Shown here in pieces: positions 1-64,000 of a DNA stretch of 64,000 bases. The stretch lies in assembly GCA_041946735.1 (NCBI GenBank), contig JBHGAY010000012.1, positions 32,001 to 96,000 of the forward strand, read 5' to 3'. The notes below the pieces were generated by a model, which saw nothing but the letters and a program-made list of their open reading frames with translations, ran no database searches and was not told the DNA's origin. The DNA comes from Candidatus Eiseniibacteriota bacterium (GTDB taxonomy: Bacteria; Eisenbacteria; RBG-16-71-46; CAIMUX01; VGJL01). The position numbers and the translations under genes are program-made. Numbering within the stretch: position 1 is the first letter of the stretch; each line of letters starts with the position of its first letter.

Positions 1-554
1 TGCGGGTCGACCGAAGCGGCGAGGTGCTCGGAGGAGAGCACGATGCCGCGGATGTGGGTCCGATAGCGAGCCCGGCCGATGGCGAGATCGACCGAGTCGC
101 CCGGAGCGAGGTGGTGCGGGATTGCGAAGCCCCGATCGACCAGAACGCCTGTCGTGTCGGCGGGATCGAGCGGCGATCCGCAGATCAGCGGGAGTTGGTC
201 CACGGCGGGCTGCGGAGAGTCGAGGAAGATCGCCTGCGCGGTCACGCGAGCGCCGCCGGCGAGCCGCGCCGACGCGGGGAAGATGAGGCGCGCCTCGGCG
301 GCCTCGACGCAAGGCAAGGTGGCGGCTGCGGCGCGCAGGGGCGCGGGATCGTCGGGCGCGAAGCGGAGCTCCAGGTCGGCGCCGCGACACTCTTCGAGGA
401 TCGTGTCGCGCGTCGCGAGCAGCGTGCGCCCAGCCATCCGCGATCCGGCGGTGACGCCGATGCCGACGGCGAGCGAGACGACGATCGATGCGCTGCGCCA
501 GCGCGCCGACGCGAGATCGCGCAGCGACCTACGCCACAACTTCGATAGGGCCAT
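1..554 (-). CDS. ABC transporter permease (MacB/FtsX-like), N-terminal part; runs off window start
   Basis: Manual translation from ATG at 554: [34 protein letters not shown]..., the typical MacB/FtsX N-terminal TM start; directly downstream of an ABC ATPase. Confidence 0.75.
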   Translation of the reverse strand, partial: MALSKLWRRSLRDLASARWRSASIVVSLAVGIGVTAGSRMAGRTLLATRDTILEECRGADLELRFAPDDPAPLRAAAATLPCVEAAEARLIFPASARLAGGARVTAQAIFLDSPQPAVDQLPLICGSPLDPADTTGVLVDRGFAIPHHLAPGDSVDLAIGRARYRTHIRGIVLSSEHLAASVDP

Positions 555-1341
555 CGACGTCTCGAGCCGTGGAGCCGGCGCGGGTGCCGGTGAAACCTCC
601 GGCGCCGGCGGGAACGCGGTCGCGCGCGCTGGAGCCGTGTCTGCCGGGGCGCGGGCAGGCCGACAGGTTCCCCCCGTCGAGGCGGAAGACCCGGTCGGTC
701 GCGATCGTCGCGGAGACGTCGTGGGTCGCGACGAGGAACGTCGCCCCGGTGCGTTCGCTCAGCGAGCGGAGCAGGCGCCAGATCTCTGCGGCGGTCTCGT
801 GATCGAGGTTGCCGGTCGGCTCGTCCGCGAGGACGAGCGGCGGGTGCTTCGCGAGGGCGCGGGCGACCGCGACCCTCTGCTGCTCGCCTCCCGAAAGCTG
901 CGCGGGAAACGCCGCGGCCCGCCCGGCGAGTCCGACCGCGTGCAGGTACTCGCGCGCCCGCTCGTGGATCGCGTGGCGGGTCCACCCGCCCGCGATCTCG
1001 AGCCCCGCCTCGACGTTCTCGAGCGCAGTCAGAGTCGGCAGCAGATTGTAGGACTGGAAGACGAAGCCGATCTGCTCGCGGCGGAAGCGGGCGAGGCCGG
1101 TCTCCGTCATCCGCTCGATGCGCCGGCCGCACACCTCGATCGTGCCGGCACTAGGGCGGTCCATTCCGCCGATCAGATTCAGCAGCGTGCTCTTGCCCGA
1201 TCCCGAGACGCCGAGAACGATCCCGAAGCTGCCCTCGTCGATGTCGAGCGAGAGCTCGCGGAGCACGGGCCGGTCGCCCGCCGCCGATGCCCCGTATCCC
1301 TTCCACAGCCCGGCGACCGATACGATGCGCCGCGGCTCCAT
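529..1341 (-). CDS. ABC transporter ATP-binding protein (LolD/MacB-like)
   Basis: Walker [10 protein letters not shown], signature LSGGEQQRV, Walker [14 protein letters not shown]-loop ATHD; start placed at ATG 1341 (MEPRRIV). Confidence 0.93.
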
Positions 1342-1577
1342 CCCTCGCGCTGTCAGGCGACCCTCCTGTCGTTGCTCCCGCGGCGGCCGTAAGGTGGCGT
1401 CCGATCCCACGATCGGCCCTTTTCCCAGGCTGCTTCACGATTTCCGAGGAGGCGCACGGCGGGGCACGCCGGCGGGGCAGGCGGGGCGCGCAGGCGGGGG
1501 CGGGCGCCGCGCGCCGGCGGGGCAGGCGGCCGCTGGGCGGCGGCCGCGAAGCGCGCGGCCGGGCGGGGCGAATCGAT

Positions 1578-1607
1578 TTGACAGTCCTTAAGAATCACTG
1601 ATACGTT
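1578..1607 (+). promoter_or_regulatory. sigma70-type promoter of the meaB/acyl-CoA operon
   Basis: TTGACA-18nt-TACGTT with extended -10 TG, in an AT-rich patch ~40 nt upstream of the meaB start. Confidence 0.6.
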
Positions 1608-1647
1608 CAGCCGTTCTTTTCTAGGGCTTTGCCTCAGGGAGGACCGC

Positions 1648-2700
1648 TTGCCGCCTGCCGAACGCGAGGGGATCGAGGATCTCGCCTTGCGGATCCGCAG
1701 CAGGGATCGCCGCGCCCTGTCTCGAGCCATCTCTTGGATCGAAGACCAGACGCCGGCGGGCCGCCTGCTGCTCGACCGCGTGTACTCCCCGGAGGGGAGG
1801 GCCCACCGGCTCGGCATTACCGGCCCTCCGGGATCCGGCAAGTCGACGCTCGTGAGCCAGCTGACGCGGCTGCTTCGCGCGCGCGGCGTCCGTGTGGCCG
1901 TCCTCGCCGTCGATCCCTCGAGCCCGTTCACCGGGGGCGCCGTGCTCGGCGACCGGATCCGAATGCAGGATCATGCCGGCGATCCGGACGTCTTCATCCG
2001 GAGCATGGCAAGCCGCGGCAGCCTCGGCGGCCTCGCGTCAACCACCTACGAGGTGAGCGAGGCGGTGGAGGCGGCCGGATACGACTGGATCCTGATCGAG
2101 ACGGTCGGCGTCGGGCAGTCGGAGATGGAGATCGTCGAGGCGGCCGACACGACGCTCGTCGTCCTCGTCCCGGAATCGGGGGACGGGGTGCAGGTGATGA
2201 AAGCGGGGTTGATGGAGGCGGCCGACCTCTTCGTGGTCAACAAATACGACCGCGACGGCGGCGATCGCCTGATCAAGGAAATCAGCCTGATGCTCGAGCT
2301 GGGTCGCGAGCAGGACAGGGAGCGGCGCGGTGCCGCGCCGGGCGCCAACGAGCCGCGCTGGGAGCGGCGCATCCATCGCACCGTCGCCTCGACCGGCCTC
2401 GGAGTGCCGGAACTGCTCGGGGGGATCGATGCGCACCGGGCGCATCTACGCTCCGATCCGGAGCGCTGGCAGCAGCGACAACGACGCCGCCTTCGCCGGC
2501 GGCTGCGCGGCCAGCTTCGCGACCGGCTGCTGCAGGTCCTCGAGCGCGACGACCGCCTCGAGGGATGGCTACGCGAAGGAGAGAGACGGATCGTCGCCGG
2601 AGAGGCGTCGCCGTACGGCTGGATCGACGCGATGGCGAGCCGCCTTCTCGAGGGGGAGCGATCCTTCGAGCCGGCGGCCCCCCGACGGGAGGAGCGATGA
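1648..2700 (+). CDS. meaB: Methylmalonyl-CoA mutase-associated GTPase MeaB/ArgK
   Basis: [47 protein letters not shown] motifs. Confidence 0.95.
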
Positions 2701-3119
2701 GCGAGGAGAAGATCCGCATCCTGGTGGCGAAGCCGGGACTCGACGGTCACGACCGGGGGGCGAAGGTGATCGCCACCGCGTTCCGCGACGCCGGCTTCGA
2801 GGTGATCTACACGGGACTCCACCAGACACCGGAGATGATCGTGGACGCGGCCGTCCAGGAGGACGTCGACATCGTTTCGCTGTCGATCCTCTCCGGCGCG
2901 CACATGACCCTCTTCGCCCGGATCCTCGAGCTGCTGAAGGAGCGGGGAGCTGGAGACATCCACGTCCTCGCCGGAGGGATCATCCCGGAGGAGGATGCGC
3001 GGAAGCTGAAGGAGATGGGGGTCGGCGAGGTGTTCGGGCCCGGGACGCCGACAACCGCGCCGATCGAGTATATCCGCCGCTGGCACGCCGCGCGGGCGAG
3101 CCAGGCGGCGGGCAGCTGA
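2697..3119 (+). CDS. Methylmalonyl-CoA mutase small (cobalamin-binding) subunit
   Basis: [10 protein letters not shown] (DxHxxG B12 motif), SILSGAH, GGIIP; ATGA overlap with meaB stop. Confidence 0.95.
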
Positions 3120-3142
3120 ACCCCAAGCGCGGAGGAGCATCG

Positions 3143-3856
3143 ATGTCCATCGACAAGCGCGTGAAGGATGCCGACGAGGCGCTCGAGCGGGCGCAGGTGC
3201 ATGACGGCTGCACGATCCTGATGGGTGGCTTCGGACTCTGCGGAATCCCGGAGAACCTGATCGCGGCGCTGCTGCGGCGCGGCACGAAGGATCTGACGAT
3301 CGTCAGCAACAACGCCGGCGTCGACGACTTCGGCATCGGCCTGCTGCTCCAGACCCGCCAGGTGCGGAAGATGATCTCCACCTACGTCGGCGAAAACGCG
3401 ACCTTCGAGCGTCAGTTCCTCGACGGCGAGCTCGAGCTCGAGCTCGTGCCCCAGGGCACCTTCGCCGAGAGGATCCGGGCGGGCGGAGCCGGCATTCCCG
3501 CGTTCTACACCCCGACCGGCGTCGGCACGAAGGTCGCCGAGGGGAAGGAAGTGCGCGAGTTCGCCGGGCGCTCCTATCTGCTCGAGGCGGCGATCCGCGG
3601 CGACGTCGCGTTCGTGAAGGGGTATCGCGGCGACTCGATGGGGAACCTGGTCTACCGCGGCACGGCGCGGAACTTCAATCCGATGATCGCCACGGCCGCC
3701 GACCGGACGATCGCCGAGGTCGAACGGCTGGTGCCGATCGGCGAGCTGGATCCCGAAGCGATCGTCACGCCTTCGATCTACGTCGATGCCATCTTCGAGG
3801 GAACGAACTATGAAAAGCGGATTGAGCAAAGAACAAATCGTCCGAAGAGCCGCTAG
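3143..3856 (+). CDS. scoA: 3-oxoacid CoA-transferase subunit A
   Basis: [52 protein letters not shown]. Confidence 0.92.
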
Positions 3857-4475
3857 CGAGCTTCGCGACGGGATGTACGTGAACCTGGGGATCGGCATGC
3901 CGACCCTGGTGTCCAACCACGTCCCGGAGGGGATGGCGATCGTCCTGCAGTCGGAGAACGGGATGCTGGGAGTCGGGCCGTTCCCGTACGAGGGGGAGGA
4001 GAGTCCCGACCTGATCAACGCCGGCAAGCAGACGATCACCGCGCTCCCGGGCGCGTGCTTCTTCTCCAGCGCCGACTCCTTCGCGATGATCCGCGGCGGG
4101 CACGTCGATCTGACGATCCTCGGCGCGATGGAGGTCGACGAGAAGGGGAACCTCGCGAACTGGATGATCCCGGGGAAGATGGTGAAAGGGATGGGGGGGG
4201 CGATGGATCTGGTCGCCGGCGCGAAGCGCGTGATCGTGACGATGCAGCACACGGCGAAGGACGGCAGCCCCAAGGTCCTTCACCAGTGCCAGCTCCCGCT
4301 GACCGGAATCGGCTGCGTCGACCGGATCATCTCCGATCTCGGCGTCTTCGACGTCGTGCCGGGGCGGGGGATCGTGCTGCGCGAGCGCGCGCCGGGATGG
4401 TCCGTCGAGGAGATCCAGGAGAAGACCGAAGCGAAGCTTTCCGCCGACGGGGACGTTCCGGAAGTCCGCATCTAG
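3810..4475 (+). CDS. scoB: 3-oxoacid CoA-transferase subunit B
   Basis: VNLGIGMPT, catalytic [14 protein letters not shown]; overlaps subunit A by 47 nt. Confidence 0.92.
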
Positions 4476-4537
4476 GAAGGAAGCCCGAAGTGCCGAAGCC
4501 TGAAGCCCGAGGAACACGCCCGAACGAAAACTAGCAT

Positions 4538-4608
4538 GGGAACGAGAACGAGCACGAGAAGCGAGTAGGGAACGAGCAAGGGAACGAGAACGAGCACGGG
4601 AACGAGAG
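4538..4608 (+). repeat. Purine-rich hexamer-periodic intergenic repeat
   Basis: GGGAACGAGAACGAGCACG at 4538 and 4580, plus further GAACGA/GAGCAC units. Confidence 0.7.
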
Positions 4609-4616
4609 GAGCCGAG

Positions 4617-5759
4617 ATGGTGCGAGTGAGCGAGGAGCACGAGGCGCTGCGGCAGGCGGTGCGGGAGTTCGCGGAGAGCGAGGTCCTCCCCCGCGCGATG
4701 GCGATCGACCGGGAAGGGGAGATCCCGCGCGAAATCCTCCGGAAGATGGCGGAGCTCGGGTATCTCGGGATCCCGTATCCGGAGCAGTGGGGCGGCGCCG
4801 GCATGGATACCCTCTCCTACGCGATCGCCGTCGAGGAGATCTCACGCGTCTGCGCCTCGACCGGGATCACCATGGCCGCTCACACGAGCCTCGGGATCTA
4901 CCCGATCTACAAGTACGGAACGCCGGCGCAGAAAGAGCGCTACCTGAGGAAGCTCGTCACGGGCGAGTGGATCGGCGCCTTCGGGCTGACGGAGCCGGGG
5001 GCGGGCTCCGACGCGGGCGGGACCCAGACGACGGCCGTCCGCGACGGCGACGGATGGGTGCTGAATGGATCGAAGATCTACATCACCAACGGCAAGATGG
5101 CGCGCACCGTGATCACCGCCGCCCGCACTTCGAAAGAGGCGGGGACGCGCGGCATCTCCGCCTTCATCGTCGAGCAGCCGAATCCCGGCGTGACGGTCGG
5201 CAAGCTCGAGGACAAGCTCGGCTGTCGCGGATCGGAGACGGCCCAGCTGCACTTCACCGACCTGCGCCTGCCGGCCGACGCGCTCCTCGGCGAGGAGAAC
5301 GGCGGCTTCCCGATCTTCCTCGACACCCTCGACGGCGGGCGGATCTCGATCGGGGCGATGTCGCTCGGAATCGCGCAGGCCGCCTACGAGGCGAGCGTCG
5401 CCTACGCGCAGCAGCGCCAGCAGTTCGGCAAGCCGATCGCCGAGTTCCAGGGGCTCCAGTTCGTCCTCGCCGACATGGGGACGCAGATCGAGACGGCGCG
5501 GCTGCACGTCTACAACGCGGCCCGCCTGAAGGACGAGGGGATCCGGTTCAAGAAGGAGTCGGCGATGGCGAAGCTCGTCGCCTCCGAGGTGGCGATGTGG
5601 GTGACGACGAAGGCGATCCAGGTTCACGGCGGGATCGGCTACATGCGCGACCTGCCGGTCGAACGCTACTTCCGGGATGCGAAGCTCATGGAGATCGGCG
5701 AGGGGACGTCGGAAATCCAGAGGACGGTGATCGCCCGGGAGATCCTGAAGGGGTACTAG
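4617..5759 (+). CDS. Acyl-CoA dehydrogenase (short/branched-chain type)
   Basis: [49 protein letters not shown]. Confidence 0.95.
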
Positions 5760-5850
5760 AAGGGCACCGAAAGGGGCACGAGCAGCAGCCAGCAGAGCCG
5801 GGAAGCCGCAGGCTCGCACGTCCAGGGCACGGCCGCAGGAGGGTGAAGCG

Positions 5851-7089
5851 ATGAGCGAGTGGAAGCCGAATCCGATGGGACTCAAGCCGGGCGACCAGGT
5901 CGGGACCCCGCGCGAGGTGGTCCTGCTCTCCGCCGTGCGGACCGCGATCGGCAAGTTCCAGGGAGGCCTTGCGCCGCTCGCGGCGACCGACCTCGGCGGC
6001 ATCGTCGTCCGTGAGGCGGTGCTCCGCGCCGGCGTCGATCCCGGCCACGTCGACGAGGTCCTGATGGGGCACGTCCTTCAGGGAGGGACGGGCCAGGCGC
6101 CGGCCCGGCAGGCGGCGCTCAAAGGAGGGCTGCCGGACACCGTCGCGGCGGCGACGATCAACAAAGTCTGCGGTTCCGGGCTGAAGGCGGTGATGCTCGC
6201 CGCCTCGGAGATCAAGGCGGGAGACGCCGACGTGATCGTGGCGGGCGGCATGGAGAGCATGTCCAACGCCCCGTACTTCCTTCCCGGAGTCCGCAACGGC
6301 CTGCGCCTCGGCGACGGCCAGGTGAAGGACCTGATGGTCCACGACGGTCTCTGGTGCTCGTTCAAGGACTGGCATATGGGATCGGCCGCGGAGCTGATCG
6401 CGCGCAAGTTCGGGATCACCCGCGGGGCGCAGGACGAGTTCGCGCTCGCGAGCCATCAGAAGGCGGTCGCCGCGATCGACGCGGGGAAGTTCCGCGCGGA
6501 GATCGTGCCGGTCTCGATCCCGCAGAAGAAGGGCGATCCGATCGTCGTCGACACCGACGAGGGACCGCGCCGCGACAGCTCGATCGAGGCGCTGGCGAAG
6601 CTCCGTCCCGCCTTCGAGAAGGACGGGACGGTGACCGCCGGCAACGCTCCGAGCGTCAACGACGGTGCCGCCGCGCTGGTGGTCGCCTCGCGCGCCGCCG
6701 CCGACCGGATCGGCGCCAAGCCGCTCGCGCGCGTGATCGGCTACGCGACCGGCGGCGTCTCGCCGGAAATGATCTTCTACGCGCCCGTGGTCGCGGTGCG
6801 TAAGCTCATGGAGAAGACCGGCCTGTCGATCGGGGACTTCGACCTGATCGAGGCGAACGAGGCGTTCGCCGCCCAGGCGCTCGTCGACGGGAACGAGCTG
6901 GGGTGGGACTGGTCGCGGGTGAACGTCCATGGCGGGGCCGTCGCCCTCGGACATCCGATCGGAGCGAGCGGCGCCCGCGTTCTCGTCACCCTCCTGTACG
7001 CGATGAAGGACCGCGGCGCGCGCATCGGGCTGGCTACCCTCTGTCTCGGGGGAGGCAACGCCGTCGCGCTCGCCATCGAGAGGCTGTAG
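5851..7089 (+). CDS. Acetyl-CoA C-acetyltransferase (thiolase)
   Basis: [26 protein letters not shown] motifs. Confidence 0.95.
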
Positions 7090-7154
7090 GCGCAATAGCA
7101 ATTGAGGATCTTGCCGCGCGCGCGGCGCGCGAAGATCCCGGGAGAGCATCACCG

Positions 7155-8012
7155 ATGGAGCGGAACCGACGCGTGGCCGTCGTGGGATCGGGGACGATGG
7201 GCAGCGGGATCGCTCAGGTCCTCGCGCAGACCGGATACCCGGTCGTGCTGACCGACGCGATGCCGGAGGCGCTGGATCGCGCGGCGCATACGATTCAGAA
7301 GAGCCTGGAGCGGCTCGTCAAGAAGGGCAGCCTCGGCGAGGAGCAGGTGGGCGGCATCCTCGAGAGGATCGGGCGGACGACGAAGCTCGAAGTGGTGCGC
7401 GACGCCCAGCTCGTGATCGAGGCGATCGTCGAGGAGCCGGGGGCGAAGAAAGAGCTGTTCGCTCACCTCGACACCCTGACCGGGCCCGACACGATCCTCG
7501 CCTCGAACACCTCTTCGATCTCCATCACGGAGATGGGAGCGGTCACCCGCCGCCCGGAGAAGGTGATCGGGATGCATTTCATGAACCCGGTCCCGGTGAT
7601 GCCGCTCGTCGAGATCATCCGCGGGTTCGCCACCTCGGACGAGACGTTCGAGAGGGTGGAGGGGCTCGCCCGTGAGCTGGGGAAGACCCCGGTGACGGTC
7701 AACGACTATCCGGGCTTCGTCTCCAACCGGATCCTCCTGCCGATGATCAACGAGGCGGTCTTCTGCCTGATGGAAGGGGTCGCCTCGCGCGAGGACATCG
7801 ACACGGTGATGCGTCTCGGCATGAACCACCCGATGGGCCCGCTCACGCTCGCGGATTTCATCGGCCTCGACGTCTGCCTCCACATCCTGAACGTCCTGCA
7901 CGAGGGGTTCGGCGACCCGAAGTACCGGCCCTGCCCTCTTCTCGTGAAGATGGTGAAGGCGGGGCATCTCGGCCGGAAGTCGGGCAAGGGCTTCTACGAT
8001 TACGCCGGGTAG
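7155..8012 (+). CDS. hbd: 3-hydroxybutyryl-CoA dehydrogenase
   Basis: GSGTMGSG Rossmann motif, [41 protein letters not shown]. Confidence 0.93.
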
Positions 8013-8132
8013 AGCGGGAGCGGCGCGGCACGCCGCCACGCGGCTGCGCGAGACGGCGCCGTCCCGCTCCGCGCGGCCGGGATCGCGCAGTCGAGACGCA
8101 ACGGGACGCCAGCGCTTTCGGTCGGCCGTCGC

Positions 8133-10625
8133 ATGCGCTACGCCCTGACGCCCGAGCAGGAGCGCAGGCGTGAGGAGGTGCGCCGGGCCGCAGAGGAGAT
8201 CCTGCGCCCGGGCGCGGTCGCGCGGGACCAGGCGGGACGCGTTCCCGATCGGGAATGGGGGGCGCTGGCGCAACGTGGACTGGTCGCCCTCACCGTCCCC
8301 GAGACCGAAGGAGGACGAGGCTACGATCTCGCCTCCGCTTGCCTCGCGATCCGCGAGATCTCGCGTTGCGATGCCTCCGCGGGGCTGCTCCTCGGCTTCC
8401 ACGACCTGATCGTCGCGCGTGAGATCGCGCGGCGGGCGCCGCCGGCCGCACGCGCCCGGCTGCTCCCCGCGCTCGTCGACGGAACGACACGCGCAGCCGC
8501 CGCCCTCACCGATCCTCCCTATGCTCCCCGCGCGAGCGTCCCGGCCGACGCCTCGGCCTCGCCTCGCCACGCCGGGGCGCTCGAGCCCGCCCGGCTGCAT
8601 CGCGAAGAGGGACGGCTGAGCGCCAGCGGCGCAAAGCTCTTCGTCCCCGGCGCGCTCGGCGCCGACCTCTTCCTCGTCTACGCACTCGATCCCGACGACC
8701 TCGCGCCGCACCGGCGCGCGCTCCTTCTCCTCGCGAAAGGGACGGCCGGCTTGTCGGCCGGTGAGCCGGACCGGATCTTCGGAGTCCGCGCGGCCGGCGT
8801 CGCCCCGCTCCTGCTCGACCGCTGCCCGATCGATCCGGACTGGGGTCTGCTTGGATCGGGCAACCGCGATCCGGTCGCTTCTGCGCTCTTCGGCGAAGCG
8901 GATCTCGCGGTGGCGTCTCAGGCGCTCGGAATCGCCGACGCCGCCTTCGAGGGGGCGGTGGCGCGAGCGAAGGAGCGGGAAGCGTCGGGTTCGCCGCTCG
9001 GCGCTCGCCAGCGGATCCAGTGGAAGCTCGCCGAGATGAAGACGCTCCTCGACGCGGCGGAGCTGTTCGTCCTGCGCGCGGCCGAGGCGGGGGAGCGCGA
9101 GCCGCAGCTCTTCGCCTACGCGGCGGCGCAGGCGAAGGTGTTCGCGGGGCGCGCGGCGGCGCGGATCGCCGACGAGGCGGTGCAGATCTTCGGAGGGTCG
9201 GGCGCGATCGAGGACGGCGGCGTCGAGCGCCACTGGCGCGACGCGAAGACGACCGAGCTGAACCCGACGTCGAGCGAGGTCGCGAAGCTCTCGATCGCAC
9301 GACACCTGCTCGAGCGGCAGGCGGGCGAGGGGGATCGCGGGACCGGCGGCGCGGCTGCTGGTCCGATCGGCGGGGCTGCCGGCGCGGCCGCCGGCGCGAA
9401 CGGCGCTGCGGCGGGCGCCGGCGGGGTGCTCGATCCCGATTCGAGCGAGGACGAGCGCATGATCCTCGGGATGGTGCGCAATTTCGCGCGCGAGGAGCTG
9501 GCGCCGATCGCCCGCGCGCTCGACGAGGAGCGACGCGTCCCGTTGGCCGAGATCGAGAAGATGCAGGAGCTCGGGCTCTTCGGGCTCCTGATCCCGGAGG
9601 AGTACGGCGGCTCGGGGTGCCGGGCGATCCTCTACGCGCGCGTGATCGAGGAGCTGGCGCGCGCCTGCGCGGCCGTCGCCATCATCCTCTCCGTCTCGAG
9701 CTCTGTCGGAGCGTTTCCGATCCTGCTGTTCGGGACGGAGGAGCAGAAGCGCCGCTTCCTCCCGCGGCTCGCAGCCGGAGCGATCGGCGCGTTCTGTCTC
9801 TCGGAGGCGGACAGCGGAAGCGACGCGGCGAGTCTGAAGCTTCGCGCCGAGCGCGAGGCGGAGGGGGGCGACTGGCTCCTGACCGGCACGAAGATGTGGG
9901 TGACGAACGCTCCTCACGCGCAGGTCTTCCTCGTCTTCGGCCGGAGCGGCTCGTTCGATCCACGGGAGAGCCATCGCGGCATCACCGCCTTCCTCGTCGA
10001 GGGCGGGAGCGAGGGGCTCACGATCAGCCGCGAAGAGGACAAGATGGGCCTGCGCGCGTCGGCGACCGCCGAGGTCGTGTTCGATCGAGTGCGCGTGCCG
10101 GCGGCGAACCAGCTCGGTGAGGAGGGGCGGGGGTTCCGCGTCGCGATGAGCGCGCTCGACAACGGACGGATCGGCGTCGGCGGCCAGGCGCTCGGCATCG
10201 CGCGAGCCTCCTTCGCCGAGGCGCTCTCCTACGCGAAGGTGCGGCGGCAGTTCGGCCGTCCCCTCTCGGACTTCGAGGCGACCCGCCTCCGGCTGGCCGA
10301 GATGGACCTCGACGTCCAGGCGGCCGCTCTTCTCGTCTACCGGGCGGCCGAACGCAAGGACTCCGGCCTGCCGTACGGGCCGCACGCTTCGATGGCGAAA
10401 CTCTACGCGTCCGAGGCGGCGACCCGGGTCGCGCATGCCGCGATCCAGATCCACGGCGGCTATGGCTACACGAAGGACTACCCGGTCGAGCGCTACTATC
10501 GAGACGCCCGCGTGACGGAGATCTACGAGGGCACGAGCGAGATGCAGAGGATCGTGATCGCCCGGTGGGTGCTGAGCGGCGAGGGAAGCGGCCGGGACGA
10601 AGGGGAGGGAAGCGGCCGGCGCTAG
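8133..10625 (+). CDS. Tandem two-domain acyl-CoA dehydrogenase (degenerate N-terminal unit + canonical C-terminal unit)
   Basis: 830 aa; two ACAD units joined by a Gly/Ala linker; C-unit has LSEADSGSD, IQIHGGYGY, EIYEGTSE; N-unit has VQIFGGSG...ERHWRDAK. Confidence 0.85.
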   Translation: MRYALTPEQERRREEVRRAAEEILRPGAVARDQAGRVPDREWGALAQRGLVALTVPETEGGRGYDLASACLAIREISRCDASAGLLLGFHDLIVAREIARRAPPAARARLLPALVDGTTRAAAALTDPPYAPRASVPADASASPRHAGALEPARLHREEGRLSASGAKLFVPGALGADLFLVYALDPDDLAPHRRALLLLAKGTAGLSAGEPDRIFGVRAAGVAPLLLDRCPIDPDWGLLGSGNRDPVASALFGEADLAVASQALGIADAAFEGAVARAKEREASGSPLGARQRIQWKLAEMKTLLDAAELFVLRAAEAGEREPQLFAYAAAQAKVFAGRAAARIADEAVQIFGGSGAIEDGGVERHWRDAKTTELNPTSSEVAKLSIARHLLERQAGEGDRGTGGAAAGPIGGAAGAAAGANGAAAGAGGVLDPDSSEDERMILGMVRNFAREELAPIARALDEERRVPLAEIEKMQELGLFGLLIPEEYGGSGCRAILYARVIEELARACAAVAIILSVSSSVGAFPILLFGTEEQKRRFLPRLAAGAIGAFCLSEADSGSDAASLKLRAEREAEGGDWLLTGTKMWVTNAPHAQVFLVFGRSGSFDPRESHRGITAFLVEGGSEGLTISREEDKMGLRASATAEVVFDRVRVPAANQLGEEGRGFRVAMSALDNGRIGVGGQALGIARASFAEALSYAKVRRQFGRPLSDFEATRLRLAEMDLDVQAAALLVYRAAERKDSGLPYGPHASMAKLYASEAATRVAHAAIQIHGGYGYTKDYPVERYYRDARVTEIYEGTSEMQRIVIARWVLSGEGSGRDEGEGSGRR

Positions 10626-10635
10626 GTAGGCCGGC

Positions 10636-11772
10636 TCACGCGAGGGACTTCTCCTCGGATTGCGACTCCTGCGTCTTCGCGCCGTCCGCCTGCGGCTTCC
10701 TCATCCCCCGCGAGCCGTCGTGCCGCGTGCCGTCGTGCGCCTCTTCGTCCTTCTTCGCCAGCGGCCACCTCGCGAGTCCCGCCAGGCCGGCGATCCCGAC
10801 CGCCCCGGCGGCGATCGCCGCGACCTTCCCGCGGTGCAGATCCAGCCAGAGCTGCGCGCTCGTGTCGCTCGCGCGCGCGTCGAAGTCGCCATGGGCCCCA
10901 TGGTCCCCCGGCACCGGCGCCCAGAGGTTGTAGGGGCGCTCGGGATCTTCCGCCCCATCGTGCATTTGCGCCTCGTAGCCCATCTCCGCGAGCTTGCGGT
11001 CCGCGTAGCCGGGAGCGACACGGTTGCCGAAGACCGCCTTCACCGTCGGCCATCCCACCAGGATCTCGCGGCGCGTGCCACGGGCCGCGTAGTGGATCGC
11101 CCGCGCGGCGACCTCCGGCTGGAAGATCGGCGGGACCGGCTGGGCCTTGCGGGGCAGCCGGCTCTTGACCCATCCAAACTGCGGCGTGTTGATCGCCGGC
11201 AGCTGGACCATCGTCACGCGCACGCCGCTCCGGTCGTGGAGCAGTTCGGTGCGAAGGGAATCGACGAAGCCCTGCACCGCGTGCTTCGCGGCGCAATAGG
11301 CGGACTGCAGGGGGATCCCGCGGTAGGCGAGCGCCGAGCCGACCTGGACGATCACTCCGCGATCGCGCGGCAGCATGCGGCGCAGCGCGGCGAGCGTCCC
11401 GTGCACGACCCCGAGGTAGGTCACCTCGGTGACCCGGCGGTACTCCTCCGGACGCATCTCCTTCACCGGCGAGAAGACGGAGGTCATCGCGTTGTTGATC
11501 CAGACGTCGATCGGCCCGAGCCGCCGCTCGATCTCCGCGGCCGCCGCCTCGACCCGGCCCGCGTCGGCGACGTCGACCGGGATCGCGAGCGCCGTGCCCC
11601 GGCGCTGCTCGATATCGCGGGCCGCCGCCTCCAGCCCGTCCATCCCGCGCGCGAGGACGGCGACCTTGTCGCCGTCGCTCGCGAAGCGCTGCGCCGTCGC
11701 CCGCCCGACCCCCGCCGACCCGCCGGTGATGACGATGACCCTGGGCTTCTTCGGTTGGACTGCTCGCGCCAC
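10636..11772 (-). CDS. SDR family oxidoreductase
   Basis: TGGSAGVG, INNA, YCAAK (YxxxK). Confidence 0.9.
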   Translation of the reverse strand: MARAVQPKKPRVIVITGGSAGVGRATAQRFASDGDKVAVLARGMDGLEAAARDIEQRRGTALAIPVDVADAGRVEAAAAEIERRLGPIDVWINNAMTSVFSPVKEMRPEEYRRVTEVTYLGVVHGTLAALRRMLPRDRGVIVQVGSALAYRGIPLQSAYCAAKHAVQGFVDSLRTELLHDRSGVRVTMVQLPAINTPQFGWVKSRLPRKAQPVPPIFQPEVAARAIHYAARGTRREILVGWPTVKAVFGNRVAPGYADRKLAEMGYEAQMHDGAEDPERPYNLWAPVPGDHGAHGDFDARASDTSAQLWLDLHRGKVAAIAAGAVGIAGLAGLARWPLAKKDEEAHDGTRHDGSRGMRKPQADGAKTQESQSEEKSLA

Positions 11773-11828
11773 GCTTCGCCTCCTTTCGGGGGGGGATTCG
11801 CTCCGGTCTTTCGCTTGGGCGTCCCGAA

Positions 11829-11920
11829 CTGACCCGGCCCGCCTGATCCCGCCGGCCTGATCTCACCGGCCTGACCCTGGCCTAGCGTGACCTGACGTGG
11901 CCTGACCTTGACCCTGACCG
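11829..11920. repeat. Degenerate CCTGA(C/T) short repeats upstream of the SDR gene
   Basis: About eight (C)TGAC/CTGAT units at roughly 6-13 nt spacing. Confidence 0.5.
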
Positions 11921-12091
11921 TAGCAGCCGGCGTTGCCCCGCGAGCGGGCGAAGGCGGACCGGCCGGCGTCCACGCGATGCTCGCCATCCCCGCCAAGCGC
12001 GCGTTCGCGGGAAACGGGCGTCCGATGGATCGGTTCGCGAGGCGTGTGGCAGACTGCGGGAAACGCGGCGCTCTCGTCCGCCACGGCTTCC

Positions 12092-12198
12092 ATCGAGTTC
12101 GACTCGAGTCCGACGGAGTCCGACGGAGTTCGACGGAGTTCGATTCGAGTTCGATTCGAAGCTCGACTCGAAGCTCGACGCGAGATCGATCTCGATTC
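12092..12198. repeat. Degenerate ~10-11 nt tandem repeat (GAGTTCGACG/GAGTTCGATTC)
   Basis: gagtccgacg x2, gagttcgacg, gagttcgattc x2, gaagctcgac x2. Confidence 0.7.
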
Positions 12199-12281
12199 CG
12201 TTCCCGTGAGTTGGTTCCCGTTGCGGCCCCGATTCCGCCCGTAGAGAAGCGAGTGAACAGAAAAGCGAGAAGGAGGCGACG

Positions 12282-12800
12282 ATGGGTACGAAGCGACCGA
12301 CGACCGATCCGAAGTTGCAGAACGCAGGAACGCCGATCCCCGGGAGCCGGCTCGTCCGCGCCGCGCGCCCGCTGCTGCCCGCGCTTGCCGCGCTGCTCCT
12401 GTGGCTCCCCGGCTGTGGCGGCGGAGGGGGCGGAGGCAACGACCAGGCGGCGGGCGGCCAGACCGGCGGAGCGACGGAGCAAACGGCGCAGGACACGACC
12501 GGGACGCAGCCGGCGAACGCGGCGCCCACCGTCGAGGCGACGCTGACGGAGTTCACGATCCAGATGCCCGATACCGTTCGCGCGGGGAGCACGCGCTTCC
12601 ACGTCGTCAATGCGGGAACGATGGAGCACGGGTTCCACGTCGAGGGACAGGGGATCGACAAGGCGCTCGCCACTTCCCTCATGGCGGGCCAGATGGCGGA
12701 CCTCGATGTCGACCTCGTGCCCGGCACCTACCGCGTCTACTGCCCCGTCGGCGACCACTCCCAGCGAGGAATGACGCGGAATCTGATCGTCGTCCCGTGA
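12282..12800 (+). CDS. Cupredoxin (type-1 copper) lipoprotein
   Basis: Lipobox-like LLLWLPG-C, Gly/Thr linker, N..G.MEHGF and YCPVGDHSQRGM (His, Cys-x4-His-x4-Met). Confidence 0.8.
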   Translation: MGTKRPTTDPKLQNAGTPIPGSRLVRAARPLLPALAALLLWLPGCGGGGGGGNDQAAGGQTGGATEQTAQDTTGTQPANAAPTVEATLTEFTIQMPDTVRAGSTRFHVVNAGTMEHGFHVEGQGIDKALATSLMAGQMADLDVDLVPGTYRVYCPVGDHSQRGMTRNLIVVP

Positions 12801-12823
12801 GGCGCCCGGTCCGGCGCAGCCCG

Positions 12824-15274
12824 ATGGCTCGAACGGAGGAGAAGGAGGAGAAGGAGCAGAAAGAGGAGAAGAAGGAGAAGGGGGAGAGGGAAGAGAGGCA
12901 GGAGCGCAAGCAGCGCGTCCTCACGCACGGCACTCCGTCGATGGTTTCGAGCATCGCCGATGCCGTCGTGATCAAGCAGGAGAATCTCTTCTTCCTCACC
13001 CGGCCCGACGGGCGAGTGCCGCTGCGCTCCGACCACGGCCTGGGCCTCTACTTCGACGACTGCCGCTACCTGGACGGCTACGACTTCGAGATCGCCGGAC
13101 AGCGGGCCGTCCCGCTGGTGGCGAGCGCGGCGAACGGGAGCGAGGCCGTCTACGAGATGACGATCCCGGAGATCGGGATCGGGAAGGAGCGGATCGAGAA
13201 GAATTCGATCGGGATCCGCTGGGAACGGCGCCTCGATGCGAGCCTTCCTGCGCTCGAGGACCGGGTCGAGTTCCGCTGCCATCGTGGACGCGCCACGATC
13301 CTTCCCGTCCGGGTCACGTTCCGGGCCGGATTCCAGGACATCTTCATCGTCCGTGGCCTGCTCTCCGAACCGCGGGGCGATCTGCCCCCGATGCGATGGG
13401 AGGATGGCAAGCTCGTGCGACGCTACCGCGGCGGTGACGGGATCGAGCGCGGCGTCGCGATCTCCTTCGATCCGGCCCCGAAGCGGGAAGGATCCCACTC
13501 GGCGCGCTTCGACGTGGCGATCGGCGCTCGCCGGCGCAGCTCGATCCGGATCCGCGTGCAGCTCCTCGAGGATCCCCGGGCTTCGGGCCCCGAGCGGCGG
13601 GACGAAGCAGTGGCGGCGGCCGCCGCGGGCGGATCGCACGAAGCCGCCGGCTCGGGCAAGGCGCGAGGCGACGGCTCCTCCGAAGGCGCCGCAGACCGCT
13701 CCTCCGAAGGCGCCGGAAACGGCAAGGGTGAAGATGCGGTCGCAGCGAGCGGAACCGCGAGGAGGAGGAAAGCCGCGCCGGTCCGGAAGGCGCGGGCGAG
13801 CCCGCCACAAGGGATCCCGGATGTCTCCGTCCGGATCGAATCGGACAGCCTCCTGCTCGCTCAGGTGATGCAACGATCGATGCGAGACCTGCGCGTCCTC
13901 CGCAGCCGCATCGGGGGAGAAGAGTTCATCGCGGCGGGGGTGCCCTGGTTCGCGACGCTCTTCGGGCGCGACAGCCTGATCACCGCGCTGCAGATCCTCG
14001 CCTACGAGCCGGAGATCGCCGAGCAGACGCTCCGCGTGCTCGCCTCCTACCAGGGATCGAAGCACGACGAGTGGACCGACGAGCAGCCGGGGAAGATCCT
14101 CCACGAGCTGCGCATCGGCGAGCTCGCCCGCATGGGGAAGGTGCCTTACCGGCCCTACTACGGGACGGTCGACGCCACGCCGCTCTTCCTGATCCTCCTC
14201 GCTTCCCACGCGGACTGGACGGGCGACCTCTCCCTCTTCCGCGACCTGCGCGAGAACGTCGATCGCGCCATCGCCTGGATCGACGGGCCCGGGGACGAGA
14301 ACGGCGACGGCTATCTCGAGTACGAGAGCCGGAGCAAGGAAGGGCTCGTCAACCAGGGATGGAAGGACTCCGGGGACGCGATCGTCGACGCCCGCGGCCG
14401 CCTCGCGCGCCCGCCGATCTCCCTCGTCGAGGTGCAGGGCTACGTCTACCTCGCGCGCACCGCGATCGCCTCGCTGTTCGAGCGGTCGGGCGAGAAGCGC
14501 CGGGCGGAGGATCTGCGCCGGAAGGCGGAGGATCTGCGGCGTCGCTTCGACCGCGACTTCTGGGTGGAGGAGAAGGGAATCTATGCGATGGCGCTCGAGA
14601 AGGGCTCCGCCCCGCTGGCGGTCGTTTCGTCGAATCCGGGCCACGCGCTCTGGACGGGGATCGCCGATCCCGCAAAGGCGCTCCGGACGATCGACCGTCT
14701 GATGCAGCCCGACCTGTACAGCGGCTTCGGCGTCCGGACCCTGTCGACCGAGGAGACGGCGTACAACCCGATCGGCTACCACCTGGGGACTGTCTGGCCG
14801 CACGACAACTCGATCCTTGCCGCCGGCTTCTGCCGCTACGGAAGGAGGGAGCAAGCGGTCGAGATCCTGTCCGGCTTGCTCCGCGCGGCGATGCACTTCC
14901 CGCACTACGAGCTTCCCGAGCTCTTCGCCGGCTTCTCGAGCCAGGAGTTCCAGGTGCCGGTGCACTATCCGGTCGCGTGCCATCCGCAGGCATGGGCGTG
15001 CGGCGCCGTTCCGTACCTCCTGCAGACGACGCTGGGGCTCCAGCCGGAGGGGTTCGAGCGCAGGCTTCGAGTCGTGCGGCCGATGCTGCCGTCCTTCGTC
15101 GACCGGCTCGTCGTTCGCGGCGTGCGGGTCGCCGGAGCGTCGGTCGATCTGCGCTTCACGAGGATCGGCGGGGGAGAAGCCGCGGGTGGGGAGGGAGGAG
15201 CCGAGGGCGCCTCGAGAGCGGCGGTCGAGACGCTCCGTGTCGACGGGGACGTGGAGGTCTTGCACGAAGCCTGA
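12824..15274 (+). CDS. Amylo-alpha-1,6-glucosidase / glycogen debranching enzyme family
   Basis: AAGVPWFATLFGRDSL, EQPGKILHELR, YYGTVDATPLF, NQGWKDSGD, YHLGTVWPHDNS, ACHPQAW. Confidence 0.9.
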   Translation: MARTEEKEEKEQKEEKKEKGEREERQERKQRVLTHGTPSMVSSIADAVVIKQENLFFLTRPDGRVPLRSDHGLGLYFDDCRYLDGYDFEIAGQRAVPLVASAANGSEAVYEMTIPEIGIGKERIEKNSIGIRWERRLDASLPALEDRVEFRCHRGRATILPVRVTFRAGFQDIFIVRGLLSEPRGDLPPMRWEDGKLVRRYRGGDGIERGVAISFDPAPKREGSHSARFDVAIGARRRSSIRIRVQLLEDPRASGPERRDEAVAAAAAGGSHEAAGSGKARGDGSSEGAADRSSEGAGNGKGEDAVAASGTARRRKAAPVRKARASPPQGIPDVSVRIESDSLLLAQVMQRSMRDLRVLRSRIGGEEFIAAGVPWFATLFGRDSLITALQILAYEPEIAEQTLRVLASYQGSKHDEWTDEQPGKILHELRIGELARMGKVPYRPYYGTVDATPLFLILLASHADWTGDLSLFRDLRENVDRAIAWIDGPGDENGDGYLEYESRSKEGLVNQGWKDSGDAIVDARGRLARPPISLVEVQGYVYLARTAIASLFERSGEKRRAEDLRRKAEDLRRRFDRDFWVEEKGIYAMALEKGSAPLAVVSSNPGHALWTGIADPAKALRTIDRLMQPDLYSGFGVRTLSTEETAYNPIGYHLGTVWPHDNSILAAGFCRYGRREQAVEILSGLLRAAMHFPHYELPELFAGFSSQEFQVPVHYPVACHPQAWACGAVPYLLQTTLGLQPEGFERRLRVVRPMLPSFVDRLVVRGVRVAGASVDLRFTRIGGGEAAGGEGGAEGASRAAVETLRVDGDVEVLHEA

Positions 15275-15322
15275 GGCCACGAAGCCTGAGGCGCTGGCCG
15301 CGATCGGCGCCGAAGAGCGCCG

Positions 15323-15724
15323 TCAGCCTGCCGGCGTGCAGATCTCCAGCAGGACCCCGCCGGTCGTGCGGGGATGGAAGAACTGGATCCTCTTGCCGTT
15401 CGCCCCCGTCGAGGGCTCCCCGATCGGTTCGCAGCCGGCCGCGATCAGCCGCGCGCGCGCCTCGTCGAGATCGTCGACCGCGAGCGCGAGGTGATGGATC
15501 CCCGCTCCCTTCTTCTCGAGGAAGCGCGCGATCACCGAGTCGGGATCCGAAGGGGCGAGCAGCTCGAGATGGCTTTCGCCGACACGCAGGTGGTAGGAGA
15601 GGACCTTCTGCGAACCGACCTCCTCGATCTGCTCGAGCGCCAGCCCGAGCACGTCCCGGTAGACCCGGAGCGCCGCCTCCAGGTCCGAGACGGCGATTCC
15701 GATGTGGTCGACCTTGCCGATCAT
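15323..15724 (-). CDS. mce: Methylmalonyl-CoA epimerase
   Basis: VDHIGIAV, LELLAP, GIHHLALAV, FFHPRTTGGVLLE; adjacent to the mutase. Confidence 0.93.
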   Translation of the reverse strand: MIGKVDHIGIAVSDLEAALRVYRDVLGLALEQIEEVGSQKVLSYHLRVGESHLELLAPSDPDSVIARFLEKKGAGIHHLALAVDDLDEARARLIAAGCEPIGEPSTGANGKRIQFFHPRTTGGVLLEICTPAG

Positions 15725-15765
15725 GCCGTTCGTCCTCCCTTCGTTGCCCATGCCGGGGGCGCTTC

Positions 15766-17358
15766 TCAGAGGATTCCCGCGTCCCGGTAGGAGCCGAAGA
15801 CCGAGCGGAGACGCCCGCAGATCTCCCCGATCGTCGCATAGGAGCGAACGCAATCGCGCAGGGCCGGCATCAGGCTTTCCCGCCCGCGCGCCGCAGTCTC
15901 GAGCCGCCCGAGCGATCGCTCCACGCGCGCCTCTTCCCGGCGCATCCGCAGGGCGGCGAGCCGCTCGGCCGCCCGCCGCTCCACCTCCGGATCGACACGG
16001 AACTGCTTCGGTCGCGCCTCCTCGCCGGTCACGTAGCGGTTGATCCCCACGACCCCGATCTCGTTCCGTTCAACCGCCGTCTGGTAGGCGTACGCGGACG
16101 CGGCGATCGCGCGCTGGATCCATCCCTTCTCGATCGCCGCGAGAACGCCGCCCAGCGCGTCGATCTTGGCGATCTCCTCCGTCGCGGCCTTCTCGATCCG
16201 GTTCGTCAGGCTCTCGACGTACCACGATCCCCCCAGCGGATCGACGACGTCGGCCACGCCGGACTCTTCCGCGAGCAGCTGCTGCGTGCGCAGAGCGAGC
16301 CGGGCCGACTCCTCGGTCGGCAGCGCGAGGGCTTCGTCGCTCCCGTTGGTGTGGAGCGACTGCGTCCCGCCCAGGACCGCGGCGATCGCTTGCACGGCCG
16401 TCCGCACGACGTTGACCTCCACCTGCCGGGGCTGCAGCGTGCTGCCGGCCGTCTGCGCGTGGAAGCGGAGCATCGAGCTCCTCGGATCCTTCGCGCCGAA
16501 CTCCTCGCGCATGATCCGGGCCCACATGCGGCGGGCGGCGCGGAACTTCGCGACCTCCTCGAAGAGGTTGTTGTGCGCGTTCCAGAAGAACGACAGGCGA
16601 GGGGCGAAGCTGTCGACCGGCAGACCGCGCTCGATCGCGGCGACGACGTAGGCGCGCGCGTTCGCAAAGGTGAACGCCAGCTCCTGCACGGCCGTCGCCC
16701 CCGCCTCGCGAATGTGGTAGCCGCTGATCGAAATCGGATTCCATTGCGGGAGCTTCTGCGAGGCGTATTCGATCACATCGGTGGTCAAGCGGAGCGACGG
16801 ATCCGGCGGAAAGATGAACGTGCCGCGCGCCTCGTACTCCTTCAGGATGTCGTTCTGCACGGTGCCGCCAAGCTTTTCCGGAGAGACGCCCTGGCGCTCG
16901 GCGACCGCTTCGTACATCAGCAGCAGGATCGCCGCGGTCGCGTTGATCGTCATGGAGGTCGTCACGCGGTCGAGCGGGATGCCCTGCATCAGCCGCTCCA
17001 TGTCTTCGAGGGAGTTGATCGCGACGCCGACCTTGCCGACCTCTCCCGCCGCCATCGGGTCGGTCGAGTCGTAGCCCATCTGCGTCGGAAGGTCGAAGGC
17101 GACCGAGAGGCCGGTCTGGCCGTGGTCGAGCAGGTAGTGGAAGCGCCGGTTCGTCTCCTCGGCCGAGCCGAAGCCGGCGTACTGGCGCATCGTCCAGAGG
17201 CGGGAGCGGTACATCGTCGGGTGGATGCCGCGCGTGAACGGATAGCTCCCGGGATCCCCCAGGTCTCGCTCCACGTCGAAGCCGGGCAGGTCGGAAGGAC
17301 CATAGACCGCGTCGACCGCGAACGATGACGTCCGGAACTCCGGTTTCCTCTGGCTCAT
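15766..17358 (-). CDS. Methylmalonyl-CoA mutase large (substrate-binding) subunit
   Basis: [60 protein letters not shown]; no B12 domain. Confidence 0.95.
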
Positions 17359-17945
17359 CGTGGTTCCTCTGTCCCTTCTCGTCCGATCCGTTCGAGGACG
17401 AGGAGGAGCGTCTCCCCCTCGACCGTCTCCCCTTCCCGGACCTTGATCTCGCGCACGCGCGCCCGCGCCGGGCTCGTGAGCGCGTTCTGCATTTTCATCG
17501 CCTCGAGGATCACCAGCGGTGCCTCCTCCTCGACGGTCTCCCCCTCGCGCGCCTGCACGGCGAGGACCAGGCCGTGCATCGGCGCGCGCAGCTCGATTTC
17601 GAGATCCTCCCCGATGCCGGCGCCGGCGCGCTCGGACCCCGTGCCTTCCCTCCGCCGGCCGCCCGAAGCGCGCGCCATCGCCGGGTCGAGGATCTCGACG
17701 GTCACCTCGCCGCCGCCGAGCATCACGCGATAGCGGCCGTCCCCTTCCTCGCCGACGTTGACGACCAGCGGGCGCCCATTGAGGAGCAGGCAGCTCTCCG
17801 CCGCGTCCGATTCCTCCACGCCGACGTGGAACTCCTCGCCGTCGACGCGCACCCGCAGCCCGTCGCCGTCCGGCTCGATCCGGATCGCGCGATCGCGATC
17901 GCCGGCGCGAGCGACGAACTGGCGCGGGCCCCGGGGAGCGCTCAT
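17355..17945 (-). CDS. Biotin carboxyl carrier protein
   Basis: APMHG...LEAMKMQN biotinylation motif. Confidence 0.9.
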
Positions 17946-19561
17946 CGCCAACCCTTCCCGCCTGCCCCAGGCCGGCCGATCCATTTCCAGCTCGAACCCG
18001 AGGCGGGTTGCGGCTCCGTCCCTGCGGCCCCCGCGCGATCGTGCAAACGTCCCTGCCGGCGATAGGCTGCCACGGCCGCCGCCACCACGGCGGAGATCTC
18101 CTCGCGCTCCCGCGCGATCTCGTCGCGGCGGAGATGCCTCTCCAGGAAGCCGGTGTCCGTCTCGCCCGCCTGGAAGAGTGGATGGGCGAGCAGCCAGAGA
18201 TGGAACGGGATGTTCGTGCGGATCCCGGCGATCCGGTACTCATGCAGCGCGCGCAGCCCTCGCGCGATCGCTTCGGCGCGGCTCTCTCCCCAGACGATCA
18301 GCTTCCCGACCATCGGATCGTAATGCCCGGTGACCATCCCCCCCGCGCGGAAGCCGACGTCATTGCGCACGCCCGGTCCCTCCGGCAGTCGGAGAGCCAC
18401 GATCCGCCCCGACGAGGGAAGGAAGCCGCGCTCGGGATCCTCCGCGTTGATGCGGCACTCGATCGCGTGCCCGTGCATCCGGATCGCGGAGGGATCGAGA
18501 TCGAGCCGCTCGCCCATCGCGATCCGGAGCTGCCGGTGCACGATGTCGATTCCGGTCACGCGCTCGGTGACCGGGTGCTCGACCTGCAGGCGCGTGTTCA
18601 TCTCGAGGAAGTAGAAACGTCCGTCGGCGCCGACTAAGAACTCCATCGTCCCGGCGTTCGCGTAGCCGATGCGGCGAGCGAGCGCGACCGCGGCCTCTCC
18701 CATCCGCTCGCGCAGGCCGGGGAACGGCGCCGGGCTCGGCGCCTCCTCGAGCAGCTTCTGATGCCGCCGCTGGATGGAGCACTCGCGCTCCCCGAGGTGG
18801 ACGACCGAGCCGTGCTGGTCGGCGAGGATCTGGATCTCGACGTGGCGCGGGTTCTCGATCCGCTTCTCCAGATAGATCGTCGCGTCGCCGAAGGCGCGGC
18901 CCGCCTCGCGTCGCGCGAGGTCGAGCGCGGCGACGAGCTCGGCCGGGCCCGCGCAGTCGCGCATCCCCCTGCCGCCGCCCCCGAACGCCGCCTTGATCAG
19001 GACCGGGTAGCCGATCCGCTCCGCCTCGGCGCACGCGATCTCCGGATCGGCGGGGAGCTCGTCACTCCCCGGGACGATCGGCAGTCCCTCGGCCTGCGCC
19101 GCCTCGCGCGCGCGCACCTTGTCTCCCATCGCGCGCATCGCCGCCGGCGGCGGACCCACCCAGACGATCCCGGCCGCTTGCACCGCTTCGGCGAACGCGG
19201 CGTTCTCCGAGAGGAAGCCGTAGCCGGGATGGAGCAGCTCCGCGCGGGCGTGCCGGCAGGCGTCGAGAATCCGCTGCGGATCGAGGTAGCTCTCCGCCGC
19301 CGGAGCGGCACCGATCCGATGCGCCTCGTCGGCGAGCCGCACGTGAGGGGCCGAGCGGTCGGCGTCGGAGTAGACGGCGATCCCCAGGCCCCCTTCGTCC
19401 CGCACGGCGCGCAGGATCCGGCAGGCGATCTCTCCGCGGTTGGCGACCAGCACCCGCCGTCCTGCGATCGGACCGGCGGGCGGCGACCGCCGCGCGGCGC
19501 CGCCCGAGGGCGAGCCCGTGCTCGCGTCCCGTCCCGGCGGATCAGAGCGGGATGTTGCCAT
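17942..19561 (-). CDS. Acyl-CoA (propionyl-CoA) carboxylase, biotin carboxylase subunit
   Basis: [51 protein letters not shown]. Confidence 0.95.
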
Positions 19562-21170
19562 GCTTCTTCGGCGGGAGGGACTGCCGCTTGTTCTCCAGCG
19601 CGCGCAGCGCGGCGCAAAGCCGGGGCCGCGTCTCTCGAGGGGCGATGACGTCGTCGAGATAGCCGAGCGCGGCGGCGACGTACGGATGGGCGAACGTCGC
19701 GTTGTACTCCTCGACGAGCCGCTTCTGCTCGGCGGCCGGATCCTCCGCCTCCTGGATCTGCTTGCGGAAGACGATCTGCACCGCCCCGTCCGCTCCCATC
19801 ACGGCCAGCTCGGCGTTCGGCCACGCCACGTTGTAGTCGGCGCGGATGTGCTTGCTGCTCATGACGTCGTACGCGCCGCCGTACGCCTTCCGCAGGACGA
19901 CCGTGAGCTTCGGCACGGTCGCCTCGCAGTAGGCGAAGAGCAGCTTCGCCCCATGCTTGATGATCCCGCCCCATTCCTGCGCCGTCCCGGGAAGGAAGCC
20001 GGGAACGTCCTCGAAGGTGACGAGCGGAATGTTGAAGGCGTCGCAGAAACGGATGAACCGCGCCCCCTTGATCGAGGAGTGGATGTCGAGCACGCCGGCC
20101 AGATGTTTCGGCTGGTTCGCCACGATGCCGACCGCGCGCCCCTCCATCCGCGCGAAGCCGACGACCAGGTTCTTCGCGAACAGCTCGTGCACCTCGAGGA
20201 AGCTGCCGCGATCGACTACCCGCGTCACGATCGCCCGCACATCGTAGGGCCGGTTCGGCTCGCTCGGAATGAGCGTGTCGAGCTCCGGGTCCTCGCGCGC
20301 GGGATCGTCGTCGATCGGGCCGCGCGGCGGATCCTCCGCGTTGTTGGAAGGAAGGTAGGAGAGCAGGCGCCGGATCGTGACGATCGCCTCGCGCTCGTCC
20401 GCGGCTGCGAAATGAGCGACTCCCGACTTCGTGTTGTGCGTGAGCGCCCCTCCCAGCTCCTCGAAGCTCACCTCCTCGTTCGTCACCGCCTTGATCACGT
20501 TCGGTCCGGTGACGAACATATGGCTCGTCCCCTTGACCATGATCGTGAAGTCGGTGATCGCGGGGGAGTAGACGGCGCCGCCGGCGCAGGGGCCGAGGAT
20601 CGCGGAGATCTGCGGCACGACGCCGGAGGCGAGGGTATTGCGAAGGAAGATGTCCGCGTAGCCGCCGAGAGAGGCGACGCCCTCCTGGATCCGCGCGCCG
20701 CCGGAATCGTTCAAGCCGATCACAGGCGCCCCGGTTTCCATCGCTCGGTCCATGATGTCGCAGATCTTCCGCGCGTTCGCTTCGGAGAGGGTGCCGCCGA
20801 AGACGGTGAAGTCCTGCGCGAACACCCAGGCGGGACGCCCATCGATCCGGCAGGAGCCGCAGATCACCCCGTCGCCGGCGATCTTCCGCTTCTCCATGCC
20901 GAAGTCCTCGCAGCGATGGGTGACGAACACGCCGCGCTCCTCGAAGCTCCCCGGGTCGCACAGCGCCTCGATTCGCTCGCGCGCTGTCAGCCGTCCTTCG
21001 GCGCGCAGCCGCGCCGTCTTTTCGGCTCCGCCCCCCTCCCGCATCCGCTCCTTCCGGAGTCGCAGATCCTGAAGCCGGTCGCGAGGGGGCGGGGGCGGAG
21101 AGTTCGGCGGTGTCGGAGGCTTCGGTGGCGTCGGAGGCGTCGGAGATGTCGGGGGTGTCGCGCTCGCCAT
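19542..21170 (-). CDS. pccB: Propionyl-CoA carboxylase beta (carboxyltransferase) subunit
   Basis: [55 protein letters not shown] before ATG 21170; Pro/Thr-rich N-terminus. Confidence 0.93.
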
Positions 21171-21535
21171 GATTCTCCTCGAGGTCCGGCCAGTCCCGCA
21201 CCCCGGATGTGCAGCTCGGCCATCGACCGGCCCGGATGCTCCGGGCCGCTTTCCGCCCGGCCCCGTCCGGGAGGCGGAGGGGGCCGATCCGGTAACCGAC
21301 GAATGTAGCAATCCGCCGCCGGGCGGGAAAGCGGCGCGCCGGGTCCGGAAGGCCGGGGGAGGGGGCCGGGGGTGTGCTGCGGATCGCCGGCGGCGCGATC
21401 GCTCGTCCCACCGCGCGTCCATGGTGCCGGCCGGCTTGAGACGGCGGAGCAGCCCGCTTACCTTGTGGCGAGCGCCGCCGATCGCGATCGACAGGCGCGA
21501 GACGAGGGATAGAGAACAGGGGATGCGGAGGAACC

Positions 21536-21949
21536 ATGCCCGCTTCGCCGGTCGATCTACAGGACGATGGAGGATGCTTCGTCTGCGGCCGCGAGAATCC
21601 GCTCGGCCTTCGCCTTTCCTGGAGCTTCGAGGAGGACCGCTCGCGCGCGCGCTTCCGTCCGTCCCCGCACCATCAGGGCTGGCGGGGGATCGTCCACGGC
21701 GGGATCCTCGCCGCGCTCCTCGATGAAGCGATGGCGCAGCGCCTGCGCTTCTCGGCGATCCGTGGGGTCACTGCCACCATGACGATTCGCTATCGCGCGC
21801 CGGTGCCGACCTCCACGGAGATCGTCGTCGAGGGATTCCTCGAGGCGGATCGTGGCCGGGCGCTCCGAACGCGGGCCGAGGCGCGAACGCCGGACGGAAA
21901 GCTCGTGGCGGACGCCGAGGGGACCTGCATCCGCAGCCGGGAGGGATGA
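21536..21949 (+). CDS. PaaI family thioesterase
   Basis: [33 protein letters not shown]. Confidence 0.88.
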
Positions 21950-22140
21950 GGAGCGCCCGCCCAGCGCTTCCGGGCGCATGGTCCCGGGTCCGTCGGCTTT
22001 GTCGCACAATCTTCCCGAGCCCGCTTCCTCCCCGGCCCGCTTCCCCCCGGAGCGTTTTCCCCGCCACGCCGCCTCGCTTGCGATCCGCCGCGCCCCTCGA
22101 TTAGCCTCGCCTGTTCGTCTCTTCCCTCTGGAGGTCTACC

Positions 22141-23400
22141 GTGGACCATCGTTTCGCCGGCTCGCGCCGGTCCGGGCAGCAGCCGGATCCGAATCCTCGC
22201 ACCGAAGCGGATCCGGACCCGATCGTGCTGCTCGCTGCCCGCCGGACGCCGGTCGGCCGGTTCCTCGGCAGCCTCGCGTCCCAGGACGCTCCCTCCCTCG
22301 GAGCCGTCGCCGTTCGAGCGGTCCTCGCCGACACGCCGACCCCGGCTCCTCCTGACCTCCTGGTGTTCGGCTGCGCCCGTCCCGCCGGTGTCGGCCCCAA
22401 TCCGGCCCGTCAGGTGGCTCACCGCGCCGGCCTTCCGAACGAGACGATCGCGTGGACCGTCAACATGGCGTGCGCCTCGGGCCTCGAAGCGATCGCGTCC
22501 GCCGCACGCGCCCTTCGCACCGGCGAGGCGACGTGGGCGGTCGCGGGCGGCATGGAGTCGATGAGCCGCGTGCCGTACCTGCTCGATCGGGCGCGATCCG
22601 GCTACCGCCTCGGGCACGCCCCGCTCGTCGACGGCATGTACCGCGACGGCTTCCTGTGCCCGATCTCCGAGATGGTGATGGGGGAGACGGCGGAGCTTCT
22701 CGCCCGCCGCTACTCGATCCCCCGCGAGGAGCAGGACGCCTTCGCGCTCGAAAGCCAGCGCCGCCACGCGCGCGCCCGGGCGGAGGGCGCATTTGCGGTG
22801 GAGATCGCGCCGGTGGAGGATCCATCCGGGAAGGCCGGGCGCGTCGCGAACGACGAGCATCCTCGCCCCGAGACGACGGCCGAGGACCTCGCCCGCCTGC
22901 GGCCCGTATTCGAGCGCGACGGAACGGTCACGGCGGGCAACGCCTCGGGGATCTCCGATGGCGCGGCGGCGGTCCTCCTGGCCCGCGCGTCGAGCGCGCG
23001 CGAGGCCGGTCTCGCGCCGCGCGCGCGCATCCTCGGCTGGCAGGCGTCGGGCGTCGATCCCGCGCAGATGGGGATCGGCCCCGTTCCGGCGGTCCGCGCG
23101 CTGCTCTCGCGCCTCGGCCTCTCGCTGGCCGACTTCGACCGGATCGAGCTGAACGAGGCGTTCGCGGCGCAAGCGCTCGCCGTCGACCGGGAGTTGCGTT
23201 TCGACAGGGGGAGGCTGAACGTCGCCGGCGGAGCGATCGCGTTGGGGCATCCCATCGGCTGCTCGGGAGCCCGCATCGTCGTGACGCTGCTCCACGCGCT
23301 GGAGCGCTGCGACGGTCGCCTCGGTCTCGCAACGCTCTGCGCGAGCGGCGGCTTCGGCCTCGCGCTCGCGATCGAGAGGATTCCGAACGGGGAAAGCTGA
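22141..23400 (+). CDS. Thiolase
   Basis: VNMACASG, ELNEAF, GHPIGCSG, LCASGG. Confidence 0.92.
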   Translation: MDHRFAGSRRSGQQPDPNPRTEADPDPIVLLAARRTPVGRFLGSLASQDAPSLGAVAVRAVLADTPTPAPPDLLVFGCARPAGVGPNPARQVAHRAGLPNETIAWTVNMACASGLEAIASAARALRTGEATWAVAGGMESMSRVPYLLDRARSGYRLGHAPLVDGMYRDGFLCPISEMVMGETAELLARRYSIPREEQDAFALESQRRHARARAEGAFAVEIAPVEDPSGKAGRVANDEHPRPETTAEDLARLRPVFERDGTVTAGNASGISDGAAAVLLARASSAREAGLAPRARILGWQASGVDPAQMGIGPVPAVRALLSRLGLSLADFDRIELNEAFAAQALAVDRELRFDRGRLNVAGGAIALGHPIGCSGARIVVTLLHALERCDGRLGLATLCASGGFGLALAIERIPNGES

Positions 23401-23464
23401 AGACGGCCATGACGCGCCGCCGCAGGCGCAAAAGCAGAGGAGCAGGAGCAGGCGCAGGAGGGGG

Positions 23465-24256
23465 ATGAGGACGATGGAGTATCGAAACGTTCTGTTCGAG
23501 GAGAACGAGGGGATCGCGCGCATCACGGTGAACCGCCCCGACGTGCGCAACGCCGTCGACCGCGCGACGATCGAGGAGCTGCTCGACGCGGTCGAGCGGG
23601 CCGAGGAGAGGGAGAGCGTCCGCGCGCTCATCCTGACCGGCTCGGGCGAGAAGGCGTTCATCGCCGGCGCCGACATCTCGGAGCTGGCCGCCGCCGGGCC
23701 GATCGCGGCCCGACAGATCGCCCGCCGCGGGCAGCACCTCACCCATCGCATCACCTGGCTGAAGAAGCCCGTTCTCGCGGCGATCCACGGCTACGCGCTT
23801 GGCGGGGGCTGCGAGATCGCGCTCGCCTGCCACATCCGGGTCGGCAGCACGACGGCGAAGCTCGGCCAGCCGGAGGTGAATCTCGGCGTGATTCCCGGCT
23901 TCGGCGGGACGCAGCGGCTGCCGCGCCTGATCGGTCCCGGCCGCGCGCTCGAGATGCTCCTGACCGGGGAGATGATCGACGCGGCCGAAGCGCACCGGAT
24001 CGGCCTCCTGAACCGCGTCGTCGAGCCGGACCAGCTGCTGCCGACGTGCGAAGCGATCGCGCGCTCGATCGCCTCCCGCGGTCCTCTCGCCGTCGGCCTC
24101 ACCCTTCAGGCGGTCTGGCGCGGTCTCGACGCGACCCTGACAGAGGGCCTCCTGCTCGAGGCCGACTCCTTCGGGATCGCCGCCAGCTCTCACGATTGGC
24201 GTGAAGGGACGGCGGCCTTCCTCGAGAAGCGCAAGCCGGATTTCCAGGGACGATGA
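23465..24256 (+). CDS. Enoyl-CoA hydratase (crotonase)
   Basis: AFIAGADI, GYALGGGCE, GQPEVNLGVIPGFGGTQRL; both catalytic Glu present. Confidence 0.93.
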   Translation: MRTMEYRNVLFEENEGIARITVNRPDVRNAVDRATIEELLDAVERAEERESVRALILTGSGEKAFIAGADISELAAAGPIAARQIARRGQHLTHRITWLKKPVLAAIHGYALGGGCEIALACHIRVGSTTAKLGQPEVNLGVIPGFGGTQRLPRLIGPGRALEMLLTGEMIDAAEAHRIGLLNRVVEPDQLLPTCEAIARSIASRGPLAVGLTLQAVWRGLDATLTEGLLLEADSFGIAASSHDWREGTAAFLEKRKPDFQGR

Positions 24257-24296
24257 AAGGTCCCCGGCCGGAGCCGGGGGAAGGAGACGGAAGACG

Positions 24297-25553
24297 ATGA
24301 TCGACGGGATCGTGATTCTCGCCGGGGCCCGCACCCCGTTCTGCGAGTACCAGTCGGGCAAGCGAGGGGACGGCCAGCCGGGCGGGCGTTTCGCGGACAT
24401 GAGCGCCATCGACCTCGCGGCGGTCGCTTCGAAAGAAGCGATGGCGCGGGCCGGGGTCGATCCCGGCGCGATCGATCACGCGGTCTTCGGCAACGCGATG
24501 CAGACGAGCGGCGACGCCCTCTACGGCGCTCGCCACGTCGCGCTGAAGGCAGGGCTTCCGGTGCGCGTCCCCGCCCTCACCGTCAATCGCATCTGCGGCA
24601 GCGGCCTGCAATCGATCGTGACGGCGGCGCAGATGGTCCGGCTCGGCGAGGCTTCGGCCGTCCTGGCGGGAGGAATGGAGAACCTGAGCCAGGCGCCGCA
24701 CGTCCTGCGGGGACTGCGGGGCGGCCTCAAGCTCGGGCAGGGGAAGCTCGAGGACTCCCTGATGGTCGCGCTGCTCGACACCTACTGCGGGCTCTACATG
24801 GCGCAGACGGCCGAGAAACTGTCCGCGCGCTTCAACACCGGCCGCGACGCGCAGGACGCCTTCGCCGTCGAGAGCCAGCGGCGAGCCGCCGCCGCGCGCG
24901 AGGCCGGTCTGCTCGCCGAGGAGATCGTGCCCGTTCCGCTGCCGGCGCGCCGCGGCGCGGCCCCCGTCCTCGTCGAGGAGGACGACCACCTGAAGCCCGG
25001 CACGACGCTCGAAGCGCTCGCCGCCCTTCCTCCCGCCTTCTCGAAGGAGGGGACGGTGACCGCCGGCAATGCGAGCGGCATCGTCGACGGGGCGGCGGCC
25101 GTGGTCGTCGCTTCCGAGTCGTTCGCGCTCGCGCGATCGGCGGCCGGCGCGAGCCGGCCGGTCCTGGCGACAATCCGCGGATGGTCGACGGTCGGCGTGG
25201 AGCCGTCCGAGATGGGGATCGGGCCGGCTCCCGCGATCCGCAGCCTCCTCGAGAAGGCCTCCCTCCCGCTCGACGCGATCGACCTCTTCGAGATCAACGA
25301 GGCGTTCGCCGCGCAGATCCTCCCGGTCCTCGCCGATCTCGATCTCGACCGCGACCGCGTCAACGTCCACGGCGGCGCGATCGCGATCGGCCATCCGCTC
25401 GGCGCGACCGGGACGCGGCTCGCCCTGACGCTCGCGCTCGAGCTGCGCAGGCGGCGAGCCCGCTACGGCGTCGCGAGCGCCTGCATCGGTGGGGGACAGG
25501 GGATCGCGCTGCTTCTCGAGAACCCGGAAGCAGCCCGGACGGGCCGGTCGTGA
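24297..25553 (+). CDS. Thiolase (acetyl-CoA C-acyltransferase)
   Basis: VNRICGSG, EINEAF, GHPLGATG, ACIGGGQG. Confidence 0.93.
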   Translation: MIDGIVILAGARTPFCEYQSGKRGDGQPGGRFADMSAIDLAAVASKEAMARAGVDPGAIDHAVFGNAMQTSGDALYGARHVALKAGLPVRVPALTVNRICGSGLQSIVTAAQMVRLGEASAVLAGGMENLSQAPHVLRGLRGGLKLGQGKLEDSLMVALLDTYCGLYMAQTAEKLSARFNTGRDAQDAFAVESQRRAAAAREAGLLAEEIVPVPLPARRGAAPVLVEEDDHLKPGTTLEALAALPPAFSKEGTVTAGNASGIVDGAAAVVVASESFALARSAAGASRPVLATIRGWSTVGVEPSEMGIGPAPAIRSLLEKASLPLDAIDLFEINEAFAAQILPVLADLDLDRDRVNVHGGAIAIGHPLGATGTRLALTLALELRRRRARYGVASACIGGGQGIALLLENPEAARTGRS

Positions 25554-26617
25554 GGCGCCACCGGATCGGCTATCTCCCCGGGGATGGAATCGGCCCGGAG
25601 GTGCTCGCCCAGGCCCGGCGCGTGCTCGACGAGGCGGCGCGGCTCGGCGCCTTCCAGCTCGACTGGGAGGACCTGCCGTACGGCTCCGAGCACTACCTCG
25701 CGACCGGCGAGACTCTCCCCGCCGAAGCGCTCGAGCGCATGCGGGGGATGGACGCGATCCTCTTCGGGGCGATCGGCGATCCGAGAATCGAGCGAGGGAT
25801 GCTGGAGCGCGCGATCGTCAGCGGCATTCGCTTCGGCCTTGACCTCTACGTCAACCTCCGCCCGGTCCGCCTCTACGCGGAGGCTCTCTGTCCGCTGAAG
25901 GACAAGGGGCGCGAGCAGGTCGACCTCGTCGTCGTCCGAGAGAACACCGAGGATCTCTACGCGGGGATCGGCGGCTTCTTCCGCAAAGGAACGCCGGAGG
26001 AGGTCGCCGTGCAGGAGATGATCCTCACGCGGCGCGGCGCCGACCGGATCCTGCGCTTCGCTTTCGAGCAGGCGCGCCGGCGGCCCCGCAAGCGCCTCGT
26101 GCTCGTCGACAAGGCGAACGCCATCGCCGCGTTCGACCTCTGGCGCCGGGCGTACGAGGAAATCGGCGCAGAATATCCCGATGTCCGGCGCGAGACGCTC
26201 TACGTCGACGCCGCCGCGATGCGCCTGGTGCGCGAACCGGAATGGTTCGACACGGTCGTGACATCCAACGTGTTTGGTGACATCCTCACCGACTTGGGCG
26301 CCGCGCTCTCGGGCGGCATGGGGCTTGCGGCATCCGCGAACCTTCATCCGGGCCGAGTCTCGATGTTCGAGCCGATCCACGGATCGGCGCCCGACATCGC
26401 CGGAAAAGGAGTGGCCAATCCGCTGGCGGCGATCCTCGCCGGGGCGATGCTGCTCGAGCACGTCGGCGAGGCGAGGGCGGCCGCGACCGTCGAGGCCGCC
26501 GCCGCTTCCTGCTTGAGCGACGGGACGATCCGGACGGGGGGAGCCAATTCCGGCTTCTCGACCGGCGGGATCGGCGATCTCGTCCTCGGGCGCTTGGCCG
26601 CCTGCTCGGGCGCTTGA
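25550..26617 (+). CDS. leuB: 3-isopropylmalate/tartrate dehydrogenase family beta-decarboxylating dehydrogenase
   Basis: PGDGIGPEV, NLRPV, VRENTEDLY, DKAN, NVFGDILTD, FEPIHGSAPDIAGKGVANP; substrate uncertain. Confidence 0.75.
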   Translation: MRRHRIGYLPGDGIGPEVLAQARRVLDEAARLGAFQLDWEDLPYGSEHYLATGETLPAEALERMRGMDAILFGAIGDPRIERGMLERAIVSGIRFGLDLYVNLRPVRLYAEALCPLKDKGREQVDLVVVRENTEDLYAGIGGFFRKGTPEEVAVQEMILTRRGADRILRFAFEQARRRPRKRLVLVDKANAIAAFDLWRRAYEEIGAEYPDVRRETLYVDAAAMRLVREPEWFDTVVTSNVFGDILTDLGAALSGGMGLAASANLHPGRVSMFEPIHGSAPDIAGKGVANPLAAILAGAMLLEHVGEARAAATVEAAAASCLSDGTIRTGGANSGFSTGGIGDLVLGRLAACSGA

Positions 26618-26785
26618 TAGATAGATAGAGGACGGAGAGGCGCCCAACGGCATAGGCCAGCCGCCGAGGAGCAGGGCGGCCGGCCGCCCGGCGCTGTTCG
26701 GGAGCCGACGGCCGAGCGGCGCTCGGCCTGGAGACCGGCACTGTATATTGTGGGGACCAAGGGTCTCGTCCCGTAGGGACGGGGC

Positions 26786-26868
26786 GCGAGAGTGGCGGAA
26801 TTGGCAGACGCGTCGGACTTAGGATCCGATGAGGTTTCCTCGTGGGGGTTCGAGTCCCCCCTCTCGCA
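26786..26868 (+). tRNA. tRNA-Leu (anticodon TAG), CCA not encoded
   Basis: Acceptor GCGAGAG/CTCTCGC, D-arm GGCGGAATTGGCAGACGC, anticodon arm TCGGA-CTTAGGA-TCCGA, long variable arm, GTTCGAGTC; usual position before tig. Confidence 0.95.
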
Positions 26869-27024
26869 GGGCACCTGGAGGGAAGATCCGACGCTCCGAG
26901 CTCGCAGGGGCTGGGGCGGCCGGAGCGCCTTCCCGGCCGGCATCGGTGAGGGGAACGAACGCTCCGGCAAGGGACGGGTTTCCGGGGAGCAAGGGGCCGC
27001 GCTCGCGGCCGGACAGGAGGAGCT

Positions 27025-28329
27025 TTGCAGGTCGAGGTTCGGGAACTGGGGCCGGGAAAGCGGCAGCTCGCCGTCACGATCCCGGCGGAGGACGTGGAGA
27101 GGGCGCTCGAGGAGGAGGTCCAGGAGTACCGCCGGCGCGCGGCGCTGCCCGGTTTCCGCAAGGGGAAGGTCCCGACCGAGCTGATCCGGGTCCGCTATCA
27201 GGGGGACATCGAGTCGGACTTGCTGAACCGGATGATCCCGGACGCCTACGAGGCGGCGATCGTGGAGCAGAAGCTCCGGCCGGCGGGCCAACCGCACATC
27301 CACGACATTCGCTTCCAGATGGGCGAACCCCTCCGATTCGTCGCCGACGTCGAGGTCTGGCCCGAGTTCGAGGCCCGCGGCTACCACGGGTTGGAGCTCG
27401 AGCAGGAGATCCTCGACGTGGACGAGGGGATGGTGGATGAGGCGGTCGAGATGCTTCGGCAGAACCGGGCCGAGCTGTCCCTCGTCGAACGTCCCTCGAC
27501 GCCCGGCGACGTCGTCGAAGCGACGCTCGAGGCGGTGGACGTCCACGGGAAGCGCCTCCCCGGCCAGAAGAAGGAAAAGGTCCGGATGGAGGCGGGAGGC
27601 CCGCGCCTGCTACCCGAGTTCCGCGACGCCTCTCTGGGCATCCGGGCAGGCGAGGCCCGGATGGTCGAGGTCCGCTATCCCGAGGACTACGGCGATGCCG
27701 ATCTCGCCGGCAAAACGCGGCGCTACCGGCTCGTTGCGGTGGAAATCAAGGAAAAGAAGCTCCCGGAGCTGGACGATAGCTTTGCCAGAGGGATCGATTC
27801 GGGTCTCGACCTCGAAGGTCTGAGGGCGAAGCTGCGGTTGCGTCTGGAGGCGGACGAGATGATCCGGAGCAAGGAGCGGCTCGAGGAGACGGTCGTCGAC
27901 CGGCTCCTGGCCGCCAATCCGGTCGACGTTCCCGAGGGGGTGGTCGCGCGAGGACTCGCGCGTGTGCTCGAGAGGGCGCGGTCCGAGGCCGGATCGTCCG
28001 ACGAGCAGGATCTGCGGGAGCACTTCCGTCCCTTGATCGAGAGGATGCACCGGAAGGACATGATCCTCGAGGCGATCGCTCGCCAGGAGTCCCAGGAGCT
28101 GACCGAGGGGGAGATGGAGGCGGCGCTCGAGCAGCAGGCGGACGAAGCGGGCGTCGACGTCGAGGTGGTCCGCAAGAAGCTCGACTCCGAAGGGGAGCTG
28201 GACCGCCTCCGGGAGACGCTCCAGGAACGCAAGGTGCTCGATTTCGTGCTCAGCCAGGCGCAGATTCAGAGGATTCGCAAGCCTCGGCTCCGTCCCGAGG
28301 CGCAGCCGAGCCGCATCATCGTACCTTGA
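27025..28329 (+). CDS. tig: Trigger factor
   Basis: [10 protein letters not shown] ribosome-binding motif, FKBP-like middle domain, upstream of clpP; TTG start with AGGAGG RBS. Confidence 0.92.
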
Positions 28330-28384
28330 GGCCGGGCCGCCGCGTTCCCGCAGGACGCGGGAGCGAAACCAGAAGGGGATTCGC

Positions 28385-28969
28385 ATGTCTCTCGTACCGA
28401 TCGTTGTCGAGCAGTCCAGCCGCGGCGAGCGCGCCTACGACATCTTCTCCAGGCTCCTCCGGGACCGGATCATCTTCGTGGGCACCGTCATCGACGACAT
28501 CGTCGCCAACCTCGTCATCGCGCAGCTTCTGTTTCTCGAAGCCGAGGATCCGGATCGCGACATCCACCTCTACATCCATTCCCCCGGGGGGATCGTCTCC
28601 GCCGGGCTCGCGATCTACGACACGATGCAGTTCATCCGTCCCGACGTCGCCACGATCTGCATGGGGCAGGCTTCCAGCATGGCGGCCCTTCTCCTGGCGG
28701 CGGGAGCGAAGGGAAAGCGATCGGCGCTGCCGCATTCCCGGATCATGATCCATCAGCCGATGGGCGGGAGCCGGGGGCAGGCGGTCGAGATGCAGATCTA
28801 TACAAAGGAGATCCTGAAGCTCCGCGAGAAGCTCAACGAGATTCTCGTGGCCCACACCGGCCAGCCGATGGAGAAGATTCGCCGGGACACCGACCGAAAC
28901 TTCTTCATGTCGGCCGAGGAGGCGAAGGAGTACGGGATCGTCGACACGGTCATCGTCAAGAAGAAGTAG
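28385..28969 (+). CDS. clpP: ATP-dependent Clp protease proteolytic subunit
   Basis: [40 protein letters not shown]. Confidence 0.98.
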
Positions 28970-29039
28970 AATCGGATCGAAGCGCCAGGCGGGCCGGCGT
29001 CCGCCGGCCGGAGTCCTGCAGTCTCCACGGGGGTCTTCG

Positions 29040-30296
29040 ATGAAAAAGCGGATCAGCTCTCCCCACCCGATCCGGTGCTCGTTCTGCGGCAGGGGGCAGG
29101 AAGAGGTCGCTCGCCTCGTCAGCGGCCCTTCGGTCTACATCTGCAGCGAATGCGTCCGGCTCTGCAACGACATCCTCGAGGGGGAGATCGAACACAACGT
29201 TCCGGTCACGCGGGAGAGCCTTCCCAAGCCCTCGGAGATCAAGCGCGTCCTCGACGAGTACGTCATCGGCCAGGACCGGGCGAAGAAGGTCCTCTCGGTC
29301 TCCGTCTACAACCACTACAAGCGGATCAACCAGCCCGCCTCCCTCGACGACGTCGAGCTCGAGAAGGGCAACATCCTGCTGATCGGCCCGACCGGCAGCG
29401 GCAAAACGCTCCTGGCCCGTACCCTCTCCCGTTTCCTGAAGGTGCCGTTCGCCATGATCGACGCGACCTGCCTGACCGAGGCGGGCTACGTCGGCGAGGA
29501 CGTGGAGAACATCCTCGTCCGGCTCCTGCAGGCGGCCGATTTCAACCTGGTCGCCGCCGAGCATGGAATCGTCTATGTCGATGAGATCGACAAGATCTCC
29601 AGGAAGAGCGAGAACCCCTCGATCACCCGGGACGTGTCGGGGGAGGGGGTGCAGCAGGCGCTGCTGAAGATCCTCGAGGGGACGGTCGCGAACGTCCCTC
29701 CCCAGGGGGGCCGGAAGCACCCCCAGCAGAAGTACATCGAGGTCAACTCGAAGGACATCCTCTTCATCTGCGGCGGCGCGTTCGAAGGGATCGACAAGAT
29801 CGTCGCGCAGCGGATCGGGGTGAAGCAGATCGGCTTCGGGGCCGAGCACAAGTCCCGCAACGATCAGTCCCTCGGGGAGTTGTACGCCCAGGTCGAGCCG
29901 GAGGACCTCTTGAAGTACGGCCTGATCCCGGAGCTGATCGGCCGGCTCCCGATCGTGGCGACGCTGAACGATCTCCCGGAGGAGGCGCTGCTCGAGATCC
30001 TGACGAAGCCGAAGAACGCGATCGTCAAGCAGTACCAGAAGTTCTTCGAGATGGAGGGGGTCCGCCTGGAGTTCACCGATGAGGCGCTTCGCGCCGTCGT
30101 CCGGATCGCGCAGAAGCGCCAGACCGGCGCTCGCGGCCTCCGGGCGGTGATCGAGGACGCGATGCTCAACATCATGTACGACCTTCCCTCCAAGCGGGAC
30201 GTCGACCTCTGCCTCGTCACCGAGGAGGTGATCACGCAGGGGATGCCGCCGGAGATCACGCTGCGGGAGAAGCCTCCGAGGAAGAAGGAGGCGTAG
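29040..30296 (+). CDS. clpX: ATP-dependent Clp protease ATP-binding subunit
   Basis: C4 zinc finger [34 protein letters not shown] loop. Confidence 0.98.
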
Positions 30297-30605
30297 CGCG
30301 CGGCCGGCATCGCGTGCGCACGCGCCGCCGGCCGCATCGACCGGCTCGTGCGACCCGCTTCTCTCGAGGCCCCGGGATCCTGCCCGGGGCTTCGCATTCC
30401 CTTCGGATCCGGTCCGGCGCGTTCGATCCGGTCCGCTCCGGCCGCCGCTTCCGCGGCCTGTGGAGCGGGGCGGGCGAGAGGGAGCCGCCCATCTAATCCG
30501 CGCGGCGCTCTCCCGTGATTCCTCAGATCGATCCGGCTTGCCCCGCGCAACGAGATCGTCCATGATCCGTGCCGTTGCCTTTTTGCCGAGGGATGGGGGG
30601 ATGGC

Positions 30606-31925
30606 ATGCCGCTGTCGGTTCTGATCGGGGCTCAATGGGGAGATGAGGGGAAGGGGAAGATCGTCGACCTTCTGGCGCGGCGCGTCGACTGGGTCGCGCG
30701 CTTCTCGGGCGGACCCAATGCCGGGCATACCGTTCGCATCGACGGGGAGACGTTCGTCCTCCATCTGCTCCCCTCGGGGATCCTCCGTCCCGGGGTGTGC
30801 TGCCTGATCGGCCATGGCGTCGTGCTGGACCTGGACCACCTGGAGAGGGAAATCCAGAGCCTCGAGGAGCGGGGGGTCCGGATCGACGACCGGCTGAAGA
30901 TCTCCTCCGCCGCCCATCTCCTGCTCCCGTACCACCGCTGGCTCGAGGAGCTGCAGCACCAGGACGTGCGGGTCGGCACGACGAAGCGCGGGATCGGGCC
31001 CGCGTACCAGGACAAGATGGGCCGGGTGGGCCTCCGCGTCCATGACCTGCTCGACGAGCGCCATCTGAAGGACCGGCTGGAGGAGGAGCTCTCGCGCGTC
31101 GAGGCGATGCATCGGGGCTGGGGGCGGCCGATGCCGGAGATCCCGCGCCAGGCGAGCCTCGAATGGGCGCGGCGCTATGCGGGAATCGCGAGGCGCCTGG
31201 GTCCCGCGATCGTCGATACCGTCGCGCTGCTTCACGGCGAGCTCGACGCGGGCAAGAGCGTTCTTTGCGAGGGAAGCCAGGGCACCTTCCTCGACATCGA
31301 CCTCGGCACATACCCCTTCGTGACGTCCGCTTCGACTACGATTGGGGGCGCGATCGCGGGACTCGGGCTTCCACCGTCCCGGATCTCGCGCGTGATCGGC
31401 GTCGCGAAGGCGTACACGACGAGGGTTGGCAACGGACCTTTCCCGACCGAGTTCGGAGAGCGGATCGCCGGCAGCTTCCGCAAGAAGGCCGGGGAGTTCG
31501 GAGCGACGACCGGCCGGCCCCGCCGCTGCGGATGGTTCGACGCGGTCCTCGTTCGGCATGCCGTCCGTGTCAACGGCATCGGAGAGATTTGCCTCACGAA
31601 GCTCGACGTCCTGACCGGCATGCGCACCTTGAAGCTGGCGGTCGGCTACCGCGTCGGGCGGCGGACGCTCGAGCATCCCCCGGTCGATCCGGCGGAGTGG
31701 GCGGCCTGCAAGCCGGTCTACGAGGATCTGCCGGGATGGACGAAGGAGATCGGCGGCGCGCGGGCGCCGGAAGATCTGCCGGCCGAGGCACGCCGCTACG
31801 TGGAGAAGATCGAGGCGTTGTGCGGGGCTCCGGTCCGGCTCGTCTCCGTCGGCTCGGCCAGGGAGGCGGCCGTCCGCATGCCGGCTCGCAGGCGACCGGC
31901 CGCTCGCCGCGGGCGGAGGTCCTAG
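30606..31925 (+). CDS. purA: Adenylosuccinate synthetase
   Basis: GAQWGDEGKGK, GGPNAGHT, GTTKRGIGPAY, GTYPFVTS, GATTGRPRRCGW. Confidence 0.97.
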   Translation: MPLSVLIGAQWGDEGKGKIVDLLARRVDWVARFSGGPNAGHTVRIDGETFVLHLLPSGILRPGVCCLIGHGVVLDLDHLEREIQSLEERGVRIDDRLKISSAAHLLLPYHRWLEELQHQDVRVGTTKRGIGPAYQDKMGRVGLRVHDLLDERHLKDRLEEELSRVEAMHRGWGRPMPEIPRQASLEWARRYAGIARRLGPAIVDTVALLHGELDAGKSVLCEGSQGTFLDIDLGTYPFVTSASTTIGGAIAGLGLPPSRISRVIGVAKAYTTRVGNGPFPTEFGERIAGSFRKKAGEFGATTGRPRRCGWFDAVLVRHAVRVNGIGEICLTKLDVLTGMRTLKLAVGYRVGRRTLEHPPVDPAEWAACKPVYEDLPGWTKEIGGARAPEDLPAEARRYVEKIEALCGAPVRLVSVGSAREAAVRMPARRRPAARRGRRS

Positions 31926-31937
31926 GCCTCCGCGCGC

Positions 31938-31966
31938 TTGCGGGTTTCCCGGCATCCCGGTAAGCT
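31938..31966 (+). promoter_or_regulatory. Putative sigma70 promoter of tRNA-Lys
   Basis: TTGCGG-17nt-TAAGCT ending 6 nt before the tRNA. Confidence 0.5.
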
Positions 31967-31972
31967 CCCGGC

Positions 31973-32045
31973 GAGCCGCTAGCTCAGCCGGTAGAGCACC
32001 TGCCTTTTAAGCAGGACGTGCCGGGTTCGAGTCCCGGGCGGCTCA
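31973..32045 (+). tRNA. tRNA-Lys (anticodon TTT), CCA not encoded
   Basis: Acceptor GAGCCGC/GCGGCTC, GCTCAGCCGGTAGAGC D-arm, CCTGC-CTTTTAA-GCAGG, CCGGG-TTCGAGT-CCCGG. Confidence 0.95.
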
Positions 32046-32556
32046 CATTCCCACCCCATGAGACGTCGTTGGTGGAACCTCGCGCGCCGGGACCCTCCGC
32101 CGTGTGCGCGAGCGCGGGGAGCCCGGCACCCCTCGATCGAGGGCACACCGTCCACGACATCTGACGAACGTTTTGCGAACTGCGCTTTCTCCTTTCCGCC
32201 TGCTCTCTCCGCTTTCCCGTGCCCGGAGCTTGTAGAAGCGTAGACGGACCCGTCGCGAAGGCACTCGCTTGCGCGCGGGACCGCTTGGCGCACGAACCTA
32301 CCCATAGCGTTGTCCTGCATATTGTTACATATGCCTTTCCACATCGAGGCCCCTTCTCTTGCGGCAAAGAACTAGCCGCTTTCCACTCGTGCGCGCGCTC
32401 CTCCACGTGTTGTGCAAAAAGCAATCGCAAGGTTTTCCCTCTTCACTTTCCTGGACCGGCGTCCGATCTGCGTAGCGGGGCGAAGCTTGGACGGCCCGGG
32501 GCGCGCGCAGGATTGCGCGGGAGCGTGCAATCTGCGGCGAATCGGGTCCTGCTGCG

Positions 32557-32585
32557 TTGACAGGGCTGGGAGGCCATGTTAGCGT
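32557..32585 (+). promoter_or_regulatory. sigma70 promoter P1 upstream of giant gene
   Basis: TTGACA-17nt-TAGCGT with extended -10 TG. Confidence 0.55.
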
Positions 32586-32729
32586 CCGTCCGGCTTTCAC
32601 ATAGCCCCTCATGAGGTTCTCGCCTGATGAGGGGATGGACTCGAGGGGCGCGTGCTAGGGAGGGCCGTAGTGCGCCGACGCGGACGCGAAGGATCGCTGC
32701 CACCGATTCCCACCGTTCGGAATTTATCG

Positions 32730-32758
32730 TTGACAGCCCTAGTACCCTGTGGCATAGT
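32730..32758 (+). promoter_or_regulatory. sigma70 promoter P2 upstream of giant gene
   Basis: TTGACA-17nt-CATAGT with extended -10 TG. Confidence 0.6.
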
Positions 32759-33169
32759 GCGCTGCGATCGTGATTCTGCCGTCGTAACGATCTTTGTATC
32801 AATGAGTTGTGGCGCTTGTGCGATGGCACACGAGGGGCGGAGGTGCCTGGACTGATGACTCACAGGCCGAAACGTTCGGAAGTAGGGGCCGGCGTGTTGA
32901 GAAACATTCTCCAGGGGCACCGAGGGGCAAACCGCCCGTCGGGGATTTCTGTTTTTTGCGGGAGGGCGCGCGCGAGACCCGCGCGCGCCGCTCCCTCTTC
33001 TGCTGTCTGGTGCCGATCGGGATCGGACCCTCCCGCGAGGGATTCGGAGAGGTCCCGAACTACAGGGAGGGGCAATCGAGCCGTGAGCGAGCGCTGCGGA
33101 ACCACCGGGGCTGGACGTGAGAGGCCCGGGTTCTTGGGCGGCGTCGTCATTCAAAGGAGGAGATGGGTG

Positions 33170-36100
33170 ATGAGCGGAACAAGGACCAGGACCCTCGTCT
33201 TCGTGACGGCCCTGGTGCTCTGCCTGGTCGCCGGTTTCTCCGGGGCCTTCGCAGATACGCGAGACACGGAGCCGTCGGAAAACCAGGTGATCAACTACCC
33301 GGCCTACCCGGTCGAGCCGCTGGCCGGAGGACAGTATCCGCAAGGTCCTCCGTACATTGTCTCGGCCACGTACAACCCGGAAGGCCCACGGGTCGTGATC
33401 GTCTTCAACGAAGGCGTCAATCCCACGGGAGTCAACCCGGAGGACGTCCTCTCGTCGAACACGTTCGACCTGACGCAGACCGCCTTCGGGAGCGATGACG
33501 GGGACAACGTCCTCTACCTGACGTTCGACACGACCCCCGGCAACGCCGGGTTCGACGACGCGTCGACGGAAATCTTCGCCATGCTGCCGGGCGGGTTCCA
33601 GGACGCGACGCTGATGCGCAACATGGACGTGAGCCCGATCACCGTCGGCGACGGCCCGGTGATCACCAGCGTCACGATCAGTAACCGGCAAAACGATCTG
33701 CAGGGCATCGACGGCCCGGACGACAACCAGGTGGTCGTCACCTTCGACGCCAACGTGCAGCTCGTGGGGACCGACGACGCGGCCTTCGGCTCGACTCTCG
33801 AGTTCAACGGCCAGGCGCTCGACTCCAACGTCGCCGGAAACCAGATCACGATCGGGCTGGCCACGCAGACGGCCGACACCCCGCAGTTCCTGTACATGCA
33901 GCCCGGAGTGATGAATCTCCGGCTGGCGTCGGGAACGGTCCGTTGGGTGGCGAACAACGTCTCGAACAACAAGCTGGTCTTCCGCGCGACCGCGAACGAC
34001 GGACCGCTCCTCGCGGCCGCCTACTGGCGCGACCCGGTCACCGGGGGGAGCGAGGACGCGGACGTCGCGATCGCTTTCGACCAGCCGATCACGAACAATC
34101 TGCCCGCAGACTTCGGGGCGGAGTTCGACGCGGTGCCCGACGAGACGCAGGGGACGGTAACCACCTGGTTCCCGACCTCCTGGACCAACGTCCTGCGGGT
34201 CGGAAGCTTCAGCGCGGGCTTCATCCCCTACGAGAGGATCGCGATCGACACCAACGGCAGCCTGGCAGACTACCAGAACGCCGCTGCGCTCGATCCGGAC
34301 TCGATCGACGTCCACAGGGGTCTCGGGCTCGTTCGCGCGGCGTACAACCGCAACCTGACGCCCACCGACCTGACCGACGACGAGCTCTACCTGTATTTCA
34401 CGGAGCCGATCCAGAACTCAACGGATCTGACGGCGGACAACTTCGACGACTACTTCGACCTCATCGGCTTCTCGATCGGCGACCTGCCGGTTCTGGAGTA
34501 CGTCGAGCCGTCCGGTCCGGACAACTTCTCCGTGGTCATCGTCCGGAACTGGTTCCGGGCGCAGACGGCCAACCCCTGGGAGCAGGGGGACCGGATCATC
34601 GCGAAGGACCCGGGAATCCTCCCGGATCTCGTCGGTAGCATCTCGGGCGGCGGGCTCTGGGTCGGGACGGACGAGTCGACCGAAGGGGTCTACTACCTCC
34701 CGGTCCTCGACGAGTCCCGTCCTATCCAGCTGGCGCTCGAGGACACCCACGAGACGGTCGCCGATGCCTGGACCTTCGACGACACCAATGATACCTACAC
34801 GATCTTCCTCCGCTTCTCCGAGAACAGCGCGAACGGCGCTGCGAACGGCGAGGAAGACAGCGACGAATACTTCCTGTACCCGATCCGCGCCAACGACATG
34901 GCCCTCTGGGACAAGACCCGGATGGCGACCTATCTGCCCGAGGCGATCGCGATCGGGAACCTGAGTCCGCGGCAGGTGGACGGGACGACCCGGTTGGGCG
35001 TCTACGTGTCCGTCGAGGATGTGAATCCCGCAGCTCCTCCGGGGACCATCTTCTCGACGATCGACGGGTTCGACATCACGAGTCCCGGCCAGCTCGCCTT
35101 CCTGCTCGCTGCGGCGGATTGGCAGGGGAACCTCTCCAGGATCGAGACGATCAACCCAGACGAGTACGGCTGGACCTGGCTGCTGCCGCAGCCGGCGAAC
35201 CCGGATCTCCGGGTGTACATCCAGCCGGAGTACTGCTCGCCGGAGTTCCAGGGGAACATCCCGCTCTACGGCGTGCACTTCATCCACGACTACGAAGTGG
35301 ACAGGGTTCGTTTCGAGTACCTGAAGGACGACAACGGCAACGGTTGCGACACCGACGCGGGCGAGACCTGGGAAGAGCTCGTCACCGTCGGCGGCGAGCT
35401 GGCTCCCGCGCAGCGCGGCGACCCGCTCATGTACCGCAACAACACCGACCAGGGCTGCCGGGACGACCTGCGGGCGATGAGCCTCGGGACCTGGTACGCC
35501 TTCGAGTACGACGGGGTCGATGACTACTACTACTACGATGCGGACAACGACCTGATCTACAGCCCGCGCGACATGGTCGTCCGAAGCGACGACGACGTCT
35601 TCGGCAACGGCGACGATCTGGTCGTCATCGGCTCGGACCTCTACGGCGAGTCGGTGCCCGACGGCGCGATCCTCACGGCGTTCGTCTACTACGGCGACCC
35701 GAACGAGAGCGCGACCAACCCGGCCTACTACTGGGCCGAGGCCGACGCCGAGTGCCCGGGCGATCCGATCCTCGCGAGCCAGGGAACCGAGCTCGGGATC
35801 CTCAGCCCGTCCGACTACATCTTCCGCGAGAACCGCGAAGGGTACGTCGACGGCGGCGGCGTCCTGGACCCGACCCTCCAGGGGACCAACCTCTGGACGG
35901 CCAACTGGGCGCCGTGCGAGCTCGACGATCCGGACGGCGAGTACCTCGTGCGGACGATCGCGATCGACCGCTCCGGCAACGAGGACGAGATCCAGGAACA
36001 CTGCTACGACCCGAACGCCTGGAACCCGCTCGAGGTCGAGGCGATCACGGTCGAGTGCGAGCAGAACCTGACGGTCGATCTGACGACCGTCGACGCCTAC

Positions 36101-39100
36101 GTGCCTCGCTGGGACGAAGGAGCCGACGCCTGGACCTACGACGTCGTGACCCTCGACCTGGACACCACGGCGCCGGTCGTCGATCAGCTGCCGCCCAACA
36201 CGCGGTTCTTCAGGATCAACGCCGACGTCGACGCTCCCGACGTGGAGGGAGTCGTCTTCCAGGTCGACACCCCCGACGGAAGCTTCATCGTCGGCCCGAA
36301 CCCGGATGCGGACGTCTACAGCGATCTCGACGCGCTTCCGGGCTACAACTACCAGGCGGGCAACGCCGAGTACCTGGACGACGAGCGCTTCCAGGACGAC
36401 GGCGACTTCGTTTACGAGCCGGGCACGGACACCGTGCTGGATCCCGGCCGTAACGGCGTCGTCGACACTCCTGCGGGACAGCTCCTCATCCCGCTGGTCC
36501 TCGAGGACCTTGGGGACGTCGACCAGGACAACGACGGCAACATCCTCGACAACGGCACCGCGCAGAACGAGATCGACACTGTCGCTCCGTTCACGGCGTG
36601 GTTCGACATGGACGGTTACCAGGCGCCCGGCATCGTGAACTTCACGATTACGGCGACGGCGAACCGGACGGTCGAGAGCTGCCCGGGCGGCGCCCAGGCG
36701 AGCGCCGACAGCGAGGTCATCGAGATCAACAACTGGAGCCGGCCGCTGGTCGACGTGATCCGCGTCGAGGACCAGAACGACGCGGTCATCGACGTGTGGC
36801 ACCCGGTCGCCGATGGCGATCCGTACGGGATCTACCCGACGGAAGCCGGCAGCGAGCGGACCTTCCTGATCCACGTCACGGCCGAGGATCCGGACGGCAT
36901 CCGGTGGGTGCGGCTCTTCTACCGGGCGAACCCGGCCTGCGGCGGCACGCCGACGGTCTGGACGCTCGTGAGCCCCGCCGACGTCGACACCCTCCCCGAC
37001 GGCTCTCCGTGGGATAGCTACCCCGACGTGGACTATCCCTACGAGTTCCACTGGGTGCTGGGCGCTCTCGACGACGCGAACGGCAACTACCAGTTCTACG
37101 CGGAGGCGATGGACGAGGCGGGGAACCTCTCGGGGATCCCGGTCTTCCCGTACGGCTTCGGGTTCAACGAGTACGCGGGACAGGATCTCGCGCACGTCGT
37201 CCCGCTCGCCAACACGGATCACTGCGCTCCCGGTGACACGATCACCGTCGGGGACGAGTACCTGATCACGGCCGAGCTGGCGGATCCGACGCTGGAAGGC
37301 GACGTGCAGGTGCGCTTCTACTACGCTCCGCGCGTAGTCGGCGCAACCTACGCGCCCACCGACATCGACGCCAACAACCGGCTCTATCTGGACTTCTCGA
37401 TCCTCGACCCGACGACGGGCGGCCTCTATGTCTGCGTCAACGGTGTGGAGTACTCCAACGCCAACTACACGGCGAACGCAGGAGATGACTTCATCACCTT
37501 CACGCAGCTTCCGGCCGAGGGATCGACGATCCAGGTGAGCTACAACTTCGTGAGCGCGAACTACCCGGACGGGTGGCTCCCGATCGGCGAGGGCGACGAC
37601 GTCGCTCCGTACACCGTCGAGTGGGAGGAGGGTGTCAATCCTCCGGGCGTGCCCCCGTTCCAGGAGACGATCGACAACGGCCTGCCGGGCTATGACCTGA
37701 TCGCGGTCGCGCTGATCGATGTCGACGGCGACGGCCAGTACGATCCGGGCAGCATGTGCGACGTGATGGAGGCGCTCGCGAGCGAGAACGGCAACCATCG
37801 CGTGATCGTCGAGATCGGCAAGCCGATCGTTCACCTCTACGGTCTCGACTACGAGCCGGACTTCGCGGATGCCCAGTGGCACTACCCGCAGCAGGAGTAC
37901 TGGCCGGGGAACGCCTTCGGCCCGTCGAACGGATACGTGCAGCCCGATGGCGCGGAGAAGAAGCTCTCCGGCGTCGAGTTCGACGTGTTCGTGACGGCAG
38001 CTCCCGAGGACCCGGCGACGATCGATGACGTCCGGCTGGTCATGTTCCACCAGTTCCACGCCGAGCCGTACGACTCGATCGGGATGACGCTGATCGGCGA
38101 GGGTGAAGAGTTCACCATGCCGATCACGATGTACACGCGCGACTACTACGAAGTCCGGCCGGAGGAGATCGAGAACATCACGTTGCACGTGACCGATCTC
38201 GGGACCGGGACGACGACGCAGTACGCGATGGCGCCGGACGACGCGACGGAGCGCAACTACTACCAGGCGACCGCCACGTTCACGACCGGCAAGACGTACA
38301 CGTATCAGTTCTTCATCGACAAGGTCGGCGATGACGACGGCTTCTACCTGGATCGCCGGAACTCCGGTCCGTTCCAGCAGCCTAAGGACGACATCCCCGG
38401 CTACGCGTCGCTCATCGTCACGCCGCCTTCGGACTTCTGGTACGCGCACCTCACGAGCGCGAACTACCAGGAGAACACGATCTATCGCACGAACGTCGAG
38501 GCGATCGACTCCGACGGAGTCATCGGCAGCAACATGTCGGACGGTAGCGGCGACCCGCAGGGGCCGATCGTCTACGTCTACGACACGACGGCGCCGAACA
38601 TCGTCCGTCTCTGGGCCGATCCGATGCTGGTCGGCGTCGCGGACCCGCAGACGACCCTGTGGCTCGAGGCGAACGACGAGCCGAACCTCGACGTCAACGT
38701 GATCACGACGCGGACCGTCGTGTTCCAGTACAGCCCGCTCGAGACGCCGGACGAGTGGATCACGATCGGGATCGACACGACCTACGAGGACGGCTGGTTC
38801 ATGCCGTGGACCGTCCCCAACCCGATCAGCGATCTCTACGACAACGACGGCGACGGGCAGGTGGACGAGGACGACGAGCTGCTCGCGGACTACCCGGTCC
38901 GTGCGGTGGTCTTCGACGATGCCGGGTACTATCACGACCCGTTCGTCGTGGGCTTCCCGGGCTCGGGCAACCCGAGCTACGCCAGCTCGATCATCGTCCA
39001 GTTCGACGCGTTCCCGCCGTACACGCACATCATCGATCCGCATGACGGGACGGTCTTCCCGTATGGAACGACGATCCCGGTGACCGGGGTCGCCAACGAC

Positions 39101-42100
39101 ACGCCTCCCGAGGCGGCCGTGGCGACCGGCGTCGACTTCGTCCGGTTCCAGTACAAGGACGGCCAGAACCTCTGGGTCGAGAACGGCACGGCTCCGTACT
39201 ACACGCACGGGACCGACTTCGTCTTCCGCGACGAGAACGGCAACGAGCAGTACGACGACGGAGTCGACGTGGTCCTGTTCCAGCCGACGGGCACGGCGCC
39301 CGGCGACTTCAACGGCCAGGCGGGGAACCTCTGGTTCGACATCGACCCGACGGTGAACGACAACACCGACGAGCCGATCATCCAGGCGGATGCGCCGGAT
39401 CAGACGGAGTTCTCCATCGACTTCGATACGCGGCAGGTCTGGGGTACGGAGGATCTCTACGTCCGTCTCCGGATGCTGGCGACCGACATGGCCGGCAACG
39501 AGACGATCCAGGACGACCTCCATGCCGAGGAGATCGTCATCATCCTCAACGACATCACCGCGCCGACCGCCTACCTGCAGTGGATGTCGCGGCCTTGCGA
39601 GCCGACCTGCGCCGTTCTGAGCGGCGACGAGGTCGAGGGAACCAAGGGCGCGGTCACCCTCTACGGAACGGTCCTCGATCCGACCGGCGGCCTCGAGCAC
39701 GTGGTCGCGGTCGACATCGAGATCCGGGCCGAGGGCGACACCGACTGGACGGTCCTCGGTCGCGATCAGACTCCGTTCGACGCCGAGCCGTGCGCCGACG
39801 TTCCGGATCCCAACGGGACGTTCGGGTACTTCGCGCAGGCGTGGAACACCGACGAGTATCCCGAGGGCGTGTACGAAGTCCGCGCGGTTGCGGTCGACGA
39901 CGACGGCAACCGTGACGAGGAAGGCGCCCTCATCGTCCGGGTGAACGTGGACCGTACGCCGCCGAGCGTGAACTACGCGGCGACGGAAGGCTTCCCCGGC
40001 TTCATCGAGGGGATGGCGGAGTACCAGAACGACGGCGATCCTGACAGTCCGTCGTTCGTGATCGTCCGCGATCCCGATACCGGCGACGTCGAGTTCCGGG
40101 TCTACACGACCGACCCGGACGTCCAGACGATGACGCTGCAGTGGCGCTACCCGAGCGACCCGCTCGGCCTGTGGCGGCCCTGGAGCGAGGCGTTCAACGA
40201 GTTCAACAATGCGGATCGTCGGCTCTTCACCGACTTCCAGTACGAGCCGGCCCAGAACTTCGATGACGCCTTCGTCTGGATCGCGCACGCGGAGGACTTC
40301 TTCTACGAGACCGAGCCCGGCCTGGCGGACTACCTCATCAAGAGCACGTTCGTCCAGGGTCCGGTCGAGTGGCGCGTCCTCGCGACCGACTCGGCCTGCA
40401 ACACGAACTCCGGCCAGACCGACTTCGTGACGGCGACCGTCGACCTCACCTGCCCCAGCGTCTGGGACTACGCGGTCGACAAGCCGACCCGGATCGTCGT
40501 GCCTGGCGAGGAGATGAACTTCACCGTGTTCCTGAAGGACGCCGAGAGCGACGTCCGGACGGTCACGCTCCTGGGCGTTACGGATCCCGGAACGCCGGAC
40601 GAGCATCGCTACGTCATCGCGACGGGCGAGCTGCTCCCGGTCGTCGAGGGCGAGAACGTCTTCGATCTCGGTGGGCCGAACACGCAGTGGAAGTTCACCG
40701 CGACCTGGGCGTTCCCGGACGTCGTCTACAAGGACACCCCGCTTGAGATCTGGGTGGTCCGCGGCGACGTCGCCGGCAACACCTGCGGCGAGAACGAGCG
40801 GATCGATCTGATCACGGTCCAGGACCTCGTTCCGCCGGACAACACGAAGATCGTCTACATCGCCGGCCAGGTCGCCTTGAGCGACGACCCGGCGGACTCG
40901 GTCGCCTACGACGGTGGCCTGCCCGAGCTGCTCGAGAACGACAACGTCTGGGTGAACCGCGATGGCGGCCTCATCTACACGCCGTTCGGCGGCAACGGCG
41001 ACAACGACGACTACCTGGTCAGCGAAGGCTGGACGCCCGGTGTCGAGAACAACACCGAGGCGGACATCTTCACGCTGGGTGACGAGCTGGCAACCTATCC
41101 GCGCGAAGTGAACGAGGGGTACATGGGCAACCCGGCGGCCAACCCGCCGCGCGTCGCTCGTCTCGTGACCCTCGTCGCCCGCACCTGGGCGGATGACCAG
41201 AGCTTCGGCGCAGCGGACGACGGGATCGCGAAGGTGATCTTCCTCGTCCGTCCGTTCGGCGAGACTCAGGCCGACACCCTGTCGAAGGACGAGTACCAGC
41301 CGTTCTACCCGCTCTATCTGTGGCACGCCTTCTGGAACACGCAGGCGACGCTCGATGACGGCGTCACCCCGATCTATCCGGACGGCGACTACGAGATCGC
41401 GGCGTACGGCGTCGACTCCTCCGGCAACGTCGAGGACACGGCGGCTCTCGAGTGGACCCGGGTCACGGTGGACAACACCCCGCCGGTCGCCACGATGGAC
41501 GCCGATCCGACGACGGAGACGGTCGAGCAGACCCCGACTCCGATCGACATCGAGCGGAACAGCGCGTTCCTGCTCTTCGCCCGGATCCTGCCGGAGAACC
41601 CGATCAACGACGACGCGGCGACCTTCTTCTTCAAGAGGACGCGCGATCTGAACATGGCGGGGAGCTGGCTGCAGATCCCGGCGGTCGACGATCCGAACAC
41701 TCCGATCAACGAGAACTGGGCGCGCGGTCCCGAGGACGGCAATCCCGACGACACGCGTCCGTACAGCTTCAACCTCGATCTCGGGAAGTCGATGGATCCC
41801 GTGGACTTCCTGCACTGGCTGAACGATCCGAACACCGCGCCGAAGCCCGGCCCGCTGCACGTCGGCGAGCAGTATGACTTCGTCGCGGCGGCGTCCGACC
41901 TGCTGGGGAACACCACCTCGCACCTCGACGCCTTCGCCGACAGCCTGTGGGTCCGGATCCGGATCGTCGACACGATCGCTCCGATCATGACCATCACGGC
42001 CGTGGAGCGGAACATCGGTCAGACCGACCGGATCGAGAACCCGGATCAGGTCCATGCCCAGTCGTTCGCCTACCTCGAGGCCAAGAACCTCGACGGCATG

Positions 42101-45100
42101 ACCGACCTGGACGACGTCTTCTTCGTCTATCGCCCGCAGGGCGGGACGGACTGGACGCTCCTCGACGGCACGCTCGAAGAGCTCGGGGACGGCAGCTGGC
42201 AGATCGGTCCGTGGGATCTCGCGGCTCTCGAGCACAACGCGTGGTACGAGGTGGCGGCGATTGGCGTCGACGACGTCGGCAACCAGTCCGACCCGAGCGA
42301 CGACGCGACGCCGAAGCTCCTCGTCTACGTCGACTACGAGGCGCCGGACAACTACGCCTTCACGCACCCGGCGATCGACGCGACCGACCTCTGCGACTGG
42401 TACACCGGTGGGCTGCAGGGCGTGAAGCTCTACGACCTCGCGGTTGCGGACGCGGATGACGTCGAGAACGTCGACACGTGGGACATCGTTTTCGAGTACA
42501 AGCCGAGCTCGGCGATCGACGAGCCGGGCAACTGGACGACCGTGCCGACGGGCGGCGAGAACCTCCCGGATCACCCGGTCATCCATGACGACGGCACGAA
42601 CAGCTGGTGGCAGAAGTGGGAGATCCAGGATCTGAGCACCGACCTCTACGACATCCGCGCGACCATCGAGGATGTCGCCGGGAACGTGTCGGTCCTCGGT
42701 CTCACCCGCCTCGGCTACGACAACGACGAGCCGACCGACGTCGCGATCAGCCGGATCGAGACGGTCGAGGGCGGCGACATCGAGTTCCATCCGGACGGCC
42801 TGACCGACATCGCGGCGGGGACCGTCGTCCGGGTCTGCGCTTCCGCGAAGGACGACGAACTGAACCTGCCCGAGGACCGGGAGACCGGCGTCGCGCAGTT
42901 CGTGTTCGAGGCGTCCCGCGACGGTGGCGTGACCTGGTACGACCTCGGTCTCGCCGAGGCGGCTCAGGACGCAAACGACCCGACCGACTACACCGCTTGC
43001 CTCGACTGGAACACCACGGGCCTGGCTCCGGGGACTCTCCTCTGGGTCGGCGTCACGGCGGTGGACGAGTGCGGCAACGACAGCGGCCGGATCATCTACC
43101 AGATGCGGATCAGCGACATCATCCCGCCGACGGCCCGGATCGTCTGCTTCGACCCGGATCAGCAGCCGCACGGCGAGAATCCGCCGACCTGTGTCAAGAT
43201 CTACGCCCTCGCGGAGTCCGATCCGGACATCGCCGGCGTGATCTTCCAGTACGACACGGTTGACGGGGACGAGAACCACGAGTGGGTGAACATCGGAGTG
43301 GGCGAGCCGGTCAGCGGTGTGAACGGCGGCGGCGCGCCGACCACCGAGGTCCTGTGGTGGGCGTCTCTCCAGACGACCTCCCTCGACCCGGCCGTCACCC
43401 AGTACTGGCTGCGGGCGATCGCGAAGGACGAGGTCGGGAACCAGTACGGCGATTCGCCGGACGAGGTCGTCCCGATGATGCTCGCCTCTCTCGTGACCCT
43501 GCCGGACGGCTCGATGACCTTCGAGCCGGCCCGTACGACCACCCATGCGGTCGATAACGTCTCGGTCCAGGTCGAGAGCGCGACGCGCGTCATCCTCACC
43601 GTGAAGATGGCGGACAGCGTCGAGCGTCCTCGCGTGGTCGTGCTCGCGGAGCAGCCGTACCTCGAGTCCGGCGACTTCTGCCTGCACAACAACGAGGCGT
43701 GGATCTACTCGGCCGGCACCGACGGCGACTACAACCTGCTCCGGTCCAACGACGACCCGACGGTCTGGCGCGGCGAGATCCATCTGGAAGCGGAAGGCTG
43801 CTACCAGTATTCGATCTGCGTGACCGGTACGGACGAAGGCCTCCTCGTCGACCACGTCGGCGTGGCGGTCAACCAGTACCCGGTCTCGGCTGCGCTCGGA
43901 ACGAACGGCACCGTCGTGACGCCGGGCTATGAGGACCTCGAGAGCCGCGTGACGATCGTCTCCGGCGCCATCGAGGGTGAGGATTGCCTGCTCGTCAGCC
44001 CGACCCTCCCGCCGACGCTCGACCAGGACCAGGCGGTCTACCTGGAGCCGGTCGCGGACTCGGCGTGGCACATCGAGCTGATCGGCGGCAACTTCTCCGA
44101 CTTCGCAACCGGGTATCACCCGACCGTGGTCATCGCCTACGACCAGGCGGCCGTCGATGCGGCGCTCGCCGGTAGCAACGGCGCGGTGACCGAGGACATG
44201 CTGACCGTCCGCCGCTGGAACCCGGACACGGGTAGCTGGTCGGGCAACGGAATCAGCGCCATCCGGGTCAACACGGAAGCGAACACGATCAGCTTCGCCG
44301 TCGACAACCTGTCGTCGGCTCTCGACTGCATCAACGACCTGCTGAAGAGCGACGGCGAGGGCGGCTCGAGCTGCTCCGAGGGGAACATCTTCCAGGTGTT
44401 CGCTCCGAAGAGCGCGGCGCCGGTCTTCGTCTACAGCTTCTTCCCGCACAGCGCCTATCTGAGCGACTGGTGGACCGACGCCGACCCGATCGTCAGCGCC
44501 TACTTGAACGATCTCGGCGGACAGGGCATCGACCCGACCACAGTGAAGGTCCTGATCGACGGCCGTATCGTGGCGAACATGTTCCCCGCGGGCGGCGGAG
44601 AGGCGGACTACTTCTGGGGCGAGGGCCATGCCGAGATCTGGGCGGCGAACGAGGAAGGCACCGTCTGGGAGCTCGAGTACACGCACTCCCGTCTGCAGCG
44701 TGACTGGCTGACGGAGGGACAGCACACCTTCACGGTCCAGTACCGCTCGTACGGGACGTCGGACGAGACGAGCGTCGACACTCCGTTCTTCGTCGACCTC
44801 ACCGCTCCGCAGCTCGCGTTCCACGGCGGCTGGATCGGCAACCCGCTGCTCCAGAACCTGGCCGGCTACATCGACGGTGGTCCGAACTCGATTCTGACCG
44901 TCTCGATGTACGACGGCGGCTCCGGTATCTTCGTCCGGCCCGAGCGGCAGGAGTTCCTGCCGGACCTCGACTGCGATGAGTACATCGACAGCGAGGACCT
45001 CTACGAGGAGCCGGTCTGGACGCCCGATAGCGGCTGCTGGCAGGCGGTCGACTTCGGGATCAAGTACGACCTCTGGCTGGTCCATTACGAGGACGACCAG

Positions 45101-46105
45101 CACGACATCGACGAGTTCGAAGAGAGGGTTCTGCTGCACCAGGGCACGGCGGACGAGATCCTGCCGTACCTGCAGCCGGCTCTCTACGGAACGGGCGAGA
45201 CCTACGATCCGACCGACACGCTGCTGGTCAGACTGCCGATCGTCGGCGGCGGCCGGATCCAGGAAGGGGACATCCTCGAGGTCACCGTCTACACGTTGAA
45301 GCACATCACGTCCGACGGTCCCGGCTTCGGCTGCGACTTTGCGGACACGGTGGGCATCGGTGACACGAACCTCCTGCTGCAGAACTGCTGGTTCGATTGG
45401 TCTGCAGAGGAGCTGCATGTCTACGACATGGGTGTTCTCGATCAGGTGCGGAACAGCGGAAGCAAGTTCATCGAGCAGCGGTTCGTTGTCGACATGCTGC
45501 CGCCCGCCTGCACCATCGTCCTGCCGGGCGCGACGCAGGATCCGAACCAGGACATGATCATCGATGTCACGGTCTCGGATCTCGGCGTCGGTCTCGATGT
45601 GACGAACCCGACGGTCCGAGTGGTCGGTCCCGACGGCTCTCAGATCGCGGTCCAGAACCTCGTGGTCACGGGCAACCGGATCACGGGCAAGGTCCCCGCG
45701 CCTCTGCAGACCGGCGAGTACACGATCACCGTGACCGCGTCGGATCGTCTCGGGCATGTCTGCACGACGACGAAGACGGTCCGGGTCGAAGCGGCTCAGC
45801 TCACCCTGACCGAGGCGTACAGCTACCCGAACCCGTTCGATCCTGGTCATGGCGACGTCGTCCTGAACTTCGCCGTGAGCAAGACGAGCGACGTGACCAT
45901 CAAGGTCTATGACTTCGCCGGCAACTTCGTGACGAACATCGCGACCAACCGTCAGGTGCACCCCGGTGATGCTCCCATCACCTGGGGCGGCACCAACTCG
46001 GAAGGCCAGCCGCTGGCGAATGGCGCTTACATCGTCCGTGTCGTCGCCACTGACGGCGCTCGGACGGAGCAGGCGAACCTCAAGGTGGTCATCTGGAGGG
46101 AGTAG
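33170..46105 (+). CDS. Giant (~4311 aa) secreted acidic Ig-like repeat surface protein with C-terminal FlgD-Ig/T9SS type A-like sorting domain
   Basis: AGGAGG RBS; signal peptide MSGTRTRTLVFVTALVLCLVAGFSGAFA; recurring xxDxxGN and D-x-x-[AP]-P Ig-boundary motifs; DxDxDG-type Ca motifs; C-terminal YSYPNPF...IKVYDFAGNFV...WGGTNSEGQPLANGAYIVRV. Confidence 0.88.
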   Translation: MSGTRTRTLVFVTALVLCLVAGFSGAFADTRDTEPSENQVINYPAYPVEPLAGGQYPQGPPYIVSATYNPEGPRVVIVFNEGVNPTGVNPEDVLSSNTFDLTQTAFGSDDGDNVLYLTFDTTPGNAGFDDASTEIFAMLPGGFQDATLMRNMDVSPITVGDGPVITSVTISNRQNDLQGIDGPDDNQVVVTFDANVQLVGTDDAAFGSTLEFNGQALDSNVAGNQITIGLATQTADTPQFLYMQPGVMNLRLASGTVRWVANNVSNNKLVFRATANDGPLLAAAYWRDPVTGGSEDADVAIAFDQPITNNLPADFGAEFDAVPDETQGTVTTWFPTSWTNVLRVGSFSAGFIPYERIAIDTNGSLADYQNAAALDPDSIDVHRGLGLVRAAYNRNLTPTDLTDDELYLYFTEPIQNSTDLTADNFDDYFDLIGFSIGDLPVLEYVEPSGPDNFSVVIVRNWFRAQTANPWEQGDRIIAKDPGILPDLVGSISGGGLWVGTDESTEGVYYLPVLDESRPIQLALEDTHETVADAWTFDDTNDTYTIFLRFSENSANGAANGEEDSDEYFLYPIRANDMALWDKTRMATYLPEAIAIGNLSPRQVDGTTRLGVYVSVEDVNPAAPPGTIFSTIDGFDITSPGQLAFLLAAADWQGNLSRIETINPDEYGWTWLLPQPANPDLRVYIQPEYCSPEFQGNIPLYGVHFIHDYEVDRVRFEYLKDDNGNGCDTDAGETWEELVTVGGELAPAQRGDPLMYRNNTDQGCRDDLRAMSLGTWYAFEYDGVDDYYYYDADNDLIYSPRDMVVRSDDDVFGNGDDLVVIGSDLYGESVPDGAILTAFVYYGDPNESATNPAYYWAEADAECPGDPILASQGTELGILSPSDYIFRENREGYVDGGGVLDPTLQGTNLWTANWAPCELDDPDGEYLVRTIAIDRSGNEDEIQEHCYDPNAWNPLEVEAITVECEQNLTVDLTTVDAYVPRWDEGADAWTYDVVTLDLDTTAPVVDQLPPNTRFFRINADVDAPDVEGVVFQVDTPDGSFIVGPNPDADVYSDLDALPGYNYQAGNAEYLDDERFQDDGDFVYEPGTDTVLDPGRNGVVDTPAGQLLIPLVLEDLGDVDQDNDGNILDNGTAQNEIDTVAPFTAWFDMDGYQAPGIVNFTITATANRTVESCPGGAQASADSEVIEINNWSRPLVDVIRVEDQNDAVIDVWHPVADGDPYGIYPTEAGSERTFLIHVTAEDPDGIRWVRLFYRANPACGGTPTVWTLVSPADVDTLPDGSPWDSYPDVDYPYEFHWVLGALDDANGNYQFYAEAMDEAGNLSGIPVFPYGFGFNEYAGQDLAHVVPLANTDHCAPGDTITVGDEYLITAELADPTLEGDVQVRFYYAPRVVGATYAPTDIDANNRLYLDFSILDPTTGGLYVCVNGVEYSNANYTANAGDDFITFTQLPAEGSTIQVSYNFVSANYPDGWLPIGEGDDVAPYTVEWEEGVNPPGVPPFQETIDNGLPGYDLIAVALIDVDGDGQYDPGSMCDVMEALASENGNHRVIVEIGKPIVHLYGLDYEPDFADAQWHYPQQEYWPGNAFGPSNGYVQPDGAEKKLSGVEFDVFVTAAPEDPATIDDVRLVMFHQFHAEPYDSIGMTLIGEGEEFTMPITMYTRDYYEVRPEEIENITLHVTDLGTGTTTQYAMAPDDATERNYYQATATFTTGKTYTYQFFIDKVGDDDGFYLDRRNSGPFQQPKDDIPGYASLIVTPPSDFWYAHLTSANYQENTIYRTNVEAIDSDGVIGSNMSDGSGDPQGPIVYVYDTTAPNIVRLWADPMLVGVADPQTTLWLEANDEPNLDVNVITTRTVVFQYSPLETPDEWITIGIDTTYEDGWFMPWTVPNPISDLYDNDGDGQVDEDDELLADYPVRAVVFDDAGYYHDPFVVGFPGSGNPSYASSIIVQFDAFPPYTHIIDPHDGTVFPYGTTIPVTGVANDTPPEAAVATGVDFVRFQYKDGQNLWVENGTAPYYTHGTDFVFRDENGNEQYDDGVDVVLFQPTGTAPGDFNGQAGNLWFDIDPTVNDNTDEPIIQADAPDQTEFSIDFDTRQVWGTEDLYVRLRMLATDMAGNETIQDDLHAEEIVIILNDITAPTAYLQWMSRPCEPTCAVLSGDEVEGTKGAVTLYGTVLDPTGGLEHVVAVDIEIRAEGDTDWTVLGRDQTPFDAEPCADVPDPNGTFGYFAQAWNTDEYPEGVYEVRAVAVDDDGNRDEEGALIVRVNVDRTPPSVNYAATEGFPGFIEGMAEYQNDGDPDSPSFVIVRDPDTGDVEFRVYTTDPDVQTMTLQWRYPSDPLGLWRPWSEAFNEFNNADRRLFTDFQYEPAQNFDDAFVWIAHAEDFFYETEPGLADYLIKSTFVQGPVEWRVLATDSACNTNSGQTDFVTATVDLTCPSVWDYAVDKPTRIVVPGEEMNFTVFLKDAESDVRTVTLLGVTDPGTPDEHRYVIATGELLPVVEGENVFDLGGPNTQWKFTATWAFPDVVYKDTPLEIWVVRGDVAGNTCGENERIDLITVQDLVPPDNTKIVYIAGQVALSDDPADSVAYDGGLPELLENDNVWVNRDGGLIYTPFGGNGDNDDYLVSEGWTPGVENNTEADIFTLGDELATYPREVNEGYMGNPAANPPRVARLVTLVARTWADDQSFGAADDGIAKVIFLVRPFGETQADTLSKDEYQPFYPLYLWHAFWNTQATLDDGVTPIYPDGDYEIAAYGVDSSGNVEDTAALEWTRVTVDNTPPVATMDADPTTETVEQTPTPIDIERNSAFLLFARILPENPINDDAATFFFKRTRDLNMAGSWLQIPAVDDPNTPINENWARGPEDGNPDDTRPYSFNLDLGKSMDPVDFLHWLNDPNTAPKPGPLHVGEQYDFVAAASDLLGNTTSHLDAFADSLWVRIRIVDTIAPIMTITAVERNIGQTDRIENPDQVHAQSFAYLEAKNLDGMTDLDDVFFVYRPQGGTDWTLLDGTLEELGDGSWQIGPWDLAALEHNAWYEVAAIGVDDVGNQSDPSDDATPKLLVYVDYEAPDNYAFTHPAIDATDLCDWYTGGLQGVKLYDLAVADADDVENVDTWDIVFEYKPSSAIDEPGNWTTVPTGGENLPDHPVIHDDGTNSWWQKWEIQDLSTDLYDIRATIEDVAGNVSVLGLTRLGYDNDEPTDVAISRIETVEGGDIEFHPDGLTDIAAGTVVRVCASAKDDELNLPEDRETGVAQFVFEASRDGGVTWYDLGLAEAAQDANDPTDYTACLDWNTTGLAPGTLLWVGVTAVDECGNDSGRIIYQMRISDIIPPTARIVCFDPDQQPHGENPPTCVKIYALAESDPDIAGVIFQYDTVDGDENHEWVNIGVGEPVSGVNGGGAPTTEVLWWASLQTTSLDPAVTQYWLRAIAKDEVGNQYGDSPDEVVPMMLASLVTLPDGSMTFEPARTTTHAVDNVSVQVESATRVILTVKMADSVERPRVVVLAEQPYLESGDFCLHNNEAWIYSAGTDGDYNLLRSNDDPTVWRGEIHLEAEGCYQYSICVTGTDEGLLVDHVGVAVNQYPVSAALGTNGTVVTPGYEDLESRVTIVSGAIEGEDCLLVSPTLPPTLDQDQAVYLEPVADSAWHIELIGGNFSDFATGYHPTVVIAYDQAAVDAALAGSNGAVTEDMLTVRRWNPDTGSWSGNGISAIRVNTEANTISFAVDNLSSALDCINDLLKSDGEGGSSCSEGNIFQVFAPKSAAPVFVYSFFPHSAYLSDWWTDADPIVSAYLNDLGGQGIDPTTVKVLIDGRIVANMFPAGGGEADYFWGEGHAEIWAANEEGTVWELEYTHSRLQRDWLTEGQHTFTVQYRSYGTSDETSVDTPFFVDLTAPQLAFHGGWIGNPLLQNLAGYIDGGPNSILTVSMYDGGSGIFVRPERQEFLPDLDCDEYIDSEDLYEEPVWTPDSGCWQAVDFGIKYDLWLVHYEDDQHDIDEFEERVLLHQGTADEILPYLQPALYGTGETYDPTDTLLVRLPIVGGGRIQEGDILEVTVYTLKHITSDGPGFGCDFADTVGIGDTNLLLQNCWFDWSAEELHVYDMGVLDQVRNSGSKFIEQRFVVDMLPPACTIVLPGATQDPNQDMIIDVTVSDLGVGLDVTNPTVRVVGPDGSQIAVQNLVVTGNRITGKVPAPLQTGEYTITVTASDRLGHVCTTTKTVRVEAAQLTLTEAYSYPNPFDPGHGDVVLNFAVSKTSDVTIKVYDFAGNFVTNIATNRQVHPGDAPITWGGTNSEGQPLANGAYIVRVVATDGARTEQANLKVVIWRE

Positions 46106-46110
46106 CGGGT

Positions 46111-46150
46111 GAGAAGGCGGGGGGAGGACCCTTCCTCCCCCCGCGATCTC
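46111..46150 (+). terminator. Strong intercistronic hairpin (partial terminator or mRNA stabiliser)
   Basis: GCGGGGGGAGGA-CCCT-TCCTCCCCCCGC 12-bp stem, no U-tract. Confidence 0.55.
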
Positions 46151-46205
46151 GCATCTTCGACTTCGGACGAGTGAACGACGACGGGTTCAACAAGGAGGTA
46201 AGGAC

Positions 46206-47837
46206 ATGGTGAGTCTGAAGCGAGGAACGATCCTGACCCTCGTGGTCTTGACGGGATCGATCCTCCTCACTGGGCTCGCGTGGGCCGCCAGCGACAGCAA
46301 CGGGAACCATAATGCTCCCTACCTGCGCATGGGCGTCGGTGCACGGGCCCTGGGAATGGGGGGCGCCTACGTCGCGGTCGCCAACGACCTGACGGCAGGC
46401 TACTGGAACCCGGCCGGCCTCGCCTGGACCAACGGATGGCAGGTCGGCGGGATGTTCTCGAGCGGAATGGACGTCGATCGGAAGTACAACCAGATCGGCG
46501 CGTCGTATGGCGGAAGCTGGGGCGCGATCGGGTTCAACTGGCTCAACGCCGGCATGACCGACATTCCCCAGCGCAACGCGACGGGCGGGGACATGGGCAC
46601 GTTCGACTTCTCGGACAATGCCTTCATGCTCTCGCTTGCGAAGGGTTTCGATATCGCGTCCTTTGGGATCACCGGCAAGTACCTGCGTGAGGGGCTCGAC
46701 GCGAACATTCCGGGCGACGACAACGTCAACGGGTACGGAATCGACCTCGGTTTCGGCCTCGCTCTGATGGATCAGGTGCGCCTCGGGTTCGCGGTGCAGG
46801 ACATCGCCGGGTCGCTGGGCAACGCGGACGAAGACGAAGTCGACGACATCCCCACGAACCTGCGCGCCGGCCTGATGGTCGGGCCGATTCCGGGGCTGAC
46901 GGCGGCGTTCGACGTCGAGAAGACCCAGGACGACGACGACTACAAGTTCCATCTTGGCGGCGAGTACCGGATGCCTCTCTCCGAGGACTTCGGTGCCGCG
47001 GTCCGGCTGGGGCTCAACGACGGGGAGTTCGCGGCGGGGTTCGGGCTGAAGTTCCGGTTCCTCGAGGCGGACTACGCGTACGTCAACGACCAGCAGGACT
47101 TCCTGAACGAGAACCATCGCTTCTCCGTCGCCCTGAAGTTCGGCGAGGAGGAGATGATGATGACCGGTCCGGGGGCGATGCGCGACACCGATCGGGACGG
47201 GATCCCCGATGACGTGGATCAGTGCCCGACGCTCGCGGAAGACCTCGACGGCTTCATGGACAACGACGGCTGCCCCGACCCGGACAACGACGGCGACGGC
47301 ATCCCGGACATCAATGACAACTGCCCGAACCAGGCGGAAGACATGGATGGCTGGCAGGACGCCGACGGTTGCCCGGACGTCGACAACGACGGCGACGGCA
47401 TCCTCGACAAGGACGACAAGTGCCCGAACGTCGCCGAGGACGTCAACGGCTACCAGGACGACGACGGCTGCCCGGACGGCGGGCAGGCGAACGCGGGGAT
47501 CCCGGTTCTCGCATACATCAACTTCAAGTACGACAGCGCGGAGATCAGCGGCGCCGATCCGATCCCGGTCCTCGAGGACGTGGCTCGGATCATGCGGGAG
47601 CGCCCCGATCTGCGGCTGAAGATCACGGGACACACCGACTCGACCGGCAGCGACCAGTACAACATGAAGCTGTCGATGCGCCGGGCCGATGCGATCAAGG
47701 ACTATCTGGTCAAGAGGGGCGTGTCTGCGGACCGGATGGTCACCGAGGGGAAGGGCGAGAGCCAGCCGGTGGATACGAACGACACCGATCTCGGCCGCGC
47801 CCGCAACCGCCGGATCGAGTTCCAGGTCCTGCAATAG
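46206..47837 (+). CDS. PorV/PorQ-like beta-barrel fused to thrombospondin type-3 repeats and an OmpA-like peptidoglycan-binding domain
   Basis: Signal peptide; YLRMGVGARALGMGGAYVAVANDLTAGYWNPAGLA (PorV/FadL-type N-terminus); HRFSVALKF barrel end; DxDxDGIxDxxDxCP repeats; GHTDSTG...LSMRRA...GRARNRRIEF. Confidence 0.88.
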   Translation: MVSLKRGTILTLVVLTGSILLTGLAWAASDSNGNHNAPYLRMGVGARALGMGGAYVAVANDLTAGYWNPAGLAWTNGWQVGGMFSSGMDVDRKYNQIGASYGGSWGAIGFNWLNAGMTDIPQRNATGGDMGTFDFSDNAFMLSLAKGFDIASFGITGKYLREGLDANIPGDDNVNGYGIDLGFGLALMDQVRLGFAVQDIAGSLGNADEDEVDDIPTNLRAGLMVGPIPGLTAAFDVEKTQDDDDYKFHLGGEYRMPLSEDFGAAVRLGLNDGEFAAGFGLKFRFLEADYAYVNDQQDFLNENHRFSVALKFGEEEMMMTGPGAMRDTDRDGIPDDVDQCPTLAEDLDGFMDNDGCPDPDNDGDGIPDINDNCPNQAEDMDGWQDADGCPDVDNDGDGILDKDDKCPNVAEDVNGYQDDDGCPDGGQANAGIPVLAYINFKYDSAEISGADPIPVLEDVARIMRERPDLRLKITGHTDSTGSDQYNMKLSMRRADAIKDYLVKRGVSADRMVTEGKGESQPVDTNDTDLGRARNRRIEFQVLQ

Positions 47838-47897
47838 GCAGACCGGACACGATCCGTGCGGCCGGCCCGTAAGGGGCCGGACCTCGAGAACCCGTCG

Positions 47898-47930
47898 AGG
47901 CCCCATGGGAGCGATCCCATGGGGCCTTTC
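47898..47930 (+). terminator. Probable intrinsic terminator after porV-ompA fusion gene
   Basis: Perfect 13-bp stem AGGCCCCATGGGA-GCGA-TCCCATGGGGCCT followed by a short T run. Confidence 0.65.
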
Positions 47931-48107
47931 GCACACCCCGGCGATGCTTTCACCGAGCCTGGGCGCGTGTGCGGTGGTGCGGAGGGGCGGAGGGCGTTCT
48001 GCAACGGGGGGCGGATCGTGCATGGCGGGAGGGCGGAATGCATCGCTCCCGGGCGTTGGCAAGGCGACCGCCCGACGATAGGGCAGGCAGTTACCGTGGC
48101 GGGCGGT

Positions 48108-48124
48108 TTGGAACGGCCCCTGCT
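48108..48124 (+). promoter_or_regulatory. Putative sigma54 (-24/-12) promoter of pilin-like gene
   Basis: TTGGAACGGCCCCTGCT: GG-N10-GC spacing, ~40 nt upstream of ATG 48163. Confidence 0.55.
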
Positions 48125-48162
48125 ACGAGTAGGCTGGGGTCCGATCACTCTGGGGGCGCGCC

Positions 48163-48558
48163 ATGCAACTGCGGGCGGATCCGAAGTCGAGCGGCAAGGC
48201 CCGGCAGGGTGGCTTCACCCTGATCGAGCTCGTCATCGTCGTCACCATCCTCGGGATTCTCGCGTCGCTCGCGGTTCCGAACTACATGCGGGCACGCGAG
48301 CGCGCCCGGCGAGCCTCGTGCTTCTCCAACCAGAGTCATCTGCTGCTGGCGGGCTCCCTCTACGCCGCCGACCACAAGGTCTGGAACGAGGTGGTCAACA
48401 GCGGCACCCTCTGGACCCTGGGTTACGTCGGCGAGAGATGCGGCGACTGCCCCGACGACCTGGTGGAGAACGAGGGCGACTACGACGTGACGATCGCCGA
48501 CGGTCAGCCGATCTCGGTGCAATGCCTGGTCAATCCGGCGGAGCATCAGCTTCACTAG
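48163..48558 (+). CDS. Type IV pilin/pseudopilin-like protein
   Basis: Class III signal G|FTLIELVIVVTILGILASLAVPNY with E5; Cys residues in the globular part. Confidence 0.85.
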   Translation: MQLRADPKSSGKARQGGFTLIELVIVVTILGILASLAVPNYMRARERARRASCFSNQSHLLLAGSLYAADHKVWNEVVNSGTLWTLGYVGERCGDCPDDLVENEGDYDVTIADGQPISVQCLVNPAEHQLH

Positions 48559-48695
48559 GCGCCGAGCGGACGCCGCGCCGAGGCGGCGCCACCGCGAGCG
48601 GCTGCCCGGAAGCTTGACGTCCCGTCTCGCTCGTTCTGACGTCCCGACCGTCCCTACCTGCAAGGCCGCGTCCGTCAAGGATCGCCCGGCTCGCC

Positions 48696-48724
48696 TTGAC
48701 ACCCCCGGAACCCCGACCTATCGT
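48696..48724 (+). promoter_or_regulatory. sigma70 promoter of riboflavin operon
   Basis: TTGACA-17nt-TATCGT. Confidence 0.6.
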
Positions 48725-48802
48725 GCCTCGGATGAATGCGACCCGCCGCTCGCGCGCGGCTGCCGCGCCCGCGCGTATCCGCCCGTTCGTCGCGAGGGGC
48801 CG

Positions 48803-49075
48803 ATGAAGTCGTTCCTGCTCTTCACTCTGCTGTGCATCGTCGTGATCCTGCTGCTTCGTTCCTCGCATCGTCGGCAACGCGACGTCGAGGCGCGCCGGCG
48901 CCCTCCCACGCCTCCTTCCCGCCGCGAGCCGCCCATCGTCCCACCCGAGGAGATCGTCGACGTGAAGTTCGAGGAGCGGCCGGAGGGGAGGTCCGGGGCG
49001 ACGAAAGGCAACGGCGCGTCGCCGGCCGCTCGCGGCGCGGAGCCGGGGCGTGAGGGGCCGAAGGAGGAGAGCTGA
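48803..49075 (+). CDS. Small single-TM hypothetical protein
   Basis: GAGGGG RBS; MKSFLLFTLLCIVVILLL then Pro-rich segment and EEIVDVKFEE motif. Confidence 0.55.
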   Translation: MKSFLLFTLLCIVVILLLRSSHRRQRDVEARRRPPTPPSRREPPIVPPEEIVDVKFEERPEGRSGATKGNGASPAARGAEPGREGPKEES

Positions 49076-49122
49076 CCGCGCCGGCGCATCGGGAACGGTT
49101 CACCGAAGCGGAGAAGAGGGCC

Positions 49123-50334
49123 ATGCGCCGGGCGCTCGCGCTCGCCGCGCGCGGCCGCGGTCTCGTCTCCCCGAACCCCGCCGTCGGGGCCGTGCTGCTC
49201 GACGGAGAGCGGATCGTCGCGGAGGGGCACCACCGCCGTTTCGGAGGCCCCCATGCAGAAGCCGCGCTGCTCGACCAACTCGAAGGCGGACCGCCGGTCC
49301 GGCCTTCCGCCGTCCTGCTCGTGACACTCGAGCCTTGCTCCCACAAGGGGAAGACCGCCCCCTGCGTCGATCGTCTCCTCGCCTCGCCGATCCGCCGCTT
49401 CGTCGTCGCGACGTCCGACCCCAATCCGCTGGTGTCGGGACGGGGCATTCGCGCGCTCCGAGCGGACGGAAGGGAAGTTCGCGTGGGGCTCGAAGAGGAT
49501 CGCGCCCGCGGCTTGAACCTTCCTTTCTTCCTCGCCCAAAGGGAAGGCCGGGCGATGGTGACGCTGAAGATCGCATCGACTCTCGATGGAAAGGTTGCGG
49601 ATCGCGGCGGCGGCTCGCGATGGATCACCTCGCCCGCCTCGCGCGCGCTCGTCTCGCGGCTGCGCTCGCACGCCGACGCGATCGTGATCGGCCATGGCAC
49701 CGCTCGCCGGGACGATCCGCGGCTCGTCGTCCACGGAGACCCACGCCGCACCCCCACGCGAATCCTCCTCGATTCGCGACTCGCTTCCGACCCGGATCTG
49801 AAGCTCGCCCGGCTGTGGAGGAGGCAGGTGGCCGGTCGAACGGGGGACGCCTCTTCGCCCGACCGGCGGGGAAACTGGATCCAGGTCGAGGATCGTGCGG
49901 CGGGGCCGGCGCTCCGCTGGCGTTTCGAGCCGCGCCTGATCGCCGTCGGCGCCGAGCCCACGGCCGCCCGGATCCGCAGCTTCCGGCGCGCGGGGTGGGA
50001 AGTGTGGCTCCTGCCCGACCGGAGCGGCCGGCGGGTCGATCTCGCGAGGCTCGGGCGCGCGGCGGCGCGGGCCGGTCTGCTCGACCTCCTCGTCGAAGGG
50101 GGGCCGCGACTTTCCGCCGCTTTCCTCGAGGACGGCCCTCTCGATCGCCTCCTTCTCTTCCTCGCCCCTCGCGTTCTCGGCCCCGGGCTCGGTTGGAGCG
50201 ACGCCTGTCCGCCCCGGGAGATCTCCGCTTCGCGCACCCTGGTCGCGGCCGCTCCTCCACGACGGATCGGCGGCGGCGACCTCCTCCTCGATCTCGTTCC
50301 GGGCGGCCCGGTCCGTTCCCGGGCGACGGGATAG
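49123..50334 (+). CDS. ribD: Bifunctional riboflavin deaminase/reductase
   Basis: SPNPAVGAV, HAE, TLEPCSHKGKTAPC, SRWIT, LLVEGG; true start may be upstream. Confidence 0.93.
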   Translation: MRRALALAARGRGLVSPNPAVGAVLLDGERIVAEGHHRRFGGPHAEAALLDQLEGGPPVRPSAVLLVTLEPCSHKGKTAPCVDRLLASPIRRFVVATSDPNPLVSGRGIRALRADGREVRVGLEEDRARGLNLPFFLAQREGRAMVTLKIASTLDGKVADRGGGSRWITSPASRALVSRLRSHADAIVIGHGTARRDDPRLVVHGDPRRTPTRILLDSRLASDPDLKLARLWRRQVAGRTGDASSPDRRGNWIQVEDRAAGPALRWRFEPRLIAVGAEPTAARIRSFRRAGWEVWLLPDRSGRRVDLARLGRAAARAGLLDLLVEGGPRLSAAFLEDGPLDRLLLFLAPRVLGPGLGWSDACPPREISASRTLVAAAPPRRIGGGDLLLDLVPGGPVRSRATG

Positions 50335-50412
50335 ACGGGCGGCGCCGCGGGAAGCGGGGTCCGGCGGGCGGTCCGATACGCTACAGTCTTCGGAAGCGAG
50401 AGGGGCGATGCG

Positions 50413-51024
50413 ATGTTCACGGGACTCGTGGAGGGGGTCGGAGAGGTCGTCGGAGTCCGGGGCGCAGGAGGCGTTCGGGAGCTAGCGATCCGCAGTCCCT
50501 TCCCGAAGGCCGATCTGGTCGCCGGGGCTTCCATCGCGGTGCATGGCGTCTGCCTGACTCTCGTCGAAAGCGGCGGGGACGACGGAGTCTTCCGGGTGCA
50601 AGCGGGGCGGGAGACGCTCCGCCGTTCGGTTCTCCGGGGATTGCGCGTCGGCTCGCTCGTTCACCTCGAGCGCGCGCTCGCCGCCGGTGACCGGCTCGGC
50701 GGCCACATCGTCCAGGGACACGTGGACGGGATCGGACGGATCGCTCGGGTGCAGCGCGGGGGAGGCGAAACGGTCCTCGACGTGGCCGCGGCACCGGAGA
50801 TCCTCCGCTACCTCGTCGAGAAGGGTTCGGTGACGGTCGACGGAGTGAGCCTCACCGTCGGCCGCGTCGGCGCCCGCGCCTTCCGGGTGCACGTCATTCC
50901 CAAGACCGCCGAGACGACGCTGCTCGCCCGCTACCGGCCGGGACGGCGGGTGAACCTGGAGGCGGATATACTCGCCAAGTACGTCGAGGCGCTGCTGCGG
51001 GCGAGGGATCGGAGCGGTGCGTGA
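50413..51024 (+). CDS. ribE: Riboflavin synthase (alpha chain)
   Basis: [49 protein letters not shown]. Confidence 0.95.
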
Positions 51025-51073
51025 GCGAGAGCACGGTCGACCGGGGCGGAGCCGGATCGATTCGGGGGGAAGC

Positions 51074-52303
51074 ATGAGCGTTCGCGAAGATCCGGTCTTC
51101 TGCAGCGTGGAGGAGGCGGTCGCCGAGATCCGCGCGGGCCGGATGCTGATCGTGGTGGACGACGAGGACCGCGAGAACGAGGGAGACCTGATCATGGCGG
51201 CGGAGAAGATCACGCCGCAATCGGTGAACTTCCTCGCGCGCTATGGACGCGGACTGATCTGCGTCCCGATGCAGGAGGAGCGCCTGAACGCGCTCGACCT
51301 TCCGCCGATGGTCCGCACGAACACCGCGAAGCTCGGCACTCCATTCACCGTCAGCGTCGACGCGGTCCACAACACGACGACCGGCATCTCCGCCTTCGAC
51401 CGCGCGCACACGATCCGCACCCTGATCGATCCGCACACGCGCCCGGAGGATCTCGCCCGCCCGGGCCACGTCTTTCCGCTGATCGCCGCCAAAGGCGGAG
51501 TGCTTCGGCGCGCCGGCCACACCGAGGCGACGGTCGACCTCGCGATCCTGGCCGGCCTGTATCCGGCGGGCGTCCTTTGCGAAATCCTCAACGAGGATGG
51601 GACGATGGCCCGCCTTCCCGAGCTGAAGCGGATGGCGGAGGAGCACGGCCTGCGGATCCTCTCGATCGGCTCGCTGATCGAGTACCGCCGCCGCACGGAA
51701 CATCTCGTCCGCCGGATCGTCGAGGCCGACCTGCCGACGGCGCACGGAGACTTCCGTCTCGTCCTCTTCGAAAGCATCCTGGACGGCGATCATCACGTCG
51801 CGATGGTGAAGGGGGAGATCCATCCGGAGGAGCCGGTCCTCGTCCGGGTGCACTCGCAGTGCTTGACGGGGGACGTCCTCGACAGCCGCCGGTGCGACTG
51901 CGGCGAGCAGAAGGAGCTCGCGCTCTCCGCGATCGCCGCCGCCGGCGCGGGGGTCTTCCTCTACATGAGGCAGGAGGGGCGCGGAATCGGCCTCGCGAAC
52001 AAGATTCGCGCCTACCATCTGCAGGACATCGGGCTCGACACCGTGGAGGCGAACGTCTCGCTTGGCTTCCAGCCCGACGAGCGGGACTTCGGGATCGGCG
52101 CGCAGATCCTCGCGGATCTCGGCGTCGGGAAGATCCGTTTGCTCACGAACAACCCGCGCAAACGCGTCGGGCTCGCCGCCCACGGCCTGTCGATCGTCGA
52201 GCTTGTGCCGATCGAGGCTCCGCCGAATCCGGAGAACCGGCACTACCTCGACACCAAGAGGCGGAAGATGGGACATATCCTCCGCATCGACGCCGAAGGA
52301 TGA
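51074..52303 (+). CDS. ribBA: Bifunctional DHBP synthase / GTP cyclohydrolase II
   Basis: [48 protein letters not shown]. Confidence 0.96.
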
Positions 52304-52492
52304 AGCCGGGGCGCGGGGATCGATCCGCGATCGGAGATCGATCCTCGACCGATCGCCGGCTGGTCACGATAGATCGCAGAGACGATAGATCGCAGTGAGG
52401 TTGCGGATGTCCCGCTCGCCCGGATCGCGAGACCCGGGGAGGTTCGGGCGCGCATCGTTCGAGGGAAGGGTGGACCGAGGGAGGATTCCGGG

Positions 52493-53059
52493 ATGGCGAA
52501 GCAGTTCCTCGCGACGCTGGACGGTTCGGAGAAGCGATTCGCCTGTATCGTCAGCCGCTTCAGCCGCACGGTGACCGACCGCCTGCTCCAGGGCGCGGTC
52601 GACTGTCTGATCCAGCATGGGGTGACCGAGGACCGGATCGACGTGGTCTGGGTCCCGGGCTCGTTCGAGATTCCGCTCGCCGCGCAGGCCGCCGCACGCT
52701 CGGGTCGGTACGACGCGATCCTCGGGCTCGGTTGCGTGATCCGCGGCGAGACGGCGCACTTCGACCACGTCGCGCGCGAGGCCTCGCGCGGACTCTTCCA
52801 GGTCGGCTACGACACCGGAGTCCCGACCGTATTCGGCGTGATCACGGCGGACACGGCGGAGCAGGCCATCGAGCGCTCCGGTCTGAAGGGGGGCGGCCGC
52901 GGCTACGATGCCGCTCTCGTCGCGCTCGAGATGATCGGCGTGCTCGGATATCTCAGAGCGGGCGGACCGGCGAGCGCCGGCGGGCGAGCGACCGAAAGCC
53001 GGCCGGCGAGGGAGAGCGGACCGGCGAGGGGACGCAGGCCGGCGAACCGGCGGAAGTGA
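52493..53059 (+). CDS. ribH: 6,7-dimethyl-8-ribityllumazine synthase
   Basis: VPGSFEIP, GCVIRGETAHFD, FGVIT, QAIER. Confidence 0.95.
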   Translation: MAKQFLATLDGSEKRFACIVSRFSRTVTDRLLQGAVDCLIQHGVTEDRIDVVWVPGSFEIPLAAQAAARSGRYDAILGLGCVIRGETAHFDHVAREASRGLFQVGYDTGVPTVFGVITADTAEQAIERSGLKGGGRGYDAALVALEMIGVLGYLRAGGPASAGGRATESRPARESGPARGRRPANRRK

Positions 53060-53706
53060 GCGGACCGAGAATCCCCGACGACTTCGCAAGGGGCGGGCGA
53101 ACTCGCGCCCGAGAGGTAGTCTTCCGCGCCGCATTCGAGGCGGACCTGACCGGCGACGATCCGCTCGAGGTCCTGGAACTCTCTCTCGGACGCTTCCGTT
53201 TCACTCCGGATGGCCGCGCCTTCGCGCTCCGGCTCGCGCGCGGGCTTTCCGATCGACTCGAGGAGGTCGACGCCCTCCTTACGCAGCTGCTCGAGCGCTG
53301 GTCGCTCGCCCGCGTTTCGACGGTCGTCCGCGCGATCCTTCGGGTCGGATCGGTGGAGCTGCTGGCGGTCGACGAGACCGCTCCGGCCGTCGTCGTCAAC
53401 GAGGCGGTCCGCCTGGCGAAGCGGTACGGGGAGGAGGACTCCGCGGCGTTCGTCAACGGAGTCCTCGATGCCGCCGCCCGGCGCTTGCGGCCGGGCGCCT
53501 TCGATCGCGACGAGGGTGAGGGGCGGCTGGCTCCCCGGCGGGAGCGGAGCCGGCGCCCGCGACCGCAGGAGGGCGGGTCCGAAGGGGGGCCGAGAAGAGG
53601 AGCGGGGGGAAGGCCGGGAGGAGGAGCGGGAAGCTCCGGAGGGGGGCAAAGAAGTGGTGGCGATGCTCCACCGAGAGGGCAAGGAGGAGGGGGAGGCGGC
53701 CGTTGA
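53056..53706 (+). CDS. nusB: Transcription antitermination factor NusB with Gly/Arg-rich tail
   Basis: RTRARE, W...RV..V.RAILR, VVVNEAVRLAKRYG..DSAAFVNGVLD; follows ribH. Confidence 0.9.
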   Translation: MSGPRIPDDFARGGRTRAREVVFRAAFEADLTGDDPLEVLELSLGRFRFTPDGRAFALRLARGLSDRLEEVDALLTQLLERWSLARVSTVVRAILRVGSVELLAVDETAPAVVVNEAVRLAKRYGEEDSAAFVNGVLDAAARRLRPGAFDRDEGEGRLAPRRERSRRPRPQEGGSEGGPRRGAGGRPGGGAGSSGGGQRSGGDAPPRGQGGGGGGR

Positions 53707-53731
53707 CCGTCCTTGGATCCTCTGATAGCTT
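53703..53731 (+). promoter_or_regulatory. sigma70 promoter of glycosylation operon
   Basis: TTGACC-17nt-TAGCTT with extended -10 TG. Confidence 0.5.
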
Positions 53732-53810
53732 ATGATTTTGCCGCATTTGCGGCCCTGGGTCTTCGGCCTCCGGGCGGGGCTCCGGCAGGAAGGGATGCCT
53801 GAAGGGAAGG

Positions 53811-54632
53811 ATGCGCGCCTCCACCCCCGAGCACTGGGATCGGTACTGGGACGAGCGGAAGGAGACGATCGAGGAGGTCTATTCCAACGAGGACCGGATC
53901 CTTCGCCAGCTCGAGGGCCTTCCGCTCACCGGCCGCCGCATCCTGGAAGTCGGCGCCGGCTCCGGGCGCGACAGCCTGGAGCTCGCCCGGCGGGGCGCCC
54001 GGGTCTTCGTGATCGACTACGTCCGATCGTCCTTCGGCGTGATCCGCCGGCAGGCGCGCGAGCAGGAGCTGACCATCCACGCCGTTTGCGCCGACGCGAC
54101 GCGAATGCCGTTCCGGGACGGCACCTTCGCCCTGGTCTTCCATCAGGGGCTTCTCGAGCACTTCCGCGACCCGAATCCGCTCGTCTCGGAGAACTACCGA
54201 GTCCTGGAGGACGGCGGCCACTGCCTGATCGACGTCCCGCAGCGCTGGCACGTCTACACCCTCGCCAAGCATGCCCTGATTCTCGTGAACCGCTGGTTCG
54301 CGGGATGGGAAACGGAGTACTCCCCCGGCCAGCTCGAAGCCCTCATGCGGCGCCACGGCTTCTCGATCGTCCGCACGGGCGGGGACTGGTTCCGTCCCGG
54401 CTTCTTCTATCGCGGCCTGCGCTACGTCCTGATGCGCGGCCGGATCGCGCGGCTTCCGCTCCACCCGCGCGGCCCGAAGCTGCTTGGCGTCCCCGGGGAG
54501 TGGATCCGCGGCCGCCTGCGCGGGACGAGGCTCGGTCTGCACACCTACGCAATGATCGGCACGCTCGGCAGGAAGAATGCCGCCTCGCGACCGGGCGGCG
54601 GCGGCGCGCAGCGCGGGGGAGAGAAAGGGTGA
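53811..54632 (+). CDS. Class I SAM-dependent methyltransferase
   Basis: ILEVGAGSG, VIDY, CADATRMPF, GLLEHF. Confidence 0.88.
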   Translation: MRASTPEHWDRYWDERKETIEEVYSNEDRILRQLEGLPLTGRRILEVGAGSGRDSLELARRGARVFVIDYVRSSFGVIRRQAREQELTIHAVCADATRMPFRDGTFALVFHQGLLEHFRDPNPLVSENYRVLEDGGHCLIDVPQRWHVYTLAKHALILVNRWFAGWETEYSPGQLEALMRRHGFSIVRTGGDWFRPGFFYRGLRYVLMRGRIARLPLHPRGPKLLGVPGEWIRGRLRGTRLGLHTYAMIGTLGRKNAASRPGGGGAQRGGEKG

Positions 54633-54639
54633 GGGCGGG

Positions 54640-55776
54640 GTGCGGATTCTGATCATCAGCTACCGCGACCTCCGGCATCCGGAGATGGGAGGCGCGGAGG
54701 TCATCCTCTACGAGATCTATCGCCGGCTGCAGGCGCGCGGGCACTCGATCACCTTCCTGGCCGGCGCGTGGCCCGGAGGACCGCTCGAGGACGAGATCGA
54801 TGGGATGCGCGTGCTCCGCGCCGGGAACCTGTACAACTTCAACTGGATCGTGCCGCAGGTCTGGAAGCGGATCCGCGGGGAAGGCTACGACGTCATTGTC
54901 GAGGACCTGAACAAGATCCCGTTCTACGGGCCTTCGTTCCAGCACGAGGTGCCGGTGCTCGCCAACGTTCCGCACCTCTTCGGGACGACCGTCTTCCGCG
55001 AGACGCCCTGGCCGTTCGCCCTCTACGTCTACCTGCACGAGCAGCTCATTCCGGCCGTCTATCGTCGCTGCCGCTTCCAGGTCCTCTCCAACACGACGCG
55101 CGATGACCTGATCCGACGCGGGATCCGCGCCGACCAGATCCACGTCATCCGTTCCGGGATCGACCATTCCTTCTACCAGCCCCCGAACCGCGACGGCTCG
55201 GGGCCGCCGCCGCCCGTGCTGCTCTATCTCGGCCGCCTGAAGAAGTACAAGGGGATCGACCTGCCGATCCAGGCGATGCCGGCGATCCTCGAACGCGTCC
55301 CCGAGGCGCGCTACTGGATCGCCGGGGATGGGGACTTCCGCGCCGAGCTGCAGGAGCGGATCCGCGAGGCGGGGCTCGAGGGGAAGGTGGAGCTGCTCGG
55401 CCACAAGAGCGGCGCCGAGAAGCTCGCGATGCTCGCGCAGACGAGGGTCCTGGTCTACACCTCCCCGAAGGAAGGCTGGGGGCTCTCCGTGATCGAGGCG
55501 AACGCGATGGGGATCCCGGCGGTCGCGAGCGACTCCCCGGGCCTGTGTGAGTCGGTCCGGGACGGGGAGACCGGCTATCTCGTCCCGCACGGGGACGTCA
55601 GGGCCTTGGCCGGCCGGCTGATCGAGCTGTTGAGCGACGATGCGCTCTGGTCCAGGATGGGCCGGGCGGGGATCGAGTGGGCGTCCCGCTTCCATTGGGA
55701 CGCGATGGCGGACGAGACCGAGGGGCTCCTGGCGCGCGTCGTCGAGGAGGGGCCCGGGGGAGAGCCGAGGCGATGA
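54640..55776 (+). CDS. Glycosyltransferase family 4
   Basis: HPEMGGAE, YLGRLKKYKG, EGWGLSVIEA (Ex7E). Confidence 0.9.
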   Translation: MRILIISYRDLRHPEMGGAEVILYEIYRRLQARGHSITFLAGAWPGGPLEDEIDGMRVLRAGNLYNFNWIVPQVWKRIRGEGYDVIVEDLNKIPFYGPSFQHEVPVLANVPHLFGTTVFRETPWPFALYVYLHEQLIPAVYRRCRFQVLSNTTRDDLIRRGIRADQIHVIRSGIDHSFYQPPNRDGSGPPPPVLLYLGRLKKYKGIDLPIQAMPAILERVPEARYWIAGDGDFRAELQERIREAGLEGKVELLGHKSGAEKLAMLAQTRVLVYTSPKEGWGLSVIEANAMGIPAVASDSPGLCESVRDGETGYLVPHGDVRALAGRLIELLSDDALWSRMGRAGIEWASRFHWDAMADETEGLLARVVEEGPGGEPRR

Positions 55777-58397
55777 GGTTACTGGCGGAGAGCGAAACGA
55801 AGACGATCGGCCTCGGCGCGATCGCCGTCTTCCTGATCACGCAGATCGTCTACATCCTCACGCTGACCCGGACCTGCCCGTTCTGGGACAGCGGAGAGTT
55901 CATCTCGACCTCCTACATCCTCGGCATCCCGCACCCGCCGGGCACCCCGTTCTACGTCCTGATCGGGCGCCTCTTCACCTTCCTCCCGATCGGCTCGATC
56001 GCGACGCGCGTCAACTACCTCTCGGCCGTCTCCTCGAGCGTCGCCGCGGTGCTCGGCTACCTGGTCGCCGTCGAGCTGTTCCGCTGGATGCAGCGGGGAC
56101 GCCCGGAGGCGGAGCGCACGCCGATCCTGATCGGCATTCTCGGCGGCGTGGCGGCCGGCCTGTTCACCGCCTTCTCCCGCACCTTCTGGGAGAACGCGCT
56201 CGAAGCGGAGGTCTACGGCCTCTCGAGCGCGGCGACCATGGGAGCGTTCTGGCTGACGCTGCTGTGGGCGGGGCGCGAAGGGGAGACGAAGCGCAACAAC
56301 AAGCTGTTCCTCCTCGCCTACTACCTGATCGCCGTCTCCGCCGGGATCCACATGGGGACGTTCCTCGTTCTCCCGGCGATGCTCCTGCTCGTGCTGCTCG
56401 TCGACCACCGGACGCTCGCGCCGCATCTCTTCGGCGCGTTCGTCGTCGCAGGCGTTCTCGTCGGCCTTGCGCCGGCGATGCTGCCGATCCTGAAGGAACT
56501 CTGGATCGTCCTGCTCCTGCTCGGCCTCCTCGCTTCCCTGCTGCTCGGCCGGCTCTGGTCGCCGCTCGGCCCGCGCGGTGTCGTCTTCTGGTGCCTGCTG
56601 CTCACCGTGATCGGCCTGTCGAACCATCTCTATCTACCGATCCGCGCCGCGCTCGATCCGGCGATCAACGAGGCCGATCCCTCGACGACTCACTCGCTCT
56701 GGCTTGCCCTGATCCGCGACCAGTACAAGCCGGCGAACCCGTTCCTGATCCGCAACGCGCCCTGGGACGTGCAGTTCACGCGGCACTTCTGGCGCTACCT
56801 CCACGACCAGTACCAGCTCCGGCTGAGCCCGGCATGGCTCGCCAACTACCTCCCGTACGCGATCGGGGTGATCGGGATGATCGGCCACGCGCGTCGCGAG
56901 AAGAAGAGCTTCGCTTCGCTCTTCTTCTTCTACCTGATCACGACCGTCGGGATGGTCTTCTACCTGAACTTCCGGACGGACGAGGTGCGCGACCGCGACT
57001 ACTTCTTCACGCCGAGCTACCAGGTCTTCGCGGTCTGGATCGGGCTCGGGTTCGCGACGATCGCCGGGTGGGTTCGCTGGGCCTACACCGAGGGGCGCGA
57101 CCGGCTGGGGACCCGCCTCGGATTGCTCGTCGGCGGCCTCGGCATCCTCTTCGCCTTCTCCACCTGCGCGAACTTCTGGCACATGCGGGACAGGACCGGC
57201 TTCTACCTCGCGCGCGACCTCGCCTACAACATGCTGACCCCGCTCGATCGCGACGCGCTGATCTTCACCAACGGCGACAACGACACCTTCCCGCTCTGGT
57301 ACCTGCAGGAGGTCGAGAAGCAGAGGAAGGACATCCGCGTCGTGAACCTGAGCCTGCTGAACACCGCCTGGTACATGCGCCAGCTCCGCGACCAGCAGCC
57401 GAAGGTGGCGATCGGCTGGAACGACAAGCAGATGGACACCGTGATGGACGTTCCGGAGAAGTTCGTCGAGTACGCGCAGGGGGACATGTCACGCGAGCAG
57501 TACGAGTCCTTCCTGCGCTCGAATGGTCTCGCGAAGTACGTTCCCGATCCCGACCAGTTCATCTACTCGAAGGACATCGCGACGCGCCGGATCATCGAGG
57601 AGAACTCCGGCAAGCGGCCGATCTACTTCGCCGTCACGGTCCCCGACCAGATGGGCTTCGACGATCGGATGACGATGGAAGGTCTGGTATTCCGGCTCGG
57701 CGAGAAGCATCCCGACGGTCAGGACGACGTCGACGTCGACAAGACGCTCCACAACCTCAACGACGTCTACCTCTATCGCGGGTTGCTGACGAAGGACGGC
57801 CGCTACGACAACTCCGTCTTCAAGGACGACAACGCGCTCCGGCTCGTGCAGAACTACGCGGCCGGCTACGTGCGCGCGGCGGAGAAGCTCTCGACCGAGG
57901 GTCGCAACGAGGAGGCGCTCGGCGCAATCGAGAAGGCGTTGGTCCTCTCCTCGTCTCCGTCGATTCTCTACTCGGCCGGCGTCATCTACTACCGCACCGA
58001 GATGTTCGACAAGGCGGAGCAGGAGTTCCGCGAACTGGTCAACCACAACTACGGCGAGTACCCGATCCTCCGCCTCCTCGGCAGGACCGTCGAGCGGCAG
58101 GGGCGGATCGCCGAGGCGGAGCAGATCTACCGCGAGGGGTACGCGCGGTACCCCGACGAGCCGGAGGCGCTGCGCGAGCTCTTCTCGTTCTACGTCGAGA
58201 TGGGGGAGAACGAGAAGGCGCTCGACGTCCTCGAGCAGTGGGTGCGGCGCCATCCGGCCGACGAGGCGGCGCGCAAGCGGCTCGAGGAGCTGCGAGCGGG
58301 CGGGCTCGCCGCACCGGAGACCGTGAACCCGGCCGTGCCGACGCCGACCCAGCCGGCGGTCCCGCGCTCCACGCAGCCGTCGTCCGGAGGGAACTGA
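55773..58397 (+). CDS. DUF2723 / TMEM260-like GT-C membrane glycosyltransferase with C-terminal TPR region
   Basis: FWDSGEF...LGIPHPPGTPFY, EAEVY, RDRDYFF, FTNGDNDTFPLWYLQ; many TM helices; TPR-like helical C-terminus. Confidence 0.85.
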   Translation: MRLLAESETKTIGLGAIAVFLITQIVYILTLTRTCPFWDSGEFISTSYILGIPHPPGTPFYVLIGRLFTFLPIGSIATRVNYLSAVSSSVAAVLGYLVAVELFRWMQRGRPEAERTPILIGILGGVAAGLFTAFSRTFWENALEAEVYGLSSAATMGAFWLTLLWAGREGETKRNNKLFLLAYYLIAVSAGIHMGTFLVLPAMLLLVLLVDHRTLAPHLFGAFVVAGVLVGLAPAMLPILKELWIVLLLLGLLASLLLGRLWSPLGPRGVVFWCLLLTVIGLSNHLYLPIRAALDPAINEADPSTTHSLWLALIRDQYKPANPFLIRNAPWDVQFTRHFWRYLHDQYQLRLSPAWLANYLPYAIGVIGMIGHARREKKSFASLFFFYLITTVGMVFYLNFRTDEVRDRDYFFTPSYQVFAVWIGLGFATIAGWVRWAYTEGRDRLGTRLGLLVGGLGILFAFSTCANFWHMRDRTGFYLARDLAYNMLTPLDRDALIFTNGDNDTFPLWYLQEVEKQRKDIRVVNLSLLNTAWYMRQLRDQQPKVAIGWNDKQMDTVMDVPEKFVEYAQGDMSREQYESFLRSNGLAKYVPDPDQFIYSKDIATRRIIEENSGKRPIYFAVTVPDQMGFDDRMTMEGLVFRLGEKHPDGQDDVDVDKTLHNLNDVYLYRGLLTKDGRYDNSVFKDDNALRLVQNYAAGYVRAAEKLSTEGRNEEALGAIEKALVLSSSPSILYSAGVIYYRTEMFDKAEQEFRELVNHNYGEYPILRLLGRTVERQGRIAEAEQIYREGYARYPDEPEALRELFSFYVEMGENEKALDVLEQWVRRHPADEAARKRLEELRAGGLAAPETVNPAVPTPTQPAVPRSTQPSSGGN

Positions 58398-58402
58398 GCG
58401 CC

Positions 58403-59371
58403 ATGGCTCTCCACCTCGTCACGGGAGCGGCGGGATTCATCGGCTCCCACCTCTGCGCCCGCCTGCTCGAGGAGGGGGAGGAGGTTCTCGGGGTCGACTG
58501 CTTCACGGACTACTACGACCCGGCCCTGAAGCGGCGAAACCTCGCCACGCTGCAGGGCCGGCCCGGCTTCCGCTTTCGCGAGCTGGATCTCCGCGCCGGC
58601 GCGATCGAGCCGGTCCTCGATCGCGTCGAAGGGATCTTCCACCAGGCCGCGCAGGCGGGGGTCCGCGCCTCCTGGGGCGAACATTTCCGGGACTATTCGG
58701 ACATCAACGTCCTCGCGACGCAGCGCCTGCTCGAGGCCTGCCGGGGTCGCGAGGAGCAGATCCGCCGCTTCGTCTACGCCTCCTCTTCGTCGATCTACGG
58801 CGACGCGCTCGCCTATCCGGTCGGCGAGGACGATCCCAAGCTGCCCATCTCCCCCTACGGGGTGACGAAGCTTGCCGGCGAACTTCTCGTCCGCCTCTAC
58901 GCCGTTCAGCACGGGCTGCGCGCGACGAGCCTCCGCTACTTCACCGTCTATGGCCCGCGCCAGCGTCCCGACATGGGCTTCCATCGCTTCCTGCGCGCCA
59001 TCCACGAGGGAAGGAGCGTTCCCCTCTACGGCGACGGCGAGCAGACGCGCGACTTCACCTTCGTCTCCGACGCCGTCGAGGCGAACCTCCTCGCGCTACG
59101 CGGGGATCGCGTCGAGCCCGGGACGGCGTTCAACATCGGCGGCGGCTCCCGCGTGCGTCTGCTCGACGTCCTCGACCGCCTCGCGGCGATCACCGGCAAG
59201 CCGGTGCGGATCGACCGCCAGCCGCCTTCTCCGGGGGACGTCCGCCACACCGGCGCGGACACGGCGCGCGCCCGCGAGCAGCTCGGCTACGCGCCGAAGG
59301 TCGGGATCGACGAAGGGCTGCGGCGCGAGAACGAGTGGATGATCCGCTATCTCGCTGGAGACGGGGAGTGA
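58403..59371 (+). CDS. NAD-dependent nucleotide-sugar epimerase (UDP-glucuronate 4-epimerase-like)
   Basis: TGAAGFIG, AAQAGVR, ASSSSIYG, YGVTK, FTVYGPRQRPDM. Confidence 0.9.
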   Translation: MALHLVTGAAGFIGSHLCARLLEEGEEVLGVDCFTDYYDPALKRRNLATLQGRPGFRFRELDLRAGAIEPVLDRVEGIFHQAAQAGVRASWGEHFRDYSDINVLATQRLLEACRGREEQIRRFVYASSSSIYGDALAYPVGEDDPKLPISPYGVTKLAGELLVRLYAVQHGLRATSLRYFTVYGPRQRPDMGFHRFLRAIHEGRSVPLYGDGEQTRDFTFVSDAVEANLLALRGDRVEPGTAFNIGGGSRVRLLDVLDRLAAITGKPVRIDRQPPSPGDVRHTGADTARAREQLGYAPKVGIDEGLRRENEWMIRYLAGDGE

Positions 59372-60318
59372 GGGAGCCGCCCCGCGTGTCGGTCGTGATC
59401 CCCGCCTTCGACGAGGAGGCGTCGATCGGACCGCTCGTCGAGGAGGTCGCGCGGGTGCTCGGGCCGACCGGCCGGACCTTCGAGATCCTCGTCGTCGACG
59501 ACGGCAGCCGGGACGCGACGCCCATGGAGGTCGAGAAGCGGATCGGCACCGTCCCGGGGCTGCGGCTGCTCTCGTTGCGCGCCAACGCCGGGAAGTCGGC
59601 TGCTCTCCGCCTCGGCTTCGACGAGGCTCGGGGGACCGAGGCGGTCGTGACGCTCGACGCCGATCTCCAGGACGACCCGAAGGAGATCCCCGGGATGCTC
59701 GGGATGCTGGACGAGGGGTACGACGTCATTTCGGGGTGGAAGCGCAAGCGGCGCGACCCGTGGACGAAGACCTTTCCGAGCCGGATCTGGAACTTCTGGA
59801 CCGCACGGTTGACCGGCATCCACATCCATGACTTCAACTCCGGCTTCAAGGCCTACCGCCGTCCCGTCCTCGACACGCTCGATCTCCACGGGGAGCTGCA
59901 CCGCTACATTCCGGTTCTCGCCGGCCGGATGGGATGGAGGATCGCAGAGCGGGAGGTGGTCCACCATCCCCGAGAGCATGGGCGAAGCAAGTTCGGGGGA
60001 GGCCGCTTCCTGACCGGGTTCCTCGATCTGATGCTCGTGATGTTCCTGAGCGGCCGGCACCGCTCGCCGCTCCACGTCTTCGGGCGTCTCGGGATCGCGT
60101 TCCTGGCCGTCGGCGGCCTGATCGAGCTGTACATGGCGGGGATCTGGGTGATCGAGTCCCGTCTCCGCGTCCGTCCTATGCTGCTTTTCGGCGTGATTCT
60201 CGTGATCCTCGGAATCCAGTTCATCTCGATGGGGTTGTTGGCCGAGATGATCGCCGGGATCCGCAGGCCGAGTGACACGCCGGTCCGCAAACGTCTTCCG
60301 GAGGAGGAAGGTCCATGA
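59368..60318 (+). CDS. GT2 polyprenol-phosphate glycosyltransferase (ArnC/GtrB-like)
   Basis: [28 protein letters not shown], two C-terminal TM helices. Confidence 0.88.
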
Positions 60319-61250
60319 GGGTGCTGATCACGGGGGGAGCCGGGTTCATCGGGTCCCATCTGAGCGACTACCTGCTCGCCAAGGGGATGGAGGTGATCTG
60401 CATGGACAACCTCCTGACCGGCAGCGTCGACAACATCGCGCACATCCACAACCCCCGATTCCGTTTCATCGAGTACGACGTCACGAACTACATCTACGTG
60501 GACGGGCCGTTGGACTTCGTCCTCCATTTCGCGAGCCCCGCGAGCCCGAACGACTACCTGCGCCTGCCGATCCATACCCTGAAGGTCGGCGCGCTGGGCA
60601 CGCACCGGGCGCTGGGCCTCGCGCGGGCGAAGAAGGCGCGCTTCCTGCTCGCTTCGACGTCCGAGGTGTATGGGGATCCCGGCATCCACCCGCAACCGGA
60701 GTCGTACTGGGGAAACGTGAATCCGATCGGACTGCGCGGCGTCTACGACGAGGCGAAGCGCTACGCCGAGGCGCTCACGATGGCGTACCACCGCTATCAC
60801 GGCGTCGACACCAAGATCGTCCGGATCTTCAACACCTTCGGCCCCCGCATGCGGCGCGACGACGGCCGCGCCGTCCCGACCTTCATCATGCAGGCCCTGC
60901 GCGGCGAACCGATGACGATCTTCGGCGACGGCTCGCAGACCCGCTCCTTCGGCTACATCACCGATCTCGTGCGGGGGATCGACCTGCTGATGCATTCCGA
61001 GCTCTGGGAGCCGGTCAACATCGGCAACCCGCAGGAGATGACGGTGACCGAGATGGCGCAGGAGATCGTGAAGCTCACGGGCAGCAAGAGCGCGCTCGTC
61101 CATCGTCCCCTTCCCGAGGACGACCCGAAGGTTCGCCAGCCCGACATCTCGCAGGCGCGCGCCCGCCTCGGCTGGGAGCCGAAGGTCGACGTCCGCGAGG
61201 CGTTGCGCTTGACGATCGAGTGGTTCCGGCGTCTCGGGGAGGCCGTCTGA
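60315..61250 (+). CDS. UDP-glucuronate decarboxylase (UDP-xylose synthase)
   Basis: [49 protein letters not shown]. Confidence 0.9.
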
Positions 61251-61260
61251 GGGACGGCCG

Positions 61261-62025
61261 ATGAGCGAGCTGCCGCCGGTCTGGATCATCATCCCGACCT
61301 ACGACGAGCTGGAGAACGTCAAGACGCTCGTCCCCGATCTGCTCTCCCGCGGATCGAACATCGACGTGCTGGTCGTCGACGACAACTCGCCGGACGGCAC
61401 GGGACGATGGGTCGAGGAGTTCGGCCGGACGGTCCCTCGCGTCCACGTGCTGCATCGCCCGCGCAAGATGGGGCTCGGCTCCGCCTACCGGGACGGCTTC
61501 CGCTTCGCGCTCGAACAGGGCGCGGAGCTGATCTTCGAGATGGACGCCGACTACTCGCACGACCCCTCCGCGCTCCCCTCCTTCTTCGAGGCGGCGCGCG
61601 AGGCGGACCTGGTCCTCGGGAGCCGCTACAAGAACGGCGTCACCGTGGTGAACTGGCCCCTGCGGCGGCTGATGCTCTCGTACTTCGCGAACGTCTACAC
61701 TCGGTGGCTGACCGGCCTGCCGGTGCGCGACGCCACCGGCGGCTACAAATGCTTCCGGCGCGCCGTCCTCGAGGCGATCGACCTCGGGTCGATCCGCTCC
61801 GACGGCTACGCGTTCCAGATCGAGATGACGTTCGACGCCTGGATGCTCGGCTTCCGGATCGCCGAGATCCCGATCGTCTTCGTCGACCGGCGCGTCGGGA
61901 TCTCCAAGATGAGCCGGGGAATCGTCGGCGAGGCGTTCTTCCTCGTCTTCCGGCTCGCTCTGCGCCGGATCTTCGGGCGGAGGCGCAGGCGGAGGCCGCC
62001 GGCCGGGGCGCCGGAGGCGGCATGA
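61261..62025 (+). CDS. Polyprenol monophosphomannose synthase (Ppm1/DPM1-like GT2)
   Basis: IIPTYDE, VVDDNSPDGT, KMGLGSAY, EMDADYSHDP, DATGGYKCF, GYAFQIEM, FVDRRVGISKMS. Confidence 0.88.
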   Translation: MSELPPVWIIIPTYDELENVKTLVPDLLSRGSNIDVLVVDDNSPDGTGRWVEEFGRTVPRVHVLHRPRKMGLGSAYRDGFRFALEQGAELIFEMDADYSHDPSALPSFFEAAREADLVLGSRYKNGVTVVNWPLRRLMLSYFANVYTRWLTGLPVRDATGGYKCFRRAVLEAIDLGSIRSDGYAFQIEMTFDAWMLGFRIAEIPIVFVDRRVGISKMSRGIVGEAFFLVFRLALRRIFGRRRRRRPPAGAPEAA

Positions 62026-62134
62026 GGGTACCGGCATGAGGGGAGCAGCATGAGGGTACCGGCATGAGGGGAGCAGCATGAGGGCGGCGGCATGAGGGAG
62101 AGCAGCATGAAGGCGGCGGCATGAGGGAGAGCGA
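62020..62134 (+). repeat. Eight tandem 14-15 nt GCATGA(G/A)G repeats encoding ATGA-coupled minigenes
   Basis: Units gcatgagggtaccg, gcatgaggggagca (this pair twice), gcatgagggcggcg, gcatgagggagagca, gcatgaaggcggcg, gcatgagggagagcg. Confidence 0.9.
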
Positions 62135-64000
62135 GTCGACCGGCGCGATGCGCGCGGACGCCGAGGCGGCGGCCCCGCTCGTCTCGCTGATCATCGTGCA
62201 CTTCCGCACGCCCGACGTGCTCGCCGCCTGTCTCGACTCGATCGCCGCGGCGCGGCTCGTCGCCGCGCACGAGGTGCTGGTGATCGACAACGCCCCCGTC
62301 GACGATCGCGCGGAGAGGCTTTGCGAGGGACGGCCGGGCGTCGTCTACGTCCGCAACGAGAAGAACGTCGGATTCGGCCGCGCCGTCAACCAGGGGCTGC
62401 GCGCGGGTCGAGGGGAGTTCCTGCTCGTACTGAACCCCGACGTGGAGGTGCGGGCCGGATCGGTGGAGCGGCTGATCGAGCAGATGGAGCGCGATCCGTC
62501 CGCCGGTCTCGTCGCGCCGAAGCTCCTCTATCCGGACGGCACGCTCCAGCACTCGTGCCGGACGTTCTACACCCTGCCGGTCTTTCTCCTGCGACGGACC
62601 TTCCTCGGCCGGCTCTTCCCGCGCCATCCGAAGCTGCGCGCGCACCTGATGCTCGACTACGACCACGAGACGACGCGGCCGGTCGACTGGTGCCTCGGAG
62701 CGAGCCTGCTCGCGCGCCGGCGCGCGGTCGAGGACGTCGGTCCGATGGATGAACGCTTCTTCCTCTACTTCGAGGACGTCGACTGGTGCTACCGAATGCA
62801 GGCGCGCGGCTGGCGGGTCCTCTACCATCCCGAGTCCGTGATGGTCCATCGCTACGAGCGGGCGAGCGCGCGGCGGCCGGGGAAGGGGCTCCTGATCCAC
62901 CTGGCCTCCACCCTCCGCTACTACGAGAAGTGGAGCTTCCTGCTGTATTGGCTGAAGCTCCGCTCGACCGCGATCCGCCGCGCGGTCCTGATCCTGTCCG
63001 ATCTGATCGCCGTCAACGCGGCGTTCGTCCTCGCCTATGCGATCCGCAACCTGAGCGGCCCGTTCTTCTCGAAGCCGATGTTCGGGCTGAACCGCTACAC
63101 CCGCCTGCTGCTCTTCACCGACGCGGTCGCGCTCCTCTCCCTCGCCTTCGCGGGGATGTACCGCGCGCGCCGGCGCGAGGAGGCGGGGGAGCAGGTCCTC
63201 GGCGCGACGCGCGCCATGGTGATGACGGCGCTCGTGACGATGGCCTCGACCTTCCTGTTCCCGTCGCCGGTCTACTCGAGGCTCGTCGTGGGTCTCTTCC
63301 TGCCGCTCTGCCTGCTGCTGATCCTCCTGTTCCGCTGGGGGATCTTCCACGCGCAGGGGAGCGTGCGGTCGCGTCGGATGCACCTGCGGCGCGTCGGCCT
63401 GCTCGCGCCCGAGAAAGACGCCGATCTGCTGCGCGCCCGCTCGGCGGAGCACGAGGAGTACGGCTTCGAGATCCTGCCGCTGCCGCCGGGGGCGGCCGTG
63501 CTGCGCGGCCGCGAGGGAGGACTGCAGGAGGCGGTATTCGCCTGGACGCAGGAGGAGCGGATCGCCGAGGTGGTGCTGTTCGAGGACTGGCCGGGCGGGG
63601 AGACGGCGCCGCTGATCCATCGCCTCGCGCGCGCCGGGATTCCGGTGCGCCTCGTGCCGCGGGCGCGCGACGCGATCGAGGCCGGCACCCGCATGGGGGA
63701 CTTCCTCGGCTTTCCGGCCCTGTCCGTGGCCGGCGCCCATCCCGCCGTCCGCTCCTGGGAAAAGCGAGCCGTCGACGGGGCGCTGGCGATCGTGTCGATC
63801 CTCCTCCTCGGGATCCCGTATCTCCTCGTCCGTCTCTGGCTCTTCGCCACGCGACGGCCGATCGAGAAGCACGAATGGATCGGGCGCGGCGGGGAGGTGC
63901 TCCGCACCGGCCGGCTGCCAGGACGTTGGCCGCGCGGGGCCTTCTTTACCGGCCTCCGCGACTTCCCTAGACTCGGGCGTTGGCTCGTCGGCCAGTGGAG
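62121..64000 (+). CDS. GT2 (WbbL-like) glycosyltransferase fused to WcaJ/WbaP-like membrane and degenerate phosphoglycosyltransferase domain; runs off window end
   Basis: Manual translation: VSLIIVHF, VIDNA, NVGFGRAVN, LNPD, MDERFFLYFEDVDWC; then TM block (SDLIAVNAAF...YSRLVV) and EKRAVD re-entrant helix; absent from ORF track because there is no stop in the window. Confidence 0.82.
   Translation, partial: MRESESTGAMRADAEAAAPLVSLIIVHFRTPDVLAACLDSIAAARLVAAHEVLVIDNAPVDDRAERLCEGRPGVVYVRNEKNVGFGRAVNQGLRAGRGEFLLVLNPDVEVRAGSVERLIEQMERDPSAGLVAPKLLYPDGTLQHSCRTFYTLPVFLLRRTFLGRLFPRHPKLRAHLMLDYDHETTRPVDWCLGASLLARRRAVEDVGPMDERFFLYFEDVDWCYRMQARGWRVLYHPESVMVHRYERASARRPGKGLLIHLASTLRYYEKWSFLLYWLKLRSTAIRRAVLILSDLIAVNAAFVLAYAIRNLSGPFFSKPMFGLNRYTRLLLFTDAVALLSLAFAGMYRARRREEAGEQVLGATRAMVMTALVTMASTFLFPSPVYSRLVVGLFLPLCLLLILLFRWGIFHAQGSVRSRRMHLRRVGLLAPEKDADLLRARSAEHEEYGFEILPLPPGAAVLRGREGGLQEAVFAWTQEERIAEVVLFEDWPGGETAPLIHRLARAGIPVRLVPRARDAIEAGTRMGDFLGFPALSVAGAHPAVRSWEKRAVDGALAIVSILLLGIPYLLVRLWLFATRRPIEKHEWIGRGGEVLRTGRLPGRWPRGAFFTGLRDFPRLGRWLVGQW

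Follow-up and report, generated by a model that had tools for sequence, protein, structure and literature searches.

The question posed by this locus is how a secreted protein of nearly half a megadalton might be held at the surface of a Candidatus Eiseniibacteriota bacterium, and whether the gene that directly follows it, encoding an outer membrane barrel fused through a TSP3 spacer to an OmpA-C domain, provides the holder. The stretch of DNA analysed, hereafter the window, is 64,000 nucleotides long, and the features of interest within it are listed in Table 1. The favoured answer, with a probability of about 0.62, is that the fusion protein acts as the dedicated carrier of this giant and then as its private, presumably permanent, socket and anchor.

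Table 1. Coordinates of the features of the giant/fusion gene pair, as positions in the window
Feature	Position	Strand	Details and basis
Second, upstream TTGACA promoter-like site	32557..32585	+	consensus match only
Near-consensus sigma-70-type promoter, TTGACA-17-TG-CATAGT	32730..32758	+	~410 nt before the giant's ATG; consensus match only
Giant acidic secreted protein, putative cargo	33170..46105	+	ATG 33170, 4,311 aa, 472 kDa, signal peptide, Ig-like modules
Type A CTD of the giant, ending KVVIWRE	45788..46105	+	TIGR04183 profile match
GC-rich hairpin directly 3' of the giant's stop, without U-tract in this genome	46109..46152	+	z -4.5
Ribosome-binding site of the fusion gene, AAGGAGG	46192..46198	+	8 nt before ATG
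Fusion gene (signal peptide, PorV/PorQ-family barrel, TSP3 spacer, OmpA-C)	46206..47837	+	543 aa, P0001
Sec signal peptide	46206..46286	+	basic N-region, hydrophobic stretch, ...AWA; read by eye from sequence
N-terminal plug and 14-stranded FadL/PorV-type barrel (residues 28-316)	46287..47153	+	profile match, AlphaFold2 model
Three 33-residue TSP3-type units, six Cys	47184..47477	+	periplasmic by strand count
OmpA-C peptidoglycan-binding domain, D478/N486/R493	47511..47834	+	Pfam OmpA, ligand residues

The reading frames are real, with orthologues sharing 50-77% identity present throughout the order. The signal peptide, modelled as a helix at residues 8-19, contains no cysteine, hence the protein is not a lipoprotein. 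Its barrel scores above the cut-off of the NCBIfam PorV family model NF033709 (103.3 bits against 90, residues 36-312), a model matched by 28/28 barrels of the clade (E <= 0.001), and the AlphaFold2 model of the protein (81-row alignment, mean pLDDT 83.9) predicts 14 strands within residues 77-312 along with N-terminal plug helices. This rules out a classical eight-stranded barrel of the OmpA or OprF type and agrees with an earlier note on this DNA, which had proposed a PorV/PorQ-type barrel followed by calcium-binding repeats and an OmpA-C domain. The closest folds found by VIA-align are PorV chains (8gl6_F, Z 31.6, rmsd 4.0, 286 residues aligned; then 6h3i_F, Z 31.5, rmsd 3.4, 279 aligned), below which FadL-family barrels rank at Z 26-30, i.e. 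1.5-5 Z units lower. The proposed OmpA-C domain is recovered by Pfam OmpA (PF00691; 83.3 bits, cut-off 27.2, residues 440-535). Its residues D478, N486 and R493 are spaced as are Asp576, Asn584 and Arg591 of PorE, which are described as binding peptidoglycan (PMC7192894), and are invariant in 62/62 alignment rows that bear the domain, the other 19 of the 81 rows lacking it. An OmpA motif is found in 72 of the 119 barrel homologues listed, and those homologues with a name are mostly from Candidatus Eisenbacteria, which suggests a source outside the Bacteroidota. The number of repeats, put by the earlier note at six to eight, is sustained at its low end if calcium-site motifs are counted: the spacer matches Pfam TSP_3 (28.2, cut-off 25), with DxDxDGI at residues 327, 360 and 393 and a second acidic motif at 346, 379 and 412, giving six such motifs, all within only three exact 33-residue units, and six cysteines lie within 340-422. 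The number of units, and with it the length of the spacer, differs between homologues.

The giant gene ends at 46105 and the fusion gene begins at 46206, leaving the gap of 100 nt originally described, and the mass of the giant from the ATG at 33170, 472 kDa, bears out the estimate of more than 450 kDa. Most of this protein yields only hints of Ig-like modules, whether with Pfam and NCBIfam profiles or in the ESM Atlas, in which a search with residues 2011-3943 returned only leads below 0.9. Its last 105 residues, scanned alone, match the type A CTD model TIGR04183 (29 bits, cut-off 23), as do the CTDs of 19/20 orthologues of the giant, whereas the type B model TIGR04131 finds a weak match in 2/20. 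The CTD also resembles the C-termini of the PorU models (20/20 orthologues) and PorZ models (16/20). The CTDs of PorU and PorZ themselves are described as staying uncleaved in PMC11285876, a study that was unable to define what renders a CTD uncleavable. Run against the giant's own genome, the profile of its CTD gives 146 bits for the giant and no more than 54 for any other open reading frame.

An interface between this CTD and the barrel, as the earlier note had expected, is predicted by modelling of the complex, which gave 0.93 in each of three runs against 0.00 for the highest-scoring of three controls. The mark used for such scores, which this model passes, was reached by 116/157 solved complexes and 2/215 mismatched pairs, and is a rough guide for alignments built independently, as here. 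The runs share at least 94% of contacts, with a partner pLDDT of 92, and place the CTD against the plug and extracellular loops L1-L4 and L7, by strand count opposite to the OmpA end. From the CTD the predicted contacts draw on the C-terminal strand with its invariant Lys and on a YDFAG loop. The CTD's Lys is likewise reported among PorV-RemZ contacts (PMC10994853), and the loop is taken to be the beta3-beta4 motif found essential in PMC11285876. Because PorV-CTD complexes have already been solved (8GL6), the score may reflect likeness to these structures, and the specificity of the barrel for this particular CTD is presumed. Conservation of the residues at the predicted interface barely exceeds that of the barrel as a whole (0.67 against 0.65).

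The genome in question encodes a type IX secretion system (T9SS), with SprA (493 bits, cut-off 200), PorU (596, cut-off 420), eight PorV_fam matches above cut-off and at least 150 FlgD-type CTD matches (255 by a profile built for this work); SprA is reported across the FCB phyla (PMC12611786). No match to PorP (PF11751) was detected in the fusion protein or elsewhere in the genome, in comparison with 11 in a Flavobacteriales control genome, two loci of which (L165 and L154 of G151) show the arrangement already known, with a PorP gene directly behind the gene of a type B-like CTD protein. GldM was not found in the genome of interest, which is 94.8% complete, although it was found in the Flavobacteriales positive control, and models for GldL and GldN, for which no such control was run, also had no match there. 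By contrast, PorU was matched in 61/61 genomes of the class that were searched, 50 of them above cut-off. This weakens the earlier suggestion of anchoring without PorU/A-LPS sortase chemistry, and an absence of PorU can be rejected. With PorU present the giant would instead have to bypass the sortase or escape cleavage, and its CTD is presumed to do so.

The ubiquity of PorU is also what lends weight to the idea that the barrel is a dedicated but transient carrier, extracting the giant from SprA and then either handing it to PorU for cleavage and linkage to LPS or releasing it, the OmpA-C domain merely positioning the barrel. Release or LPS linkage is described as the normal fate of type A cargo (PMC12635249). 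In a single-sequence model, however, only four residues separate the last Ig strand of the giant from the first strand of its CTD. Furthermore, the CTD is the best conserved 100-residue window in the last 1,500 residues of the giant (0.49 against 0.27-0.47), and a carrier that cycled would be expected to gain little from being fixed to the wall. Within this genome the linker preceding the CTD points the same way, most CTD proteins having one rich in A/G/D/E/P (median flexible fraction 0.61, against 0.22 for the giant, which ranked 1 of 185). Outside this genome the metric failed, with medians of 0.17 for 25 barrel-adjacent CTDs and 0.00 for 15 controls (p 0.96), in a test that dropped 12/37 adjacent and 3/18 control CTDs that had no usable PNP anchor. 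Several of the controls lie near barrels, and the metric was devised after the data had been seen. The metric is accordingly excluded from the support for retention, and the failure of the outside test favours transient carriage. On balance, transient carriage seems unlikely.

The surroundings of the gene pair bear on how the two proteins might be expressed. Promoter-like sites precede the giant in 11/16 loci scanned, in tandem in 9/16; in the window a leader of approximately 410 nt separates the site at 32730 from the start codon (32730-33169). The hairpin behind the giant's stop is kept in shape, though not in letters, in 19/19 orthologues (median z -3.1), and could either stabilise the message of the giant or partly terminate transcription. 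A tRNA-Lys(UUU) gene (31973-32046) precedes the operon in the window, and a tRNA-Lys precedes 10/18 fused loci (L037, L042, L044, L045, L047-L051 and L151), some of the others perhaps being too short to include it; the recurrence suggests that the pair occupies a fixed place in the chromosome. The flanks are ordinary, with trigger factor, ClpX and purA upstream (27025-31925) and the riboflavin genes ribD and ribBA downstream (49123-52303). Between these and the fusion gene lies a small type IV pilin-like gene with an N-methyl motif (48163-48558), 325 nt downstream of the fusion gene, and the hairpins in that interval carry no U-tract. Three metatranscriptomes from one study contained 5-7% of the words. 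In RNA runs, contigs from relatives of this strain span the intergenic region (45940-46294, 45930-46176 and 46077-46339); these were set aside as evidence, because contigs cannot prove a single transcript and may derive from DNA.

Several of these features would also suit a giant that associates with itself in an S-layer-like lattice or canopy, the fusion protein then being a rivet, present in sub-stoichiometric amounts, by which this layer is fastened to the wall. Tandem near-consensus promoters, the fixed site behind tRNA-Lys and a hairpin that might yield more message for the giant than for the barrel would all be in keeping with such a layer, as would the acidity of the giant (D+E 17%, K 1%) and its presence as a single copy in most genomes. 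Conversely, the matches of the giant in Pfam and NCBIfam include no S-layer family, and its codon bias does not stand out (rank 186 of 2,384), although against a weak seven-gene reference this says little about high expression. Each giant would also need a carrier in order to leave SprA, meaning that surplus copies would require another route, and several genomes of the order that are close to complete (G011, G015 and G018) yielded no such pair. The formation of such a lattice is consequently considered improbable.

The association of the two genes across genomes is close. The C-terminus of the giant lies directly upstream of the fusion gene in 28 of 29 loci from other genomes, with a gap between the genes of typically 90-128 nt. 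The exception has no DNA upstream of the barrel, and a frameshift affects the G004 locus, which is counted among the 28. Where the loci are longer, 19/20 contain an orthologous giant, the remaining one being a 35%-identical fusion behind a different cargo of 1,093 aa. A survey of 151 genomes of the class detected the giant in 36, the barrel clade in 38 and both in 35, while both went undetected in 112 at the thresholds used; all 35 intact barrels of the clade adjoin an orthologue of the giant, lying directly behind it and in the same direction. G004 retains a giant with a broken barrel, and three genomes have an unfused sister barrel instead. These counts include kin, which are not independent, and adjacent genes can be lost together, or missed together in assemblies, and so the linkage to CTD cargo predicted by the earlier note shows that the pair is conserved rather than that its members bind. 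That the fusion protein is a general OmpA-like tether between outer membrane and wall, lying beside the giant only for co-expression, is very improbable: its TSP3 and OmpA-C part shares 41% identity with the periplasmic region of Capnocytophaga OmpA (5wtl), and the same module is found behind several barrel types, but one would not expect a general tether to be absent from 112/151 genomes or to be confined, when intact, to the neighbourhood of the giant (35/35), the predicted CTD interface beat its controls, and unfused sister barrels likewise follow large CTD proteins.

Related barrels extend the comparison beyond the fused clade. A set of 80 homologous barrels in GTDB genomes comprises 11 that are fused and 69 that are unfused. 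All ten fused homologues with sufficient upstream DNA follow a giant; eight appear to repeat genomes already counted. A CTD protein precedes 37/69 of the unfused barrels, in Zixibacteria, Ignavibacteria, Calditrichaeota, Elusimicrobia and others. The 69 include one barrel with an internal stop and another that is truncated where its contig ends. Three sister barrels (L148:7968-16901, L149:1105-9921 and L150:582-9509) follow CTD proteins of 2,939-2,978 aa belonging to one family (f18). One of these proteins shows weak similarity to the giant (23% over 822 aa, E 4e-6). No OmpA match lies within 17 kb of the three barrels, and it follows from such pairs that the OmpA-C tether is not needed for pairing. 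Unfused sister-clade barrels were also seen behind CTD proteins of at least 1,939 aa at two further loci (L077 and L080). In a quick tree the fused and unfused clades group at an open fork, apart from the other paralogues of the genome under study. Some of those paralogues also adjoin CTD-like proteins (L058:8396-14928, L061:6042-13223, L063:5904-10679, L059:7567-11942 and L062:4690-9940); two of these paralogues sit behind TonB-dependent receptors, and one paralogue barrel forms the C-terminus of an open frame of 1,199 aa. The 35%-identical barrel-TSP3-OmpA fusion mentioned above (L055:13168-18122, G039) has a long branch and follows an FG-GAP/DUF11 protein, which suggests that the design serves other cargos too. 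A candidate for a second pairing of cargo and OmpA fusion (L066) was discarded, as it encodes a lipoprotein with no barrel.

In the favoured scheme of a dedicated carrier that becomes a private anchor, the two genes would be co-transcribed from the promoters upstream of the giant. The giant would cross the inner membrane via Sec and, judging from its CTD and the presence of sprA, would exit through the SprA translocon by means of that type A CTD, to be picked up by this PorV paralogue rather than by the general carrier. The CTD would then stay bound and presumably uncleaved on the extracellular loops of the barrel, as placed there by the complex model. A count of 14 strands puts the C-terminus of the fusion protein in the periplasm, so that the TSP3 units would reach to the wall, where the OmpA-C domain, by analogy with PorE, would grip the peptidoglycan stem peptide non-covalently. 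The outcome would be a surface protein that stays in place, fastened across the outer membrane to the wall, with the functions of PorP and PorE combined in one chain and applied to a type A cargo.

A wider picture can be drawn only tentatively. It is of a T9SS outside the Bacteroidota that is equipped with SprA, PorU and an enlarged PorV family yet lacks any recognisable GldL/M/N motor or PorP, in which private PorV paralogues permanently retain selected type A cargos, and in which the largest cargo of Eisenbacteria (4,300-6,300 aa) is riveted down by a wall-bound paralogue as a constitutive canopy or fibre layer. If this were true, private, retaining PorV paralogues would break the rule that type A cargos use a general carrier and are cleaved, and the barrel partner rather than the class of the CTD would decide the fate of the cargo. 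The matched CTD-barrel pairs described here also supply material for asking what protects a CTD from cleavage and what restricts it to one carrier.

The anchoring idea of the earlier note came through the three tests named there, on the type of barrel, the CTD interface and the linkage to cargo, but its suggestion of an undescribed system is not borne out. A scheme with the same function, in which a type B cargo is held by PorP/SprF and PorE, has been published: in Porphyromonas gingivalis, PorE, PorP and PG1035 are reported to form a complex without PorU or PorV and with the CTD intact (PMC9143113), and in Flavobacterium johnsoniae five operons of cargo, SprF-like and PorE-like genes are described, among them the precedent Fjoh_3952/3951/3950, with static anchoring of one CTD (PMC12618676). 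The published division (PMC12635249) is that type A cargos use the general PorV and are then cleaved, whereas type B cargos have a private PorP/SprF and are retained, in some cases with PorE fixing them to the wall. Like these operons, the present locus has a cargo gene followed directly by a gene for its own 14-stranded barrel, a CTD that is probably retained, an OmpA-C domain to grip the wall and a static anchor at the surface as the likely result. The differences are that the CTD is here of type A (TIGR04183), that the barrel belongs to the PorV/PorQ family and has no PF11751 match, and that the OmpA-C domain is fused through TSP3 units rather than carried by a separate TPR/propeller PorE lipoprotein; the PorE model NF052230 matches the OmpA part only (64 bits, cut-off 600).

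The PorV-PorU and PorQ-PorZ pairs of the T9SS attachment complex, and the PorV-CTD structures 8GL6 and 6H3I, share with the giant and its barrel the barrel family and fold, a type A-like CTD that is not removed, as is presumed for the giant, and contacts, here predicted, through the C-terminal Lys strand and the extracellular loops. In the present case, however, the partner is a 472-kDa non-enzymatic protein, and neither PorV nor PorQ has a wall-binding domain. The affinity of CTDs for PorV has been suggested to fall outside SprA (PMC10994853), a point against lasting retention. The fusion barrel lies well below the orthologue cut-offs of PorV (NF033710, 39.6 against 250 bits) and PorQ (NF033711, 28.1 against 220), as do the scanned PorV paralogues of the same genome for NF033710 (best 123.6). 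The nearest ESM Atlas clusters (69, 146 and 103 members; 0.93-0.94) are Bacteroidota proteins of approximately 550 aa with the same string of domains and a T9SS carrier-type barrel, although one of the PorP/SprF rather than the PorV family. They are known by database annotation only, no paper on them having been found. Myxococcus TraB offers a comparable layout of barrel, TSP3 and OmpA-C, and is proposed both to hold a surface protein, TraA, and to anchor in peptidoglycan. TraA, by contrast, bears a MYXO-CTERM tag rather than a T9SS CTD, and the pair functions in outer membrane exchange (PMC12045341); the TraB model NF033763 matches the fusion protein best at residues 380-542, in the TSP3/OmpA part only (154.4 bits, cut-off 700).

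Together with the widespread pairs of CTD cargo and unfused PorV-like barrel, these precedents place the locus within a known anchoring scheme. No PorV-OmpA fusion was named in the titles and abstract openings found, though supplementary operon tables of T9SS surveys could mention one, and a search on Eisenbacteria, secretion and T9SS, thin in its coverage of subscription journals, returned nothing. What sets the locus apart is the combination of a type A CTD, a PorV-family barrel, a fused tether and a cargo of half a megadalton. The fusion can be read as a Rosetta-stone case backing the PorP-PorE model of anchoring, and the wall-binding barrel is most likely a one-protein version of that known three-protein scheme for attachment to the wall.
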